In this document: positions 1-64,000 of the stretch, piece after piece
Numbering within the stretch: the stretch's first letter is position 1
Layout: each line of letters begins with the position of its first letter
IMG/VR virus record: IMGVR_UViG_3300029953_000001
Source: a virus
Reading direction: 5' to 3' (one strand)
Length of the DNA stretch: 64,000 nt
Position numbers and translations under genes: made by a program
Notes under the pieces: model-generated
Database searches by the model: none
Told to the model about the DNA's origin: nothing
The model's input: only the letters and a program-made list of their open reading frames with translations

Positions 1-331
1 CGGTTTCTACTGGTCGTTTCTGACTTCGCCACTCACCCGGTAGTCTGTTCGCCCCTTCCCAGCCGCCAGCACCCCCATCAATCAGGTTGTAACAAAAGGG
101 GTCGCCCTTTAGTACGGTAAGGAGTTCAAACTCCTTACCATAGGCCGAGGTAGAATCTGGGTAGATAAACAAAATGGACTTCTGAAACTCATGGACGCCA
201 TACTTAGCTATCGCCTTTTTCAGGATAGAACCGGAACCCAGATACCTGTCATATGGGTCTTTAGTCTTATGGACGCCGATGTAATAACGGCCATTCACAA
301 GGTTGGTCGTCTTGTATACCGTATAAACCAT
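1..331 (-). CDS. GIY-YIG homing endonuclease, N-terminal portion (gene continues past window start)
   Basis: Minus-strand translation from ATG at 331..329 (overlapping stop of upstream ORF, TGATGG) gives MVYTVYKTTNLVNGRYYIGVHKTKDPYDRYLGSGSILKKAIAKYGVHEFQKSILFIYPDSTSAYGKEFELLTVLKGDPFCYNLIDGGAGG..., i.e. the GIY-x10-YIG signature. Absent from the ORF track only because it runs off the window edge; the plus-strand ORF 191..505 is its shadow. Confidence 0.75.
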   Translation of the reverse strand, partial: MVYTVYKTTNLVNGRYYIGVHKTKDPYDRYLGSGSILKKAIAKYGVHEFQKSILFIYPDSTSAYGKEFELLTVLKGDPFCYNLIDGGAGGWEGANRLPGEWRSQKRPVET

Positions 332-552
332 CAGTTCAATTCAACAATCGTGCCGACGTTGGACTTCACAGGCAAGTCCTTGCGGTTGTTCAGCGTGGTG
401 AAAACCCGCCTGATGCGAAAGTACGGATTCTCTTCCAAAATCTTTACACCACGGCCCACGGCGATGTGGACGTTGAGTGAGTTGTGCCCGTGCTCTAGCC
501 AGTAGACGCGGACTTCGTTATTCTGAGAAACAAGTTCGACCTGAGTAAACAT
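331..552 (-). CDS. hypothetical protein (73 aa)
   Basis: ORF with GAGGT RBS directly after the stop of the 561 aa gene; stop overlaps the ATG of the GIY-YIG gene. No recognisable motif. Confidence 0.5.
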   Translation of the reverse strand: MFTQVELVSQNNEVRVYWLEHGHNSLNVHIAVGRGVKILEENPYFRIRRVFTTLNNRKDLPVKSNVGTIVELN

Positions 553-562
553 AGTTAGACCT

Positions 563-2248
563 CTATCCCTTATTACTCACGGCGTCGATAATCTGACGGA
601 TGATTGCTCCCGAATTCTCAAACAAAGCGAGTAGGCCGGGGTGGAAATGACCGGGGTGCTCCTCAACCTCATACTTAAGGTCTTCCAAAGAGAACCATTT
701 AATCTCATCGGTCTCGTCCGCGAAGTCCAAGTTGGCCGAGCCACCCGGCATCGGGTTCAGGCCGAACTCAGTGGGCACGAGGCCGAGGAAGTTGAAATAC
801 CTGAATGACCCATCGGTGAAGACGAAGGCAGGAATGAGACGAATACCGCCCTTGTAACCAACCTCTTCCATCATCTCGTGTCGAGCACTCTCAGCCGGGG
901 ACTTGCCCTTCTGGATACCGCCCCCGATGGTTCCCCAGCAGTCCCCACCATTCATCTCAGCGTTACGCCAAGCCAAACAGATGCGACCCGTGGTCGTGCA
1001 GATAGGGAGAATACCTGAAGCTGCACCCCCGGCACCAACCCAGTAGCCGTTCTCATCTTCGTAACCCTTTTTCACAGTCGATGTCTTAGACTGGGCCTCG
1101 TTACCGTCTGGGGTGTTGTCTTCGCCTTCTTCAAGCTGCTCGTTCTTCTCGTCGTCCGGCGTGAGGTCGGTGGTCGGGTTGACTTCGGTTTCAGATGGTT
1201 CGATAACCTCATTGCCCTGCTCGTCCACAGCTTCCGCCGCGTCAGAGGATTCAGGGATGTCTTCCTTGTCGAGAATTGTCCAGTCGATGTAGTAAGTCGG
1301 AACCGGGTAGTTGCCTTCCTTCAGTTCTTCAATCGAAGGGAAGTCAGAGAAGGACACGCAGCGGCCATCGGTGAACTTCACGACCCACTCTTGCTTCTCA
1401 TCCTTCTCGTTGATGTAGATAGCCATGTCATCGCTGAGGGTGCCGTATGGAGTGAAGTGCTCGTCACCCACGTAGATGCTCTTGGGGATGCCCTTAACGT
1501 TGGTTGTCTTCATCTCAACGTCGTTGTCAAACTTTACCGTAGGAGTGTACTCTGGTCTCGTTGAACCTCGCTTGCCTCTACCTTTGGGGTAGATGGTGTT
1601 GAGCAATTCATTCTTGAAGCTACCACCCCCCAGAGGAATCGTGGCGGTGGGCTTGCCCCACTGGTCGTACACAATGAGGTACATTGGACGCGGCTGATTC
1701 TTGATGGTGCGGCTGCGGAAGTTCTGAATGATCTTACGTGCATCCTGCACCGTAGTCTTGGACGGCTTGTCGTAAGTCAACTCCAAGTGACGAACCGTCG
1801 GTGGACGCTTGAGTGTCTTTCCTGAAGAAGCGGTGACCACCTTGTCATAGGTTTCATTGACAAAGGACATGGGCAGTTTGAACGTACCTTCGAAGCTCTT
1901 CACGGTCGGGTCTTTGCTGATAGGAGACATGGACTTGTTAGTATCCGCTTCGCCCGTCATACCCTTGAAACAATTCAGCGTGGCAGCATAGACCTGCACG
2001 ATGATGGCTTGCTCGTACCCAGCCGTAATCATGAAGGACGACATCTCGTCAAGCAGCACGTGGATGGCTTCGGCAACAAGACCACTCATCGAGTTTGGTT
2101 TGTCTTCCACCAGCGGGAACTTCATAGAAAACACAGTAAAATTGGGAATTCCGAGGTCAAGGGAGATGAGGGCATAGGGCCGCGCATCTCGTATGATTGA
2201 AATGTCAAGGTTTCCGGTCGCTGGACTTAAGTAAGAGTTCTTATCCAT
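563..2248 (-). CDS. virion-module protein (561 aa) with C-terminal Nudix-fold domain carrying a degenerate Nudix box
   Basis: Last large gene of the minus-strand structural operon. Acidic linker, then GGGIQKGKSPAESARHEMMEEVGY (DNA 854..922), which fits GX5EX7REUXEEXGU with E->K and R->H substitutions. Surrounding beta-strand pattern (GILPI...GRICLAWR...WGTIGGG) is Nudix-like. Confidence 0.7.
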   Translation of the reverse strand: MDKNSYLSPATGNLDISIIRDARPYALISLDLGIPNFTVFSMKFPLVEDKPNSMSGLVAEAIHVLLDEMSSFMITAGYEQAIIVQVYAATLNCFKGMTGEADTNKSMSPISKDPTVKSFEGTFKLPMSFVNETYDKVVTASSGKTLKRPPTVRHLELTYDKPSKTTVQDARKIIQNFRSRTIKNQPRPMYLIVYDQWGKPTATIPLGGGSFKNELLNTIYPKGRGKRGSTRPEYTPTVKFDNDVEMKTTNVKGIPKSIYVGDEHFTPYGTLSDDMAIYINEKDEKQEWVVKFTDGRCVSFSDFPSIEELKEGNYPVPTYYIDWTILDKEDIPESSDAAEAVDEQGNEVIEPSETEVNPTTDLTPDDEKNEQLEEGEDNTPDGNEAQSKTSTVKKGYEDENGYWVGAGGAASGILPICTTTGRICLAWRNAEMNGGDCWGTIGGGIQKGKSPAESARHEMMEEVGYKGGIRLIPAFVFTDGSFRYFNFLGLVPTEFGLNPMPGGSANLDFADETDEIKWFSLEDLKYEVEEHPGHFHPGLLALFENSGAIIRQIIDAVSNKG

Positions 2249-2340
2249 ACACTAAGCTATTTAATAGTTCACTAATGGGTGGTCAGAGCTTTGTTTACAC
2301 GGACACGATTTGATGTATTATTGGGGGTCACAGGATGAGG

Positions 2341-5049
2341 CTACTCCTCGTAAGAGGAGAAGAAGTCGCCACCAGAAATTTCCCAACAGAGGTCAGTTCT
2401 GGGCGCAAGCAACCCCATGGGGTGTGTGACATCCCAGTTCGCCACTTCACCCGTGACATTGTTAGTCGAGTCCACCACCGCAATCCATTTGCTGGGGTCG
2501 GTGTAAGGGTTTGAACCGAAGCACTGCCAGACAATCGTGCCATCGTAAGTCGGCACAGTCTTGGACTGGCTGAAGCCGATGCGTGCTGTTGCCGAACCTT
2601 CCAACTGTGTCTCTGAATTGTAGTCAGCGTGAACCAAAGTCATGATAATGCTGGAGCCACTGAATGCAACTACGGGCAGCGTGAGTCCATTGAGAAACGT
2701 GGCGAACGAGAATCCGAGCAAGGTGATGAGACTGACATCATTTACCAAACCCATTCCCGCTGTGCTGTTCACAACCAACGTGAGCAGGTTGTTAGAAATA
2801 CTGACAGCATCAAACGTTGTCGCAACTGTCGCAACCGGTGATGTGAGACCCGGAGACGGAGGAGACTGAGGGGGCGACTGCGGCGATGAGCCCGAGTTTG
2901 CAATCTGGAGACTGCCGTTATTGTCAATCATCAACTGTCCTGTGTAAAAGTTAGTGCTAGGTGCCCACTGGCGAATGCCAGCAACGTAGAGACCGTTCTG
3001 TGCGAGGTAGTAAGCCTGATAGATTGATGGGGACGACAGCGGTGTCCAGTAGGTCTGGTTGGTGTCCCCAATAGGGTCTTGCCCTGTGCTCTTTTTCTTG
3101 GCACGATACAACTGCCAACCACCCGGTGTCCATACCCCCGCGTTGAAACTACCATCCTCTCCCCAGTACCGGCCACGCACGAGCGTGCCCTTGGGGTACG
3201 TGACAGTGGTGTCCCATACAGTAGGAGACGCATTCAACTGCTGCCAACTTGAGACCATGATAGGCGTGAGCACACGACGACCATATGCAGCCAACGTTGT
3301 GGTTGGGTTAGCCGGGTCGAATGTAGGAGCCTGATACAGCATCGGGTCGAACGGAGGCTCTTCCACTTGCTGAATAAGGATTTCCAACGTGTCGTCAATG
3401 CCAGTTCCCACGCAATTCAGGTTCTGATAGTAGCTCTGATAGTACGGCTGCTGTGAAATTGGTAGAGCAGCATAGGCCGCAATCGTAATCTCGGGCGTAC
3501 CGATGTTTATCCACACCAAATATGATGGGGGGCTAGTTGGAGGGCTCGATAGACCATCCTCAGTTGTCCCTTGTAGGGTAGGGTTCCAAGTGGGCTTGAT
3601 GGTACCAGAGACCCCGCCTACAAGGGTCAGTTGAACGTTACCGTTCGAGTCCTGAATGATAGTGCCAGCCGGGAAGTTGGTTGTGGCAATCCAGCCCTGA
3701 TAAATCTGCGTGGTAAGCGTGTAAGCGATGAGGGAGTAGTACGCTGCCTGTGCTGCTGGTAAGGTAGCTAACTGATACTGGGTCAGATACCGTGGGCTGA
3801 TGAAGCAGTTCACGTTCTCATCACCAAATGCACCAAATACTGTGGTGAACTCAAGACCAACGTGGGCTGGCTTGGCGAGGTCAATGGCAGTGTAGAGAGA
3901 GTTGGTAATTTGCTGCAACTCAGCGAGGCTTTGGATGTCTGTAAGAGGGTCGTCTCCACCAACGTTTACGCTAACTGCGATGGCGTTCCGGTCGCTCTGG
4001 TCATAAAACCCACCAGTCGTAATTTGCTTGTACAGTTCCTCCACGATGATGTTCTTGCCCGTGTAGGCGTAGATAACATCCTGAACAGACTTAGCTGTCG
4101 CACCTTCCTGATATGCGCTCAGGAGGTCAACCAACATATCACGATAGCCCACTGGGTATGCCAGCGGAGAAGGGGCTTGACCGTAATTTGTCCAGACAAC
4201 CGAACCATCGGTTGTAATCCCACCGAGTTCAAGAGACCATGAAGGCTGAGATGATGCCGTTGCGCCCGGAGTTGTCGCTACCTGCAAGTTGCCATTGCTG
4301 TCAACAATCACCGCGTTGGCGATGAAGCCGGTGTTTCCTGCCCATACCAAGAACCCTGCACCCTCAGCGCCAAAATCACCCATGTCAAACTGAGTCTGCT
4401 GTTGGAACGTGCCGGTAACAAACAGAGGATCAGCATACTCACGCTTGATGTCCGGGGGAGTAAGATACACCGGGTTCTTGGCTACAATGTCGTACGAGTA
4501 CATGTACTCGATACGAGCCAGTTCCATTGCGATGGCACGGATGAATGCACCCCAAAGGCTCTGGTCGTTTCGCGTAGTGTAGAAGTTGGCGACTGCACTG
4601 ATGAGGGAACGATACCGTGCGTCCTCCAACTGAATGAGGTCTTCGCGAGAGCGAAGGTAGTATTGGTCTTCCTGAGTAACAACAGGAACCATCACCCACA
4701 CAGTGGTGCCCGGCAGGGACGGCTGATGCTGTGGTTCAGCGCGACGGTGGTGGTGATGGTGCTGATGCTGTTTGCGCGGCTGCCATGGCTGGAGAGGGCG
4801 TTTATGCCGACGATCCCGGTGGTCCGCGCCCAGGAACACGTCCTTGAACTGGTTCATCCCCGCGTGCTGCACGGACCCGGCGGGAATTGCCGTCGATCCA
4901 GCAGGCAACGTGTGGGTGGCGGGATTCTGATTGAATGATCCACCCCTGCTCGTACAGATGTACGATTGGCTACTATACTGTACTGAGTCAAGGTAACTAT
5001 ACTCTGTGGTAGCAGACCAAGTTCCTCGCGGGTTGTAAATTGGCGTCAT
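2341..5049 (-). CDS. large tail fiber/baseplate-associated protein (902 aa) with a natural His-rich tract
   Basis: Long ORF in operon, Ser/Thr/Gly/Asn-rich fibrous composition. HKRPLQPWQPRKQHQHHHHHRRAEPQHQ near N-terminus (DNA about 4735..4830). Confidence 0.7.
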   Translation of the reverse strand: MTPIYNPRGTWSATTEYSYLDSVQYSSQSYICTSRGGSFNQNPATHTLPAGSTAIPAGSVQHAGMNQFKDVFLGADHRDRRHKRPLQPWQPRKQHQHHHHHRRAEPQHQPSLPGTTVWVMVPVVTQEDQYYLRSREDLIQLEDARYRSLISAVANFYTTRNDQSLWGAFIRAIAMELARIEYMYSYDIVAKNPVYLTPPDIKREYADPLFVTGTFQQQTQFDMGDFGAEGAGFLVWAGNTGFIANAVIVDSNGNLQVATTPGATASSQPSWSLELGGITTDGSVVWTNYGQAPSPLAYPVGYRDMLVDLLSAYQEGATAKSVQDVIYAYTGKNIIVEELYKQITTGGFYDQSDRNAIAVSVNVGGDDPLTDIQSLAELQQITNSLYTAIDLAKPAHVGLEFTTVFGAFGDENVNCFISPRYLTQYQLATLPAAQAAYYSLIAYTLTTQIYQGWIATTNFPAGTIIQDSNGNVQLTLVGGVSGTIKPTWNPTLQGTTEDGLSSPPTSPPSYLVWINIGTPEITIAAYAALPISQQPYYQSYYQNLNCVGTGIDDTLEILIQQVEEPPFDPMLYQAPTFDPANPTTTLAAYGRRVLTPIMVSSWQQLNASPTVWDTTVTYPKGTLVRGRYWGEDGSFNAGVWTPGGWQLYRAKKKSTGQDPIGDTNQTYWTPLSSPSIYQAYYLAQNGLYVAGIRQWAPSTNFYTGQLMIDNNGSLQIANSGSSPQSPPQSPPSPGLTSPVATVATTFDAVSISNNLLTLVVNSTAGMGLVNDVSLITLLGFSFATFLNGLTLPVVAFSGSSIIMTLVHADYNSETQLEGSATARIGFSQSKTVPTYDGTIVWQCFGSNPYTDPSKWIAVVDSTNNVTGEVANWDVTHPMGLLAPRTDLCWEISGGDFFSSYEE

Positions 5050-5052
5050 GCT

Positions 5053-8000
5053 TTAGCTCCCAGTCAGATAGCTCAGAGTGATTTTTCCGGGAACAATGTA
5101 CTCGGTGGACGACATGGTTATGTCAGTTGCAGAGCCTGATCCAAACACTTGATAAGTGCAGAAGAACGAGTACAGGGATGGGTTGATGGTCTTGCTTGGA
5201 AGGGTAATGATGACCCTCTGAGCGTAGGTCGAAGGTAGCGGGTTCGTCGGTGTGATGGAGTCTCCAGTACCGATGATGTAGAAGGAGCCAGACACCGACA
5301 TTGGAGGCAGACCCACCGCAGCCGCCGGAGTTACCGCAGTCGAGAGGAAGCTCTGAATCGAGGTTGTACGTGCGTACGCCTGACCTTGATAGAGGAAGCC
5401 AACGAACGCATCAACTTCGCCTCCCGAAGGAATCGTGCTGTCGGGAAGAACCGCACTCTGCGTGATGAAGCTATTGGCCGGAGTGGCCAAGCCAGCGAAT
5501 GCGGGGTCGGAGGACAAAGGAATCCATGTTGTGTTGGTTGGGATGACTACACCTATGTCATAGGAGCCGTCGCTCTTGGCACACTTCACCAACGGTAGGT
5601 TGACATTCTGCACACCAGTCACGCCCATGACCTGCTGAACAAGTTCAGACTGGTACAACGTCGTAGTGGCGTTGTCCATAACAAGATCAATGGTGGAGCG
5701 GATAATAGGATCAAGCGTGTCCGATGAGGCGTTAGGAGACAAGATCACTGTCATCGTAACGTCCACAGGGGTAGCAACCATGGACTTCACCAGAACATCT
5801 GCCGCCGCGTGCTTGAAGGTGGTAACTTGATTTGCGAGAATTTCTACAAAAGCCGGGTACTCAGTCGCAAAGGTGAACGCTTCTGTGATGAAGTACTCGA
5901 CTGTAACCTGTCCACCATCCGGGATGCGGGTGGTTTCAATGTTAGCTGCCGAGCGTGCAATTGCAGCCGTGCCAGAAAGGGGGTCTACAGTGAGAACAAA
6001 GTCGGTGTTCTCCTTCATAATTGTGCCGTTGTAAGTTACCTTGATGTACCGGCTGTCATGCGGTATCAGAGCCCCGATAAGACCCGTTGAAAGCGACAGG
6101 TTGATGGTGCCGTCCGAGTTGTACACCGCACCATCCAAGGTGAGCGTGGTGTTGCCATAACTCTCCGGGAGCCACGTGTTGTAGACGAAACCTTGATTGT
6201 CCAGCACTGAGTAGGAAGTCCCGGTCAACGTCTGCGTCTCCCCTGAAATGAGAGACACCTTCTCATTTATGGTGAACTTGTTATACGTTACCGAAATCTT
6301 CTGGTTGTTCTGAATCGTGCTACCTGTTAATGGTTGTATTCCATACGTATGGTATGAACCTGTGGCTAGGATAGTATAGTCTGTGCCGAAGCCGTACAGA
6401 GTTGACAAGTCGCTCGAACGAACCGACACCACGTTCCCCGGTGTGCCACTGGTGTTGGACACATCCATCGCTGAGTCAATCGTGACCGGCTGACCCAGAA
6501 GTGCTGTGATGGTTGCTGTTAGGGGAGCACTCGCTGCGGTCGAAACCTGCACAACATCCCCTGCCTGATTGGAACCGCCGTTGAGTAGGAAGTCTGATGT
6601 GTGAACAAGGTTGATGAGAGCCGTAGGAACGGCAGCAGTCTGAGTTGGCTGACCGATAACCGAGTTCACTGACACAATTGGCTGAAGGGCTGGGGTGTCA
6701 GACAGGGGGGACTGGTAACGTGCCAGTAACTGTAACGTCGTGTTACCCCCCTGAGATAGGTTGGATACCGCCGCCGCGTTGGTGGCCGGGACGCCGTTGA
6801 GCAGCAACGGCACCGACACCTGAGTGAACTGGTCACCGACAATCTGGTATGCCATGTCATTCGGGTTGAGGATGATGTAGCCATTCACATTGTCAAATTG
6901 AGCACGCTCCAAGCCGAGGTAGAAACTACCTGTGAGACGAGTTACAAGGAGAGTCACACCCTGATAGAGAGGGAAGGACAGTGTGGAGAAATTTGGAATC
7001 TGGAAACGCAAAGTACTTGCGTTGAAAGAGCCCAACGTGAGGTATGACGTAGGTGTGCCGAAAGTGCCGGTGTTCTGGTACTGGAATGCTACAACTTCAT
7101 CCTGCTCCGAGAAATTGATGCCACGGGTGTAGATGTCAACGCAGCCGTACACGTGCTTCTGACGGAGGTAGTCCCAATCCCGCAGCATCTCAGTGTCTCC
7201 CGCTGCCACAACAGTTGCCGCCACGATTCCGGGAGTTGCGAGAGCGGTATTAAGGTACCCATTGCGAGTACCAGAGTCAACACCAGTGATGAGACGGTTC
7301 TCGATACGAGCCGCGTACTTAGAGTTCAACTCATCGTCCAAACCAAAGGCGGCAGAATCTGGGTTGGTGCAGTACCAGCCTGATGGAGCCCCCGAGCCAA
7401 TGGTTCTTATGGTTCCCGCACCAGCGTTGGTATTGATGCCAGCCGACTGACAGGAAGCCGGTACGCTAATTGACCACCACTGATTGATGGGGTCGTAGAA
7501 AGTGCTTGCTGAGTTTGCTGTGATGGTTGCGGAGCCAGTTGTGGTGAAGGTGAGCGAGGGGGTCTGCGCATCTGGCACTGTCTGAACTGTAAGTCCAATG
7601 GGGAAAGCTACTGTTCCTGTGGGCTTGGTGTATGTATAAAACGTGAGTTGAACAACAGAGCTTGTTGCCCCGAGACGAGGGATACCCGCTCGTTCCCCCA
7701 GAATGTTAAACTGTTGGTCGATGAGTGTTTGAGTGTCGGCGGGATTCAACCCATAAGCACGGGCAAGCTGCTGCTTGATGGGAGACGAGGTGTATGGGTC
7801 GCTATAGCCATTCCCGCTCACATTATCCACTTGCGACAAGGCGGAGACCGACTGGCTCACACGAGAGAACCACTCACGTACACTCAAGTTGGCAAGCTCG
7901 ATGGATACAGGGTCAATCATCAAATCGCGTAGCTCAGAGCGTGGCGATAAGTCAAGGTTCGGGTAGTTTCTCGTAACTTGCTGAATCAAACGAGAGGCGA

Positions 8001-9024
8001 TGTCTTCCTTACGCTGGAGAGCGAGGAAGTCAGTGGGGGATACTAACTTGAGGTTGACAAAGCCACATGTAATAGGTCCGTTCTGCTGCGACTCAAACAC
8101 GTTCTGAGTGTTCGGGTCTTGGACTACTGTGGACAACATCGCGTAGAATATATCGGCGTTATTCACCACCGTCTGTGGGATGTCAACGTAGTTGAAGTTG
8201 GTCGTCTGAATCGTATCTACAGTGGTGGTTGTCTGAGTGCCCCCCGTTCCGTTGTAGGAAGTCGTAACCACTGAATCAAGAACTGACACACCTGAACGGC
8301 TCAACTGCGTTGGGGTTACAAGATCACCATACTGAACGAAGGGAGGGTTTATACCAGCCGGGTCAGTGGACAGCAGGATACGAGTACCTACGGTACCCGC
8401 ATATGTAGGCTGAGACCACTCTAGGCGGCATACGTTCTGAGCCTTGTAGGACTTGACGCCAGAGGGGGGTCCAATCAAGGTGGCACCATTGCTCACGAAG
8501 GGGATGAGTGTGAACTGGATGGTAGTCTGAGTGATGGCAATGAAACCGAGATTCTCCCACACCACACCGTTGTCCGTAGTGGGGGTTCCAGTGACTGTGC
8601 TGAACGCTGGAATGGTTGTACCTGATGTCCCAGCAGTGGTAACAATCTGCACGTAGCCATTGGGGTCAACGATACGATAACCCAAGGCATACGATATGCT
8701 GGCCGTCCATGGGGCGGCGAGAGGGTCGTAATTACGACCAACGATTTGAACTGTGGCGTCACCTTGGTTGGAGTCGATAGCTAGGGAGCCTGAGAAACTA
8801 TTCCTGTTGCCGTTAATCAGCAGCGGATTACGGTTGTAATTGGTCTGGTTGTAAAGCGAGATTTCAACTTGGCTAGTGTTGGTGTCCGCCAGCAAAATGT
8901 ACGCCAGCACTGTCGTGTCAACGGAGATGGCAACGGACTGACCCTGCTGCGCCACGGGGAGGACAGGGGAGACAAGTATAAGCGGGGTTAGTGTAGTCTT
9001 TGGTGTAGTCTTTGGTGTTGGCAT
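5053..9024 (-). CDS. giant tail fiber-like protein (1323 aa)
   Basis: Long ORF, Thr/Ser/Gly/Asn/Val-rich beta-rich composition typical of phage fibers. N-terminal PKTTPKTT repeat. 4-nt gap to next gene. Confidence 0.75.
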   Translation of the reverse strand: MPTPKTTPKTTLTPLILVSPVLPVAQQGQSVAISVDTTVLAYILLADTNTSQVEISLYNQTNYNRNPLLINGNRNSFSGSLAIDSNQGDATVQIVGRNYDPLAAPWTASISYALGYRIVDPNGYVQIVTTAGTSGTTIPAFSTVTGTPTTDNGVVWENLGFIAITQTTIQFTLIPFVSNGATLIGPPSGVKSYKAQNVCRLEWSQPTYAGTVGTRILLSTDPAGINPPFVQYGDLVTPTQLSRSGVSVLDSVVTTSYNGTGGTQTTTTVDTIQTTNFNYVDIPQTVVNNADIFYAMLSTVVQDPNTQNVFESQQNGPITCGFVNLKLVSPTDFLALQRKEDIASRLIQQVTRNYPNLDLSPRSELRDLMIDPVSIELANLSVREWFSRVSQSVSALSQVDNVSGNGYSDPYTSSPIKQQLARAYGLNPADTQTLIDQQFNILGERAGIPRLGATSSVVQLTFYTYTKPTGTVAFPIGLTVQTVPDAQTPSLTFTTTGSATITANSASTFYDPINQWWSISVPASCQSAGINTNAGAGTIRTIGSGAPSGWYCTNPDSAAFGLDDELNSKYAARIENRLITGVDSGTRNGYLNTALATPGIVAATVVAAGDTEMLRDWDYLRQKHVYGCVDIYTRGINFSEQDEVVAFQYQNTGTFGTPTSYLTLGSFNASTLRFQIPNFSTLSFPLYQGVTLLVTRLTGSFYLGLERAQFDNVNGYIILNPNDMAYQIVGDQFTQVSVPLLLNGVPATNAAAVSNLSQGGNTTLQLLARYQSPLSDTPALQPIVSVNSVIGQPTQTAAVPTALINLVHTSDFLLNGGSNQAGDVVQVSTAASAPLTATITALLGQPVTIDSAMDVSNTSGTPGNVVSVRSSDLSTLYGFGTDYTILATGSYHTYGIQPLTGSTIQNNQKISVTYNKFTINEKVSLISGETQTLTGTSYSVLDNQGFVYNTWLPESYGNTTLTLDGAVYNSDGTINLSLSTGLIGALIPHDSRYIKVTYNGTIMKENTDFVLTVDPLSGTAAIARSAANIETTRIPDGGQVTVEYFITEAFTFATEYPAFVEILANQVTTFKHAAADVLVKSMVATPVDVTMTVILSPNASSDTLDPIIRSTIDLVMDNATTTLYQSELVQQVMGVTGVQNVNLPLVKCAKSDGSYDIGVVIPTNTTWIPLSSDPAFAGLATPANSFITQSAVLPDSTIPSGGEVDAFVGFLYQGQAYARTTSIQSFLSTAVTPAAAVGLPPMSVSGSFYIIGTGDSITPTNPLPSTYAQRVIITLPSKTINPSLYSFFCTYQVFGSGSATDITMSSTEYIVPGKITLSYLTGS

Positions 9025-9794
9025 TAGTTACCTACTAACTGAGAGGCGGTCGTTAAAGAGAAACTTACAGGCACACCATTGGGAGCCCCGTAAGATACTA
9101 ATACGCCGGAGACAGCGACAGAGTTAGGGTCAATTTGAATCGTCTGCAAGTTATTTATATCCTTGAGCATCTCCTGCGGGTCAAGAGCCTGAACCGTACG
9201 CTGAGCCGACTGAACCTGCTTAAGATTTTGTAGTGCTGTCATGACCTCGTTGGAGATGTCGGTGTCAGTTATAGCGAACCCAAACTTCCTTCCGATGAAG
9301 GTCTTCAATCGGGAAGTGTACTGTGGGTAAAAGGCGCATACGGAAGTAAGTACATACTTCAGAACCTTCTGCACCAGCTTGTTAGTCCCCACGATATGCA
9401 GGACGGAGCCGTTACTAACCTGCGTGAGATTGTTTAGCTGACCCATGGTGCCACACTTCAGACAGAAATCCATGAGTGTGATGTAAGAGACCTCAATTAA
9501 CGGAATGTATGACCTAACGGGTAGGTTAAACTGAATCTTGTAGAACTGGTCTGAAGTCTGAACCCGGTTTACGTCCGGTGAAATGGTGTACCCATATACG
9601 GGGTCGGACGGAGAGACTAGCTGCCCCCGGATATACACCTCAACCAAGGCTGCACCATTGATAGGAGCACGCATGTTTAACCCTACATTAGCGGCAACGT
9701 GTAGAGTCCTAAAGTCCCCCACATCAACCACATAACGTTCAAAACTCTGAAAATGATCGCAGTTAGCCAACTGTACATCGAGGTCATAGCTCAT
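9024..9794 (-). CDS. structural protein (256 aa), function unknown
   Basis: ORF translationally coupled (overlapping start/stop) with flanking fiber genes. Confidence 0.65.
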   Translation of the reverse strand: MSYDLDVQLANCDHFQSFERYVVDVGDFRTLHVAANVGLNMRAPINGAALVEVYIRGQLVSPSDPVYGYTISPDVNRVQTSDQFYKIQFNLPVRSYIPLIEVSYITLMDFCLKCGTMGQLNNLTQVSNGSVLHIVGTNKLVQKVLKYVLTSVCAFYPQYTSRLKTFIGRKFGFAITDTDISNEVMTALQNLKQVQSAQRTVQALDPQEMLKDINNLQTIQIDPNSVAVSGVLVSYGAPNGVPVSFSLTTASQLVGN

Positions 9795-10480
9795 TAGGTG
9801 CTCTGCTCCTTGATAGCAATGGGAGTATCCGCACTGCTGTGATTCATCTGCTCAAGCTCCCACTGAGTCGGGGTTTCGGCCTGATGGACACGGAAGTAGG
9901 GCTGACCCTTGTACATATTCGCCGCGTTCACGTCGTCTACTAAAACAGATACGTACTCCGGTTTTGAGAAAAGACTGTTGATTTTCGTTAACAGCGGCTG
10001 CAACGTGTAAGGGTTGTCATTATTAGCGGTCGTTGGCGGAGTCTGGGCGAAGTTATGATTGTACTGAGCCATATCCTCGTTTTTCTCAATGAGGCAGCGT
10101 AGCTGGTTCATGTAGAAGATTGCGTCTTCATCCCTCTGAAACATATCCTTCATTCGCGTCTTGATGCGACTCATCATGACCATAGGTATGTGGTCGTCAT
10201 TGTTGATGGCGTAATTGAAATGTCCGTTAGGTCCCGGTGACCATAAGTCCTTCTCGAAGGTTGGAGTTAGCGTCTGGTCATTCTGAGTTGTGTAATACTG
10301 CTCCAGCAAACCAGCAGTCTTACGAAGTTGCTGAGCCCGTATTTGGTAGAACTGAGTTATGCCGGGAAAATTCTGCTCACGCGCAGCCACCCATGCTTGG
10401 AATGCATTCCACTGTGTTAGAGTGAAACGCCCCAAGAAGTTGAAAGGGGGATTGGGGTAAGCATATTTGAAAGAGGCCAT
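9794..10480 (-). CDS. structural or assembly protein (228 aa), function unknown
   Basis: ORF translationally coupled within the fiber gene array. Confidence 0.65.
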   Translation of the reverse strand: MASFKYAYPNPPFNFLGRFTLTQWNAFQAWVAAREQNFPGITQFYQIRAQQLRKTAGLLEQYYTTQNDQTLTPTFEKDLWSPGPNGHFNYAINNDDHIPMVMMSRIKTRMKDMFQRDEDAIFYMNQLRCLIEKNEDMAQYNHNFAQTPPTTANNDNPYTLQPLLTKINSLFSKPEYVSVLVDDVNAANMYKGQPYFRVHQAETPTQWELEQMNHSSADTPIAIKEQST

Positions 10481-10483
10481 AGA

Positions 10484-13102
10484 TCACTTCACAATGTGAA
10501 TCAAACCGCCGCTGATGTTGTGGGTGTAAATGCGTGCATTGGGCTTCTCCCCGGCGGCAAAATTCTCATTGCCGATAAAGAGACGTGCCACACGCTGATG
10601 ACCTACACACTGGATACCCACCACCTTTGACCACTCAATCACGTCATCCACATTGGTAAGTACGTGCATTCCTACTTGGATTCCCCCAGCAAATGCCGGA
10701 AGATCGTCCAACCCTACGCCCGGAACTTCCGTCCGTGCGAGGATTTCCTGCGTTGGTACCGGTGTAGACTCAGAGACAATAACAGCGGCACCATTCTCCG
10801 CCTCTAGCCGATAGCAGATTTCCGTGCTGAACTCCATCCACTGCACAGGCAAAAGGCTGTGTTCGGAGTAGTGAACGATGGCATCCAAGTGCGTACCCAC
10901 AGTAACCTCCGCTACCTTCAAGTCTGGTAGAACAAACATTGTCACGGCAGGGCATCCCCCTCCCCCTCCACCACTACCACTCAGAGTGTAGGCTACCGTC
11001 GTAGTATAAGTGCAAGTGAGATTGCTGACATTATCCGTAGCAATGAAGCCAAAATAGTCTCCGGGGGCGGTGTTAACATAGGTATTCGGGTTAAACGTTA
11101 ACTGGAATGTTTGGAGGTACCCGCTAACGCCATTGATAATGGCACTTGCTGAAGTTACAGGGGTGGATGAGCTACCAATTACCGTCTGAGTAGACTGACC
11201 CACATATTGAGTGAAAAAGTTAACCCCCACCGGGTCACTCCCTCCGGCTGTGAACATCTGAGCCGTAAGGGTCATAGACGTTACTGTCGGGGGGATAAGC
11301 GTGAGACTCGGGGTTACCGTCATGCCTACAGCTACCGGAGCCACATAGGAAGAACCTGCGGCGGTGATAGTGCCCACTTGACCGCTTATATATGAGACTG
11401 TATTAGTCACAAAGGTATCGTTGCTCAGGTAGGTAAGGGTGCCATTCACTGTCATGTTCACAGTGAGGGTCTGGTTGGTGGTGGCAGCGGGAGCCGTGAA
11501 TGGTATATTCCAACCTGTGAGCCATCCCGCCGAGTCAAGCACCGGGCTGGGGGTACCAGTGGAAGTAGCACCTGAAATCGTACATGAGGCATTAACGCTG
11601 TTGCCTGTGTTCTTGGCACCCTGCTGCTGGGGAGAGAACGCCTTGTTCAGAGCGACAGACAGCGTATAGCTTCCCCCATCAGCCGGAATGCTGGTCGGCG
11701 AGAGGGAAGCAACCTGAGGCATATTCATATAATCCACTTCGATGTTGAAAGAGACACCACCATTGGTGCCGGACACAGCGAATGTGTCAAACGTGGTGGA
11801 CGCATTGTTGAACCAAGCAATATCATCAGCTTGAACCACGAGGCTGGTGGACAGAACGCGAGAGGAAGATGAGGGGTTAGCCGTGTTCCCGTTGTAGTTG
11901 ACGGTGAAATTGGTACCATCATAGTTCACTCCGAACAACCCTTGATACGCGGTGTTATCCGTGGAGGTCAGAGCAAGAACTGCCTTCGCCGCTGCCGTCT
12001 TGTTCACCGGACTCCCGTTATACGTAGGGAAGGTAAACGTCGGGTTGTTAGGGTCATTATAGAGGTACAGTTTTCCCGTCGTACCCTCAAGCACAGGGCA
12101 ATAGGACTTAGTGGGGTACACGATGCCAGACACGTTGACCGTGAGTGTGATGGGCTGACCCACGACCTGAAGGTTAGTTGCACCACCACCGGGGGTGATA
12201 GTCACGTTGCCGACAGGAGTTGCAGGAGCCGGAGCAGCGATGAGGGTTACCGGGGCAAGTTCGCCCGAACTTGTGGTGATGTGAAACACGCGACCGGAGT
12301 GGTACCAATAATCCCAGTCACCTTCAATGGGATAGACCCCCGCCTGTGAAAAAGTAACCGCTACAGTGCTTGAACCTACATATCCCCCTGAACCGCTATT
12401 CTGAGCAGCCGGGAGAATAGGCAGACCTAACGCAACCGTTTGATTTTGACCAAGGGCGGCTAGGGTGATCCCCTTTCCTGCCCATGTGGGGGAAGCACCC
12501 GTTGCGGAGTTGCCAATACCCCACATGACACCATCCTTATAGGTGATGTTAAAGGTATAGGTACCGGGAGCCGGAACTAGGATACTACCAACAATGCAAC
12601 AGTTGAAATTTGATCCGTAAGGTGGAAAATTGGTGTAGGCGGTCTGTTGACCAGCGGTGTTGAAGCTAGACCACTGGGGACCTGAGCCCCCGGAGTCCCC
12701 CCCAATGTACGCACTGAAAGCGAGGGAATTGTTGGTCTGAGTCGCCGAGGCGGTAGATATGGTACGAATCGTGTTTCCTGATGGGTCGCTGGCATTTTTC
12801 CAGATGTAACCAGCCACGGGACCTGAGGTAGGGGAGTCATTCCACGCATAACATGTAACAACGCTGCCAACCTGTATGATGCCATTGGTTTGCTGCCAGT
12901 TGACCGAGGCGGAGTTGGTGGTGTAGTTGCTACCAGCGATGGTTGCTGTTCCCTGAAGAGTATCTGAACCGCCATTAGTGCCCGTGTATGTAAGCGTGGT
13001 CGAGCCGGTGCCCAAGTTAGTGTCCACGGGTATAGTAACCGGTATGGTCTGGGGGTTAGCCCCACCAATGACGACATTTACTGTTTCGTACTGAGTTCCC
13101 AT
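10484..13102 (-). CDS. tail fiber protein (872 aa) with C-terminal Hint (intein/hedgehog-like) autoprocessing-type domain after a Gly6 linker
   Basis: Fibrous N-terminal 700 aa. Then GGGGGG-CPAVTMFVLPDL ... RLFIGNENFAAGEKPNARIYTHN-ISGGLIHIVK (DNA about 10517..10954): Gly|Cys junction as in hedgehog GCF, intein block-F/G-like NFAAG...THN near the C-terminus. Confidence 0.7.
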   Translation of the reverse strand: MGTQYETVNVVIGGANPQTIPVTIPVDTNLGTGSTTLTYTGTNGGSDTLQGTATIAGSNYTTNSASVNWQQTNGIIQVGSVVTCYAWNDSPTSGPVAGYIWKNASDPSGNTIRTISTASATQTNNSLAFSAYIGGDSGGSGPQWSSFNTAGQQTAYTNFPPYGSNFNCCIVGSILVPAPGTYTFNITYKDGVMWGIGNSATGASPTWAGKGITLAALGQNQTVALGLPILPAAQNSGSGGYVGSSTVAVTFSQAGVYPIEGDWDYWYHSGRVFHITTSSGELAPVTLIAAPAPATPVGNVTITPGGGATNLQVVGQPITLTVNVSGIVYPTKSYCPVLEGTTGKLYLYNDPNNPTFTFPTYNGSPVNKTAAAKAVLALTSTDNTAYQGLFGVNYDGTNFTVNYNGNTANPSSSSRVLSTSLVVQADDIAWFNNASTTFDTFAVSGTNGGVSFNIEVDYMNMPQVASLSPTSIPADGGSYTLSVALNKAFSPQQQGAKNTGNSVNASCTISGATSTGTPSPVLDSAGWLTGWNIPFTAPAATTNQTLTVNMTVNGTLTYLSNDTFVTNTVSYISGQVGTITAAGSSYVAPVAVGMTVTPSLTLIPPTVTSMTLTAQMFTAGGSDPVGVNFFTQYVGQSTQTVIGSSSTPVTSASAIINGVSGYLQTFQLTFNPNTYVNTAPGDYFGFIATDNVSNLTCTYTTTVAYTLSGSGGGGGGCPAVTMFVLPDLKVAEVTVGTHLDAIVHYSEHSLLPVQWMEFSTEICYRLEAENGAAVIVSESTPVPTQEILARTEVPGVGLDDLPAFAGGIQVGMHVLTNVDDVIEWSKVVGIQCVGHQRVARLFIGNENFAAGEKPNARIYTHNISGGLIHIVK

Positions 13103-13112
13103 TTAGCCCCTC

Positions 13113-16100
13113 TTATACAATTTGCTGCGGAAATGCATTTGTGGCAGCGGCACGTAGAACCCCGTTATTGAAGACATCCCACTGAAAGGTTCCTGTAGCC
13201 GATACGCCTGAATCCACTACCGTAATACCGAACGCATTATTGCCAGTGACACCTGAAGCGAACGGGCCGGAGATACGGATGTAGGCGATTCCGTTATTCA
13301 GGGAGTCAACGCTGGCGGTGAAGACAGAGTTGCTGAGGGTGATATTGCTTGCCAATGTGGCAGCGTTCGTGGTGACCACCCCTGTAGCTACCACATAGAA
13401 CGAATGGTTAGGACGCGGGTTGATGGAATCCGTGCTGCCGTTGTCCACGTACCCGAGATAATTAGTCGTAATGCTGTCTGTATAGTCAATACCCGTTTGC
13501 AAGGTGAGACCGCTAACCACAGTTACAGTGAACGACTTTTCAGCGAAGGCACCATTCGTGTTGTCTGTGACGCGGAACGTAATCGACTTACTAAAGCCTG
13601 TCTGTGTCGTGACCCCCGTGATGGTTCCTGTGCTGTTACCCAGAGACAGACCGGATGGAAGGGGGCTCGATGAGGCCGGTGAAAGTGACCAAGAGTAATT
13701 ACCCGAACCCCCCGTAGCCGTCAGCATCTGGCTGAAGGTGCGGCCAGACGTAATCTGATTGATGGAGGCAGTTGTGATGGATAGACCTGAGGGCTGAACC
13801 ACCAAATTCAATGCCGCCTGCGCGAGAGGAGCCAGAGGGTAAGTGTCCCCCAAGCTATCGGTCACCGTGAACACTGGAGTACCATTGAACGTCGCACCTG
13901 TCGCACCAGTAATGAGTCCCCCTGAAGACATGGAGTAGCCGCTCGGAAGTGAGCCTGTGTAACTCCATGTGAAGGGGGTGTTATAGCCGGTCGCGGTCAA
14001 CTGGTAGTTGTAGCTGGCCGTCACCGTACCTACAGGTAAAGCTCTTGTAGTGATGGTAAGGCTCGATGTGGAGTTAAGAATGATGAATGCCTGAGCCGAT
14101 GAACCCAAAGAGTCCACTGTCTGCACTTTGATTGAGTAGTTGTCTAGCAGAAGAGTAGTGACGCCAGAGATGAACGCCGTTGTGCCACTATCGGCTGCGT
14201 TAGCCTGAATCGTAAGACCCGACGGGAGCGCGTTAGGACTATCAGGGGTCACTTGCCATGTGTTCGGTGTGGTGAATGTACCAAACGCACGGAGCGTACC
14301 CTGATAGGGTCCGCCACGATCAACAGGACCGACGCCCGATGTGTCTATGACCATGGCCGAAGTTCCGGTCTGAAGGGAGTAAGTCTTAGAGTCTGTATGG
14401 CCTGCGCCCCCAACTGTGTCAACTACACCGATGGTGACGGACTGAATATATGAGGTCACGGATGTGACACCGGAGAAAATGCCTGTTGATGGGTTGAAAC
14501 TTATACCGCTGGGCAACGCAGGACCGGTGAGAGACCACGTATAAGGAGGTACGCCGCCAGTAGCCGTCATCTGGTAGGAGTAGGGCTGACCGGGGATAAT
14601 CTTCGGCAGGTTTACGGTTGTGATTTGCACGTTGTTGTTGATGGCAAGAAGCAGAATTGCCGAAGTCGTGACACCACGAGCGTCTGTCAAATCAATAATC
14701 AAATTCTGACTATATGATGAGTTGGTTGGCGTGCCAGAGAGCAACCCAGCCAAATTCAACGTCATGCCAGTGGGTAGAGCGGGAGAGCTTGCATCGAGCG
14801 ACCACGCATAAGGAGTGGCACCCCCAAATCCCTGAAGCACAAATCCGGCGGAATTGTTGTAGGGTTGACCTGTGACTGCTGTAGGTAGGGTTGTTGTGAG
14901 GATGACAAGCGGGTTGATATAGTTAACCACGAAGCGGTGATAGAGATATCCACTCTGACCATTCTGGTTGGTAACACGAAACCACAGGTCGAAATAACCG
15001 GCCTCAGTGGGAGTGCCTGTGATATTGATAGCAGTCCCGCCCACGTTGGGCGACAAGGATATCCCAGCCGGGATTCGACCCCGATAAACGGAGGCAGCAG
15101 TCAAAGGTACCGACGATGCAGAACCGATAGTGGATGAGTAGGTTTGTTGAACAAACCCATCGGCAATATTATCAATGAGAGAAAAGGCGTTCTGCTGTGT
15201 GTCCCATGTGATGGTGACTGTACCATGAACTACGCTGGTCAAGTCGTAATATTCGATCACACTCTGACTGGTCGCGATGCCCACGATAGTTCCGTAGATA
15301 AGACCTGTGTTGGCGTCAAGGGATAACCCCAAAGGGAGGGACGACCCCGACTGCACGCGGGACAAGAGGGTGCTGGCCGTGGCAATGGACGGTGAGTTGA
15401 CCCATGGCTTGAGCGGGTTAAGCCCAACGAAGTCGCCAACAATGTACGGGCGAGTGAAGCACTGGGTATTTCCAATGTCAGTGGTACCATCATGGGAGAC
15501 CAGTGTATATTCACGAGTGATGGTTGCAACCTGATTGTTCCCTTGAAGAATCGGGAGTTGGATGTACACCTGACTGTTCGAGAACGAGGTAGGAGGCCCT
15601 GTTACCGTAACAACGTCATTCACACCATCAACGGTCGCGGTCAAACCGTTAGAACCCGAAATGGGGGTGGTTGTCGTACTGATACTATAGCCGGACAAGT
15701 TACCCAAGATGGGGAGAACAATAGTTGTGGTGTCCGCCGTCCCCCAATAATGGTCGAACGCGAACTGGTCGAGGAAGATGGTGCTAATGGGGTCATCCGA
15801 CTGATAGCTGAAAGCTTGAGTCAGTGAGGTTGCTGTATTGTCAGTAACCTTGAGGGTGAACTGATGCACACCCGCCTTTTGGGCAGGAACGGTGACGATA
15901 ACTTCCACCTGACCGTCCACCAATGCAGCGACCTGAGAGTTCACAGCCTGAATCTGAAGAACCTTTGAGGTCACCTTACCGAGACTGTCAGTAGCTTTAA
16001 TCCCAACCGTCCAAGTTCCATAGTTACTGAAGGTGAAGTTCAAGTTGTTGCTGGTGTCGATAAGGACACCGGGGAGGGTGGTAACCGTGTTCAATAGAGA

Positions 16101-16448
16101 CCACACAACCGTACCTGTACCGCCGTTACTGGTTAGAGGGACAACCTGAACTGAAGGGAAGCTGGTTGGCTCAAAGTTCTGTGAACTGTTCAGAATCGAA
16201 AACAAGGTAGGGTCAACCACAAGGACAGTGAGGACCTCATCCGCTGTGTTAAGATTCGAGTCGGTGATAATCACATGGAGTGTGTACGTGCCGGGGCTCA
16301 ACGAGGTTGAATTGATACTCAAGACCGCACCCGTCACGCTGAATGAGCCATTCGGTAGCGATGTTTTTGGGTCAGACGAGGGTGTGATAAAGGTGTAAGG
16401 TGCTACACCCCCAACTCCGGCTAACGTTGCTGTTGTAATGATGGACAT
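13113..16448 (-). CDS. giant adhesin-like fiber protein (1111 aa) with tandem He_PIG/cadherin-like putative Ig domains
   Basis: Repeated ~90 aa units containing the motif Y(T/A)WSL...(A/P)LP(S/T)G(I/M/L)(S/T)(F/L)N..(S/T)G.(I/L).G(T/V)(P/T), e.g. GGVPPYTWSLTGPALPSGISFNPSTGIFSGVTS, GGATPYAWSLDASSPALPTGMTLNLAGLLSGTPT. Confidence 0.8.
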   Translation of the reverse strand: MSIITTATLAGVGGVAPYTFITPSSDPKTSLPNGSFSVTGAVLSINSTSLSPGTYTLHVIITDSNLNTADEVLTVLVVDPTLFSILNSSQNFEPTSFPSVQVVPLTSNGGTGTVVWSLLNTVTTLPGVLIDTSNNLNFTFSNYGTWTVGIKATDSLGKVTSKVLQIQAVNSQVAALVDGQVEVIVTVPAQKAGVHQFTLKVTDNTATSLTQAFSYQSDDPISTIFLDQFAFDHYWGTADTTTIVLPILGNLSGYSISTTTTPISGSNGLTATVDGVNDVVTVTGPPTSFSNSQVYIQLPILQGNNQVATITREYTLVSHDGTTDIGNTQCFTRPYIVGDFVGLNPLKPWVNSPSIATASTLLSRVQSGSSLPLGLSLDANTGLIYGTIVGIATSQSVIEYYDLTSVVHGTVTITWDTQQNAFSLIDNIADGFVQQTYSSTIGSASSVPLTAASVYRGRIPAGISLSPNVGGTAINITGTPTEAGYFDLWFRVTNQNGQSGYLYHRFVVNYINPLVILTTTLPTAVTGQPYNNSAGFVLQGFGGATPYAWSLDASSPALPTGMTLNLAGLLSGTPTNSSYSQNLIIDLTDARGVTTSAILLLAINNNVQITTVNLPKIIPGQPYSYQMTATGGVPPYTWSLTGPALPSGISFNPSTGIFSGVTSVTSYIQSVTIGVVDTVGGAGHTDSKTYSLQTGTSAMVIDTSGVGPVDRGGPYQGTLRAFGTFTTPNTWQVTPDSPNALPSGLTIQANAADSGTTAFISGVTTLLLDNYSIKVQTVDSLGSSAQAFIILNSTSSLTITTRALPVGTVTASYNYQLTATGYNTPFTWSYTGSLPSGYSMSSGGLITGATGATFNGTPVFTVTDSLGDTYPLAPLAQAALNLVVQPSGLSITTASINQITSGRTFSQMLTATGGSGNYSWSLSPASSSPLPSGLSLGNSTGTITGVTTQTGFSKSITFRVTDNTNGAFAEKSFTVTVVSGLTLQTGIDYTDSITTNYLGYVDNGSTDSINPRPNHSFYVVATGVVTTNAATLASNITLSNSVFTASVDSLNNGIAYIRISGPFASGVTGNNAFGITVVDSGVSATGTFQWDVFNNGVLRAAATNAFPQQIV

Positions 16449-16459
16449 CCGTTTTCCTC

Positions 16460-19400
16460 TTAGCTGCTGATAACTACGGTGATGTTCTCGGTGATAGGTT
16501 GCGTCGGTTGAGAACCCGGACCTAATGTACTGATACCCAAATTGTCCACAACCCGCAGAGCTACTGCGATGGTGTAGGTACCTATAGAGGGCGGGGTGCT
16601 GATGGGTACAGTAAAGCCTCCAATAGGCGTAAGACTCTGATTCACATCCGGTACGTTTGAAGGTGAACCCGTGAGATTGTACGCCAGCACCCGGTTGGTT
16701 GGAGACACAGTGATAAATGATGCCAGACCGCTGGGAACCGTAACCGAATCAACGTAGTAGTTAGCCGGGGCGTGGAAAAGCTGCGGTGAGGACATGAGAG
16801 AGTTTGGCGTCTTGGAAGCAACTACAGCACTTGACAGGCTGATAGCCCACGTGTAGGGAGAGAAAGCCACAGAGATGTAGCTCTGAGCCACAACCGTAAC
16901 CTGAAGCTGACCCGTCACAGTGGTGGAGTTTGCAGCCGAGTCCGTGACCACAACAGTAACGTTGCAGTTATATGGTGTGGTGTTTGCCGCGAACTGAGCA
17001 ACCGTAATCTGCAAGGCAGCGGTGGATGTGCCGTTGTTGATGGCAACGAAGCGGGAGTCGCTCACACCCGATATGTTGTAGGTGTAAGGAGCGTCACCGC
17101 CAGAGACAGTGAGGGGTAGCGATAGAGTTTGGGTGACAATGTACTCGCTGACCGACACCGGAACCGTGGTGCCGTTTGCCTTGAGGGCGGAAAATACTTC
17201 GGAGAGGGTAAGGCTGTCCGGGAAACTTACGTTATTGAAGGACAGTGTGTCGGTACCTGCACCGGTCGGGAAGTAGTCGTAGCTCATAGTGAACCCATCT
17301 GGAGTCACGCTGCTGTTGCCCGTGGTGGGCTGTCCGCCAATGGTTAGGGTGGGGTTACCCAGAGTTGCAGTACCCAACGTGTTCTGCAATAGGGGGAGAC
17401 CGGTGTCACCCGGCTGGAACCCAGTGTACTGAGCCGAGATAATGGAATTGTTGTTGACCACACGATATTGCGTGCCAATCGTTGCCGTCGCCCCAACGTG
17501 AGCCGGGGCGATAATGACAGCGGCTTGAGCACGGACGGCGAGATTCACAACAACGCTTGCCTGAGTGCCAAACGTGACCGAGGTCGCGGTGATGGTAATT
17601 GGGGTTGAGGAGACCACACCAGTCGGAGTGCCTTGCAGGTATACGCGGGTGCCCGGAGCAGACGACAGGGTGACGCCAGCCGGGAGACCCGTGGCTGTCC
17701 AGTTTGAGATGAGGTCGGCGTCAACATAGTAACTGTTGACCGGAATCAACCGGTTGACATAGACGTAAGCCGGAATATTGTTATCCAAGATGTGAGTTGG
17801 CTGAGTCGTAGATTGAGCAACCTTTACAGTGATAGGGGTTGCCGCTGACTGAACGCTGTTCTTGTCCGTAACCACAACCAACACAGTGTACGAACCTGTC
17901 GTGGAGGTTGAGGAGGAGAAGGCCGAAAACCCTCCGATGCTTACCCCCGTACTGATGGTAGGGAGCGTTGTACCGCTCTGAATGCTGAAGGAATACGGAG
18001 CAGTGCCGCCTCCAGCAATGAGGGGGTATGCCCAGCTATAAGCACCTATGGCATCCGCTGTCAAAGTGTTTAGGTCAAGGTTGATAGCGTCAGTGAAAGC
18101 AAGAGCAACCACCGGAGTTCCCGTTCCTCCACCACCAACATTCAAACTGAAACGCTGTGCTGTGCTCACAGTGGCATTGACCGAGTTGACAATACCCGCA
18201 AGCTGGAACTTGAAGCTGTAACCAGCAGAGGTTGTCGGAGTACCTTCAAGTAGGAGGATGCAGTCAGCACCAGCACCCGCGACCGTGTTACCGCTGGCGA
18301 ACGTCATACCAGCCGGGAGAACGCCGGGGCCGATGAGGCTGGCGGTGCAAGCCGCGTTGGGAGCGTTGGTCAACTGAATCGTGCCGTTGTTAAGAAGAGC
18401 GACACAGTAGTATTGGCCTGAGCCCGGAGTGTAAGGCGTACTGATAACAGGGTCGGGGTAGCCACTCGCGAGGGGGGTGAACGTCCAAAGGGTTGGAGAT
18501 GTAGGATGACCGTTTGTGTTGACGGAGTAGGCACCTAGGGTGTATTGACCTGAACCCTGCTGCTGAACTGTGATAGTCATTGGCAGAGAGGCGATATGAC
18601 CCACGGAGTCAACCACTTTAACCGTGACAGTAAAAACCCCGTTCGCAGTCGGCGTGGCAACCAGCAAAGGTCCGTAGCAAACCGCCCCCGGAAGAGTGTT
18701 GCTTGCGGTGGGGTCAACGTAGAACTTATAACGCTCGTCGGTATCCAAGCCGTTTGCGTTAGAGGGTACACCACCAGTAGCTGTCAGCGTGATTGCAATG
18801 TTCTGCGGGTAGAGCGACGGGTACACTGTAGTATTCGGTGCGTTGAGGAAGGACAGTATAGCCGGAGTCACCCCTGCAACCACGGACATCTGGGTTGGGC
18901 TGACAATCGCCAACCCGGTACCGATGATACCGTCGTCGGTGAAGCTATTCAAGGTGTAAGGGGACTGACCCCCATAGACTGGAACAGCCAACTTGAACTG
19001 TTCCCCCGCGATGATGAGTGGCTGGTTCAACAGACCGTAGGAGAGCTTGGCTGGGGAGAGCAGGATGCTGTAGGTGGCTGATGCCTTAGCTCCGATGGCG
19101 TCCGTAACCTGAACTGTGAAGGTATAGGTCTTGAGGAAGTCAGTAGTCGAATTGTAAGTGCAGGGTACACCACCGAGCGTCCCGGAGTTGGCATCAATGG
19201 CGAGACCAATAGGAGCCGAACCAGCAACAATAGCCCATGTGTATGGAGCCAAGCCCCCCGTGTTCTGGATAACGATGGGCTGTGGGCTGTTGGGATTGGT
19301 GTAGTTCTCATAGGGGGTACCAACGGTAGCAGAGGGCAGAGTCGTGGTGGTAATCGCCAAGTCGGTCGGTATAAGGAAAGTCAACGTGGTCTCAGCGATG

Positions 19401-22400
19401 TACGCAGGGCTGCTGGCGTCCATGACAGCGAAGACGACAGTGAATGTGCCAAGCTGGGTTGGAGTGCCGCTGATGGTACCATCAACGTTCATCTTCAAGC
19501 CCGGAGGCATACCTTCGGTGTACCAACTGTAGTTGGTATTGCCTCCCGTCGCTTGCATCTTGAATTCAGCCATCGGCTTGCCAACGTACGAGTTCGAGGG
19601 CAGAGTCGTAGTGGTAATCTGCACCGGTACCGAAGAGGTGGCGGGGTTGACTTCAAGAATGTACGTTGGTTCGATGAGTTCCTTTGCATGGGGACGACCC
19701 TGCATCGGGAACACGTCGAGTGCCATGGTGCTCAACAGGGAGCTTGCATTCGCAAATCGCGAAGTCGCAACCATGAGCTTGAGTTCATTTGTAATCTCGT
19801 CACGAGCGATAGAGCGAACAACCACTTCATACGCCTGTGGTGTCACAGTGCCTGTGGAGGCGTTCGTAATTTCAAAGCCAGCATTACCCCCAATGCCTAG
19901 CGTGCCAGTGAGGGCTCCCTGAGCGGCTGCGGTCGGGTTGAACTGCTGGTCGATAACATAAACCTGCTGTGTCAACTGGCGACGGAGCTTGACCGGTGGG
20001 TTAGCCGTTCCGAAGTCGTTCTGCGTCTGGATGACAATGTTCTGGGCACCAGCCGTGGTGAAGGACTTGGCGACGGTGCGAGTGCTGAGGGGCAACCAAC
20101 CCGTGGACGTGTTGTCTGGGAAGATAACCTGCCATGCGCTGGCTCCAGCATAGTTGGCATTCAACGTGATGTTGAGCGTCTGACCCAGCAACAGGTTCGT
20201 GTTGTCAAACGTGACGTTGGTAGCCAACAGGGCAGTCGGGAATGTGTGGCTAGAGTCCCATGGGTTAGAGTTGAGGGCAACCGTGAAGTCACTCGACAAC
20301 GCCACCATGTTCATGGAGTAGTCGCCAGAGACCAAGGTCTCTTCGAAGACACGGGCGGAGACCGTACCGCCATTGTTCAACCCTGTATCAAATACAGTTA
20401 TAGGAGTTCCACTACCCGGAGGCGTCTGAAGCGTGATGTTCCAACCTTTGTATGCGGTGTACGCTCCGCTCACAGAATACGGTTGCCAGTTGGCCGTCAG
20501 GTGGAAAGTTTCATCAATGACAGCGATGGTTGGAGCCGGGAGGAGGTTCGTGGCCGAGGCGATAGAGCTTGAAATGACAATCAACGGTACTGAGTACGCA
20601 TTGCCGTAGAAGCTGGTGCCATAGACGCTGTAGACGGCGGAACCAACCTGCTGCACTGATGCCGAACCTGCACCAGTCACAGTGCGAATTGGAGTCGGGG
20701 ATGGAATCTCCGCGAGAAACAGTCCCGTGGGTGTGCCGGAGATGCCCCATGCGATAGTGAACGATGTGTTGTCCGGTATCGAAATAGCGGTGGAAGTTGG
20801 ATTGGTAATCTGCAACGGAATGGCGACAGCCGCCACCGTCATGGTGATGACATCACTGTAGCTGGTTTGGTAACCAAATGCCGATGCGGCGACAACAAAC
20901 TTGTAGGTTCCCGGTGTGAGTGCGTTACCCACTATCTGATTGGAGCTATTGATATACAAACCATCGGGAGCACCGAGAACCCCTGAACCGAAGACTGGGT
21001 CGCCAACCAACTCGAACGTGGCACTGACCGGGGTCGATGATAATTGAATCGGGGGGATGGGGATGCCCGTGGAAGAGTTGATGGTGGTAGGGGTACCCAC
21101 AATATCCAGAGGAGCGGGACCATCGCACTTGAACAGTACCTGTGCGTAGCCTTGACGACCCGGAGGGCTCCCGGAGTTAGTCGCTGCAATGGTGAGCGTC
21201 CACTTCTGCCCAATCTGCCCGTTAGCCGGGAAGTGGAAGGTGACTGTGGTGGTGGGTGTCCCTGAACTGATAGTCAGACCAGTGTTGGTTACAGTCGCAG
21301 GGGATTCCAGCGAAGATGCAGCGACGGCATTCACCGTGAAGATGAGGCTTTCGGCTGGGTTGAACCCATCAGGGGAGGAAAGGGTGTAAGTGACTGTAGT
21401 CCCCGCCGCACCGACCGCGTAATCAGGTGTCCCTGATGTTGTCGCTAGTCCAATCTTGATAGCCGAAGATGACAGCCACGAGGTGTTACTGGTAGATACC
21501 TCATTAAAGTTAATGATCTTGAGACCATTGTTGACTGGAAGCCCGTTGTTATCGAACACCTGAAGGTTCACAGATGCGGGGGCATTACCGTAGATGCTGT
21601 AGGTGGCAAACTTGTTAGTGCTATTTCCGCCGCCGCCCGAGTTCAAGGACAAGGGTCCGGTGGAAGCCCAGTAATAAGTTAGGGGCTGAGCAACTGTTGC
21701 ACCGAGTGATTGCAACGTACCCAACAGAACGTCAATCTGTGCATCCACATGCAGCAGGTTGCTCACAGTGTCGTAGTAGGCACCAGCCGCGAAGTCCAAG
21801 GTACCAGCGGCCTGACTCTGAGAGCTTACCGATAGTGTAAGTTGGTAAGCACGGGCGGGGGTATCGTAGAATGAACCCGGCTGGTATGCAAGAATCGTGA
21901 TAGGCACAGCGACGGGCGACTGAGCGAAGCTGGGAGCGGTTCCGTTTAGCTGGAGACCACCAACAAGGTCAGTTGAGGTGAAAGGTGTGCCGGAAAAGTG
22001 AGGAGGCGATACACGCAGTGCAAGCTTGGTCTCATCCGATGTGACGAACTCCAGTCCGGCTGGAAGGCTGGAAGGCAGGATGAAGCTGATGCCGGTTTGC
22101 GGGGAGTTGAACAGACCGTAACCTTGAATAAGAACATCGGCTACCGTGCTGTCATAGGACGGGATAAGTAGGGTGGTTCCATTAACCACTGGGTTGCTTG
22201 GATTGGCGGCAACGTAGAAGGGAGTGCGGACTTCCAAGTAAATCGGAAAGTTGGTGGTGCTTACACCATCAGTGACGGAAACAAAGAACTCGTAGGGGTC
22301 TTGCTGATATTGTGCGCCTGAGAACGTGATGGCACATACAGCCCCGTTGGGAGAAACATTAATCCACGAGGGTGCGCTTCCGCCAAGAGACCAAGTGATA

Positions 22401-22546
22401 GCGCCCACCTGTCCTGATACAGTCAAGGAACCAAGGGTGTCCGAGGCGAGTGATGCGACACGGACGGCCAGACCACTGGCGTTCTGTGCCAGTGGCATGA
22501 CTGAGTTGGCATTGTTGGCGAAATTTGTAGTGAATGTAAGGCTCAT
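16460..22546 (-). CDS. giant adhesin-like fiber protein (2028 aa) with many Ig-like (He_PIG/BIG-type) repeats
   Basis: 6.1 kb ORF. Many repeats with the LP.G(L/M)..... G.ISGTPT signature (e.g. YSWYTEGMPPGLKMNVDGTISGTPTQLG, YTWAIVAGSAPIGLAIDANSGTLGGVP). Confidence 0.8.
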   Translation of the reverse strand: MSLTFTTNFANNANSVMPLAQNASGLAVRVASLASDTLGSLTVSGQVGAITWSLGGSAPSWINVSPNGAVCAITFSGAQYQQDPYEFFVSVTDGVSTTNFPIYLEVRTPFYVAANPSNPVVNGTTLLIPSYDSTVADVLIQGYGLFNSPQTGISFILPSSLPAGLEFVTSDETKLALRVSPPHFSGTPFTSTDLVGGLQLNGTAPSFAQSPVAVPITILAYQPGSFYDTPARAYQLTLSVSSQSQAAGTLDFAAGAYYDTVSNLLHVDAQIDVLLGTLQSLGATVAQPLTYYWASTGPLSLNSGGGGNSTNKFATYSIYGNAPASVNLQVFDNNGLPVNNGLKIINFNEVSTSNTSWLSSSAIKIGLATTSGTPDYAVGAAGTTVTYTLSSPDGFNPAESLIFTVNAVAASSLESPATVTNTGLTISSGTPTTTVTFHFPANGQIGQKWTLTIAATNSGSPPGRQGYAQVLFKCDGPAPLDIVGTPTTINSSTGIPIPPIQLSSTPVSATFELVGDPVFGSGVLGAPDGLYINSSNQIVGNALTPGTYKFVVAASAFGYQTSYSDVITMTVAAVAIPLQITNPTSTAISIPDNTSFTIAWGISGTPTGLFLAEIPSPTPIRTVTGAGSASVQQVGSAVYSVYGTSFYGNAYSVPLIVISSSIASATNLLPAPTIAVIDETFHLTANWQPYSVSGAYTAYKGWNITLQTPPGSGTPITVFDTGLNNGGTVSARVFEETLVSGDYSMNMVALSSDFTVALNSNPWDSSHTFPTALLATNVTFDNTNLLLGQTLNITLNANYAGASAWQVIFPDNTSTGWLPLSTRTVAKSFTTAGAQNIVIQTQNDFGTANPPVKLRRQLTQQVYVIDQQFNPTAAAQGALTGTLGIGGNAGFEITNASTGTVTPQAYEVVVRSIARDEITNELKLMVATSRFANASSLLSTMALDVFPMQGRPHAKELIEPTYILEVNPATSSVPVQITTTTLPSNSYVGKPMAEFKMQATGGNTNYSWYTEGMPPGLKMNVDGTISGTPTQLGTFTVVFAVMDASSPAYIAETTLTFLIPTDLAITTTTLPSATVGTPYENYTNPNSPQPIVIQNTGGLAPYTWAIVAGSAPIGLAIDANSGTLGGVPCTYNSTTDFLKTYTFTVQVTDAIGAKASATYSILLSPAKLSYGLLNQPLIIAGEQFKLAVPVYGGQSPYTLNSFTDDGIIGTGLAIVSPTQMSVVAGVTPAILSFLNAPNTTVYPSLYPQNIAITLTATGGVPSNANGLDTDERYKFYVDPTASNTLPGAVCYGPLLVATPTANGVFTVTVKVVDSVGHIASLPMTITVQQQGSGQYTLGAYSVNTNGHPTSPTLWTFTPLASGYPDPVISTPYTPGSGQYYCVALLNNGTIQLTNAPNAACTASLIGPGVLPAGMTFASGNTVAGAGADCILLLEGTPTTSAGYSFKFQLAGIVNSVNATVSTAQRFSLNVGGGGTGTPVVALAFTDAINLDLNTLTADAIGAYSWAYPLIAGGGTAPYSFSIQSGTTLPTISTGVSIGGFSAFSSSTSTTGSYTVLVVVTDKNSVQSAATPITVKVAQSTTQPTHILDNNIPAYVYVNRLIPVNSYYVDADLISNWTATGLPAGVTLSSAPGTRVYLQGTPTGVVSSTPITITATSVTFGTQASVVVNLAVRAQAAVIIAPAHVGATATIGTQYRVVNNNSIISAQYTGFQPGDTGLPLLQNTLGTATLGNPTLTIGGQPTTGNSSVTPDGFTMSYDYFPTGAGTDTLSFNNVSFPDSLTLSEVFSALKANGTTVPVSVSEYIVTQTLSLPLTVSGGDAPYTYNISGVSDSRFVAINNGTSTAALQITVAQFAANTTPYNCNVTVVVTDSAANSTTVTGQLQVTVVAQSYISVAFSPYTWAISLSSAVVASKTPNSLMSSPQLFHAPANYYVDSVTVPSGLASFITVSPTNRVLAYNLTGSPSNVPDVNQSLTPIGGFTVPISTPPSIGTYTIAVALRVVDNLGISTLGPGSQPTQPITENITVVISS

Positions 22547-22557
22547 TTTTTATCCGT

Positions 22558-25500
22558 TTACGAAAGCAAGGTTACTGTGTTAGAAGATGAGTCGGCGGTA
22601 ACACCGCCCAAAAATGGATTGGTTAAAATAGTTCTAGCCAGTGTTGAGTTCGCCGAAAGAACTGCGCTACCGTTAGTCTGGAAGTCCGATGTGACAACAA
22701 TACTGGAATTGAACTCCACCTGAGCAACTACGGTTGAAGCGTTGATGTTTACTTCCGACACAGTGTCCGTCGCGTGGTTCGAAAGATTGAGGGTTGAGTT
22801 ACGCTCACCAACGAAGAACGAGCCGGGGGTAGCCCCTGAGTCTACTGACAAGTCAACACCCGAAGCGGTAATCTCCGAGGAGCTTGCAACCATACCTACG
22901 CCACCATCCGGGAGCCCAATTGATCCACCATCGAAGATGGCATTGCAACCCTGCGAGAAGGCACCGGCCTGAAGATTCTCAGTGAAGATGCAGTTTACAA
23001 AGTCAACGTCCGCATCAATGCAGTAAACAGCGGGGTCGCGGAACCCGTTGAAGGTGAGGTTGTTGAAGATGACTCGGCTATTATCCACAAAGAATGCGGA
23101 GGTTGGACCGTTGCCAAATCCAGCGAAGCCCGTTGCATCAATCACAATATTGCCCGTTGCCCCGGCCACTGAAGTAATAACCAAACGTCCACCGTCCTGA
23201 ATGGTGTAAGCAAGATTACCAAGAGCGTAGTAAACCGCTGAACGAATGTCGCCATCGCCCAAAGCAATTTCCTGAAGTGTGCTCTGGAGATTCTGGATGG
23301 AGTATGGCGTATTAGTCTCCACCAGTTGTACCGAGCAGGGATGACGAAGCACTGGAGGTAGTACACTGAGAGCCGCTGTGATAGTGAGCTTCGGGTTGGT
23401 CAAGCTGAGACCATCGTTGGTGTCGAGCCCCGACACATTATTGACATACAAAATAATAGGAGCAGTGGTGCTCTGAAGGTTCTGCCCCAATACTGTGCGA
23501 GGCGAGGGTGCTGTGATGGCATAGCCCACGTGGGGGATAGCCTGAGAGAAACCGCGTCCTCCACCTGTCGTCGTAATGAACCTAAGTTCCTTGCGGAAGT
23601 CCTTGTTCATCGGTGGAATAAAGTCGTTGGTGTGAAGCGGTACCTCGAAGGTGTGCTCCACATTGTTCTGACGCATCGCCACATAGTTCGAATCGAACAC
23701 CGAGGACAGCGGTGTGTTCGTCAATGTTGCATCCGACCAGTTGACCAGAGAAGGTAGAGTCGTAGCAATCGGAATCTCGCGGTTGTAGGGGTACACATCC
23801 TCAAGACCAACCACAGGTGCGGCACCAGAGCCGTTAGTGGTCACCAATGCCGTCTCATCATTATGGATGATTTCATAGTTACGATTCAGCACACCTTCTC
23901 CCTGATACGGGATGTATTGCTCCACAATCGTTAGGGTTGAGTTTTGGTCAAATGCCGGGAGGATCGAACCGGTAAAGAAAAACTGGGTTCCATTAGCGAT
24001 GGAATAATTACCAATCACAGTGACCGTGACCACTCCATTGTTGAAGTTCACAGTGGAGCACTGTACGGAGTTCAGGTTACCCTCTAGATCGAGAACCCAA
24101 AGGTAACGGGTTGTGTCATTCCCGCTAATCCCCTTGATGATGCAGTTGTTAGCCGCCGCCACAATCGTGGTGAGGTTGGTGATTGCGTTGTACTGAGCAA
24201 CCTCAATCGTGACACGGCTGTCCATTGGAAAGTTATTATCGGTCGTGTAGTTGCCGAACAACACCGTTTCTTCAATCTCTGTCACACCTTTAACCGGAGC
24301 GTTGTACACAAGTTGTGCCGTATCTTGCGCTAGAAAACTCATGACCAAGGTCTGCGTGTTGAGAATTACGGCTGCAAGGGTAACAACACACTGGTTGCCC
24401 TTCATCGAACACGTGGTCTGATAATAAGTGCCTGACGCCAAGTCCCAAACACGAGTCGGATAGAGCCCTGCAACCTTACCATTGAGACCAGTGCGAGTGA
24501 TGGTGAACGTGGTGGATGTCCCCCCTACAGTTCCCGATGAGCCGGGAATCTGTACCCAAATCTTAGTACCGAATATGATATTTGAGTATTCAGGATTGAC
24601 CGCCCACACCTGATAGGCGTGGGTTGTCAGCGACTGGTTCTGTACGTCGTACTCCGAAATCCCATACACTGGGAGCGTCTTACCCGAGATAGCATCCGTG
24701 AGGGTTCCACCATCCACAGAGATGGGGGTCTTACGCAGGTCAACGCCAGAGTCGGCGGGGTACTGAACGCCTACCGTGCAATAGATGTTCTGAGCACCGG
24801 GGTCAAAGGGGGTGCCTTGAAGGTTCTTAATGAAGCTCACAGTGACTGACTTTGAACTGAGACCGCTAATCTGTACCTGTCCAGAGAGCAAGTTGATGGG
24901 TGATTCAAGGTTATTAGCAAGATTGAATCCCTGAACCGCAGCCGATACAATCGTACCCTGAGATTGGGCTGGGAGTGACACTGTGAAAGCATCACCCATC
25001 TTCCATGGACCGCCCTGAGCACTGGAAGCCAACCAGAACGACTTTTGATTGATGGGAATCTTCTTGGTTACATAGAACGTGCGGAGGTCGGAACTAAACC
25101 CGTTGGAAAATCCATCCCAATTCGTTGGGAGTGTATTCGTGTTGGGAACCGCAATCGGACCAACCGAAACGTAGTAATCGAGGGTGGAGCCTAGAGCTTC
25201 TGTCTTGAGACCAGAGCCATCCCCGCGACCGATTGCTGAGCGACCATTACCCGTTATAAGGTCAACAAACCCCTCGCGCATCAGCTTATCCAAATCCCAC
25301 GAGTCAAGAGTTACAGTTTGACGGGTGTCAACCACATCCTCTTGAAAAATCTGGTCAGCCAGCTTAGAGTCGAGGCGACCAGAGACACCATATTTGAGAA
25401 GACCAGAATTCTGAGTCGCAGCGTCCCCACAGCCAAAGATGTTGCTTGCTAGGCTGAAGGGACCATAGTTACGCTGGAACATAACAGCCATCGGCATGGC

Positions 25501-26355
25501 GTAAGTGTACCCATCCATGGTTCCCATGGAGTTGTTGATGTTGCCGTCACCAGCTTGCCACAGACCGGTGTCCCCATTCACAGAGCCCATATTGGTGAAC
25601 TCGTAGATTGGGTCAACGATAGGAGCCTGATTGGTGGCTGTCCCCTGTCCGTACACAATCTCTGTGGGCTGAGCACCGGGGTCAAGACCAAACTGATACT
25701 TCGTGAAGTCGTAGGTCAACGCCACACGCTGAATGTTGAACCGCCACTGAATCTGAGAACGGATAGTGGTGAGGAGACCTGCCCCTGTGGAAGAGGTCGC
25801 GAAGATATCCACCGAATCATCTGGCATAATCTCTGCGTTCACTGGATCAGGCGATGTGCAACCATAGGGGTAGAAGTAGCGAAGCTGTGATACTGGGTCG
25901 AGGTAATAGCCTTGACCGGTGGTTGGGTCGAGTGATTGATACCATATTTCGAGGAAGACAACGTAGAGACGAGCGTCTTCGTCGGTAACACCATTTGTCC
26001 AGAATGCTGGTTGCTGAGCCGGAGATAGGGTGATGCGATTCTGTGTGAGGTCGGCGGAGTTGAAGCCTTGAATGGACACAACCTCGCCATTGAACAGAAC
26101 GTCGAAGGACGGGATGATGAATGTGTTGGGGACGAAGGGGCTGTACTGGAACGCTGCATAGGTCAAGCAGCCAGAGGTTGCCGACTTGTTGTCGAGCAAC
26201 AGGTGCCGCTTGTATGACTGTAAATCTTGAAGGGCATTTAGATCAGCGTCCGAAATTTGGTGGTCATGCAAAGCTACAATTGAAAGAAGAGACCGACCCG
26301 CGACATCCAGAGTTCTGGAAACCACTGATGGATATTGGAATGTGCTCGTTGCCAT
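22558..26355 (-). CDS. tailspike protein (1265 aa) with C-terminal right-handed parallel beta-helix (pectate-lyase-like depolymerase) domain
   Basis: C-terminal 400 aa shows beta-helix rung periodicity with Asn/Gly/Val/Ile ladders (NVSGLDTNDGLSLTNPKLTITAAL ... FNNLTFNGFRDPAVYCIDADVDFVNCIFTEN ...). First large gene after the zinc-ribbon ORF. Confidence 0.7.
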   Translation of the reverse strand: MATSTFQYPSVVSRTLDVAGRSLLSIVALHDHQISDADLNALQDLQSYKRHLLLDNKSATSGCLTYAAFQYSPFVPNTFIIPSFDVLFNGEVVSIQGFNSADLTQNRITLSPAQQPAFWTNGVTDEDARLYVVFLEIWYQSLDPTTGQGYYLDPVSQLRYFYPYGCTSPDPVNAEIMPDDSVDIFATSSTGAGLLTTIRSQIQWRFNIQRVALTYDFTKYQFGLDPGAQPTEIVYGQGTATNQAPIVDPIYEFTNMGSVNGDTGLWQAGDGNINNSMGTMDGYTYAMPMAVMFQRNYGPFSLASNIFGCGDAATQNSGLLKYGVSGRLDSKLADQIFQEDVVDTRQTVTLDSWDLDKLMREGFVDLITGNGRSAIGRGDGSGLKTEALGSTLDYYVSVGPIAVPNTNTLPTNWDGFSNGFSSDLRTFYVTKKIPINQKSFWLASSAQGGPWKMGDAFTVSLPAQSQGTIVSAAVQGFNLANNLESPINLLSGQVQISGLSSKSVTVSFIKNLQGTPFDPGAQNIYCTVGVQYPADSGVDLRKTPISVDGGTLTDAISGKTLPVYGISEYDVQNQSLTTHAYQVWAVNPEYSNIIFGTKIWVQIPGSSGTVGGTSTTFTITRTGLNGKVAGLYPTRVWDLASGTYYQTTCSMKGNQCVVTLAAVILNTQTLVMSFLAQDTAQLVYNAPVKGVTEIEETVLFGNYTTDNNFPMDSRVTIEVAQYNAITNLTTIVAAANNCIIKGISGNDTTRYLWVLDLEGNLNSVQCSTVNFNNGVVTVTVIGNYSIANGTQFFFTGSILPAFDQNSTLTIVEQYIPYQGEGVLNRNYEIIHNDETALVTTNGSGAAPVVGLEDVYPYNREIPIATTLPSLVNWSDATLTNTPLSSVFDSNYVAMRQNNVEHTFEVPLHTNDFIPPMNKDFRKELRFITTTGGGRGFSQAIPHVGYAITAPSPRTVLGQNLQSTTAPIILYVNNVSGLDTNDGLSLTNPKLTITAALSVLPPVLRHPCSVQLVETNTPYSIQNLQSTLQEIALGDGDIRSAVYYALGNLAYTIQDGGRLVITSVAGATGNIVIDATGFAGFGNGPTSAFFVDNSRVIFNNLTFNGFRDPAVYCIDADVDFVNCIFTENLQAGAFSQGCNAIFDGGSIGLPDGGVGMVASSSEITASGVDLSVDSGATPGSFFVGERNSTLNLSNHATDTVSEVNINASTVVAQVEFNSSIVVTSDFQTNGSAVLSANSTLARTILTNPFLGGVTADSSSNTVTLLS

Positions 26356-26741
26356 TAGTTCTTTCCTCTTTTAAGACAGCCGCAACTTTTATTACGCCCT
26401 GCCCTCAGGGCACTTCCTGACACAGTTACTAACTTCCCGCAGTCACACCGGCATTCCCAAATCATCGACCGGCGACCGTCGCTTACTTTAGCCCTCCATA
26501 GCACCATAAGCTTGCCGAACTTCTGGTTCACAAGGCTATTCTGTTTTTCCTTCTTAACTTTCTTTAACTGCTGGCTGAGGCAACCACAACTCTTAACCTT
26601 CCCTGCAAGTAGTGTGTCCTCCCGTACTTCCTTACGGTTACCGCAGCGGCACTGACACACCCACTTAGTTCGCCCTTTATCACGAAGTTGTGTGAGAGCG
26701 ACGAGAACTCCAAACTGCTTTCCCCTCAAATCGTTTGCCAC
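26355..26741 (-). CDS. small protein (128 aa) with duplicated CxCxCG...SCGC zinc-ribbon motif; possible late-operon regulator
   Basis: Two copies of G(K)..FG.L.V.......KW.C(Q/E)C(R/D)CG....V....L..G...SCGCL. GTG start with AGGGA RBS. First gene of the 26 kb minus-strand operon; divergent from the plus-strand promoter at 26779. Confidence 0.6.
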   Translation of the reverse strand: MANDLRGKQFGVLVALTQLRDKGRTKWVCQCRCGNRKEVREDTLLAGKVKSCGCLSQQLKKVKKEKQNSLVNQKFGKLMVLWRAKVSDGRRSMIWECRCDCGKLVTVSGSALRAGRNKSCGCLKRGKN

Positions 26742-26778
26742 AAGTATTCCCTGCTACTAATACTCTCTTCTTCTATGG

Positions 26779-26786
26779 TGTACAAT
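26779..26786 (+). promoter_or_regulatory. candidate extended -10 promoter TGTACAAT
   Basis: Matches the recurring TGTAYAAT element seen at 32794 and 61743. 49 nt upstream of ATG 26836, in the divergent intergenic region. Confidence 0.35.
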
Positions 26787-26835
26787 AGTTGGAAAAGTAA
26801 ATTACGGACTTTCAGATTTACTTATTGAGGGTTCC

Positions 26836-27378
26836 ATGGCAGCTTACTCATACCTTACACAATCAATTCAAAGCACCGCTCTTATCACGGCGAAAACTAT
26901 TGATAGTTTCTACTACCCCACCACTCAAGGGCATACAGGGTATGCTTGGGATGGAACTCTTTACGCAGGGGGGGTACGGGTGGCTGTCGGGAGCCCACCG
27001 ACGCCCATCTATGCCTCATGGTTCACCGAGGGGCAGAGCGCCTACCGTGGCATCCTTCCGACCTTCCCTCAGACCGGGCTCGTCCTACTCTCCAAAGCGG
27101 CTCTGACTATACTTGATGGCAGCGACTCCACCCTCGCCCTCTGGATGCAATTCCTGCTTCAGAACAACTTTGCTCTGGCGGACAACTTCAACGGTAACCT
27201 GAACGGGTGGAGTCCTTCCGGGCTGGCATACGCGGATGGTATACTCTCGGTCATCTACACCCCCGATGCTGGTAGCCTCTTCAATGTGAGCAGCCCACCT
27301 GTTTATAACGTTGATTCCAATATGGTTGTAAACCTAGACTTCAGTCAAGACACCGCGTATCTGGATGTTGCCATATAA
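26836..27378 (+). CDS. hypothetical protein (180 aa)
   Basis: ORF with GAGGG RBS; first gene of a short plus-strand unit ending at the terminator at 28784. Confidence 0.65.
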   Translation: MAAYSYLTQSIQSTALITAKTIDSFYYPTTQGHTGYAWDGTLYAGGVRVAVGSPPTPIYASWFTEGQSAYRGILPTFPQTGLVLLSKAALTILDGSDSTLALWMQFLLQNNFALADNFNGNLNGWSPSGLAYADGILSVIYTPDAGSLFNVSSPPVYNVDSNMVVNLDFSQDTAYLDVAI

Positions 27379-27426
27379 TTGAAAAAGTTTCTTGACAAGT
27401 TTTTTACTACCCGGTAGGATAGCTGC

Positions 27427-28395
27427 ATGAACATTCCTCAACTCACGGCTGCGGCGGAACAACAGGGTAGGATGCAGCGGTTCGAAGTTGCCATCAAGGC
27501 ACTGGAAGATGGTCTCGCCACCAACCACATTTGGAACGTGGACTTCGTTTCCGCGAAAGACCAGTTGTCGCGTGTCGCTGAAAAAGCCCTAGACATATCG
27601 AGCGAGGACATCCGGGCTCTGGTTCGTGAGGGTCGTGAGGGTCGTCCTAGCTGGCAAAATGAAGACCCCCGTTGGATGGTCATCTACCATCCCCAGTTCT
27701 CGAACGTCCCCGGTGCTCTCAAGAAACTGACCAAGTACACCAAGGATATGGGCAAGTGGACTCCGGCGTACACAACCTTCCTGAACATGCTGGCGGAAAT
27801 CGCTCAGGTGGTAGAGTTGGTCAGGGCTGTGAAGCCTTTCATCGAGAAGGGACGCAAGCCGAACCCAAACCCCAAGGAAGTGGATGTCACCAACACCGGC
27901 ATCTGCTCTGTGTGTAGCTCACGTCAGAAGTTGAACTTCAATGGCACCTTGGTTGCCCATGGTTACACCCTCGAACGTAACTGGGGTGGTCGCAACGGCA
28001 TCTGCTTCGGTGCCGGATATAAGGCATGGGAACTGGCATCGGATGGTGCGGTCGCCTACAAGGAAGCCATGGTCGCGGCGGTGGGTCGCACGGAGTCCTT
28101 GCTGGCTGACCTCAAGGCCGACAAGTTCGACAAGATGGACGAGATGGTTGAAGTCGTCCGGGCCGGTGTGTACAACAAGGAACGTCGTGAGTACGACCGT
28201 ACGGATGTTGATAACTTCAGCCGCGTCAAGCGTATCAAGGAAGAGAAGGCGAAGCGAAGCATCCACGCATTGAAGTCCGACATCGAGTTCTTCACCGCGA
28301 AGCTTGCTAAGTGGAAGGCCGAGCCGCTGAAGTACGGCGGGGCCGAGACACAGGAACGCTGGAAGGCCAAGTTTCTCACCAAGGGGGCTCAGTGA
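27427..28395 (+). CDS. hypothetical protein (322 aa)
   Basis: ORF with AGGATAG upstream. Contains CSVCSS...C...H cluster and a charged helical C-terminus. No confident family assignment. Confidence 0.65.
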   Translation: MNIPQLTAAAEQQGRMQRFEVAIKALEDGLATNHIWNVDFVSAKDQLSRVAEKALDISSEDIRALVREGREGRPSWQNEDPRWMVIYHPQFSNVPGALKKLTKYTKDMGKWTPAYTTFLNMLAEIAQVVELVRAVKPFIEKGRKPNPNPKEVDVTNTGICSVCSSRQKLNFNGTLVAHGYTLERNWGGRNGICFGAGYKAWELASDGAVAYKEAMVAAVGRTESLLADLKADKFDKMDEMVEVVRAGVYNKERREYDRTDVDNFSRVKRIKEEKAKRSIHALKSDIEFFTAKLAKWKAEPLKYGGAETQERWKAKFLTKGAQ

Positions 28396-28540
28396 AGTTC
28401 AACTCAAAGTTACTCAAGTCCGCAAACAAACGGTATCGGTTGGCCGTCGATGCCCAGCACTGATAGGAAGCTCCGAGGGCACCGATGGCCGCTGGTGGGT
28501 TCTGGTGGACTGGCAGGTCGTCTATGGAGATATGCAACCC

Positions 28541-28741
28541 AACGACAAGTGGCTCCCGTGGTTCTACAGCGTGTCCTTCAAGGAGCCGAAGAAGAACAAA
28601 CTGCGGTGGGTATCGGTGCCGACGCAGGATGTCCATGAAGCCTCCAGAGAGGCACAGGAGTTTGCAGCATTGCGGGGGATTCCGGGTCAGGTATACGGAG
28701 TCAGCAGAACAAACCAACCAATAAGGAAACCCGTCCGATGA
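28541..28741 (+). CDS. small hypothetical protein (66 aa; track ORF 28505..28741 trimmed to the ATG with GGAGA RBS)
   Basis: MQPNDKWLPWFYSVSFKEPKKNKLRWVSV... RBS GGAGAT 2 nt upstream of ATG 28541; followed by the intrinsic terminator. Confidence 0.5.
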   Translation, partial: NDKWLPWFYSVSFKEPKKNKLRWVSVPTQDVHEASREAQEFAALRGIPGQVYGVSRTNQPIRKPVR

Positions 28742-28783
28742 CGTTTACCCTGAACAAAGGCTAAGCGACGGTGTGTATACCGA

Positions 28784-28808
28784 AACCCCCATCTGATGGG
28801 GGTTTTTC
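28784..28808 (+). terminator. rho-independent terminator
   Basis: AAACCCCCA-TCTGA-TGGGGGTTT stem-loop (9 bp stem) followed by TTTTCAGTTT. Confidence 0.8.
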
Positions 28809-28824
28809 AGTTTGAAAATAAATT

Positions 28825-28853
28825 GTTCAAATGGAGTCGGTTATTGGTATACT
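28825..28853 (+). promoter_or_regulatory. promoter, GTTCA-N12-TATTGGTATACTGTGC (extended -10 TGGTATACT)
   Basis: Shares a 16-nt exact core TATTGGTATACTGTGC with the element at 51041..51069, including the spaced upstream GTTCA. Directly downstream of the terminator and 90 nt upstream of ATG 28943. Confidence 0.6.
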
Positions 28854-28942
28854 GTGCGTGTCGTACCGAAGCGACAAAAAACTTTCGGTAATTTGCCGGC
28901 CCAAATCGAAGCGGCATAATACTTCAGGGCTAAGAGGTAGAA

Positions 28943-30196
28943 ATGAGTCTTCTTGCTACAATTAGCAGTGTAGAAAAGGGGCGTCGTGAGGTAAACCTCA
29001 ACGATGCCAATCGTTGCACGTGGGAGTGCCTCGTACCTGTCGAGCAGATTAACAAGCTCGATGTCACTCAGATTCCGTGGGCTAACATTCGTGTTGGCTA
29101 TAACAAGGACGGATACAAGTCCCCCTTCGCGAAGGAAATTCGGGATTCCCTGTACCTGCGTGATGGGAATTTTGACTCTCAGCACAAGGGCATCCGCATC
29201 ATCGCCGATAGTGCCAACCTCAACGACGGTAAGCTCACCATCAACTTCGGTACTCAGGCAAAGGTGGGTAACTTCAACACCAACACCCGTGGTCTCGGAG
29301 ATGGGGGAACCACGGTTCGTCTTATCAGCGAAGCGTTACGCGATGCGGCGGAGCCTTTCATTCAGGGCGAGTCGAAGCAGTATGTCCGGCTTTTCGTGTA
29401 CTGTGGCAACTACTCCAAGGAAGATACCTCCTCGATGGTCGAGGCGTGGAACACCGGCATGAACGCCAAGTCCTCGGACATGCTGAACTACCAGAAGAGG
29501 TTCGACGGTCTCAAGAAGATGCTGGACGGTAAGCCTTTTGGATTGACCCTCCCTAAGTCCGGTGTTCGCAAGTTCCCCTCAGTTAGCTACTACACGGGTG
29601 AGAACGCCGACTATGACATCACCGAAATCGTGCAGTTTGGCTGTCTGTTCGCCATGGACTCCGCCCGGACTGCATATACCGGCGTGGGGGGTTGCCTCTC
29701 GTTTTTTGAGAAGGAGGCAGCGAAGTTCAAGAGGGTACAGCCGCTCCTTTTCGACATCATTTACCTGTACGAGTCCATCATCAGCGAACTGCCTGAGTTG
29801 TATAACGGGACGGGTAAGAACGGGGGTGGGTTGGGTCGTTTCTTGGCCACGCGCCCTGTGGCTGCTGGTTCCAAGAGCCCCACTAACCTCCCCTTCGTTG
29901 GACGGGATGTTCCGTTCACTCCTCACAAGATGTGGGCTTTCCCGATGTTGGCGGCGTTCCGGGGTGCTATTGACTCGGATGCGGAGGACATCGGATGGCT
30001 CGTCAACCCCTTGGAACTCTTCCGTGCGGAGGGTGCCAATGTGTACAAGGAGATTTTGAAGACCTCAGATGTCTACGCTTCGGACTCCTTCAACATTGGA
30101 CGTGACAGTAATTTGTACGGAAACTTGCAGAACATGGTCGGTCGTGCTGCGGAGAAGGCCTACCGTAAGGGACTCTACCCTATCTCCGGTCGGTAA
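28943..30196 (+). CDS. ParB/DndB-like (DGQHR-like motif) protein, 417 aa
   Basis: RBS AAGAGGTAG. N-terminal region contains LYLRDGNFDSQHKGIRIIAD, resembling the DGQHR signature of DndB/DpdB-type ParB-fold proteins (G->S, R->K). Family assignment is a judgement from the motif only. Confidence 0.55.
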   Translation: MSLLATISSVEKGRREVNLNDANRCTWECLVPVEQINKLDVTQIPWANIRVGYNKDGYKSPFAKEIRDSLYLRDGNFDSQHKGIRIIADSANLNDGKLTINFGTQAKVGNFNTNTRGLGDGGTTVRLISEALRDAAEPFIQGESKQYVRLFVYCGNYSKEDTSSMVEAWNTGMNAKSSDMLNYQKRFDGLKKMLDGKPFGLTLPKSGVRKFPSVSYYTGENADYDITEIVQFGCLFAMDSARTAYTGVGGCLSFFEKEAAKFKRVQPLLFDIIYLYESIISELPELYNGTGKNGGGLGRFLATRPVAAGSKSPTNLPFVGRDVPFTPHKMWAFPMLAAFRGAIDSDAEDIGWLVNPLELFRAEGANVYKEILKTSDVYASDSFNIGRDSNLYGNLQNMVGRAAEKAYRKGLYPISGR

Positions 30197-30197
30197 C

Positions 30198-31022
30198 TCA
30201 TCGTTTGCAAATGTGAATCGCGGGGAGGTTATCTCCCCGCGATTCACATTGAATTGGAACCCCGGCTAACTTCAGTTCGGTGATGGAGTCGGCTACTCTC
30301 TTTTTCCTCCACGCAGCACGTGACTTAGCAAGCAGCTTCTCTTCTGGTGTGATGCTTCGCCACGAGGACTTGTACTCACACACCTGAGGTTCGGTGTAGG
30401 GTTTTATCCACTTGCAGAGCACAATCTTCTTGGAGACATCTTCACGATTGAAGGGGTTGCCGCGTAGTCCTCCCGTCAGCCCCTTCCCTACGTGGTTCTT
30501 TGTGTTTCCCGATGTTTCCCCTACTCGCTCCCAGTTGTCCGCAATGTAGAGCCCCCCTACACGCTGCGTAGTGGCGTCTAGCTCTGCGTACTCCACGAAG
30601 GTCTCAAACCCGTAAGGCTTCACCCCGTACAGAGCTTCCCAATCCTTGACGACAATCTTACGCCACATGGCAACAATTCTGGACGCCAGATTGGGTTCAT
30701 GTAGCTCCAGTCGGAACAGAGTGTTGTCGATGATACCGTTGATGACCTTCTCGCGGTTCTCCTTGGTTATATGGAAGAACTTGTCTCGCACGCTCGTAGC
30801 ATAGACAGCGGAGCCGCCAGAGATAGCTCCGACGTTCTGCCAGCCATCTACAGTCTCGTACCAAATGAGATAGTGAATCTGCTGTCCATGGTGCCCACGA
30901 ACATCACCCACGGCCTTCGACTTATCCGTCCGACCATCGGCGGACATCTTACGCACGTAGTGATTCTTCTCGAACACCTTGATGTCCGAACTACTACAGA
31001 ACTGAAAGAACAGTCGCTTCAC
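30198..31022 (-). CDS. hypothetical protein (274 aa), last gene of 4-gene accessory operon
   Basis: ORF overlapping upstream gene by 4 nt (ATGA coupling). No confident motif; C-terminal Cys/His cluster. Confidence 0.6.
   Translation of the reverse strand: MKRLFFQFCSSSDIKVFEKNHYVRKMSADGRTDKSKAVGDVRGHHGQQIHYLIWYETVDGWQNVGAISGGSAVYATSVRDKFFHITKENREKVINGIIDNTLFRLELHEPNLASRIVAMWRKIVVKDWEALYGVKPYGFETFVEYAELDATTQRVGGLYIADNWERVGETSGNTKNHVGKGLTGGLRGNPFNREDVSKKIVLCKWIKPYTEPQVCEYKSSWRSITPEEKLLAKSRAAWRKKRVADSITELKLAGVPIQCESRGDNLPAIHICKR
30208..30252. repeat. 20-bp perfect inverted repeat (hairpin, loop GTTAT) at the convergent junction of the 417 aa gene and the 4-gene minus operon
   Basis: CAAATGTGAATCGCGGGGAG-GTTAT-CTCCCCGCGATTCACATTTG read directly from the sequence. 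Lies in the last 18 codons of the 274 aa ORF; no U-tract on either side. Confidence 0.8.
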
Positions 31023-31711
31023 TTTTTCAACCCTTCATCAAAGAACACTTTCTGGCTGTCAGGGATAAACGTTCGGATTTTATCCGGGTCTTGAGGGCTA
31101 CGGAGAGTGAACCCATGCTCCACTAATGCCCAAAACATCTGATGGCGACTAATCAATCCCACTCGTTCGGTCTGTTGTAATGCAATAGAGTCTGGGATGT
31201 TGTCCGTGGGGATGAAGTGAATATTGACCTCTACCGCCCACTTAGCCTCAGGCGCGATGTTATATAATCCCTTTGTAGGGACGATGGTTTCACCCGTAAG
31301 AGAATGGTAATGATTGACAACCACATCATCGTACTTCGGTGGGGCTTCGAGGTAGAAGTGTACCTGTCCCGGCCCTACAAGGTATCCAAGGAACCGGGCT
31401 AAGTTACCCTCGCTGTCCCATACGAGCTTGTCAATGCTCAGGAACCCTGGACGCTTACGTTGTTCGATTTCCGCTTTAAGAGCAATCTCACGGAGAATGT
31501 TTTTGGTCATTTCCCGCTTGGCTTGAAAAGCGAAGGTTCTCTGGGAACCATCGGTGTATTCAACAATAACCTTGTCTCCGGGGGTGTCAATGCTGACCAC
31601 TTTGAATTCTCGGTCGGAGTAGTTAGGGCCTGTACGGTCTATACCTATACTTCCCACAGTAAATGTGTTGTCGTTCATTCTCTGAAATACTGTTACAGGA
31701 GCTTTCCCCAC
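31019..31711 (-). CDS. hypothetical protein (230 aa), accessory operon gene 3
   Basis: ORF overlapping both neighbours; no recognisable motif. Confidence 0.6.
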   Translation of the reverse strand: MGKAPVTVFQRMNDNTFTVGSIGIDRTGPNYSDREFKVVSIDTPGDKVIVEYTDGSQRTFAFQAKREMTKNILREIALKAEIEQRKRPGFLSIDKLVWDSEGNLARFLGYLVGPGQVHFYLEAPPKYDDVVVNHYHSLTGETIVPTKGLYNIAPEAKWAVEVNIHFIPTDNIPDSIALQQTERVGLISRHQMFWALVEHGFTLRSPQDPDKIRTFIPDSQKVFFDEGLKK

Positions 31712-32280
31712 CGCTGTTTTTTCATAAAAGTAATAGGGGTAATCTCATGACCATTGGGTCGGTTCGTTCGTTTACCTTGTGGGGTTCCTCCACATCCAGT
31801 TTTCTCCAGAACCCAACCTGCGGCTCTAAGACTGGTACCGGGCTCTGTTTCAAGAATGTAGGTTTGAATTTTTCTGTAGCCCATCGTTTTGGCGATACGA
31901 GTACAGGCACTGTAGAGAAGGCTACAGACGTTATCTGTACCATTTGTGACCAGTCGGCAGACTTCGAGGGTAAGCCCGTCGTCAAGAGCCATACAGGCAG
32001 GTCTCATACAAATAGCGGCACCCACCAACTTACCCTCTTTGGAGCAACCGATAGAAAACTTGGCGACTCGAATGGGCTTGTGGTGACGGTGTAGTTGGTC
32101 AACCAGTTCGTTAGCTTGGCGCAAATGGAGTGGTACGACTGTAAGCTTGGCTGCTTGTCTTATGGCTCGGGCGGCTTTTACTTCTACCCGTTTCCTATAG
32201 GCTCGTTGTGCTGCGGCGTGGTCTTTATGAATCTTAGGACGACCGACTTTACCCTTTGGTGATTTAATTAGTTTCATCAC
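31693..32280 (-). CDS. hypothetical DNA-binding protein (195 aa) with N-terminal AT-hook-like basic segment, accessory operon gene 2
   Basis: N-terminus KSPKGKVGRPKIHKD (GRP AT-hook core) and Arg/Lys-rich helix; globular C-terminal domain of unknown fold. Confidence 0.55.
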   Translation of the reverse strand: MMKLIKSPKGKVGRPKIHKDHAAAQRAYRKRVEVKAARAIRQAAKLTVVPLHLRQANELVDQLHRHHKPIRVAKFSIGCSKEGKLVGAAICMRPACMALDDGLTLEVCRLVTNGTDNVCSLLYSACTRIAKTMGYRKIQTYILETEPGTSLRAAGWVLEKTGCGGTPQGKRTNRPNGHEITPITFMKKQRWGKLL

Positions 32281-32746
32281 TTTGAGAGTTTGTTTTCCTG
32301 CACACGTGCTTAGCCTGTTGTTTTTCTATCCAAGCTATGAATACTTCTTCTCTTAGTGAGAATGTATGGGGAGAGAACGTGGGTAGGTCTTCCCCCTTAT
32401 AGGAAGTGAGGTCGAACCTCTTAAGTTCAGGTTGATGGTAAACGAAGTAGGCAGGAACCCCTAGAATACGAGCCATGTTCCGAACGTATGTCGAGTGGCG
32501 ATAGGCCCACAGTGGGCCCTTGTTCTGACGTTTTACCTCCCAAAGCAAAATCGGAAGGTTGCACATTGGGCATATGGGTACTACGTCGAAGTCACATGCG
32601 CGAATACCCTTAGGTTTCCGCATTGTGGCAGAGAAATCCAAGTCTCGGTCACCAGTTCGTTCCACATTGTTTTTAGTACCAACCATAAACTGAGAAGCCC
32701 TTGACTCACAGAAATTTGGAGCGGGTGGGTGGCTTCGACACCCCAT
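32264..32746 (-). CDS. PD-(D/E)xK nuclease, VRR-NUC-like (160 aa; alternative start at Met21, 32686), accessory operon gene 1
   Basis: Core GIRACDFDVVPICPMCNLPILLWEVKRQ matches D-x(n)-(hydrophobic)-E-x-K with a preceding beta-strand Asp, as in VRR-NUC (PDL...EVK). RBS TAAGGA before ATG 32746. Confidence 0.55.
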   Translation of the reverse strand: MGCRSHPPAPNFCESRASQFMVGTKNNVERTGDRDLDFSATMRKPKGIRACDFDVVPICPMCNLPILLWEVKRQNKGPLWAYRHSTYVRNMARILGVPAYFVYHQPELKRFDLTSYKGEDLPTFSPHTFSLREEVFIAWIEKQQAKHVCRKTNSQSDETN

Positions 32747-32772
32747 TCCTTATGGTGGAATTCCGTAAGGTC

Positions 32773-32801
32773 TTACTTAGATGACACCCGCTATGTATAA
32801 T
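32773..32801 (+). promoter_or_regulatory. promoter: -35 TTACTT, 17 nt, extended -10 TGTATAAT
   Basis: TGTATAAT at 32794..32801; same element recurs at 61743. RBS AGAGGAAAG and ATG 32835 follow. Confidence 0.5.
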
Positions 32802-32834
32802 ACTGATTATCCCCTCCACTAATAGAGGAAAGAT

Positions 32835-33215
32835 ATGCAATTTGTCTCTAAGTTTCTCCAAGCCGCAGTCACAGCCGACCTCAATCAGCTACGCGAATAC
32901 GCCAAGCAGGTTGTTGCGGGAGGCGTAGTCAAGCACGTGTATCTCATCGGGAGTACGGCGGCACGAGGTACAGGTCAGGACATCGACATACTCTATGACT
33001 TTGGAGATGCAGGTCTGGACAGAGATGAGGCGACCGCGACTGAGCAGCTTGAACAACTGGTTGAGAGTACCAGTATAGACTCTGACAGCTATGACTCCTT
33101 CTACAAGGTAGATGGTAGGTTCTTCCACCTGTCCTGTGGGGCCGGACGGTGCATCATTGAAAACACAGACTACGGAAAGGAACAGCAGGGTAAGCCTATG
33201 GTGACTCTAGCTTGA
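32835..33215 (+). CDS. minimal nucleotidyltransferase (MNT, pol-beta superfamily), 126 aa
   Basis: HVYLIGSTAARGTGQDIDILYD matches the hG[GS]x9-13Dh[DE]h NTase motif. No adjacent HEPN partner. Confidence 0.7.
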   Translation: MQFVSKFLQAAVTADLNQLREYAKQVVAGGVVKHVYLIGSTAARGTGQDIDILYDFGDAGLDRDEATATEQLEQLVESTSIDSDSYDSFYKVDGRFFHLSCGAGRCIIENTDYGKEQQGKPMVTLA

Positions 33216-33351
33216 AACTCACACTCATGCTGTTGACCGTATTCCTCGTCGGTCAGACCGCCCGTCAAACCGGGCCGGTGGCTCATGACCGCACGCCGCA
33301 CATACCGAGCCACCAGCACTCACACAAAAAATAGGTTTCTGACCCATAGGT

Positions 33352-34002
33352 ATGGGTCAGTTTTATGTCTATGAATACCTGCGTTCTGATGGTACCCCTT
33401 ACTACATAGGTAAGGGTAAGGAGGCTCGTGCCTTTCATCCTTACTACAGGGCTGTAGCCACCCCCAAGGACAAGGAACGTATCCGTTTTGTAGCTACGGA
33501 ACTATCTGAACCGGATGCTCTACAAGCTGAGATGTTTCTTATCTTCATGCATGGGCGTAAGGATAAGAGAACCGGGTGCCTTCGTAATTTGACCGATGGG
33601 GGGGAGGGTACTTCGGGGCATACCCACACTGATGAGTGGAAACTAGCTGCGTCGAAGAGAATGAAGGGGCACATAAAATCCCCACTTACTTGTAGTCGAA
33701 TAAGCAGTGCTAAGAAGGGTAAACCTGTCAGCCTAGCTCAAAAACAGAGTATATCAAGAGCCCTCAAAGGGCGGCTGTTCAGTGATGATACCCGCCAACT
33801 AATTTCTGCTGCAAAACGTAATGTCCCCCTTCCTTCAATGCGAGGGTCAGGAAACCCTCGTGCCAAAGTAACCGATGTTGATGTCATTGCGATTCGCAAC
33901 GGTAGTTTGAAGGAAAGAACTGCCCGAGAAAACCTCGGACTATCCCATACCCAATTTTACCGTTTGAAAAGAGGAGAACAATGGCAATTACAATCGACGT
34001 GA
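33352..34002 (+). CDS. GIY-YIG homing endonuclease with NUMOD3 DNA-binding repeats (216 aa)
   Basis: FYVYEYLRSDGTPYYIGKGK (GIY-x-YIG). C-terminal repeats RISSAKKGKPVSLAQKQSISRALKGRLFSDDTRQLIS are NUMOD3-like. 3' end overlaps the endolysin start by 22 nt. Confidence 0.8.
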   Translation: MGQFYVYEYLRSDGTPYYIGKGKEARAFHPYYRAVATPKDKERIRFVATELSEPDALQAEMFLIFMHGRKDKRTGCLRNLTDGGEGTSGHTHTDEWKLAASKRMKGHIKSPLTCSRISSAKKGKPVSLAQKQSISRALKGRLFSDDTRQLISAAKRNVPLPSMRGSGNPRAKVTDVDVIAIRNGSLKERTARENLGLSHTQFYRLKRGEQWQLQST

Positions 34003-34475
34003 AACTGAAGACTTTTCTTTCACTTATAAGTTGGAGCGAAGGAACGAGCATCGCCCCTCTCACCAAGAACCTTGGCTACGATGTCATCGTTACCGGCATC
34101 CACGGCCCCTCTGTGTTCACCGACTACACCGACCACCCGTTCGCCCATGGTGGCTCCGTGCAGTTCCACTTGAACCCACCTGAGTTCTCAACCGCTGCTG
34201 GCCGTTATCAGGTTCTGGCTCATTACTTTGAGGCGTACAAGGCACAGCTTGGACTCCCTGATTTCTCACCAGCATCGCAGGACAGGGTTGCCATTCAGCA
34301 AATCTCTGAACGCAATTCCATCCACTTGATTGAGCAGGGCAACATCGCGGGAGCCATCACGGCGTGCTCCAACATTTGGGCATCGTTCCCCGGCAATGAC
34401 TATGGACAGGGCGGTCACTCACTTGCCGGTCTGGTCGCCAAGTACACCGCTGACCTAGCCGCTCTTGGCGGCTAG
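33981..34475 (+). CDS. R: endolysin, lambda R-like lytic transglycosylase (164 aa)
   Basis: Collinear match to remembered phage lambda R: FLSLISWSEGT / GYDVIV / FTDYTDHP / AAGRYQ / LGLPDFSP.SQD.VAIQQISER / CSNIWASFPG. Confidence 0.85.
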   Translation: MAITIDVKLKTFLSLISWSEGTSIAPLTKNLGYDVIVTGIHGPSVFTDYTDHPFAHGGSVQFHLNPPEFSTAAGRYQVLAHYFEAYKAQLGLPDFSPASQDRVAIQQISERNSIHLIEQGNIAGAITACSNIWASFPGNDYGQGGHSLAGLVAKYTADLAALGG

Positions 34476-34587
34476 TTCCTTAGGGGGAGTTGCGGTGCAG
34501 CCGCACTCTTCTCCCCCGCAGTCCCCGATGTAGAAGCACCATTAGCCGTTATGCCTGTCCCAGTCGTGTCCGCACTTCGGACATGCT

Positions 34588-34911
34588 TCAGGCTGGTCGG
34601 TCGTAGAGCCCATTACCCGGCCCTCTGTCCTCGTCACGAGTAATTACGGTTCCGTAATCTCTGCGTTCGGGGATAGGGCTGGAGTCCTTGTCAGCCCTTT
34701 CGATAGCTACAGTCGCTACCGGCACACCGGCAATGTCTCCCGTCGCAACCTTCGCAACCTGTGTGTCATCCACCGTTCGTGCCAGCTTGAGAGCCTGATA
34801 CAGATGGTAGATGGCAAGACCCTCTTCAGGGTTGATACCTGCTCCTGCGTGTACGTGAACCACCCGGTTCAGGTACTCATACAGGTCATCTTGCAACATG
34901 ATAATCTTCAT
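34588..34911 (-). CDS. hypothetical protein (107 aa)
   Basis: ORF coupled (4-nt overlap) to upstream 77 aa ORF; no motif. Confidence 0.45.
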   Translation of the reverse strand: MKIIMLQDDLYEYLNRVVHVHAGAGINPEEGLAIYHLYQALKLARTVDDTQVAKVATGDIAGVPVATVAIERADKDSSPIPERRDYGTVITRDEDRGPGNGLYDRPA

Positions 34912-35141
34912 ACGTTTCCGCCTGTGAACCGGTCAAGTGAGTTGAGGGCCTTGATAGCCATGGCTGCGACCTGAATCAACTCAGCACGCAATGCTACCTT
35001 GCTCCGGTCTTTCTGTTTTTGTTTGGTGATGTCCCACACTTCATCTAGCTCTTCAAGAATGACCGAGTATGCTTCATGGAGATTGAAAAACTTCTCTCCA
35101 TGACGCTTAGCTCGTGTGAGTTCCCGGTCTGTCCTTGGCAA
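34908..35141 (-). CDS. hypothetical protein (77 aa)
   Basis: Small helical charged ORF downstream of the 3D-domain gene. Confidence 0.4.
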   Translation of the reverse strand: MPRTDRELTRAKRHGEKFFNLHEAYSVILEELDEVWDITKQKQKDRSKVALRAELIQVAAMAIKALNSLDRFTGGNV

Positions 35142-35200
35142 GCTTAGGGCTGATGTTGTCTAGGGTAGGATACCCTCTTGTATTAGTCGCCATTGAAACC

Positions 35201-35788
35201 TCAATAGCTACTAATACTGCTCCTGAAGGGTGAGTTCACCATAGATATATTCACGGCTGTAAAGTCATTTCTCCGACCCCAGAGCCATGCTTGCCTTTCA
35301 TCAGAAAAGTACACATCCACAACAGGCCGAGACTCTCCGGGCATAATATCCACGAACCGGGCGATGGTCTTCTTGTGACTGTGTTTTTGAACAAGAACAA
35401 TGAGGTCGTTCATGTGGGCGTGTAGATGGCTCTGTGCCGCTGGGGACAGGGCAACGTATACGACCGCATTCTCAGGCAGCGTATGTTGGGCAACTGCATA
35501 GACGTGTTCCACGCTTCTTCCGTTCGCGAACTTGGCGTTCGGCGACGATGACTTGGTGTAAGCGGTCACCTGTACTGGCGTCTGATTTTTTTCGAGGAAC
35601 CCCAGTTTACCTTCAGCAACCGCGAGGCGGGTTTGGACTTGCTTCAACTGGGTCTGGGAGAGATTGAGGTCTTGCTGGGTTTGAGTGAGTTGACACACGA
35701 GGGCATGATTCTGCTGATGCAGAACCTCAACCATCGTGCAAAATGCAACAGAGATGAATAGAGCTAAAATTAGCTTGAGTTTGTTCAT
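35201..35788 (-). CDS. secreted/membrane-anchored coiled-coil protein with C-terminal 3D (MltA-like) domain, lysis-module associated (195 aa)
   Basis: N-terminal hydrophobic segment LKLILALFISVAFC. Q/L-rich coiled coil. C-terminus GRSVEHVYAVAQHTLPENAVVYV...FVDIMPGESRPVVDVYFSDERQAWLWGRRN resembles the 3D domain (…IDxYF….A..FGRR). Confidence 0.55.
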   Translation of the reverse strand: MNKLKLILALFISVAFCTMVEVLHQQNHALVCQLTQTQQDLNLSQTQLKQVQTRLAVAEGKLGFLEKNQTPVQVTAYTKSSSPNAKFANGRSVEHVYAVAQHTLPENAVVYVALSPAAQSHLHAHMNDLIVLVQKHSHKKTIARFVDIMPGESRPVVDVYFSDERQAWLWGRRNDFTAVNISMVNSPFRSSISSY

Positions 35789-35922
35789 AGCGAGTGTGGG
35801 TTGTTCGGACTACTGACAATGCGCTCGTATAACTCCTTTCGCCATCTAAGTAGAATACCAGAGGGGCTGGGGTTTGAATACATAAAACGTTATGTGGTTT
35901 AGATACAGTAGGTTACCTGCAC

Positions 35923-35958
35923 CAAAAAATAAAAGAGACGCCTCCCGTGTGGGAGGCG
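35923..35958 (-). terminator. rho-independent terminator for the tail gene block (minus strand)
   Basis: Minus strand reads CGCCTCCC-ACAC-GGGAGGCG followed by TCTCTTTTATTTTTTGG. Confidence 0.75.
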
Positions 35959-36007
35959 AGGCTCTACCTAATGATTAGATAGTCCCGAAATTATAAACTA
36001 CTTAGAT

Positions 36008-38962
36008 TCAACGAGTTAGCGGGATGTGGGGTTCGATGATAAACTGATTAGGTGTGATAGCTCTACCCACAACAATAATCCACTGGCAGTTGGTTGTGAC
36101 GTTCGAGTAGTCCTGAGTAAGGATTCCACCGACTGTAGCGTAGATGAGAGCACCTACAGTGAAGTTAGCTCCATCATATTCATAGACCCCGCCATAATTG
36201 GTACCCACGGTTATTGGAGCCCCTGCTGTGGCTGTGGAGAGGGTGATGCCGGAAACGATAGGGTATATAGGGTAGCCTTGTCCGTCCGTTACCACGGTAG
36301 TTGGGTCTATGGCTGACACTCCGCCATCACTCTGCACCATAACTGCTGTGAGGGGAATGAGATTGGTATTCGCGTTAAAGGTCAAGGTCGGGCTGGTACT
36401 GCTGGAGGGTATGCTTACGGTAGCTGTAGGTGCTGAGGAGGATGTGATAGTCGCGGAGATGTAACTACCAGTCATAACCTGCTGAGCCGTGGTAAGACCA
36501 TGAATCGCGATGACCTGAATTACATCTCCCTTGTTGAGAGACTGAACAATGGACATTTGAATGGTGGTTGGCCCTGTCTGAGTTCCGTCAGTGGACACAG
36601 TATCGAGCACCGTAGTACTGTTCAACATAAGGTTAGCCGTGCGGTAGCCCAAGCCCCCAATACCCCAATTAATCTCAACTACGATGGCATAGTTACCTGT
36701 AGCCTGAGCGGTAAAAGTGTTATCACTTGTGACGTTCCCTGTCAAGTCGAAATCTACTTGGTCAAAGGACACAGGGAGACCCGCTTGTCCAACCGGCACT
36801 GAGTTGATAACCGAGTTAACTTCTGCCTTCCAGCCCACGTTAGTAAAATCCTGAAGCAGGAATTGCTGTTGCTGTATAGCCGACTGAATGGCAGTACTAA
36901 TAGTTGTTCCCTGCTGTTGCGCTGCTGCATAGCTCAAGTTAGTGCGGAGCATCGCTATCTGCGTGCCAATAGGCAACTGCTGAATGTCGGGTCGCATGAG
37001 AAATGTGTTCGGGTTAAAGGTCGTCCCCTGCCACCCGGATTGTCCCGCTGCGGGTCCCCCATTGGTGGAGAAAGTAACCACTGGGGCCTTGGGAATCTGA
37101 AGCAGAGGGTAGCCCGGAACCCATGTACGATTGCGGGTAGCCGCGTCCGCCTTTAGCTGGTTGTAAATGGTGAGGTCGCCTAGTGGGTCGATAGCTGAAT
37201 CTAACGCAGCCGGGTAGCTCACCACGAACTGAACAAGGTATGGGTCTTGCAGCAATAGAGCTTGAAGGTTCGCGTTGAAGGTACGCCAAAACTGGGTGAA
37301 ACGGTCAACGAGCTTGGCCTCCGCGAACTGGTCGTAGATGAACTTGAACTGGGGTCTAGTCGTGGTGTACGTCGGTGTGTTCTTGATGTTTGTGTCCGCG
37401 AGAGCAATTACTTCCTGCAACACGTTCCCTATAGCAGAAGGGAACGTGCAGGGAGTCGGGTACTCTGCCTCACCATTACCGAGAGTGACTGTGGATGTGA
37501 CGGTGGGGTTGACGGAGGTAGCCGTGTAGTCAAGGTCGGTGCCAGTGAATGAGGATACGTAGTTAGGGCTCACGTAGGAATCCCAAAGCTGGCTGCGGGT
37601 GTAACCAAGTAGAGAAGCTTCAAGATAGGAAAGCTGCCACAACAAGTTACCTTGAACCGTTGGCGTGGCACCAGTCAGTGTGGCGATGAGGGGAATAGCC
37701 TTGGGAGCATTGCTCAATGTTGTGCTGGGGAGGACGGCGTTCCATGGCGTCGGAGTCGCTGCCAGATAAACCAGTGACGGGGATACCAGTTGGGTGTACG
37801 CGACTTGGAAGTTTTGAACCCATGAACCTAAGCGTCCGTTACGAGCCGACGCCAAGTAAAAGAGCCATGCAGATGTTAGGTTAGGGTCGAAGTTGGACGC
37901 TACCACCTGTTCGAGTGTGACAAAGTGTACCATAGCCTTACGCAGGTTGGCATTGCGAACGGTGAGGTCAGGGTTGGCATAGTCTGGGTCGGTTGGTTCA
38001 ATCGTCTGGTCGCGGAGGGTCGGGACGATGGAAACGATGTTGCCCTGATAGGTAGCTGATGGCATCTGGTAGTTCGAAATGATGGTCGAGGGATCGGGCA
38101 CTGCACCCTGCATCGAGTGGTTGACACTGAACGGGTTGGCAAGGTTGGTCGCCGCGTAAGTAGGTGGAAGAAAAGTAGGGGTCGAGGTTGAGTTCTCCAT
38201 CGTAGTGATGAAGTTAGGGTCACTCAAGTCCTGCCCAGTATTGGGGATGAGACCACCGAGGGGGGGGACGAAGGCGGATGTGCCAAATTGCAAGCCACTG
38301 TAGGTCTGAATGGTGGTCGGATAATTCGAGAAGATATTGATGTTCGGAACGTGGAGCACGCACTGATTGAAGGCGAAGTTGGTGTCGAACTTCAAGCTCT
38401 TCGCCGTCAATGCAAACGCGCTGAGAGGTACGAAGTTGAAGCCATTCCAATGCCAGATGGTGTCGGAGAACAGATTCGGGATGGCCGGTAGGTTGGGAAG
38501 ACCCCAGTTACAAATCTCGTTCAGGGTAAGAGCAAGGGCGTTCAGGTTCTGCTGCACCATGCCCACAAGGTTCAACTCCATCGACTGAAGGATACCGATG
38601 TTCTGAGTGACAGCCGAGATGAGACCAATGATTTCCTGCTGATAGTCGTTGATGCCCTTGATGATTTTGATGGAGTCTGCCACGTACTTTATACCACGTG
38701 GAAGGTCAGACAGCTTGCCATCAATGGCAAGGTTGTTCATGTTAGTGTAGAGGTCTATCTTCTCCATCAGGTCCTTCTTTTTTTGAAGGAGCCAATGCTG
38801 TGCATCGCCGATGTTCCGTTCAAGTAGACGACCGTCTTCAAGAGCTTTATGGTAATACTTCTCAATCGTGGGGTCGCCGAGAGGGGATAGGCGTGTCACC
38901 GCTCCTTTTGCCTTTATGGGCCACATCTCGGCGTTCTGTAGGTCTGTAGTAAAAGTCGCCAT
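36008..38962 (-). CDS. large tail/baseplate protein (984 aa)
   Basis: Long ORF at the distal end of the tail block, N/T/S/Q-rich; preceded by the duplicated GGTAAGGCAAG element. Confidence 0.7.
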   Translation of the reverse strand: MATFTTDLQNAEMWPIKAKGAVTRLSPLGDPTIEKYYHKALEDGRLLERNIGDAQHWLLQKKKDLMEKIDLYTNMNNLAIDGKLSDLPRGIKYVADSIKIIKGINDYQQEIIGLISAVTQNIGILQSMELNLVGMVQQNLNALALTLNEICNWGLPNLPAIPNLFSDTIWHWNGFNFVPLSAFALTAKSLKFDTNFAFNQCVLHVPNINIFSNYPTTIQTYSGLQFGTSAFVPPLGGLIPNTGQDLSDPNFITTMENSTSTPTFLPPTYAATNLANPFSVNHSMQGAVPDPSTIISNYQMPSATYQGNIVSIVPTLRDQTIEPTDPDYANPDLTVRNANLRKAMVHFVTLEQVVASNFDPNLTSAWLFYLASARNGRLGSWVQNFQVAYTQLVSPSLVYLAATPTPWNAVLPSTTLSNAPKAIPLIATLTGATPTVQGNLLWQLSYLEASLLGYTRSQLWDSYVSPNYVSSFTGTDLDYTATSVNPTVTSTVTLGNGEAEYPTPCTFPSAIGNVLQEVIALADTNIKNTPTYTTTRPQFKFIYDQFAEAKLVDRFTQFWRTFNANLQALLLQDPYLVQFVVSYPAALDSAIDPLGDLTIYNQLKADAATRNRTWVPGYPLLQIPKAPVVTFSTNGGPAAGQSGWQGTTFNPNTFLMRPDIQQLPIGTQIAMLRTNLSYAAAQQQGTTISTAIQSAIQQQQFLLQDFTNVGWKAEVNSVINSVPVGQAGLPVSFDQVDFDLTGNVTSDNTFTAQATGNYAIVVEINWGIGGLGYRTANLMLNSTTVLDTVSTDGTQTGPTTIQMSIVQSLNKGDVIQVIAIHGLTTAQQVMTGSYISATITSSSAPTATVSIPSSSTSPTLTFNANTNLIPLTAVMVQSDGGVSAIDPTTVVTDGQGYPIYPIVSGITLSTATAGAPITVGTNYGGVYEYDGANFTVGALIYATVGGILTQDYSNVTTNCQWIIVVGRAITPNQFIIEPHIPLTR

Positions 38963-38972
38963 TATCCTTGCC

Positions 38973-39230
38973 TTACCCTTGCCTTACCCTATCAATGACC
39001 CGTCGTATAGCTTTAAGCGGGTACGAGTAGTCGTTGTTGTGCAGATACGCCCTGAAGAAAAACTCAAACTCAGGGTCTTGAATGTCGTAGCCATCTTCCT
39101 CTACATAGAAACGCAAGGTGTCAACGATGGCTTGGTCCCCATCATCGTCATCCGGCTGGCCGTCATCTTCAACGTCATCGTGCTCCAAGAGCCAGTCAAT
39201 CTTATTCGCGTTGAGGTCGTCTTGATTCAT
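38973..39230 (-). CDS. small acidic protein (85 aa)
   Basis: ORF packed between the 766 and 984 aa genes; very acidic (D/E-rich). Confidence 0.5.
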   Translation of the reverse strand: MNQDDLNANKIDWLLEHDDVEDDGQPDDDDGDQAIVDTLRFYVEEDGYDIQDPEFEFFFRAYLHNNDYSYPLKAIRRVIDRVRQG

Positions 39231-41530
39231 TAGCTGTTCTCGTCCGATACATAGTCGCCCTGATTGTGAACGATATCCGGGGCCTCTGTTGTGTGCCTCG
39301 TCATTGCTGACTGGATAATCTTCTGAGCCGACTGTACATGGTCGGTCTTAGTGGTACCCCGGAAGGTTGCACATTCCAAGATGTAATCTCCTGTGATGTG
39401 CTCGTGCTTGTTGCCCTTGATGAGTAGGTCTACGTCACCGTTGATTTCCAACCGCAAAGCCTTCTGTTGCTTGTTCTGACCGATGGTCATTTCAACCCCG
39501 CCATCGAGAGCCGCTGTGAGCGACCGTCCTAATTGGTCTGCTCCTACCGCAAGCACGATAGCCCCGGCAAGGTCGAGGAGTAAGGACTGACCAGAGGCTG
39601 GGTTGCTGCCAATGCGGAGGAGAACGTCCCGTACCGCGTGCAAGTCAACCGATAGACCGTGAGCATCGGCATTCGTCAGTGGAGCCCCTGACCAGTTGTA
39701 AGGCAGCATGTTGACTTGTGGCGTGCCCACCTGTGTAAGGTCGTGAAAGGCATAAATGTTATCCCCGGCTCCGTAAGTGGGGCGACCGGGTGAGTGAGAG
39801 TCGAGACGGCTGGTTGAAGTCACAGCGTACGGCGTCTTACCCTGTCCATCCTGATAGCCGTTAACAAGGTGACGACGCTTGGAGTTAGGGTCACGGGCAC
39901 CAATACGGGCTACGAAGGCACCATCAGCCGCGAGGCGTAGGGAGATGTTCTCCGCACCAGTCTTATTGGTGAGGTCACCGGCATCGCCAGCGGCCAGCTT
40001 GGGGGCTGTCCAATAGTTGAGTGTACGCTGCTGCACCGAGTCATTCTTGCTCCGAGTCTGGGTGAGCACTGTGCGACCACGGTCGGGGAGAGAGGTATCG
40101 TCGGCACCGAGACGAATGACGCTCTGACCCAAAGCTTGAAGGTCGATGGCATCTTCCTCATCGCGGTTCTTTCCGACAACCAGCTTGAGGGAACCTACAA
40201 GGTGACCTTCGAGAGAGCGACCGGCACCATGCGGGTGCTCATACCCTCCAGCCAGAGGGATGTTCTCCTTAGGCATCGTGGCACCAATTTCAAACGATGT
40301 GAATCCTTCCTTGGTAACGTCCCAGCGAGTGGTGTTGTACTCGTAGGGGAAGCGGATGGAATGGCAGGATGCAGCCAAGCGTGCTTCAACATGGTCAGCC
40401 GAATCCACGGCAGGAATGTAACCCGACTCAAAATCAGCACCGAAGCGTCCTTGCTGAGTGTAGGGACTAAGCACCGGTTTGAGCACCATACCATAGGTGG
40501 ACTTGTCGAACAGGTTGTACCCCACCAGAGTGCCCGTGGTCTTTTCCGCGATGAAGCCACGACGCTGAGGCGTGATGCCCTCGGCCAATGTGGGACCTAC
40601 AGGAGCCGACTCTGCTCCTGCAATAGGATGGTCGAAGCCTTGGTTAGCGAGGTATGATTCACTGTCAAATGAAATTTCACCTGTCGTCTGGATAGTAGTG
40701 CGTTGCCATGGGTCAGCCGTAGTTCCTAGAGCAAAGTCAAGCAAACTACTCTGAAGAATCTCAGGAGTGAGAGGATAGTCAAGAGCGTATTCCTGAACTC
40801 TGTCCGTCTGCTCCGACCATGCGATTACATCCTGCTCACCGGATATATAACGGTCGGATGGTTGAGCATTAGGTTGTAGATACACAACTGATTCCTTGGA
40901 GCCATCAGGTAAGACGACAGGGGTGACCGTAGATGCTCCGGGACGGGTGACTGCACCCTTGAACTCAATGCCAGAGTGCGTGTACTGGAAACGTGTGCCG
41001 GTCATCTGCACCCAGAGACGACGGTGGGTATCCAACCGGTCGCGAGTCATGTCCTGTGACGACTTGTCCCAACCGGCATCTACCTTCTCAGTGTAGCCCG
41101 AAGCCATGGATACTGCACGCTGTCCGGGATATGCCTTGCGGTAGTTGCCACGGACACGACGGTTGACGATGGGAACCTTCGTCCCCATGTTGTATCCAAT
41201 TACATCCTGAGACCGTTGAATGTCAGTTACAACTGGAGTGAGTAGAGCGTACTGAACATAACCGTTGTCATAGAAGATAGGCACGGTGAGAAACAGGGCA
41301 CCCTCTTCCGGCATCGCCACGTCGGAGGACTCGGCTGAGTTGGAGTTAGCGGGAAGGATGTTTACTTCTCTCAGAATAGCCCCGTTCCGAGTATCCATAA
41401 GCGAAGCAATACCTCGCTCCCAGTCCATGGTCAGAATGGATGCTACAAAAACTTGGAATTGTTCCTCACTGCGCTGGGCAGCGTGAAGCGGGGGTCGGTA
41501 CTCATTCGCTCTTGTTGTTGAATATCCCAT
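39230..41530 (-). CDS. tail/baseplate structural protein (766 aa)
   Basis: Long ORF coupled to neighbours in tail block. Confidence 0.7.
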   Translation of the reverse strand: MGYSTTRANEYRPPLHAAQRSEEQFQVFVASILTMDWERGIASLMDTRNGAILREVNILPANSNSAESSDVAMPEEGALFLTVPIFYDNGYVQYALLTPVVTDIQRSQDVIGYNMGTKVPIVNRRVRGNYRKAYPGQRAVSMASGYTEKVDAGWDKSSQDMTRDRLDTHRRLWVQMTGTRFQYTHSGIEFKGAVTRPGASTVTPVVLPDGSKESVVYLQPNAQPSDRYISGEQDVIAWSEQTDRVQEYALDYPLTPEILQSSLLDFALGTTADPWQRTTIQTTGEISFDSESYLANQGFDHPIAGAESAPVGPTLAEGITPQRRGFIAEKTTGTLVGYNLFDKSTYGMVLKPVLSPYTQQGRFGADFESGYIPAVDSADHVEARLAASCHSIRFPYEYNTTRWDVTKEGFTSFEIGATMPKENIPLAGGYEHPHGAGRSLEGHLVGSLKLVVGKNRDEEDAIDLQALGQSVIRLGADDTSLPDRGRTVLTQTRSKNDSVQQRTLNYWTAPKLAAGDAGDLTNKTGAENISLRLAADGAFVARIGARDPNSKRRHLVNGYQDGQGKTPYAVTSTSRLDSHSPGRPTYGAGDNIYAFHDLTQVGTPQVNMLPYNWSGAPLTNADAHGLSVDLHAVRDVLLRIGSNPASGQSLLLDLAGAIVLAVGADQLGRSLTAALDGGVEMTIGQNKQQKALRLEINGDVDLLIKGNKHEHITGDYILECATFRGTTKTDHVQSAQKIIQSAMTRHTTEAPDIVHNQGDYVSDENS

Positions 41531-41538
41531 GACACCCT

Positions 41539-44424
41539 TTATGTAGTGCTCTTGTTACCATTCAGTAGTTTGCTGACAAAGGTCTGAGCTTGCTGGTCTG
41601 AGGATGGTGTTACCCCCAGAGCATTGGGGATTTGTGTGTTGTTTGTCGGAGGAGTGACTGGACGATACAGCGGGGTGAGATTACTAGGAGGGGGCGGTCC
41701 TCCCGAAACAAAAAAGTCTATACGATTTGCAACATCATCCAACGAGTCGGCGATGTCGTTGTCAGGTTGCGTGTCCTTGGTACCGTTTTGGGGAGTCCCC
41801 GGTGGCGGAGTCACCAACTCAAAACTCGTGGCTGATTGTTCAAAACTGGATAGGGTGCTCAGCTTGGACATCTCAGATGCCAGCGAGGCGCTGGGGTCAA
41901 TCGCAGAAGGAGAACCTACTCCCGCGAAGAGGAACACGTTGGCTCCGGTGATGGACTGAGTTTCGAGGCTGTTCACAGCCGTGGTCGTGAGAATGCCTAG
42001 TCGGGTTTCGAGCAACGCTTCGTTGAGAGACTTCCACCGTCCCCATGGAAACGGTGTAAGCAGTTCATATCCACCTTCGTCCGTGTAAGGCTGAGCGGTG
42101 AGAATCTTCTGCATGTACCATATATTGATACCAGTGGATGGTGTCTTGTTGGTGGGGGGTTGCTGACCGTTGCTTGTGGTCTGAGTCACAGCTTCATCCT
42201 GAGCCGGGACGAGCCAGTTGGACTTAGAGAAGAAGGGTTGTCCAATAGGAACAGGTGCTCCACTACAGTTGGTGAACTTACCATCTGCCTGTATTGTGGT
42301 TTTGTCGTTTTGCACGCGGAAGCTCTTAGTCGTGGTGTCCGCCTTAGTCTGCCACGAGGTTCCCCACTGGTTACGTCGGTTGCTGATGACTTCCCAATCC
42401 TCCTGATACACAGGCTTGTTAGGGGATTGACGTTGAGTGGCTGGTGAATTAACCAACTTGGCTTTGGAGTTAGAGGACACTCCCCCACTTCCCGACGCGG
42501 TGCTGGCCTTCTTGTTTGTAGCGTTGGTTGCCTGTGACTGACCAGTGGCCGTCGTGGGGTTTGTTGTCGTTGTGTTAGCGGAGCTAGGTGGTTCCGTCCA
42601 CTGCATCACAAGGTTGGGCTGTGTTGTGTAAATTACCTTGTCCTGCGTAGTTCCTGTGCTGCTGCCAACTGGGTGGGTTGCAGGGAACATCGGACGCTTA
42701 CGCAAGCTGTCAAGCGTAATGGACATCGTGGCTGCGTTGCCATACTGATACTGGATACTGATGTTCTTGATGTACCCATACATATCCTTGTGAGGAAGAT
42801 ACATAGGAAACCCCAGCTTCAATTCAGGACGCAGAGGGATGGTCAGTGTGTAGGTCTTCCAGCTACGGTTAGCACGCACCAATTCACATACCGCATATGT
42901 ATACAAAGCGATCTTACTCCCATAACTGAGCCATGGGATTGGCCGAGCCGGTTCTTCCCGCACACCAAACTTAGCTAGTTTAGGGATGTCGATGTGCGTG
43001 ATGGTGGGGAGCACCTGACGGGTGGATTCAGGGCTAATCATACCGTTCGTGATGATGGGTGTCTGCACCGTCACACGAGTTGCACGGATGCCCTGCTCAT
43101 CTTCTGTCTCACTCTCAGTTTCAATCTCGCTCAGGTGGACGACGAATGGGTTGCTGTCTGTCCGCAAGTTGAGATAGGTGGGGTTCTTGCTGGTGTTGGT
43201 CGAATCGGTCACGTTGGTCACATCGAGGTTGTACAGGGGTGGTTTGAAGATGATGGTACCGTCCACGTCCTGAAATCCCTCATAGCCGATGGACTGAAGA
43301 ATGGTACGGATACGCTCTAGGCGATTCGTGATTCTTCCGTTAGTTAGCTGCAAACTTCCGATAGCCGTGTCCATCTGATAGTTTCTGATGAGTGACACGT
43401 AGAAGTCGGAGTTGGTCGCTTGTTCAACGAGAGATACCTTAGGGGAGACAGAGAATCTCGCGGGGATGTAGGAAGGGTCAGATGACCCCTGACTCTCTGG
43501 GTTTAGTCGTGTGCTGTTATTGTCGGCAGAGTCAGGGACGGGCTGGTCTTTATCCGACGGACCATCCTTACCCATGAGGTAACCTGTGATGTGAACTTCA
43601 CGACGCAGGTTATCAAGGATAGGTTGCCATTTGTTGATGTATCCGGCTTCTACTGCTCCCGCCCAATCGTCCCCCTCTTGTCCCTGCTTGTTCAACTGGG
43701 CTTGCTGGATGCTGGTGATGGTAAACTGGTCAGTCGAGATGGGGCGGGTGAAAACATCGCCAAGCATTTGGTAGGGATTCATACCATACTGATTGGTCTG
43801 ATAGGGCACAACGCTGCTATCCGAGTTTGTCAAGCTGGCCGGTGCGAGGTCGGTGTACATCAAAGCCAAGAAGTGAAGGATGCCAAGGCACTGAATCGAA
43901 ATCTGTAACACCATGCCATTGTCTTGATGGTTGACGTTGGTTGTCAGCCCCTTGAAGACCCGGTAGTAAATAGTGTTACCGCTTGCCGATGCGAAGTACC
44001 CCTTGGCGAATACCTGTACTTCCATCATACTTTCGATGAGGTTGTTTCCCCCCGGAGACTGATAGAGATACTTCTGATGATTAGGTACCGCGAGGGAAAA
44101 GTTGGCGGTGGGTACAAGGTTGTCCACATCGTAGGTCGCCTGAAACGATTGCACATGGTCGTTGAAGCTCACATAGGTATAGGAGCTAGGGTGGCTTGGG
44201 TTCGTCTTTGTGTCTTCAACGTAGGGGTTAACCAGATATGTCTTACCATTCAGATATATGATAATGTCAGGGGCCGTCTTAATGATTTCACGTTCCTGAA
44301 CCGTCTGCATTATGTTGCGGATGCTGTGGTTCCCTCCGGTTGCTTGGACGTTTACTTTTAACGTAGGTACGCTTCCGGCTGTATTGCCGGTGTTGGTGGT
44401 CGAGTTTGAAGTGGCGTCTGACAT
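41539..44424 (-). CDS. tail/baseplate structural protein (961 aa), possible tail-associated hub protein
   Basis: Long ORF, third gene after the putative tape measure gene. Confidence 0.65.
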   Translation of the reverse strand: MSDATSNSTTNTGNTAGSVPTLKVNVQATGGNHSIRNIMQTVQEREIIKTAPDIIIYLNGKTYLVNPYVEDTKTNPSHPSSYTYVSFNDHVQSFQATYDVDNLVPTANFSLAVPNHQKYLYQSPGGNNLIESMMEVQVFAKGYFASASGNTIYYRVFKGLTTNVNHQDNGMVLQISIQCLGILHFLALMYTDLAPASLTNSDSSVVPYQTNQYGMNPYQMLGDVFTRPISTDQFTITSIQQAQLNKQGQEGDDWAGAVEAGYINKWQPILDNLRREVHITGYLMGKDGPSDKDQPVPDSADNNSTRLNPESQGSSDPSYIPARFSVSPKVSLVEQATNSDFYVSLIRNYQMDTAIGSLQLTNGRITNRLERIRTILQSIGYEGFQDVDGTIIFKPPLYNLDVTNVTDSTNTSKNPTYLNLRTDSNPFVVHLSEIETESETEDEQGIRATRVTVQTPIITNGMISPESTRQVLPTITHIDIPKLAKFGVREEPARPIPWLSYGSKIALYTYAVCELVRANRSWKTYTLTIPLRPELKLGFPMYLPHKDMYGYIKNISIQYQYGNAATMSITLDSLRKRPMFPATHPVGSSTGTTQDKVIYTTQPNLVMQWTEPPSSANTTTTNPTTATGQSQATNATNKKASTASGSGGVSSNSKAKLVNSPATQRQSPNKPVYQEDWEVISNRRNQWGTSWQTKADTTTKSFRVQNDKTTIQADGKFTNCSGAPVPIGQPFFSKSNWLVPAQDEAVTQTTSNGQQPPTNKTPSTGINIWYMQKILTAQPYTDEGGYELLTPFPWGRWKSLNEALLETRLGILTTTAVNSLETQSITGANVFLFAGVGSPSAIDPSASLASEMSKLSTLSSFEQSATSFELVTPPPGTPQNGTKDTQPDNDIADSLDDVANRIDFFVSGGPPPPSNLTPLYRPVTPPTNNTQIPNALGVTPSSDQQAQTFVSKLLNGNKSTT

Positions 44425-45605
44425 TAGGGGTACACATAGGACGTGGGTGCAAATATGTATTGCATCTGTCCTTGACTGGTGGAAGCCAACGGGTTGGTGA
44501 ACGGATTCAACTCATCGTTGGTAGAAGCTACAACCGAAGGTGAATCCGCATAGGGGTTGTTAGCGAGGTTGCTAGTAGCAGCGGCTGTAGTTGAGGCAGT
44601 CGATGGGACTGTCTGCTGAGACAAGGTGTTGTTCACCGTGCTCTGACCTGTGGTTCCCATCACAGCCGGGTAGCTGTGCCCTCTCTGAATGTTGTTGTGC
44701 TTGCTGTCCCAGTAACCAGAACTATCCCGGTAACGCTCCTTCCATGCAATAAAGGTCAACTCAAAATCAATCAGGAAGGGGTTATCGGCATTCTGAGAAA
44801 TACCCATGGACTCGAACATCCCAGACCAGATGAAGTTACCGACCCACAGGTCGATGTCTTGGTGCATACGAATACGACGGCGTAGGAAATCGGTCGCCAG
44901 CGGACCTTCGTTGAATTCCTCCCCCTCAAACCAATACCCATTATTCTCATAAACCTGCAACAATTGCATCAGGTTACGGTAGGATTCAGCGTAGAACTTA
45001 AACTCATCCGTGAGACCGAGAGCGAAGTAGGAACCCGCTGTCTGTCCTGATATACGAATAGAGGATACGTCCTCCCCCCACACACCGAACTGCCAGCCTC
45101 CTCGTGTAACCGCCTGAGTATCCACTGTCTGCTTACTCACCTCGATGGTTTTGGGGTTGATAAGGAACGTGAACTCCGCATCCTGAGTAGGATCAAACAC
45201 CCCTGTGGTGGGTATTACTCCCCGATGTGGGATGCGAATTTTCACGTAATCAGTGAGATTTTTGTTGGCACCAGTCACAAAAAAATCCCTGTTGGTGATT
45301 TGATGTGAGGTCATGACGCTGTTGCCCCTCGCATCCGTGGTTGCGGAAGCGTTGATGAACACTGCTTGAATGACGTTTAGGTCTATGCTGCTGGGAATAA
45401 ACCGCTTCTCAGCACGTATGGGCAGGTTGCCTGTAAGACTGGCGTCACTGAGGTTGTTAACCGCAGGTAACACCGGCGTCGATATCATGGAAGTAGTTGG
45501 AGCAGCGTCGATTGTATCAAACGGAGGATCGGGTTGAGCCGTCACAGTCACGTTGGTGGTTTGTGTGTTCGTCGCCGGATTGAAGTTTTCAGATGTAATT
45601 GCCAT
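44424..45605 (-). CDS. tail structural protein (393 aa)
   Basis: ORF coupled (1-nt overlaps) to flanking tail genes. Confidence 0.65.
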   Translation of the reverse strand: MAITSENFNPATNTQTTNVTVTAQPDPPFDTIDAAPTTSMISTPVLPAVNNLSDASLTGNLPIRAEKRFIPSSIDLNVIQAVFINASATTDARGNSVMTSHQITNRDFFVTGANKNLTDYVKIRIPHRGVIPTTGVFDPTQDAEFTFLINPKTIEVSKQTVDTQAVTRGGWQFGVWGEDVSSIRISGQTAGSYFALGLTDEFKFYAESYRNLMQLLQVYENNGYWFEGEEFNEGPLATDFLRRRIRMHQDIDLWVGNFIWSGMFESMGISQNADNPFLIDFELTFIAWKERYRDSSGYWDSKHNNIQRGHSYPAVMGTTGQSTVNNTLSQQTVPSTASTTAAATSNLANNPYADSPSVVASTNDELNPFTNPLASTSQGQMQYIFAPTSYVYP

Positions 45606-47104
45606 TATGGTTGCCCCGGAATGTAGTCTCTACCCACTGTGCGTTCTACTTGGAAGGTGAAGGAGAAATCCCATCTAAAAGGATTACTGGCGTCCATAGT
45701 CCATGTCAGAGATTTGAAGTACCCCTCATAAACGAAGTTACGGAATTGCATCACCACCGAGCCTCGCGTCAAGGCATCGTTATTTCTGCCGTTCATCTGC
45801 TGAGCACTGAGACCTAAAGCTGGAGACCAAGCGTCAATACCTGTCCAGTCTCGTGTCTCACTGGTATTACCCGGATTCACCACTGTTCCACCAGATGATG
45901 ATTGGGGTGAGTATATTTTGTTCCAAAGCCAAACTGAGCCGTTCATCTTGAACAAGGAGAGGAGTTCCTGAAATGCATCTTGAGCCGCAACGCGGAAGGC
46001 TGTGCTCTGGGTGACCTTCAATCCACTGAGACGGGTTTGGAAATTTGAGTCAGAGCCCACCGTCCGGTACTCGCTTACCACCCCACCTGTAATACCCCCC
46101 TCACCGAGCACCGTGCTGTTGTCAATGGTGGCGGATGGGTTGTTGCTCAACGTGAGTCCGCTGACAACAAGACGCTTCAAGTTCTCATCCACATTGAACG
46201 TGCTGAAGTAGTCCGTGATGCCAAACTGATTCATAAACACACCGGTTGAGCATTGACCCGATATAATGTCAGCCTGACTTCCCCACATCGTTATATGAAA
46301 TGCTGTGCGAGTCTTTTGCTGATGGTAGAGATGCTTCATGGCGAGGCTATACTGCTTCATCGAGGCGTTCAACTGCAATATAATCGGTTGCCCCGTCCGC
46401 CCTTTGTCTGACAGGGTAAAGTCCTCAAGATATATTTTGAATGTGACCGGCTGCACTTCTTTGCGAAGACGGGGGTTACCCGTGATAAGACTTGTGTCCT
46501 GAAACCATGGCGTGATACCGGATAACCCTTCACCCTCCACAACATCGGGAAACAGTGCGTTATACGCATCCGTGCTAATGTCATTGTTGGTTAGAGGCTT
46601 GGCTACAACAGCAGTGCGACCCAAATCTGGGAGATTATCTGTAGGAGAGGATGTCATCCCAACTTGTTGAATTACCGTCTGAACAGCAGAATTAACCGAT
46701 TCTCTACCGGAGGCTGACGTTGCTCCCTTATATGCAAATGCGGCATTGGCGATATCCCCGTTACTAGCGGAGAGAGCCTGCTTCCACACCTTAGCCCCCG
46801 CTGTTAGATTATCCGCGATAAAAGAGGGGGAGTTAGGGTCGGCGGAGGAGGGAAGTCCCAAAGACGCAGCAGTAGTAGGTAACACCTGTGCCGGTCCCTG
46901 CGCCCTCTGCCCACTTGTACCTACTGGCGTCCCCTGTGCCCATCCACTGGATGTAGGGACACCTTCGGTAGATATGAGTGAGTAGTAAGAGTACGGATCA
47001 ACACCAACGTTAGTCGCGGTGGTGTACACCGTCGGCCAAATACCAGTGGCTTGAAAGTTTTTACTCCCGTATGCGGGTGCCTGAGGAATATTTGGTGATG
47101 CCAT
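45605..47104 (-). CDS. tail structural protein (499 aa), possible distal tail protein
   Basis: Immediately downstream of the putative tape measure gene. Confidence 0.6.
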   Translation of the reverse strand: MASPNIPQAPAYGSKNFQATGIWPTVYTTATNVGVDPYSYYSLISTEGVPTSSGWAQGTPVGTSGQRAQGPAQVLPTTAASLGLPSSADPNSPSFIADNLTAGAKVWKQALSASNGDIANAAFAYKGATSASGRESVNSAVQTVIQQVGMTSSPTDNLPDLGRTAVVAKPLTNNDISTDAYNALFPDVVEGEGLSGITPWFQDTSLITGNPRLRKEVQPVTFKIYLEDFTLSDKGRTGQPIILQLNASMKQYSLAMKHLYHQQKTRTAFHITMWGSQADIISGQCSTGVFMNQFGITDYFSTFNVDENLKRLVVSGLTLSNNPSATIDNSTVLGEGGITGGVVSEYRTVGSDSNFQTRLSGLKVTQSTAFRVAAQDAFQELLSLFKMNGSVWLWNKIYSPQSSSGGTVVNPGNTSETRDWTGIDAWSPALGLSAQQMNGRNNDALTRGSVVMQFRNFVYEGYFKSLTWTMDASNPFRWDFSFTFQVERTVGRDYIPGQP

Positions 47105-47106
47105 AA

Positions 47107-50100
47107 TTACCTACCTCTACCTGTAGCTCCAGTGTCTGTTAAGGTTGCAGTTGGAGATAGGTTAGGTGACGGCTTGAACGCATTCTCTCCCCCCGTAGTT
47201 TGGGTGCTGTCTGTAGCATTAGGTGCCGACATACTGACGTAACCAACGTTCTGCGTGTTGTGATTTACTACGTTGATAAGACGCTTAAGATCAGCCGCTG
47301 GCGGAGACGGCGCTGAAACCGCTTTCGCATTAGCCTCCGCGACAGGGTTGTGGGTTGTCGGTAAAAACCCTCCTGTCCCTGAGTCATATTTATACCCCCC
47401 TGATTGTGACTGGAATAAACTGATTTGCTTAGAATCAGACTTGACCCCCCCTGCCATTGAATGCAATGCCCCCTCAAGATACTTCCTTATCGTATCGTCG
47501 GTCTTATCCCCAGTACCAGAGAGAATTCTATCGTTTACGTTATCCCATCGTGTTTTCAACTGCGTAGCTGTTAGCCCGGTTTGGGGGTCTTTCCAGTCCT
47601 TGTTCTTCTCAATAATTTTATCCACCAACTGCTCATCCATCTGAGTTAGGGGGTCGTTCTTAGCTCTTATTGCCGCTGCTTCATCTGCCCCCCCTCCTCC
47701 CCATTTTTTGTTAATGATGTCGAGGATACCCATGATAGGACGACCTAGTTCCGACGTGATAGCACCACGGATGTCCTTCAAGATATCTTCAGTGCTTCGG
47801 GTAGCTTCAGCGATACCGGCGATTTTCTCAGCCTGTGCTGTTGTTGTCTCCAGATGGCGAGATGCAAGAGATTTGTTGACGAGGTTGTTCTTGTCGAGCA
47901 TGTCGGCAAGCTTACCAGAGTCCATACTACTGGATATCCCTTTCACCAGTTTGTCAGGGTCTATTCCTTGAATCTGCTTTAAAGCGAACCCTTTGATGGG
48001 AGTATAACCAGCTTGCTTAAGAAAGTCCGAGTAAAACTTATCTATATCCTCTGACTTCATACCAGCGGTGGCCTCTGGGGACAACCCTTTGCGAATCTCG
48101 TCAACATAAGAAGAGGTTATCTCGTTAATTCCCGCCCTAGTATCCATAGGCTTACCGTCGTAACCGTACACTTTAGAAACCTGTGATACCACAGCGGCGT
48201 TATCCACATTAAGGGACGATGGGTCTTTCAAGAAGGCACCTAATGATGTACCTCCTTTAGAAAGTCCTTGAGACAACGCTTCTATGTTTTGGACAATCTT
48301 CTGAATGGGGTTACTTGTAGTAGCTCCCTGTAAGAACGATGCTCCAATAGGATCACTTGACTTTAGGGCGTCAGCGTTCATTCGAGCAATCTGAGCTTGC
48401 TTCAGAGCGCCACCTAATTGCTCTGTCTTTTGTGTCCCCATATCACCCGTCACGTTACCTCTAAACCGATTCACTGCGGCTTCCATATCCTTCGGTTCAT
48501 TCAAGTCCAACCCGTCTAGAATCTCTTTTCGCTTAGAGGGCATAACCTCTGTGATAGCTTCGTCCAAAGTCTTAGCAAAGTTATCTGATGACTGCTGAGC
48601 GAGTTTGTCCATCGCATCCCCAAAACCACTGCGGCTGGAACCCGACATTCCCATCAGAAGTGCGCTGCGCTGCTCGTCGGTCTTCTCTCCCTTACCAGTG
48701 AGGGATTCAAGATTATCCTTCATCTGTTCCGCTGTATCGGTTCCTGTAGAACCCATGAGACGCAGTACAGTGGTCACTGTGTCAATGGACTTACCCATGT
48801 TGTCAAAATGACTGGATACATCATCAATGAGTTCGAGGTATTTGGTGGTAGAGAAGCCAGCAGCCCGAATATCCTTACCAATGGTCTGGAAGAACTGCTG
48901 AGTACCGGATAGAGTCATCTTGTATTGCTGCATCATCTTGATAGTTTGCTTCGTACCCTCCACGTCAGTCAGACCTATTTCACGTGCCTGCTTGAAAGCG
49001 ATGGTGGCTATGTCGCCCACATCACTTGGTAATTGATTCCCCTTAGTTTGGGTTGCAAGGGAGGCTATACTAAGACCAGACTCATTCATTGTCTGAGCCA
49101 CACTCATCTGTCGTTCAGTGCTGATACCATACCGATTAAGACCCCATGCACGAAGGTTGTTTTTCACATTACCGAGAGCTTCAAGCCCTGTCTGATCCCC
49201 CGTGAAAATACCCCCTTTTCCAAGATTTTTCTCATACTCCTTGTTTTGGTTGGCAACAGCGTCGAATGTATCCTTGAGAGCAATCGCAGCAGCCGCAGCA
49301 ATCCCTACAGACCCGCCTAACATTTTAGCCTCCATACCCCCTACCCCACCTTCGGCTGCACCTATGGCACCTTCTACGGCTGAACCCCCGCCAGCCCCCA
49401 CCATATCCCACCCCTTACTGGCAAGTCTACCCGTACCCCCCAACATACGGTTGACGAGGAACTTATCTATACGGGAGCCTTCAGGACCAACAAATTCATC
49501 GGTGGCCATATTACGAGCCGCTTTGTGAGCAGAAAGTTTGACAGGGTCAATCTGCCCGTCAGTCCCAATAAGTTCAGGGTATTGCTTAGCAACCTTCCGC
49601 GTCACCGCATCCACCTTTGCTGCAAAGGTGGCTTTGTTATTTTGGGTTTTCTCTTCTCTAGCTCTCTTGACATCATGGGCAGCTTGAGCGGTTGCGACCA
49701 CCTTGTTCATACGCCCATTCGATTTTCCGAGAGCACCATTCAGTGACAAAATCGCCTTATGTATACCTCCGAGTTTGACGTTACCTACACTTCTCGCAAA
49801 CTGGTCAAAGCTACCATTAATCGCGTCCGCCGACTTCTTAATCTCACCAAGAAGTTGGAGGTTGCCTTTGAGAGGCTTATTCATGTCGCCTGTTTTATCG
49901 CTGAGCTTGGTTATGGATTGTTCACACTCGTGGATAGTCCTGCGGAGAAAGACCATCTGGGCGGCGTTAGTTTTGCCGTTCTTAACTATATCCTCACTCA
50001 CAGTTTTCATTTTCTTGAAGTGTTCCACGGCTTGCCCATACGTCTTACTGCCAAGACTACTATTCAACCCCTTGGCTAAGGAAGCTACCTCCTTCATCGT

Positions 50101-50313
50101 GGTGGCTATATCATCAATATAGTTGACCGCTCCTCTGAGGTTACCCTCCATGTCCCCTGTGTTCTTCTCCACATCCCCTGATGTCTTGACAAGCTCCTGC
50201 ATTCCTGCTGCAAACCCCTGAATCGCGGCTGATAGGATACTTACATCGCCGCGTAGAGCGTCCACCGAGTCTTGAAAACCGGGGGGCACAGCGCCTTGGG
50301 GAGGAACCGCCAT
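47107..50313 (-). CDS. putative tape measure protein (1068 aa)
   Basis: Largely alpha-helical, Lys/Gln/Ala/Leu-rich. Central Gly-rich hydrophobic tract MLGGTGRLASKGWDMVGAGGGSAVEGAIGAAEGGVGGMEAKMLGGSVGIAAAAAIALKD. Position between small upstream ORFs and tail proteins. Confidence 0.55.
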   Translation of the reverse strand: MAVPPQGAVPPGFQDSVDALRGDVSILSAAIQGFAAGMQELVKTSGDVEKNTGDMEGNLRGAVNYIDDIATTMKEVASLAKGLNSSLGSKTYGQAVEHFKKMKTVSEDIVKNGKTNAAQMVFLRRTIHECEQSITKLSDKTGDMNKPLKGNLQLLGEIKKSADAINGSFDQFARSVGNVKLGGIHKAILSLNGALGKSNGRMNKVVATAQAAHDVKRAREEKTQNNKATFAAKVDAVTRKVAKQYPELIGTDGQIDPVKLSAHKAARNMATDEFVGPEGSRIDKFLVNRMLGGTGRLASKGWDMVGAGGGSAVEGAIGAAEGGVGGMEAKMLGGSVGIAAAAAIALKDTFDAVANQNKEYEKNLGKGGIFTGDQTGLEALGNVKNNLRAWGLNRYGISTERQMSVAQTMNESGLSIASLATQTKGNQLPSDVGDIATIAFKQAREIGLTDVEGTKQTIKMMQQYKMTLSGTQQFFQTIGKDIRAAGFSTTKYLELIDDVSSHFDNMGKSIDTVTTVLRLMGSTGTDTAEQMKDNLESLTGKGEKTDEQRSALLMGMSGSSRSGFGDAMDKLAQQSSDNFAKTLDEAITEVMPSKRKEILDGLDLNEPKDMEAAVNRFRGNVTGDMGTQKTEQLGGALKQAQIARMNADALKSSDPIGASFLQGATTSNPIQKIVQNIEALSQGLSKGGTSLGAFLKDPSSLNVDNAAVVSQVSKVYGYDGKPMDTRAGINEITSSYVDEIRKGLSPEATAGMKSEDIDKFYSDFLKQAGYTPIKGFALKQIQGIDPDKLVKGISSSMDSGKLADMLDKNNLVNKSLASRHLETTTAQAEKIAGIAEATRSTEDILKDIRGAITSELGRPIMGILDIINKKWGGGGADEAAAIRAKNDPLTQMDEQLVDKIIEKNKDWKDPQTGLTATQLKTRWDNVNDRILSGTGDKTDDTIRKYLEGALHSMAGGVKSDSKQISLFQSQSGGYKYDSGTGGFLPTTHNPVAEANAKAVSAPSPPAADLKRLINVVNHNTQNVGYVSMSAPNATDSTQTTGGENAFKPSPNLSPTATLTDTGATGRGR

Positions 50314-50996
50314 TAGTTATCTTCCTTTTCAAGATCAAGCATCTGCTGCATAGAATCTACGATGATGTCCTTGTTGGAGTCCTCAATTTCCTTGAGTACA
50401 TTTTCCATGAAGCGACGTTCTACATCGGTCATCAAGGTAGAATCAGGAAACTCAGATTGATACCGCTTTTCGATTTTGTCGGAGTGAACCATGGCAATCT
50501 TCCATAGGGTCATAACTAACTCCTGACCCCAACCCATGATAATATTACGAAGCACAATCTGAATGTCACGAAACATCCCATCCGCATCCTTGATGGGAGT
50601 TCCCTTGCTGCGAAGTGTGCGGATGTCTACTCCATCGATCCACGAAATAGAGTGGGATAAAATTTCAACGCGAATGCGTTGAACCCATGCGTAACCCTTA
50701 TACTCTTCCGCCGCGATGAGCGCCCTGATTTCCTCGTCAGTGGGCATGTTAGTAATCCGAAGCCGGATAGTCCTGCCATTACTACTTCGGAATGTCAATA
50801 TCTCCTCGTTCTCCTCAATGCCGAAACCCCGTAGACCTGCAATAATGTCTTCAATGGTTGCTGGAGCGGACGTCGCTTCAGCCGTGGGTGTAGGTGTTTC
50901 AGGTAGATTCAAGGAGCCCCCATCTGAGGGGACATTAGGAGTATCTGGGGTGTCAATACGTTCTGGAGGGAGTTTATAAATAGTGGTATCTTGCAT
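50313..50996 (-). CDS. hypothetical protein upstream of tape measure gene, possible tail assembly chaperone (227 aa)
   Basis: Start/stop overlap with the putative tape measure gene; Pro/Thr-rich N-terminus. Confidence 0.45.
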   Translation of the reverse strand: MQDTTIYKLPPERIDTPDTPNVPSDGGSLNLPETPTPTAEATSAPATIEDIIAGLRGFGIEENEEILTFRSSNGRTIRLRITNMPTDEEIRALIAAEEYKGYAWVQRIRVEILSHSISWIDGVDIRTLRSKGTPIKDADGMFRDIQIVLRNIIMGWGQELVMTLWKIAMVHSDKIEKRYQSEFPDSTLMTDVERRFMENVLKEIEDSNKDIIVDSMQQMLDLEKEDN

Positions 50997-51040
50997 AAGT
51001 CCTTTGTTTTCCTAAAGGTAGATTTTTATTTCAAACTGTG

Positions 51041-51069
51041 GTTCAGTTCTATGATGCTATTGGTATACT
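51041..51069 (+). promoter_or_regulatory. promoter GTTCA-N12-TATTGGTATACTGTGC, second copy; TATACT ends 7 nt before ATG 51076 (leaderless transcript predicted)
   Basis: Exact 16-nt identity with 28838..28853. -10 hexamer 51064..51069. First ATG at 51076. Confidence 0.6.
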
Positions 51070-51075
51070 GTGCAT

Positions 51076-51675
51076 ATGACTATCGAAGAAAAGGCATTAG
51101 AAGGCATATCAATCGCGACTGCCCCCCTTCGTTGGGCAATGGATTTGCTGAAACTCATTTTCCTGTTCTGTTTTTTCGCGGTCATTGTCATCAGCTATCC
51201 TCTATACCTCTATTTCAGCGGCGACCCTGTAAGTGCTAATTCCTTGATATATTCAGGGCTAGTAACTCTACTTATTTTCACCATGATTTATACCCCCGGA
51301 TACATGGTTTTCTTGGTGATCCTGTCCTTTGTTTTCTATGGCTGGTGTGGCTCCTATAATGAGGGGAATAATGTTGTCTGTGACTTCATGGTACGGGGTT
51401 GGAACTTCGAGATTGTCACCCTCATAAGCTTATTGATAGGTATTGCACAGAGGTTTATTTTTAAAAGCCCTGCTGAACCTAGGGATACTCGTCCTCCTGC
51501 GGTACGTTTAGCTGAATGCATGAACCGGAGAAGAGAAGGTCTGGTTCTTACCGAAATGCTGAACATGGGACCTGAGCAACTCAAAGCGATGAAGACCCTT
51601 TACGGAGAAAACCCCCTTATGTGGCCTCTCGACTCGCTAGGACAGGGTGACTGGCGTCCCTACCGGAAGGGTTAG
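51076..51675 (+). CDS. integral membrane protein (about 199 aa, 4 predicted TM helices), opposite-strand moron inside tail operon
   Basis: Track ORF 51070..51675 begins at GTG that abuts the -10; ATG 51076 preferred. Hydrophobic stretches LLKLIFLFCFFAVIVISYPLYLYF, LVTLLIFTMIYTPGYMVFLVILSFVFY, IVTLISLLIGIA. Confidence 0.65.
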   Translation: MTIEEKALEGISIATAPLRWAMDLLKLIFLFCFFAVIVISYPLYLYFSGDPVSANSLIYSGLVTLLIFTMIYTPGYMVFLVILSFVFYGWCGSYNEGNNVVCDFMVRGWNFEIVTLISLLIGIAQRFIFKSPAEPRDTRPPAVRLAECMNRRREGLVLTEMLNMGPEQLKAMKTLYGENPLMWPLDSLGQGDWRPYRKG

Positions 51676-51729
51676 TCTTGTCTCATAATAGTCCTCCTAA
51701 CTTGAAGTTCCCAGTTGATAAACGTGAAA

Positions 51730-52809
51730 TCACTTGTAGCGTTTCATCATCTCAACAGGGTCTTTCTCCACTTCCAATTTGTTACGGTTAATCGGCTTGG
51801 GTCGTACTCTACCTTTCTTCAGGTCATATTCCCGCCGACGAATTTCTTCTTCTGATTGAATCCAAACAACCTTCTCTTCATTTATACCTAGCTCACGAGC
51901 CGGGATGGTTAGAGCGTGCTTTTGTTTCTCCGCTGCATCTATCTGCTGTTTCTCAAATGCTGCCATAACTTGTTCATGTCGGTCGCCAGCCATCATCCCA
52001 TGAAGCTCCTTAAGCATACCTTCGCGGGTTTCCATATTTTCAGGGTGAGCCCAACCGTCGTCTAACTCCCTGCTAGGACGGAACTTTACAACGTTCTCCC
52101 ATAAATAAAGGCTGTCAGTTGCCAGTTGCTTACTAAGAACCTTAAGGTCGTTTGCCAGTGGGTCTACACTCTTACCAGCCATAGGGCGGACTTGCAGCAC
52201 CGCGTTCCAGTTAGCATCCAAACGCACCTTCGCTTGTTCCCGGTAGACGCAGAGGGTTGCCCACAACCGGGCGTGCTCCGAGGGGGTGATAATCTTCATC
52301 ACCGCACCATCAGGCATCTCTATCTCCCTGTTTTCAAATGAGGTTAGTTGGGTTCCGTGCCCATGCCATAGGTTCTCTGACGCCATGGTGGTGGTGAAGG
52401 CACTGAGATAGGGGAAGAGGGACACATCGTACTCCGTCATTTTCTGAACCAGATGCACCATGTTGTGCATTTCGAGAGCGGAGAATTCCTCAATCTCCTC
52501 TCGTTTCAGGGAGGTAGCCAACGTGAGCGTAGAGATGAGGAAGTCATTCGGGTTATGAACCCATCGAGATAGACGCTTGCGTTCGGTGTTGTGAAACCCC
52601 CTAACCCATCCAATCCTTTGCTCATCCACCATTAGAGGTCGAATGCGTGCCCCAATCTCAATTAGCTCATCACAGTTATCCGTGATGATATGCTTGACGG
52701 CATCTAGGTGCTCATTTGGAGCTTTCTGGATAGACCCCTCATTAATTTGGCGCAGAAGGTCTACACCAGATGGGACCTCTCGCTTGGTTGATGCTCTAAG
52801 CTTGGTCAT
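51730..52809 (-). CDS. hypothetical protein (359 aa)
   Basis: ORF overlapping the upstream 174 aa gene by 4 nt. Confidence 0.6.
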   Translation of the reverse strand: MTKLRASTKREVPSGVDLLRQINEGSIQKAPNEHLDAVKHIITDNCDELIEIGARIRPLMVDEQRIGWVRGFHNTERKRLSRWVHNPNDFLISTLTLATSLKREEIEEFSALEMHNMVHLVQKMTEYDVSLFPYLSAFTTTMASENLWHGHGTQLTSFENREIEMPDGAVMKIITPSEHARLWATLCVYREQAKVRLDANWNAVLQVRPMAGKSVDPLANDLKVLSKQLATDSLYLWENVVKFRPSRELDDGWAHPENMETREGMLKELHGMMAGDRHEQVMAAFEKQQIDAAEKQKHALTIPARELGINEEKVVWIQSEEEIRRREYDLKKGRVRPKPINRNKLEVEKDPVEMMKRYK

Positions 52810-53330
52810 ATCCCATCTTCCCCATCGTTGGTTGCAATGATGGCACCACGGTAACCCCCTTCCTTACGCTGGGCTCCTGCGAGAATTTTCTGTTCAAGTT
52901 CCCGCGTCTCCTTCAATTGCTGAGAGCCAAACTTAGACTCCGCCGACCGGATATTCCGGTCATGATCTGACTCGTCCTTCTCCATATCGTCACTCAGCTT
53001 CTTGATATAACTCAGCGGTTCAGGGGCTACATATAGTTGAGATGAGGTAAAGTACCGGGCCGGGGGAAACGTACCCTTCCAGATACGGAAGACCCGCTCC
53101 ACAATTGCCATAGGTACAGCTTCCATCACCTTAATTGCCTCATCTAAGGTCTTCGGTTGGATTCCTGACACCTCTAAAAGGGCATGAGCCAGTATTATGC
53201 GTTGTGGGGTTGACTTGGGTGGAAACTTTATGGCGAACTCCTGCCGCCACCGCAGTCGCTTGAACTGGAAGGTATACTTCAGAAGCTTGACTTCTACTTG
53301 TTCGACCTGTGTCATACACCCCGTGAGCAA
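52806..53330 (-). CDS. hypothetical protein (174 aa)
   Basis: First minus-strand gene after the divergent region 53331..53553. Confidence 0.55.
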   Translation of the reverse strand: MLTGCMTQVEQVEVKLLKYTFQFKRLRWRQEFAIKFPPKSTPQRIILAHALLEVSGIQPKTLDEAIKVMEAVPMAIVERVFRIWKGTFPPARYFTSSQLYVAPEPLSYIKKLSDDMEKDESDHDRNIRSAESKFGSQQLKETRELEQKILAGAQRKEGGYRGAIIATNDGEDGI

Positions 53331-53440
53331 AAGCCCGTTTACTGAGAATCACCGGCAGACAGACCTCCGTACTTATCTAATACGCCGGAAATTACGTGCA
53401 GGGGGTATTAGTCTGCATCTGGGAAACGTACACCCAGCGA

Positions 53441-53469
53441 AACAACTAATGGTAGGAGGTTACCCCATC
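53441..53469. promoter_or_regulatory. perfect 10-bp inverted repeat GGTAGGAGGT-N9-ACCTCCTACC in divergent promoter region (candidate operator)
   Basis: Read directly from the sequence. Lies between divergently transcribed genes 53330(-) and 53554(+). Confidence 0.5.
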
Positions 53470-53553
53470 ACCTCCTACCCCTTTTCTAATGGTGGGGAGA
53501 AAGAATGGGGATGCACATTTTCACCCAAATATCTATTCCATGTATGGTGACCA

Positions 53554-55098
53554 ATGGATGACATCGGTCACTTAGTTAAAGCCCTCATACGTGAAAATCC
53601 CTATGACCTGCTCATGGCGAACCGTAAGTATCTAGCGTTCGCCAACGAAGCACTGGTCGATGACCATCTCACCAAGGCGCTTGAAGCTGTAATCCTCTAC
53701 TCAACTGAATATGGTCGATGCCCTGAGAATATAACCTCAGTCATTGAGTATCTCGTTCGCAACGCGAAGCAGAACTCCGCATACGAGAAGACCGATGGGT
53801 ATAGGCTCCAACTCGAAGAGATTCAGGACGACACCGACGAAAAGGAGCTTGGGGCCTCCGGTCTGATTGAGGATGTGTACCAGAAGGCATACACTTCCAA
53901 GCTAACAAAAATATACAGTCAGGCATCGAAGATAACTCTTGGTAGTTTCGCGTGTCCCTACACTAAGGAACGTGGACCTGTGGCCGCGAAGAATTACATT
54001 CGTGAGGAAGAGTCTCGGCTCGTGATAAAGAAGCCACCACAAATGGGGGGGGAACTTCGCGAGAACATGTCCCACATGAAGGAATACGTCAATAGCTTCA
54101 TGATTGGTGATACCCGACGTGTGCTCACTGGCATCAAGGCTATTGACGAGAAGACCCTCATCGGACGAAGACAGGCCAATCGCTGGATTGGCATCCTTGG
54201 TTACACTCATCATGGCAAGTCACTCCTGCTGAACACACTGTTGTACAACATGGTTTGCAATGGGGCTAACGTATTGCTGTGCCCTCGTGAAAGTAGTGTT
54301 GAAAATGCGTTCATGCAGTTCATCTGGTTGCACCATAACAAGGTGTGCCCGGATGCTCCTATCGTGAGTCGTGCTGACTGGATGCGGAATGGTAACTCCA
54401 ACACGTTCGAATCTTTCAACACAATGCAAATCATCATGAAAGACCTTGCAGAAGGGACTACCCTGCCCGGTAAGCTCGTGGTTGAGGGTTGCCGGAGTTG
54501 GGAAGAACTCAAGGATAAGGCGAAGGAGACTAATAAGAAGTTTGACTACGATGTGCTTGCCATCGACTACTTCGGTCACCTTGATACCAGCGGTGGGAAT
54601 AAAAAGGAAAGCGACATGGAGAAGTACAAGAAAGACCTCCGTGACGCTCAAATGCTGTCTCTCGATGGACTTGAAGGTGACAAGAGTGGACTCGTCATCA
54701 TCACCCCGTTACAAGCGAATAAGAAGGGACACGATGAAGCCGCCAAGCGTGAGGGTGACAACTTTGGCATCTACGAGAGTCTGGGTGCCGTCGAGTGGTT
54801 TACTCAAGCGGCCCAAGACATGGACTGCATTATGTCCGTGTGGATGGAAGGTGACCAATATGAGAATGGTGATAGCAAGAGGATGTTGGTCAACTGCATG
54901 AAGGGTCGCAACGACATGATTTTCAACCGAACGGTACTAACCGTCAACCCGAAGACTGGGCTGCTATATGACGACGTAGGGGGCGTGGCTGTGAAGTTAG
55001 ACCGCGACCGCAACATGAATGACAGCCTGTCGCTCGAAGACATTGAGCAGTCGCTCAACACAACGGTGTCAATTGACTCCGAGAATTGGAGTAGGTAA
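53554..55098 (+). CDS. DnaB-family replicative helicase (514 aa)
   Basis: Walker A GILGYTHHGKSLLL. DnaB-specific Walker B context DVLAIDYFGHLD (cf. hhhIDYLQL). Downstream ITPLQANKKG. N-terminal helical domain. Confidence 0.8.
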   Translation: MDDIGHLVKALIRENPYDLLMANRKYLAFANEALVDDHLTKALEAVILYSTEYGRCPENITSVIEYLVRNAKQNSAYEKTDGYRLQLEEIQDDTDEKELGASGLIEDVYQKAYTSKLTKIYSQASKITLGSFACPYTKERGPVAAKNYIREEESRLVIKKPPQMGGELRENMSHMKEYVNSFMIGDTRRVLTGIKAIDEKTLIGRRQANRWIGILGYTHHGKSLLLNTLLYNMVCNGANVLLCPRESSVENAFMQFIWLHHNKVCPDAPIVSRADWMRNGNSNTFESFNTMQIIMKDLAEGTTLPGKLVVEGCRSWEELKDKAKETNKKFDYDVLAIDYFGHLDTSGGNKKESDMEKYKKDLRDAQMLSLDGLEGDKSGLVIITPLQANKKGHDEAAKREGDNFGIYESLGAVEWFTQAAQDMDCIMSVWMEGDQYENGDSKRMLVNCMKGRNDMIFNRTVLTVNPKTGLLYDDVGGVAVKLDRDRNMNDSLSLEDIEQSLNTTVSIDSENWSR

Positions 55099-55099
55099 A

Positions 55100-56158
55100 G
55101 TGGCAAACGATAAGGGCTTCTACCGTCGTCGGAGAGGCATATATGAACACATGGAAGTAGGAGCACTAGGGTGGCTTGACGTTGCCATTCACGACTGGCT
55201 GTGTGGTAACGCACGAGCCATTATGAATAGTGGAAAATGCCCTGCGGGTGTGTGGATTGGTTCCGTCACCATGATGTGGGACAGGGCCGGTCGCGACCCC
55301 GATGTACCCCTTCGCAAGCTTCAGAGGCATGTTTTGAAGTTGGAAAAACAGGGCTACTTCAAGCGATTTGCTATCAACAAAACCACCCATGCATACGTAA
55401 TTGACAAGCTAATTGTGCAGGACTTGACGCGAACTGACTACGTGGTAAACGCAAAAGAAACAACAGATTGGCGTCACCCAAAATATGACGTTGACGTTGA
55501 AGTGACGTCCAATCGACGTACAGATGACGTTGACGTGACGTTCAAGCGACGTACAGATGACGTACAGCCATGCTCCATTAATGAGAAGGAAGAGAAGGAA
55601 GATACGTTAGAGACGAGCGAAACGGACGAAACGGGGGGTAAGCCTAGCTTACCTGTCGCCGTCCCTAAAGCCCCTGTTCAGACCAAACTTAAGACCGTTG
55701 GAGACATGCCTGATTCATACTTTGAGTCGGAGCCCGATATGTCTGGGTGGTCTTCGACTAAGAAGCAAGCGTGGTACACCGAAAAGAACCGTCGTGCGGA
55801 GAGAGTTAAGTTCGTATTAGCGAATTCTTCTGTAGATGAGTCCGACGAGGAAAACGAAGGGGGTTATGCCGGTCTGGATGACATTCGTGATTGGCATGAG
55901 ACTAAGTTTGGAGTATCCGGTGAGCGTTTGCGTAACTGCATTATTTATCATTTGGACTACTCCGACCGGGAATATTTCCGTAAGGAACCTATCACCCCCG
56001 CTTCTATGAACCGTATCAAGTTCGTCAACCTGCTCAACGAGAATACGCCTATCGGCTGGACTCCTGAGAAGCACAGGACCTACAAGCGTAGACCTAAGGT
56101 GGAAGTGCCCTCAGCCCCTGCTGAACCCTCGAAGTACCAGCCTAAGGAAATCATATGA
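55100..56158 (+). CDS. putative replication initiator (about 353 aa from GTG 55100; track ORF 55019..56158) carrying internal iterons
   Basis: GTG with GGAG RBS immediately after helicase stop. Basic N-terminal domain, acidic linker. GACGT-rich direct repeats inside the coding sequence (55485..55565). Located between helicase and loader, as lambda O is relative to P. Confidence 0.5.
   Translation: MANDKGFYRRRRGIYEHMEVGALGWLDVAIHDWLCGNARAIMNSGKCPAGVWIGSVTMMWDRAGRDPDVPLRKLQRHVLKLEKQGYFKRFAINKTTHAYVIDKLIVQDLTRTDYVVNAKETTDWRHPKYDVDVEVTSNRRTDDVDVTFKRRTDDVQPCSINEKEEKEDTLETSETDETGGKPSLPVAVPKAPVQTKLKTVGDMPDSYFESEPDMSGWSSTKKQAWYTEKNRRAERVKFVLANSSVDESDEENEGGYAGLDDIRDWHETKFGVSGERLRNCIIYHLDYSDREYFRKEPITPASMNRIKFVNLLNENTPIGWTPEKHRTYKRRPKVEVPSAPAEPSKYQPKEII
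55485..55565. repeat. iteron-like cluster: 9 GACGT cores including 2 copies of CGACGTACAGATGACGT spaced 33 bp apart (candidate origin)
   Basis: ATATGACGTTGACGTTGAAGTGACGTCCAATCGACGTACAGATGACGTTGACGTGACGTTCAAGCGACGTACAGATGACGTACAGCC read directly. Confidence 0.6.
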
Positions 56159-56955
56159 TTGACAAGACCCACTGGAAAGCTCACGTCCACGACGCTGTTA
56201 TGTTTGGCGACCATATCTGCCCTCTCTGTGACGGGGTAGGTATGGTCGCAATCGACAAGGATGACTTCCCCTGCGACTGCATCGAACTGAAGTGGAAGAA
56301 GAAGCGGATTGAATCAATTCTCCCCCTCCGCTATCAGCGGTGCAATCTCTACACGATACAACCCTCAACCAACAGCAAGCTCCCCCTTGAACGTCAGAGG
56401 TCTCTTATCGAACATCTCTCCAAAGTGGAGAACAGGAATAAGGGTTACTTCCTGTATGGTGAGCCGGGTACCTCGAAGACTACTCTTGCTGCTGCTCTGG
56501 TGCGTAATGCTATCGAGCGTGATTGGGATACATGGTTCTACAAGAACGGAGTTTACCAGAAGTGGGACAGGTCTCTCTGGATTCGCTACGTCAACTGGGA
56601 TAACCTTATCGGTCAATACCTCGCCTACCAGAACGACCGGGAGGCTCCACCACCTACGGTAACCGCCCAGTTGATTCAGGACGCGGCAGCAGAAGGTAGG
56701 CGTCCTGTGCTCTGTATCGAAGAGTTGGACAAGTCCAAGCTGACTCAGTACAAGGCCAACAAGCTGTTCGACCTTGTACAAGCGATGGACGCTGCGATGG
56801 GGCAACTCATCATCACGACGAACTACCGCACCATGGAAGAGTTCGAAGCGTTCCTGTACAAGACCGACGACGAGACCATTAACCTCACCGGGGAGCCGGT
56901 GTGGCGTCGGATTATGGATAACTGTTCCTTTATCCCGTTCGAAATACCTAAGTGA
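56155..56955 (+). CDS. DnaC/IstB-like AAA+ helicase loader with N-terminal Cys4 zinc motif (266 aa)
   Basis: CPLCDG...CDC zinc cluster. Walker A GEPGTSKTT. Walker B VLCIEELD. Sensor ITTN. Confidence 0.75.
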   Translation: MIDKTHWKAHVHDAVMFGDHICPLCDGVGMVAIDKDDFPCDCIELKWKKKRIESILPLRYQRCNLYTIQPSTNSKLPLERQRSLIEHLSKVENRNKGYFLYGEPGTSKTTLAAALVRNAIERDWDTWFYKNGVYQKWDRSLWIRYVNWDNLIGQYLAYQNDREAPPPTVTAQLIQDAAAEGRRPVLCIEELDKSKLTQYKANKLFDLVQAMDAAMGQLIITTNYRTMEEFEAFLYKTDDETINLTGEPVWRRIMDNCSFIPFEIPK

Positions 56956-57210
56956 AGAAAGGGAATCAATCGCGTATTGAGAAGTATGGCGTCTCACCAG
57001 AACACCTAAGCTATCTAAGTAAATTTAAATCCCAATAACAATGGTAAAACTCATTTTTACAACTCACGATTTACCCAGTCTTACTGTGAGAACTGGAAAT
57101 TGAGATAAATCACCTGTGAAACCAGTCTGCCAATATCTGGTTCCTAGATACCAGCGAGTCACAGAACTCGCGACAACACAAGATACAAATCAAAGGAAAA
57201 CGCTACGCCG

Positions 57211-60200
57211 ATGTCAATTAAGGCCCTGCAATCTTACACGTTCCATTCGAAGTATGCCCGTTACAACCCTGAGCTAAAACGACGCGATACATGGTCAGAA
57301 TCAAATGATCGTGTGCTCAACATGCACCTGAGTCGCTATCCACAAATTGCCGAGGAACTGAACTGGGCATTCGAACAATCCAAAGCCAAGCGGGTACTTG
57401 GGAGCCAACGGGCTCTCCAGTATGCTGGTACACCCGTGCTCCGCAAGCACGCTCGTGTTTACAATTGCACTGTCTCCTACTGCGACCGTCTCCGCTTCTT
57501 CCAAGAATCCCTATGGTTATTGCTGTGTGGCTCTGGTGTAGGGTTCTCCGTTCAGAAGCACCACGTTGCCAAACTGCCTGACTTCCTCGAAGGCCGTCAG
57601 TTGGGCGTCCCACAGCGTGAAGTTGAGTTCTACATCCCCGATGACATCGAGGGATGGGCTGATGCTCTCGGCAACCTGCTTGCCACGTACTTCCCTCACC
57701 CGGATTACCCGGAGTGTGCGGGTGCGAACATCAAGTTCAATTACAGCCTCATCCGTCCGAAGGGCTCCAAGCTTTCGTCCGGTGTAGGTAAGGCACCCGG
57801 CCCCGAACCACTGGCTAAGTCACTGGAAGCCATCCGTGGACTCCTCGACCGCTGCTTGGCTGATGGACAGGCTCGTCTCCGTTCCATCGACGCCTACGAC
57901 GTTGTGATGCACGCCAGCGATGCCGTGCTCTCAGGTGGCGTCCGTCGCTCAGCGACCATCTGCATCTTCTCGCCGGACGATGATTTGATGGCACGTGCCA
58001 AAATTGGCGACTGGTACTACACCAACCCGCAGCGTGGCCGTTCCAACAACTCCGCGATGCTCGTGCGTAGCGCAACCAGCCGTGAAGACTTTCATGGACT
58101 AATGGGGTGGGTTAAGCAGTTTGGGGAACCGGGCTTTGTGTGGTCGGACTCCACTGAGATGATGTTTAATCCTTGTTTTCATCCTGAGGAAAGAATCTCC
58201 ACCATAAATGGGATGGAACGGCTGATTGATATGTTCCATACAGGTCAACCTAATCAGGTAGCTTATGATTCCCGTGCAGGTAAGTCCGATGAGCTTGACC
58301 TCAATCGCAAGGGGATTCAACTGTCCTCGGCATCAAAGGTCAAACTTACCCAAACTCAGGCCCCCTTGTTTCAGTTGAACACTGAGCATGGCCACACCCT
58401 CAGGGTCACCGAGAACCACGAATTTCCGACCTTACGGGGGAGGCTGAAGCTAAGCTCTCTGGTACCCGGAGATACACTCCTACTCCCCTCGGCGGAACTC
58501 CCCTTTGGTAAGGACGGCTCGTTCGCCGCAGGTTTGGTACTCGGACTTATCACCGGGGACGGCTTCGTCAGTGGTCATCAAGCCTTCGTGGACGTGTGGA
58601 AAGCTGACTTCGATGTCTTAGACACGGTAAAGGAGTACATTCACTCGCTTATCGAACAGGTTCCTAGCAACGCCAATGGTGTCCGTGAGTATACCCAGTT
58701 GGATTGGGTGAAGCAGGGGGAGGACAAACGCAGGATAGGCGGACTGCGTCTCTATCGGTTCTTGAGGGAGAACTTGAACATCGAAGACCCGGCGACGATC
58801 AAGGATAATATTCCTGAGTGTGTATGGCGTGGGTGTCGGGAGATGGTGGTGGGTTACCTACAAGGACTTATGTTTGCAGACGGTGGCTTGAATCTGAGTG
58901 ACCACAAAAAAGTACCTACTTTCTCTTGGCGACTTAACCAGAGCAATGAAGCCCTGCTGGTAGAGGTGCAGAGGTTGTTCGCGATGTTCGCGGTGGTTTC
59001 GAGGGTAACTCCGCGTAGAAAGGCGGGGCGAACCCTTCTTCCCGATGGGCGCGGTGGCTCTAAACTCTATGCTACCAAAGACAACTTCGAACTCATTTTG
59101 AATCGACCTAATAGTATTAGGGCATACGAGGTCGTAGGGTGTTTCGGTCGCAAGAAGGATATCCTTCAGTCTCTGATGGGGTACTGTGGGACAAATTGTC
59201 GTAAACCGGAACGATTCATTACCAAAGTAAAATCCATCACACCTTGTGGTGTGTCCGATGTGTACTGCCTTACTCAATACACTTCCAACACCGTCATAGC
59301 AAATGGTTTGGTTACGGGTCAGTGTGTTGAAATTGGCATGTACCCGGTCGATGTCACCACTGGTCTCAGCGGATGGGCGTTCTGCAATCTCTGCGAAATC
59401 AATGGCAAGAAGTGCAAGACCAAGGAAGACTTCGCTATCGCTGCTAGGGCTGCTGCCATCATCGGCACGGCACAGGCTGGCTACACCGACTTCGAATACC
59501 TTGGTCAGACTACCAAGAACATCGCCGACCGTGAGGCCCTTCTGGGTGTCAGCATCACCGGCATGATGGACTCGCCGGAGATTCTCTTCGACCCTAAAAT
59601 TCAGCGTGAGATGGCACAGCTTGTTGTCGCCACCAACAAGGAAATCGCGGCGAAGATTGGTATCCGTCAGGCAGCACGTTGCACTTGCGTGAAGCCAGCC
59701 GGAACCACGTCCTGCATCCTCGGCACATCGAGCGGTATTCACGCTCACCACTCCAAGCGTTACATCCGCCGCGTTCAAGCCAACATGCTGGAAGCTCCAT
59801 ACCAGTTCTTGGCTGAGAAGAACCCGCGTGCGGTGGAGAAGAGCGTGTGGTCGAAGAATGGCACCGACTCGGTGATTGCATTTTGTATCGAGACGGCTGA
59901 AGGTGCTCGTACCCGCAAGGATATGACCGCCATCAAGCTGCTTGAGCATGTACGTTTGACGCAGAACAACTGGGTGGAAGCTGGCCGCAATGCTGAGCTT
60001 TGCACACAACCCTATCTTCGTCACAACGTGTCGAACACCATCAACGTCCGCCCTGATGAATGGGACGAGGTTGAAGCCTACATCTACGAGCACCGTCAGG
60101 ATTTCGCGGGTGTGTCCTTGCTTTCTAGCACGGGTGACCTTGATTATCCTCAGGCTCCCTTCAGTGCCATTCACACCCCGGCTGAAATCGTCAAGCTGTA

Positions 60201-60633
60201 TGGCGACGGAAGCTTGATGGCTTCGGGTCTTATTGTCGATGGCCTCGCGGCGTTCGATAACAACCTATGGTTGGCTTGCGACTACGTGAACGGTGTCAAC
60301 AAGCTGGAGTGCCCGGAACCGGTGGCAGTTGTTGACGATAACGGTAATGAGATTCACCCCACGGAAATCGAGATGGCTGAACGTGAGGAAGTCTTCAAGT
60401 GTGCTGTGAAGCGTGACTGGATTCGTCGTGCTCATCAGTTCTCTGACCGCTACTTCGAGGGCGACCGTAAGCTCATGAGTTACTGCCTGAAGGAAGTTCA
60501 CAACTGGAAGTATTGGTGCGACCTTCAGCGTGAGTACGTCGATGTAGACTACAAAGACCTCATCGAAGAAGAAGACAACACCAAGATTCAGGACACGGTA
60601 GCTTGCGCTGGAGGTGTGTGTAGTTTTATGTAG
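57211..60633 (+). CDS. nrdJ: class II (adenosylcobalamin-dependent, NrdJ-like) ribonucleotide reductase, interrupted by an in-frame intein
   Basis: Extein joins to ...MMFNP|CVEIGMY (NPCxEI thiyl-radical loop) with downstream FCNL (cf. the RTPR loop TNPCGEISLANGEPCNL, recalled from memory). 757 aa extein after removing the 383 aa intein. Confidence 0.8.
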   Translation: MSIKALQSYTFHSKYARYNPELKRRDTWSESNDRVLNMHLSRYPQIAEELNWAFEQSKAKRVLGSQRALQYAGTPVLRKHARVYNCTVSYCDRLRFFQESLWLLLCGSGVGFSVQKHHVAKLPDFLEGRQLGVPQREVEFYIPDDIEGWADALGNLLATYFPHPDYPECAGANIKFNYSLIRPKGSKLSSGVGKAPGPEPLAKSLEAIRGLLDRCLADGQARLRSIDAYDVVMHASDAVLSGGVRRSATICIFSPDDDLMARAKIGDWYYTNPQRGRSNNSAMLVRSATSREDFHGLMGWVKQFGEPGFVWSDSTEMMFNPCFHPEERISTINGMERLIDMFHTGQPNQVAYDSRAGKSDELDLNRKGIQLSSASKVKLTQTQAPLFQLNTEHGHTLRVTENHEFPTLRGRLKLSSLVPGDTLLLPSAELPFGKDGSFAAGLVLGLITGDGFVSGHQAFVDVWKADFDVLDTVKEYIHSLIEQVPSNANGVREYTQLDWVKQGEDKRRIGGLRLYRFLRENLNIEDPATIKDNIPECVWRGCREMVVGYLQGLMFADGGLNLSDHKKVPTFSWRLNQSNEALLVEVQRLFAMFAVVSRVTPRRKAGRTLLPDGRGGSKLYATKDNFELILNRPNSIRAYEVVGCFGRKKDILQSLMGYCGTNCRKPERFITKVKSITPCGVSDVYCLTQYTSNTVIANGLVTGQCVEIGMYPVDVTTGLSGWAFCNLCEINGKKCKTKEDFAIAARAAAIIGTAQAGYTDFEYLGQTTKNIADREALLGVSITGMMDSPEILFDPKIQREMAQLVVATNKEIAAKIGIRQAARCTCVKPAGTTSCILGTSSGIHAHHSKRYIRRVQANMLEAPYQFLAEKNPRAVEKSVWSKNGTDSVIAFCIETAEGARTRKDMTAIKLLEHVRLTQNNWVEAGRNAELCTQPYLRHNVSNTINVRPDEWDEVEAYIYEHRQDFAGVSLLSSTGDLDYPQAPFSAIHTPAEIVKLYGDGSLMASGLIVDGLAAFDNNLWLACDYVNGVNKLECPEPVAVVDDNGNEIHPTEIEMAEREEVFKCAVKRDWIRRAHQFSDRYFEGDRKLMSYCLKEVHNWKYWCDLQREYVDVDYKDLIEEEDNTKIQDTVACAGGVCSFM
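58174..59322 (+). mobile_element. intein (383 aa) with LAGLIDADG homing endonuclease domain, inserted at the catalytic Cys of NrdJ; C-terminus ...IANGLVTGQ|C
   Basis: Block A CFHPEERISTINGM. Two LAGLIDADG motifs (AAGLVLGLITGDGFV, VVGYLQGLMFADGGL). Block G-like VIANGLVTGQ followed by Cys+1. Terminal Gly-Gln instead of His-Asn. Confidence 0.8.
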
Positions 60634-60701
60634 AGGGGGGTTCAGTGAACAACTTTGACCTACTAATTATCTGACTATTCAAAGACCCCCGTAGATTTGC
60701 T

Positions 60702-61004
60702 TTGGTGCCATTTTCTAGCCATCCCGGTGAGACAAATCCTTTCTTTGGAAAGACCCACACTGATGAGGCTAAGAAATCTATCTCCCTAAAGAACAAAGGG
60801 AGGGTGGTGACAACTATCCTTAGAAAGATTCGAGCAGAAAACGCAAACGGTAGTAATAACTCACAGTATGGTAAACGCTTTAAATTTGTTACAGACGGTA
60901 ACGTGACCAAGAAGCTCCCTATAGATGAGGTGGATGCCTTCTTGTCTAGTCATGATGAGTTCAGTCTGGGAAACCCCAAAAGGAAAGGGTTACATGGAAA
61001 CTAA
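60702..61004 (+). pseudogene. NUMOD3-only ORF: probable remnant of a homing endonuclease DNA-binding domain
   Basis: NPFFGKTHTDEAKKSIS and NSQYGKRF match NUMOD3 repeats of GIY-YIG/HNH endonuclease C-termini. No catalytic domain in any frame upstream (60634..60701). Confidence 0.45.
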
Positions 61005-61278
61005 CTTAGTTTTTTACATCACCAAGGTGGACGGCGGCGTAGTTGAGCAGCAGTTCACTATACCTGAGGATAAGGTGGAGGCTGTTATTCAGCAGCTTCT
61101 AGTTCAATATGCTCAGGTAGGAGTTATGAAGAAGGACGGTAATAAGGTCACCCTCACTCCCGCCAGTCAGATTAAACTCGTTGAGTGCGATATTCCTTCG
61201 TTGGTTATCGCTGCACCTACTGACACCGCTCGTGCGGCTCAGGCAGCGGACGGCATCAGGAAGCTTACTCTCGTCTAA
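60994..61278 (+). CDS. small hypothetical protein (94 aa; track ORF 60925..61278 trimmed to ATG with AAAGGAAAGGG RBS)
   Basis: METNLVFYITKVDGG...; followed by the intrinsic terminator at 61299. Confidence 0.5.
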   Translation: METNLVFYITKVDGGVVEQQFTIPEDKVEAVIQQLLVQYAQVGVMKKDGNKVTLTPASQIKLVECDIPSLVIAAPTDTARAAQAADGIRKLTLV

Positions 61279-61298
61279 GTGTAGTTGAACAAAATGGA

Positions 61299-61335
61299 GA
61301 CCGGCACGTCGCAACCGTGCCGGTCTTTTTGTTTT
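61299..61335 (+). terminator. rho-independent terminator
   Basis: GACCGGCACG-TCGCAAC-CGTGCCGGTC followed by TTTTTGTTTT. Confidence 0.8.
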
Positions 61336-61362
61336 CCTGACTCATTAGCAGAGGAATACACC

Positions 61363-61596
61363 ATGGAAGAGAACCTTGAGATTGTCAACCCGCAGGAACT
61401 TCGTGAAGAACAACTGCTTCGTCTAGTGGCTGTCTTCGTTCAACGCTTCGGTGGTGAGGTCACCCTCTCTGAGCGGGAGTTTGAGATGATGGAAGGTGCG
61501 GACATTTTTGCCAGTCACCCAGCCCCCGGCATCCTCAGGCTCCGCCTCTATGACGAGTGCTACGACATGGAAGAAACCTACTCCGAGACCGAGTAG
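61363..61596 (+). CDS. small acidic hypothetical protein (77 aa; track ORF 61285..61596 trimmed)
   Basis: ATG 61363 with AGAGGAAT RBS; upstream part of the track ORF overlaps the terminator hairpin. Confidence 0.45.
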   Translation: MEENLEIVNPQELREEQLLRLVAVFVQRFGGEVTLSEREFEMMEGADIFASHPAPGILRLRLYDECYDMEETYSETE

Positions 61597-61742
61597 CCGC
61601 CAAAATGGTTTTCCACATGTCAAGCACTATTTTCAAAGAAAAAATTTACTGAAATCAAAGGACTTGTCGCCGGGAACTTGGTGAAACCTCCCTGAAACCT
61701 CCCTGAAACCTCATGGTTTCAGCACTTTGCGCTGTACCCTCC

Positions 61743-61750
61743 TGTATAAT
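61743..61750 (+). promoter_or_regulatory. extended -10 promoter TGTATAAT ending 7 nt before ATG 61758 (leaderless transcript predicted)
   Basis: Same octamer as 32794..32801. Preceded by tandem TGAAACCTCCC x2.5 repeat (61683..61713). Confidence 0.45.
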
Positions 61751-61757
61751 AGAGGGT

Positions 61758-62564
61758 ATGAAGATAACGTTCAACAACAAGACTCATTGGCGGTCAGACC
61801 ACATCCGGGCGTTCATTGCACATGAACTGAAGGATGAGCGTCCCGACCTGTGCAAGCGTGGAGCCCCGGCCCTGAAGGTGAAGGTCACCTACACCCGACG
61901 TGCTGGTTCCTCATATAGCTCCGGCTGTGCCTACCTCAACTCAAACTGGATGAACATCCGACTCAGCAAGCATACCCCGGACAAGGTGGAACTTGGTCAT
62001 GTCATTGCTCATGAGCTTGCCCACACCCGTGGGATGAACCATGATAAGATGCGTGGGAACTCCCGCTACAGCCGTGTCGGCAGCTATCGTGAAGTCCATG
62101 CTTGGGCCAACGACCTTCCCCTCGAACGAGTGGAGAAGAAGTCGAGGAAGAAGCCGGTTGACCTGAAGCTTACTCACGCTCAGAAGATGCTCAAGGCTGC
62201 ACTGACGCGGGAGAAGCGTGCCATCACCCTCCGCAAGAAATGGGCGGCTAAGGTGAAGTATTACACCAAGAAAGGGGAGACTCCCCGAGTCGTCAACTCT
62301 AACCCCTTCCGTCAAACCCTCGGTGAGTGGGTCGAAGCACGAGGCTTTCGACTGGAGGGTAGTGTAGGCGACTACGAGGTCTCCGCACCGGATGGCTTCA
62401 ACTTGGGCGATGGAACCCACAGCCGGTTATGCACAAACGCTGCTGATGTTCGGACTATGGTAGATTCGTTCTGCCTTCAACTCTGCTCGGAAGGCTGTGA
62501 CTGCATGGAAAACAACACTGACCAAACTACGACCGACGACGGTATACTGGAGGTAACATGCTAA
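61758..62564 (+). CDS. putative zinc metalloprotease-like protein with metzincin motif HELAHTRGMNH (268 aa from ATG 61758; track ORF starts 61713)
   Basis: HExxHxxGxxH perfectly matched. Very basic middle region. C-terminal Cys cluster CTNAADVRTMVDSFCLQLCSEGCDC. Confidence 0.55.
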   Translation: MKITFNNKTHWRSDHIRAFIAHELKDERPDLCKRGAPALKVKVTYTRRAGSSYSSGCAYLNSNWMNIRLSKHTPDKVELGHVIAHELAHTRGMNHDKMRGNSRYSRVGSYREVHAWANDLPLERVEKKSRKKPVDLKLTHAQKMLKAALTREKRAITLRKKWAAKVKYYTKKGETPRVVNSNPFRQTLGEWVEARGFRLEGSVGDYEVSAPDGFNLGDGTHSRLCTNAADVRTMVDSFCLQLCSEGCDCMENNTDQTTTDDGILEVTC

Positions 62565-62857
62565 AACCTCGCTTTGACGAGACCATGAAGGGTCATCTCA
62601 AGACCCTCAGCCGTAGCAAGCCCACCTTGAAGTGCTCCAAGCACACCAAGTACAACCCTGCTCATGGTCGGGGAGCCATCACTGGCTCATGTAAAGGGTG
62701 CGAGGCTGCACTGGAAGCCTATGAGGCGTTCATCGGGCTACGACAAGCCGTTGCCAAATACCTGACGTTGATTGAACCATACGAGACCGCTAAACCCCGG
62801 AGTAAGCAGTTGGTATCTGCCACTTCGACTACTCTACCTTATTTGCTGAAGATGTAG
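62558..62857 (+). CDS. small Cys-rich hypothetical protein (99 aa)
   Basis: ORF overlapping upstream stop; CSKH...C.GC cluster. Confidence 0.45.
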   Translation: MLKPRFDETMKGHLKTLSRSKPTLKCSKHTKYNPAHGRGAITGSCKGCEAALEAYEAFIGLRQAVAKYLTLIEPYETAKPRSKQLVSATSTTLPYLLKM

Positions 62858-62885
62858 TACACTCACCCGGACAGGAGTCTGACTG

Positions 62886-63488
62886 ATGACATTTGATAGG
62901 TACGGACGTAAACTGAAGAGACGCCGGACGTGGAAGGCTCTACCCCTACTCTGGATTGGTGCAGCAGTGGTAGGAGCCGCCATTGCCGCCCCGACATGCA
63001 GCAAGTTCATCCCGACCACGACCGTGACCAAGGTGAAGAACCGTGTGAGTAAGACCACGGCAGACGCTTGGGCGAAGTGGCGTATCGCCCACCCCAACTG
63101 GAAGCCCAATCCCAAGGTCGTTAGACCAAAGTACAAGATGACGACTCAGGAAGCTGTAGCTAAGGTAGAGTTCGCTTGCCAAGCTACTATTCTCGATGTG
63201 ACCCCGCCAGAGATTCAACTGGATACGGTCTCGCCGCCCACCATTGAGTTGGCCCTGACCCCGGTCGAGCCTCCGCCTGTCACCCCTGATGTGGTAACCG
63301 ACACTACGCCGGACACGCCTCCGGACACGCCCCTGACGCCTGTGCTGTTCACTGCACTGTCCTCACCGCCCACGCTCATCCCCTCGTCGCCCCTTGCCCC
63401 CACTCCTGAGCCGGGAAGCCTGTGGCTGATGGGCACTGGTTTGCTCTTCGTCGCAGCCGGTGTGCAGTATCAGAAAAGAAAAGTGTAG
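62886..63488 (+). CDS. PEP-CTERM sorting-domain protein (200 aa): N-terminal signal/TM, Pro/Thr-rich linker, C-terminal PEP + TM + basic tail
   Basis: C-terminus TPEPGSLWLMGTGLLFVAAGVQYQKRKV matches the exosortase recognition domain. N-terminus KALPLLWIGAAVVGAAIAAP. Linker PPVTPDVVTDTTPDTPPDTPLTP. Confidence 0.7.
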   Translation: MTFDRYGRKLKRRRTWKALPLLWIGAAVVGAAIAAPTCSKFIPTTTVTKVKNRVSKTTADAWAKWRIAHPNWKPNPKVVRPKYKMTTQEAVAKVEFACQATILDVTPPEIQLDTVSPPTIELALTPVEPPPVTPDVVTDTTPDTPPDTPLTPVLFTALSSPPTLIPSSPLAPTPEPGSLWLMGTGLLFVAAGVQYQKRKV

Positions 63489-63778
63489 CGTTTTTCTGAC
63501 AACCGTGTATTATAGGTTCATACCACATTGGCTTAGCAAGCTACAGCTTCGAGGTATCAGACTTACGGGGTCGATGTGGAGTAAGGCCCCGGAAACCCTT
63601 TGTGGAAGTAGAAGCTGGCACTGTCAGGGCACCGGGGACAGCAAACCCCTCAAGCCGACGAAAGACTCAGGGAACGGTAGCAACCCGGACTGACCCACAA
63701 AGCTAATTGAAGAAATTCGAAAAATAGTTGTTGCAGTTTTCCCAATTTGTAGTATCTTATTCAAGAGGACATTTTCAC

Positions 63779-63907
63779 ATGAACAGCACTCGCTCCAACT
63801 CGACCGTAGCCGTAGCCCCCGCAGTAGCGGTCGGCGTCGTGCGTGTCGCAGCCGCCGCTGAAGATTGCGCGGGAGGCGAGATGCTGGCCTTGGGTGGTGG
63901 AAACTAA
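63779..63907 (+). CDS. possible small Ala/Val-rich ORF (42 aa), not in track
   Basis: ATG with AGAGGA RBS, preceded by TGTAGTATC promoter-like element, followed by terminator at 63931. Confidence 0.25.
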   Translation: MNSTRSNSTVAVAPAVAVGVVRVAAAAEDCAGGEMLALGGGN

Positions 63908-63930
63908 CTAAGTTAGAATCCAAACCAACC

Positions 63931-63961
63931 GAGGCCACCCTAACCGGGTGGCTTTCTTATT
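63931..63961 (+). terminator. rho-independent terminator
   Basis: AGGCCACCC-TAACC-GGGTGGCTT followed by TCTTATTT. Confidence 0.7.
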
Positions 63962-64000
63962 TGGTGGCAACAAATGCGGGGGTAGATTAGCGGCTAAATC

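Follow-up and report, generated by a model that had tools for sequence, protein, structure and literature searches.

Can a phage supply cargo for the exosortase/PEP-CTERM sorting system of its host, and from where would it obtain such cargo? Many bacteria of soils, sediments and biofilms use exosortase/PEP-CTERM sorting, a process whose mechanism is poorly understood; to our knowledge, it has yet to be established what the acceptor is, where the cargo ends up and what most of the cargo proteins do. The question is raised by an open reading frame (ORF) near the end of a 64,000-nt stretch of viral DNA (IMG/VR record IMGVR_UViG_3300029953_000001, hereafter the window), for which the original prediction had proposed a phage-encoded PEP-CTERM protein with a signal or transmembrane (TM) N-terminus, a Pro/Thr-rich linker and a C-terminal sorting motif.

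The gene and its predicted product

The features of the locus are as follows.

62873..62877, + strand: Shine-Dalgarno sequence AGGAG, 8 nt 5' of the ATG, read from the sequence
62886..63488, + strand: coding sequence of the candidate 200-aa phage PEP-CTERM protein, stop codon included (ORF list, HMMs, homologues)
62886..62990, + strand: predicted signal peptide, residues 1-35 (hydropathy, charge, alignment)
62991..63185, + strand: conserved basic domain (head), residues 36-100 (invariant columns, model, identities, dN/dS)
63186..63398, + strand: acidic Pro/Thr-rich linker, residues 101-171, variable in sequence and length (charge, model)
63399..63485, + strand: putative PEP-CTERM sorting module, residues 172-200 (HMMs, alignment, model)
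63405-63413, + strand: P174-E175-P176, the PEP motif inside the sorting module

The ORF is as originally described, and the C-terminus quoted for it, ...TPEPGSLWLMGTGLLFVAAGVQYQKRKV, is correct. It starts with an ATG at 62886, a choice backed by the N-terminus MxxDRYGRKLKRR, which is kept in the aligned phage homologues P0002-P0005. Hydropathy and charge analysis bore out the signal N-terminus and the Pro/Thr linker. The n-region of the signal peptide (residues 1-17) has a net charge of +7 and is followed by an h-region of 18 residues (18-35) closing with A-I-A/A (the slash marking the putative cut), a small-residue -3/-1 site that aligns with V-H-A/S of the bacterial homologues. Cleavage probably occurs after A-I-A, as judged by the rule of thumb that combines hydropathy, charge and the residues at -3 and -1.

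The head domain is strongly basic (net +10, pI 10.3), while the linker has a net charge of -9 and consists to 52% of Pro, Thr and Ser (18 Pro and 14 Thr among 71 residues); its length ranges from 66 to 157 residues across the family. Beyond the PEP motif the tail comprises a hydrophobic stretch (residues 179-195) and the basic residues K197-R198-K199, ends in QKRKV and carries a net charge of +3. Hydropathy over the whole protein revealed two hydrophobic segments only, at 21-35 and 179-193, and no other TM segment. AlphaFold modelling from the alignment of the family (mean pLDDT 65) places helices at residues 13-34, 56-68, 87-101 and 178-199, with a pLDDT of 91 for the last of them, block means of about 75-90 over residues 51-90 and values below 60 in the linker, which is predicted to be disordered.

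Evidence for a PEP-CTERM tail

PEP-CTERM modules are defined by a PEP motif, a TM segment and a basic cluster, with fewer than 10 residues beyond the module in 87% of cases (PMC1569441). Features given in that study are found here as well, namely a near-invariant PEP, a TM helix and a basic end at the extreme C-terminus, a signal peptide (recognised heuristically) and no internal TM segment; 24 residues follow the E-P pair and the basic cluster closes the protein. PEP-CTERM proteins are typically rich in Thr, Ser and Asn, poor in basic residues and very low in Cys (about 0.4%; PMC1569441). Compared with this, the mature part of the window protein (Thr 16.9%, Ser 5.1%, Asn 2.2%, Lys 7.4%, Cys 1.5%) conforms in its linker, where Thr is high, whereas the Lys-rich two-Cys head differs.

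The window protein scored 22.1 bits against PF07589 (gathering score 20.7, E 1.6e-4). The TIGR02595 search, which the original prediction had named as its check, was borderline, with 16.0 bits lying exactly on the cutoff of 16 (E 0.016; aligned positions 1-17 of 24). The remaining NCBIfam matches were PEP-CTERM families without exception, each aligned at its C-terminal end. From 5.8 billion proteins, 40 homologues were retrieved, 33 of which were taken into an alignment and into per-sequence HMM scans; 30 of the 33 matched PF07589 independently and 24 of the 33 matched TIGR02595. The invariant positions of this alignment include E175, P176 and L181; conservation is at least 90% for P174, S178 and G185, while the surrounding linker varies freely. 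A scan of all ORFs of the window with a tail HMM detected such a tail in 62886..63488 alone, an observation that is merely supportive since the HMM was built from the protein's own family. The resemblance goes beyond chance, and what settles the PEP-CTERM call, as far as sequence can, is the family-wide invariant E-P pair together with the individual HMM matches of the homologues.

These observations also bear on a simpler reading, according to which the protein would be a plain bitopic inner-membrane protein, its C-terminal helix a permanent anchor handled by no exosortase, and its function that of a tethered periplasmic exclusion or signalling factor. The marginal HMM scores of the single window sequence could be read in this way, as could the basic, Cys-containing head, atypical of PEP-CTERM cargo (PMC1569441), and the fact that the host exosortase is deduced indirectly (see below). 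However, a plain anchor would not need a PEP, and the conservation of the E-P pair and of P174, S178 and G185 among freely varying flanks, the individual PF07589 matches and the uniformly PEP-CTERM, C-terminally aligned NCBIfam matches all argue against it. Moreover, three further phage proteins, whose heads are divergent or unrelated, bear the same tail, as described further on. We therefore regard a plain anchor as unlikely and retain the PEP-CTERM assignment in what follows.

A conserved head domain with two cysteines

The protein belongs to a sizeable family. The identical 200-aa protein was found on at least 22 contigs, matches between the window protein and bacterial members reached E values of 1e-25 to 1e-38, and an exhaustive HMMER search of 1.84 billion proteins yielded 207 family representatives at E<=1e-3, mostly of 180-250 aa and matched end to end. 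Members share a head of about 65 aa with two Cys, a Pro-rich linker and a PEP-CTERM tail, and are recognised by the signature AW-x2-WR-x2-HPNWKPNP. The invariant head residues are C38, T58, W62, W65, R66, H69, P70, W72-K73-P74-N75, R80 and C98, and the window protein has every invariant column of the family. C38 and C98 are probably joined by a disulfide.

No Pfam, NCBIfam, PHROG or PDB match was obtained for the head domain, and a PHROGs scan with the whole protein found no family either. A Foldseek search of the AlphaFold model against BFVD and PDB returned noise (E>=1), and a domain-only profile run against the index of 5.8 billion proteins retrieved eight fragments and nothing more. Judging from these sequence comparisons, the family appears to consist of uncharacterised small envelope proteins with a PEP-CTERM tail and a head that is undescribed.

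Conservation is distributed unevenly along the protein. Among close phage copies identity amounts to 86-92% in the head, 55-69% in the tail and 42-54% in the linker, and with respect to bacterial copies it is 62-68% in the head and about 20% in the linker. Between the window gene and the phage homologue P0004, the head had the lowest dN/dS (0.09), followed by the tail (0.28) and the linker (0.43), values that are approximate because dS is about 1. The gene is under purifying selection, which is strongest on the head domain.

This pattern is informative about the possibility that the protein serves as an exosortase decoy, in which case the phage would flood the enzyme with substrate, host PEP-CTERM proteins would stay unsorted, the capsule or floc matrix would be weakened and phage release and spread made easier, the head being incidental. 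Purifying selection on the tail would suit such a function, and so would the several different PEP-CTERM cargo genes carried by phages in which no sortase was detected. On the other hand, the head is the most constrained part of the protein, well above the tail in identity and with the lowest dN/dS, and it retains all residues that are invariant in the cellular family, which argues that an activity of the head itself is selected. A decoy is thus rather improbable, slightly more so than the plain anchor, and we favour a cargo protein whose head matters.

Phage genome context

The gene had been called a phage copy, and its surroundings substantiate this. Genes of the window code for a Baseplate_J protein (E 3.8e-10), giant proteins with Ig domains, a tail-tube-initiator-like protein and a transglycosylase-type virion protein; they also specify, for replication, a DnaB-like helicase, a loader resembling DnaC and a class II RNR that contains an intein. 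The baseplate wedge had its sole strong match, out of 50,697 deposited phages, in Tunturiibacter phage Tunturi_5 (46.8% identity over 93% of the length), which was also the only deposited phage matched by the DnaB-like helicase (23.5% identity). Tunturi_5 is a cultured jumbo myovirus of 309 kb with 43 tRNAs, originating from tundra soil (PMC11924767). The gene order of the window parallels the region of its genome from about 174 to 219 kb, both sharing the succession of baseplate, giant proteins, tail fibre, tape measure, initiator, DnaC loader and RNR. Contigs with the identical protein reach 431,749 bp, and those bearing a copy of 65% identity measure 405-435 kb.

The gene has a metallopeptidase-like gene and that of the RNR as its neighbours, and an array of 14 tRNAs starts directly 3' of it. 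The upstream metallopeptidase-like gene was considered as a functional partner and dismissed, given that it is absent from the arrangement in the phage locus L025. Scanning IMG/VR by protein pattern and DNA motif revealed no relative, and tblastn of the protein against the 50,697 deposited phages gave no match, even though gp97 of Tunturi_5 is a remote relative (see below). No integrase was seen in the DNA examined. This, together with the location of the gene in the replication and nucleotide module of a Tunturi_5-like jumbo phage, makes lysogeny, one of the settings originally envisaged for the protein, the least likely one.

Cellular relatives and origin of the gene

A scan of GTDB with one genome per species identified relatives at 16 loci, with 35-44% identity to the phage protein, and all 16 belong to Acidobacteriaceae/Granulicella MAGs. 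The host-range clue that the gene had been expected to give was borne out, and it agrees with the Tunturiibacter host of Tunturi_5; the gene independently points to the host family that is also indicated by the relationship with this phage. Two metagenome contigs bring the cellular loci to 18. Their gene order is RF1, CoA-binding protein, DsbD, the gene, RarA/MgsA, SpoU methylase and phosphoglucomutase, with dsbD upstream in 16 of 18 loci and rarA (18/18), spoU (16/18) and pgm (13/18) downstream. The two loci that gave no dsbD match are L016 and L008, the latter a 5-kb contig with little upstream DNA. Since the gene occupies the same chromosomal site in all 18 loci, the cellular form is a vertically inherited single-copy gene and not prophage cargo.

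A head-domain tree unites the phage copies (that of the window and P0002-P0005) in one clade, and they have an order of their own, i.e., helicase, loader, RNR, small ORFs, the gene and the tRNA array. The place after RNR is kept between phage copies that are merely 43-65% identical. Considering the single phage clade, the constant position and the constraint on the head, the phage gene is an old, maintained acquisition from the host lineage.

Could the gene instead be bacterial, either through misassembly or as a region of a bacterial contig? Close cellular homologues exist and IMG/VR holds no relative, which might raise such a suspicion. Against it, six independent assemblies from peat and bog samples (ENA, JGI, Logan) carry the identical gene and agree on its flanks, with 0.5 kb downstream identical in 6/6 and 1.9 kb upstream identical in 5/6 (93% in the sixth, L006). 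Furthermore, the divergent phages P0004 and P0005 have the gene in the same module, the phage copies form their own clade at no more than the 35-44% identity to bacterial genome copies given above, and the bacterial flanking genes dsbD and rarA are absent. Given the concordance of the six assemblies, misassembly is rejected, and it is improbable in the extreme that the gene is not phage-encoded. What we consider probable is that the window belongs to a jumbo myovirus of about 430 kb infecting Acidobacteriaceae, and that the gene is real, expressed-looking and a host-derived PEP-CTERM cargo gene.

The two contexts are also relevant to a role in lysis. A unimolecular spanin would bridge the periplasm from an N-terminal outer-membrane lipoprotein signal to a C-terminal inner-membrane helix, as in T1 gp11, a u-spanin with a similar layout; the N-terminal signal, early Cys, extended linker and C-terminal TM of the window protein superficially recall this arrangement. 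However, no lipobox ([LVI][ASTVI][GAS]C) is present, the residues before C38 being A-A-P-T (S-A-T/S-P-T in bacteria), and a polar gap follows the h-region. The presence of a second invariant Cys points to a disulfide and away from lipidation, no endolysin or holin adjoins the gene, whose neighbours are the metallopeptidase-like and RNR genes, and the cellular homologues are single-copy genes in a housekeeping context, not prophage lysis genes. Because of the missing lipobox and the non-lysis gene context this identity is rejected, the chance that the protein is a spanin being very slim. The reading as host-derived PEP-CTERM cargo is therefore carried forward.

Exosortase and the sorting pathway

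PEP-CTERM proteins strictly co-occur with EpsH/exosortase, and the organisms concerned possess an outer membrane along with EPS genes (PMC1569441). No exosortase-like polytopic protein was found in the window, in the related phage loci or in the complete Tunturi_5 genome, where the two genuine polytopic proteins, gp204 and gp227 (an O-acetyltransferase), gave no exosortase match. Nor was an exosortase detected in about 300 kb of Acidobacteriaceae DNA, i.e., the gene flanks of the 18 loci, as is to be expected given that this DNA covers the surroundings of the gene alone; across all these phage and bacterial sequences, polytopic ORFs instead matched DsbD, NagX, an amino-acid transporter, an acyltransferase and a TIGR00297 protein. 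A literature search on exosortase in Acidobacteria, Terriglobia, Granulicella and Acidobacteriaceae returned nothing usable. From the conserved PEP-CTERM orthologues in the 18 loci and the co-occurrence rule (PMC1569441), we infer that the Acidobacteriaceae host would have an exosortase. As no phage exosortase was detected, the phages, as far as seen, carry the cargo and depend on the host for its sorting.

Further PEP-CTERM proteins in the phage group

The family gene does not stand alone. In locus L025 the ORF that follows the family member P0005 spans 10077-10832 and encodes 251 aa, with a signal peptide of its own, a body that is unrelated and a PEP-CTERM tail; it scored 18.5 bits against PF07589, and hhalign matched it to the family in the tail alone. 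When all ORFs of the whole Tunturi_5 genome (PP885688.1) were scanned with the tail HMM, two annotated hypothetical proteins emerged, each with a signal peptide and each passing both curated models: gp97 (PF07589 26.4 bits, TIGR02595 18.4) and gp179 (24.3 and 19.2, respectively). The paper on the Tunturi phages mentions neither PEP-CTERM nor gp97 or gp179 (PMC11924767).

The head of gp179 is unrelated. For gp97, a full-length profile comparison with the family gave a probability of 96.6% with both Cys aligned. A first domain-only profile comparison was not significant, and a broader domain-only profile, made from 165 domains of the exhaustive search, aligned end to end with residues 30-90 of gp97 (27 bits). 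The head of gp97 alone matched P0109, a family representative with the bridging motif AWAAWGKAHPNYHP whose contig is phage-like, at 60 bits. On these profile matches gp97 is a divergent member of the same head-domain family, placed among helicase genes and not after RNR.

A 31-aa consensus PEP-CTERM tail found no match in the phage collection, and this search is silent on the base rate since it missed both verified Tunturi_5 tails as well. The PEP-CTERM trait thus recurs in this phage group, in the family gene, the second gene of L025, gp97 and gp179, a finding that is new here.

Possible role during infection

Judging from its position, the gene would be transcribed with the replication and nucleotide-metabolism block during infection. 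The product would be exported by Sec through its N-terminal signal peptide, probably cut after A-I-A, and the C-terminal helix would serve as a transient inner-membrane anchor with KRK in the cytoplasm and PEP at the periplasmic face. The basic head, predicted to contain two helices, would fold in the periplasm, presumably with the C38-C98 disulfide formed. A host exosortase would then recognise the PEP, remove the anchor and pass the protein on to the envelope or EPS layer, the phage providing the cargo alone and the host the sorting machinery. Regarding its purpose, we can only conjecture that the phage protein might replace or out-compete the host orthologue and so alter the capsule/EPS-associated surface during infection, be it to stop other phages from adsorbing or to keep the envelope working until lysis. 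Superinfection exclusion, receptor masking and interaction with the biofilm matrix are the roles that the original prediction had put forward as possible. We know of little biochemical proof of exosortase cleavage for any PEP-CTERM protein.

A wider claim, which we put forward tentatively and would not call probable, is that Acidobacteriaceae jumbo phages systematically hijack the host exosortase, carrying several PEP-CTERM cargo genes and no sortase and thereby re-decorating the capsule or EPS. If true, it could mean that superinfection is blocked or that progeny are kept from being trapped on debris; it would constitute the first viral exploitation of exosortase sorting and a handle on the fate of exosortase substrates.

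Phages often borrow host surface-sorting signals, so that to a specialist the finding is unsurprising in principle. Llp of T5 and Cor of phi80 and N15, for instance, are phage lipoproteins that use the Lol pathway and have a demonstrated receptor-blocking function. Like them, the window protein is a small secreted phage cargo relying on a host sorting pathway, without machinery of its own; unlike them, it would take a putative exosortase route, the Lol pathway and receptor blocking being theirs.

Compared with the cellular PEP-CTERM/exosortase system (EpsH, XrtA; PMC1569441), the protein shares the PEP-TM-basic end, the signal peptide, the lack of an internal TM, a Thr-rich low-complexity region, an N-terminal part without known homology and a didermic, EPS-producing host lineage of soil and peat. 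It departs from that system in being virus-encoded, apparently without an exosortase of its own, in having a strongly basic head with two conserved Cys, and in that its cellular orthologue is single-copy and syntenic rather than a fast-turnover paralogue. According to the account of Gao et al. (2018) given in PMC12642866, proteins such as the flocculation-associated PepA of Zoogloea resiniphila (NF033554) act with EPS in cell aggregation. PepA is likewise a small secreted PEP-CTERM protein, and the window protein gave a weak, tail-only match to its HMM (14 bits against a cutoff of 80), with no homology beyond the tail; the aggregation role is known for proteins of the PepA kind. Further counterparts are gp97 and gp179 of Tunturi_5, which belong to the same phage group and host family and combine a signal peptide with a PEP-CTERM tail over the curated thresholds; gp97 has the two-Cys head domain in addition, while being very divergent and differently placed in the genome.

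Our literature search brought up no tailed phage described as carrying PEP-CTERM cargo, and the only report found of PEP-CTERM on a virus-like mobile element concerns HOG10, a PEP-CTERM-domain protein of the Dehalococcoides IME1 element (bioRxiv 10.64898/2026.09.15.751708). In contrast to the present case, IME1 is an integrative element with features of filamentous or budding viruses in a host without a classical outer membrane, HOG10 belongs to an unrelated family, and the report made no argument from host orthologues or exosortase. The window protein is accordingly a member of the PEP-CTERM class, as its family indicates, with an undescribed head and in an unreported viral context.

That a host-derived cargo is kept under strong purifying selection by phages that appear to bring no sortase suggests that a step at the envelope or EPS is important during infection. 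In practical terms, the gene can be used as a host-assignment marker, pointing to Acidobacteriaceae for an uncultured peat phage of about 430 kb that has no IMG/VR relative. It may also provide a useful entry into exosortase biology and into the interactions between phages and Acidobacteria, a dominant and genetically under-studied soil phylum. Since Tunturi_5, with two such genes, and its Tunturiibacter host are both in culture, viral use of the pathway is open to experiment. The carriers to which a systematic hijack would refer are the family, found in at least two phage subclades, the second gene of L025, and gp97 and gp179 of Tunturi_5.

PEP-CTERM Proteins of Related Phages

The PEP-CTERM gene of the window, whose product joins a conserved two-Cys head domain to a PEP-CTERM tail, is not the only gene of the phage group encoding such a tail. 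The following proteins were found in a related phage (loci L025 and L026) and in the complete genome of Tunturi_5, a cultured Tunturiibacter jumbo myovirus:

L025 10077-10832 (+) and L026 10688-11443: second PEP-CTERM-tailed secreted protein of 251 aa, directly downstream of the family gene
Tunturi_5 PP885688.1 75107-75703 (L031 26107-26703): gp97, with signal peptide and PEP-CTERM
Tunturi_5 PP885688.1 125878-126516 (L032 27878-28516): gp179, with signal peptide and PEP-CTERM

The body of the 251-aa protein is unrelated to the family protein, and no counterpart of the L025 protein was found within the 64-kb window. Both gp97 and gp179, labelled "hypothetical proteins" and not mentioned in the Tunturi_5 publication, score above both the Pfam and the TIGRFAM cutoffs, and gp97 belongs, as a remote relative, to the family of the window protein.

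Gene Neighborhood in Bacteria and Phages

In 16 of the 18 cellular Acidobacteriaceae loci (L007-L024), the orthologue lies approximately 0.4 kb downstream of dsbD, encoding the thiol:disulfide interchange protein, as in the following example:

L024 5535-7715: dsbD
L024 8143-8733: cellular orthologue of the family gene

The two Cys of the head domain are invariant in the cellular orthologue. Together with the adjacency to dsbD, they may point to a functional connection with disulfide chemistry in the periplasm, or the arrangement could merely be synteny inherited within one family.

The genes preceding the PEP-CTERM gene in the window include:

57211-60633 (+): class II ribonucleotide reductase (RNR) with intein, 1140 aa
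61713-62564 (+): metallopeptidase-like protein of 283 aa, with YgjP-like metallopeptidase domain and HExxH motif
62558-62857 (+): Cys-rich protein of 99 aa

The last two genes overlap each other and are codirectional, just 5' of the PEP-CTERM gene. The 283-aa protein carries the HExxH motif as VIAHELAHT and its YgjP-like domain was detected at 28 bits vs. 26, while no match was obtained for the 99-aa protein. A functional link of this pair to the PEP-CTERM gene is doubtful, since an ORF pair (198 and 104 aa), likened to it by arrangement only, precedes the family gene in the related phage L027, but no such pair is found in L025. Further upstream, the RNR intein of the window contains a LAGLIDADG homing-endonuclease domain, and the RNR gene is followed by a small ORF with a NUMOD3 motif. 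The RNR orthologue of L025 (1118 aa) also carries an intein, whereas that of L027 (760 aa) lacks it, suggesting that the intein is mobile and polymorphic within the phage group.

Other Proteins of the Window

Three additional ORFs were considered:

563-2248 (-): 561-aa protein with a weak portal-like region and a C-terminal NUDIX domain
16460-22546 (-): 2028-aa ORF between the baseplate and tail-fibre genes
51070-51675 (+): 201-aa polytopic membrane ORF with 3-4 predicted TM segments, between the tail and replication modules

The 201-aa ORF, the sole polytopic membrane ORF of the window, had no match in Pfam, and its small size rules out an exosortase; it may encode a holin-like protein or another type of membrane protein. 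The NUDIX domain of the 561-aa protein was recognized with an E-value of 2e-11, and several giant proteins of Tunturi_5 are annotated as "MutT/NUDIX hydrolase". By position alone, the 2028-aa ORF was likened to the giant Tunturi_5 protein annotated as "regulator of chromosome condensation". The 561-aa and 2028-aa proteins of the window are probably virion-associated.

Conserved Elements and tRNA Array Downstream

The region downstream of the PEP-CTERM gene comprises:

~63612-63697 (+), L025 ~10884-10970: non-coding block of ~85 nt
63780-63908 (+): 42-aa ORF, MNSTRSNSTVAVAPAVAVGVVRVAAAAEDCAGGEMLALGGGN, immediately upstream of the tRNA array
63931-63955: GC-rich terminator-like hairpin of 10 bp, downstream of the 42-aa ORF and almost invariant
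63976-64000, running on beyond the window: start of the phage tRNA array (L001 11091-16092; L025 11248-12707)

The ~85-nt block is ~85% identical between the phages, while the adjoining proteins are only ~43% identical there. A long-range stem is predicted, with two compensatory pair changes in a comparison of just two divergent sequences; the block is a candidate structured RNA. It had no match in Rfam, even at E<=1, and neither IMG/VR nor the JGI metagenome collection yielded additional copies; L027 lacks it and has an 85-aa ORF in its place.

An ORF of 42-43 aa occupies the matching position in L027 and L025, with the common core ..EDC.G.EGTMA..GW... Val, Ala, Gly, Asp, Glu, and Cys make up 27 of the 42 residues in the window, and these are exactly the amino acids of the downstream tRNAs. 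Conservation at third codon positions is unusually high, and folding of the region is strong. Candidate readings are a small protein, an RNA element or, for the downstream tRNAs, a leader-peptide attenuator.

ARAGORN detected no tRNA in the window, because the first gene of the array, tRNA-Val(tac), is truncated by the window's end. At locus L001, the array holds 14 tRNAs, arranged Val, Gly, Ala, Gly, Cys, Ala, Asp, Asp, Val, Ala, Ala, Glu, Glu, Gly. With the exception of Cys, they read codons starting with G. The core order Val-Gly-Ala-Gly-Cys-Asp-Glu-Gly is retained in L025, a distant relative.
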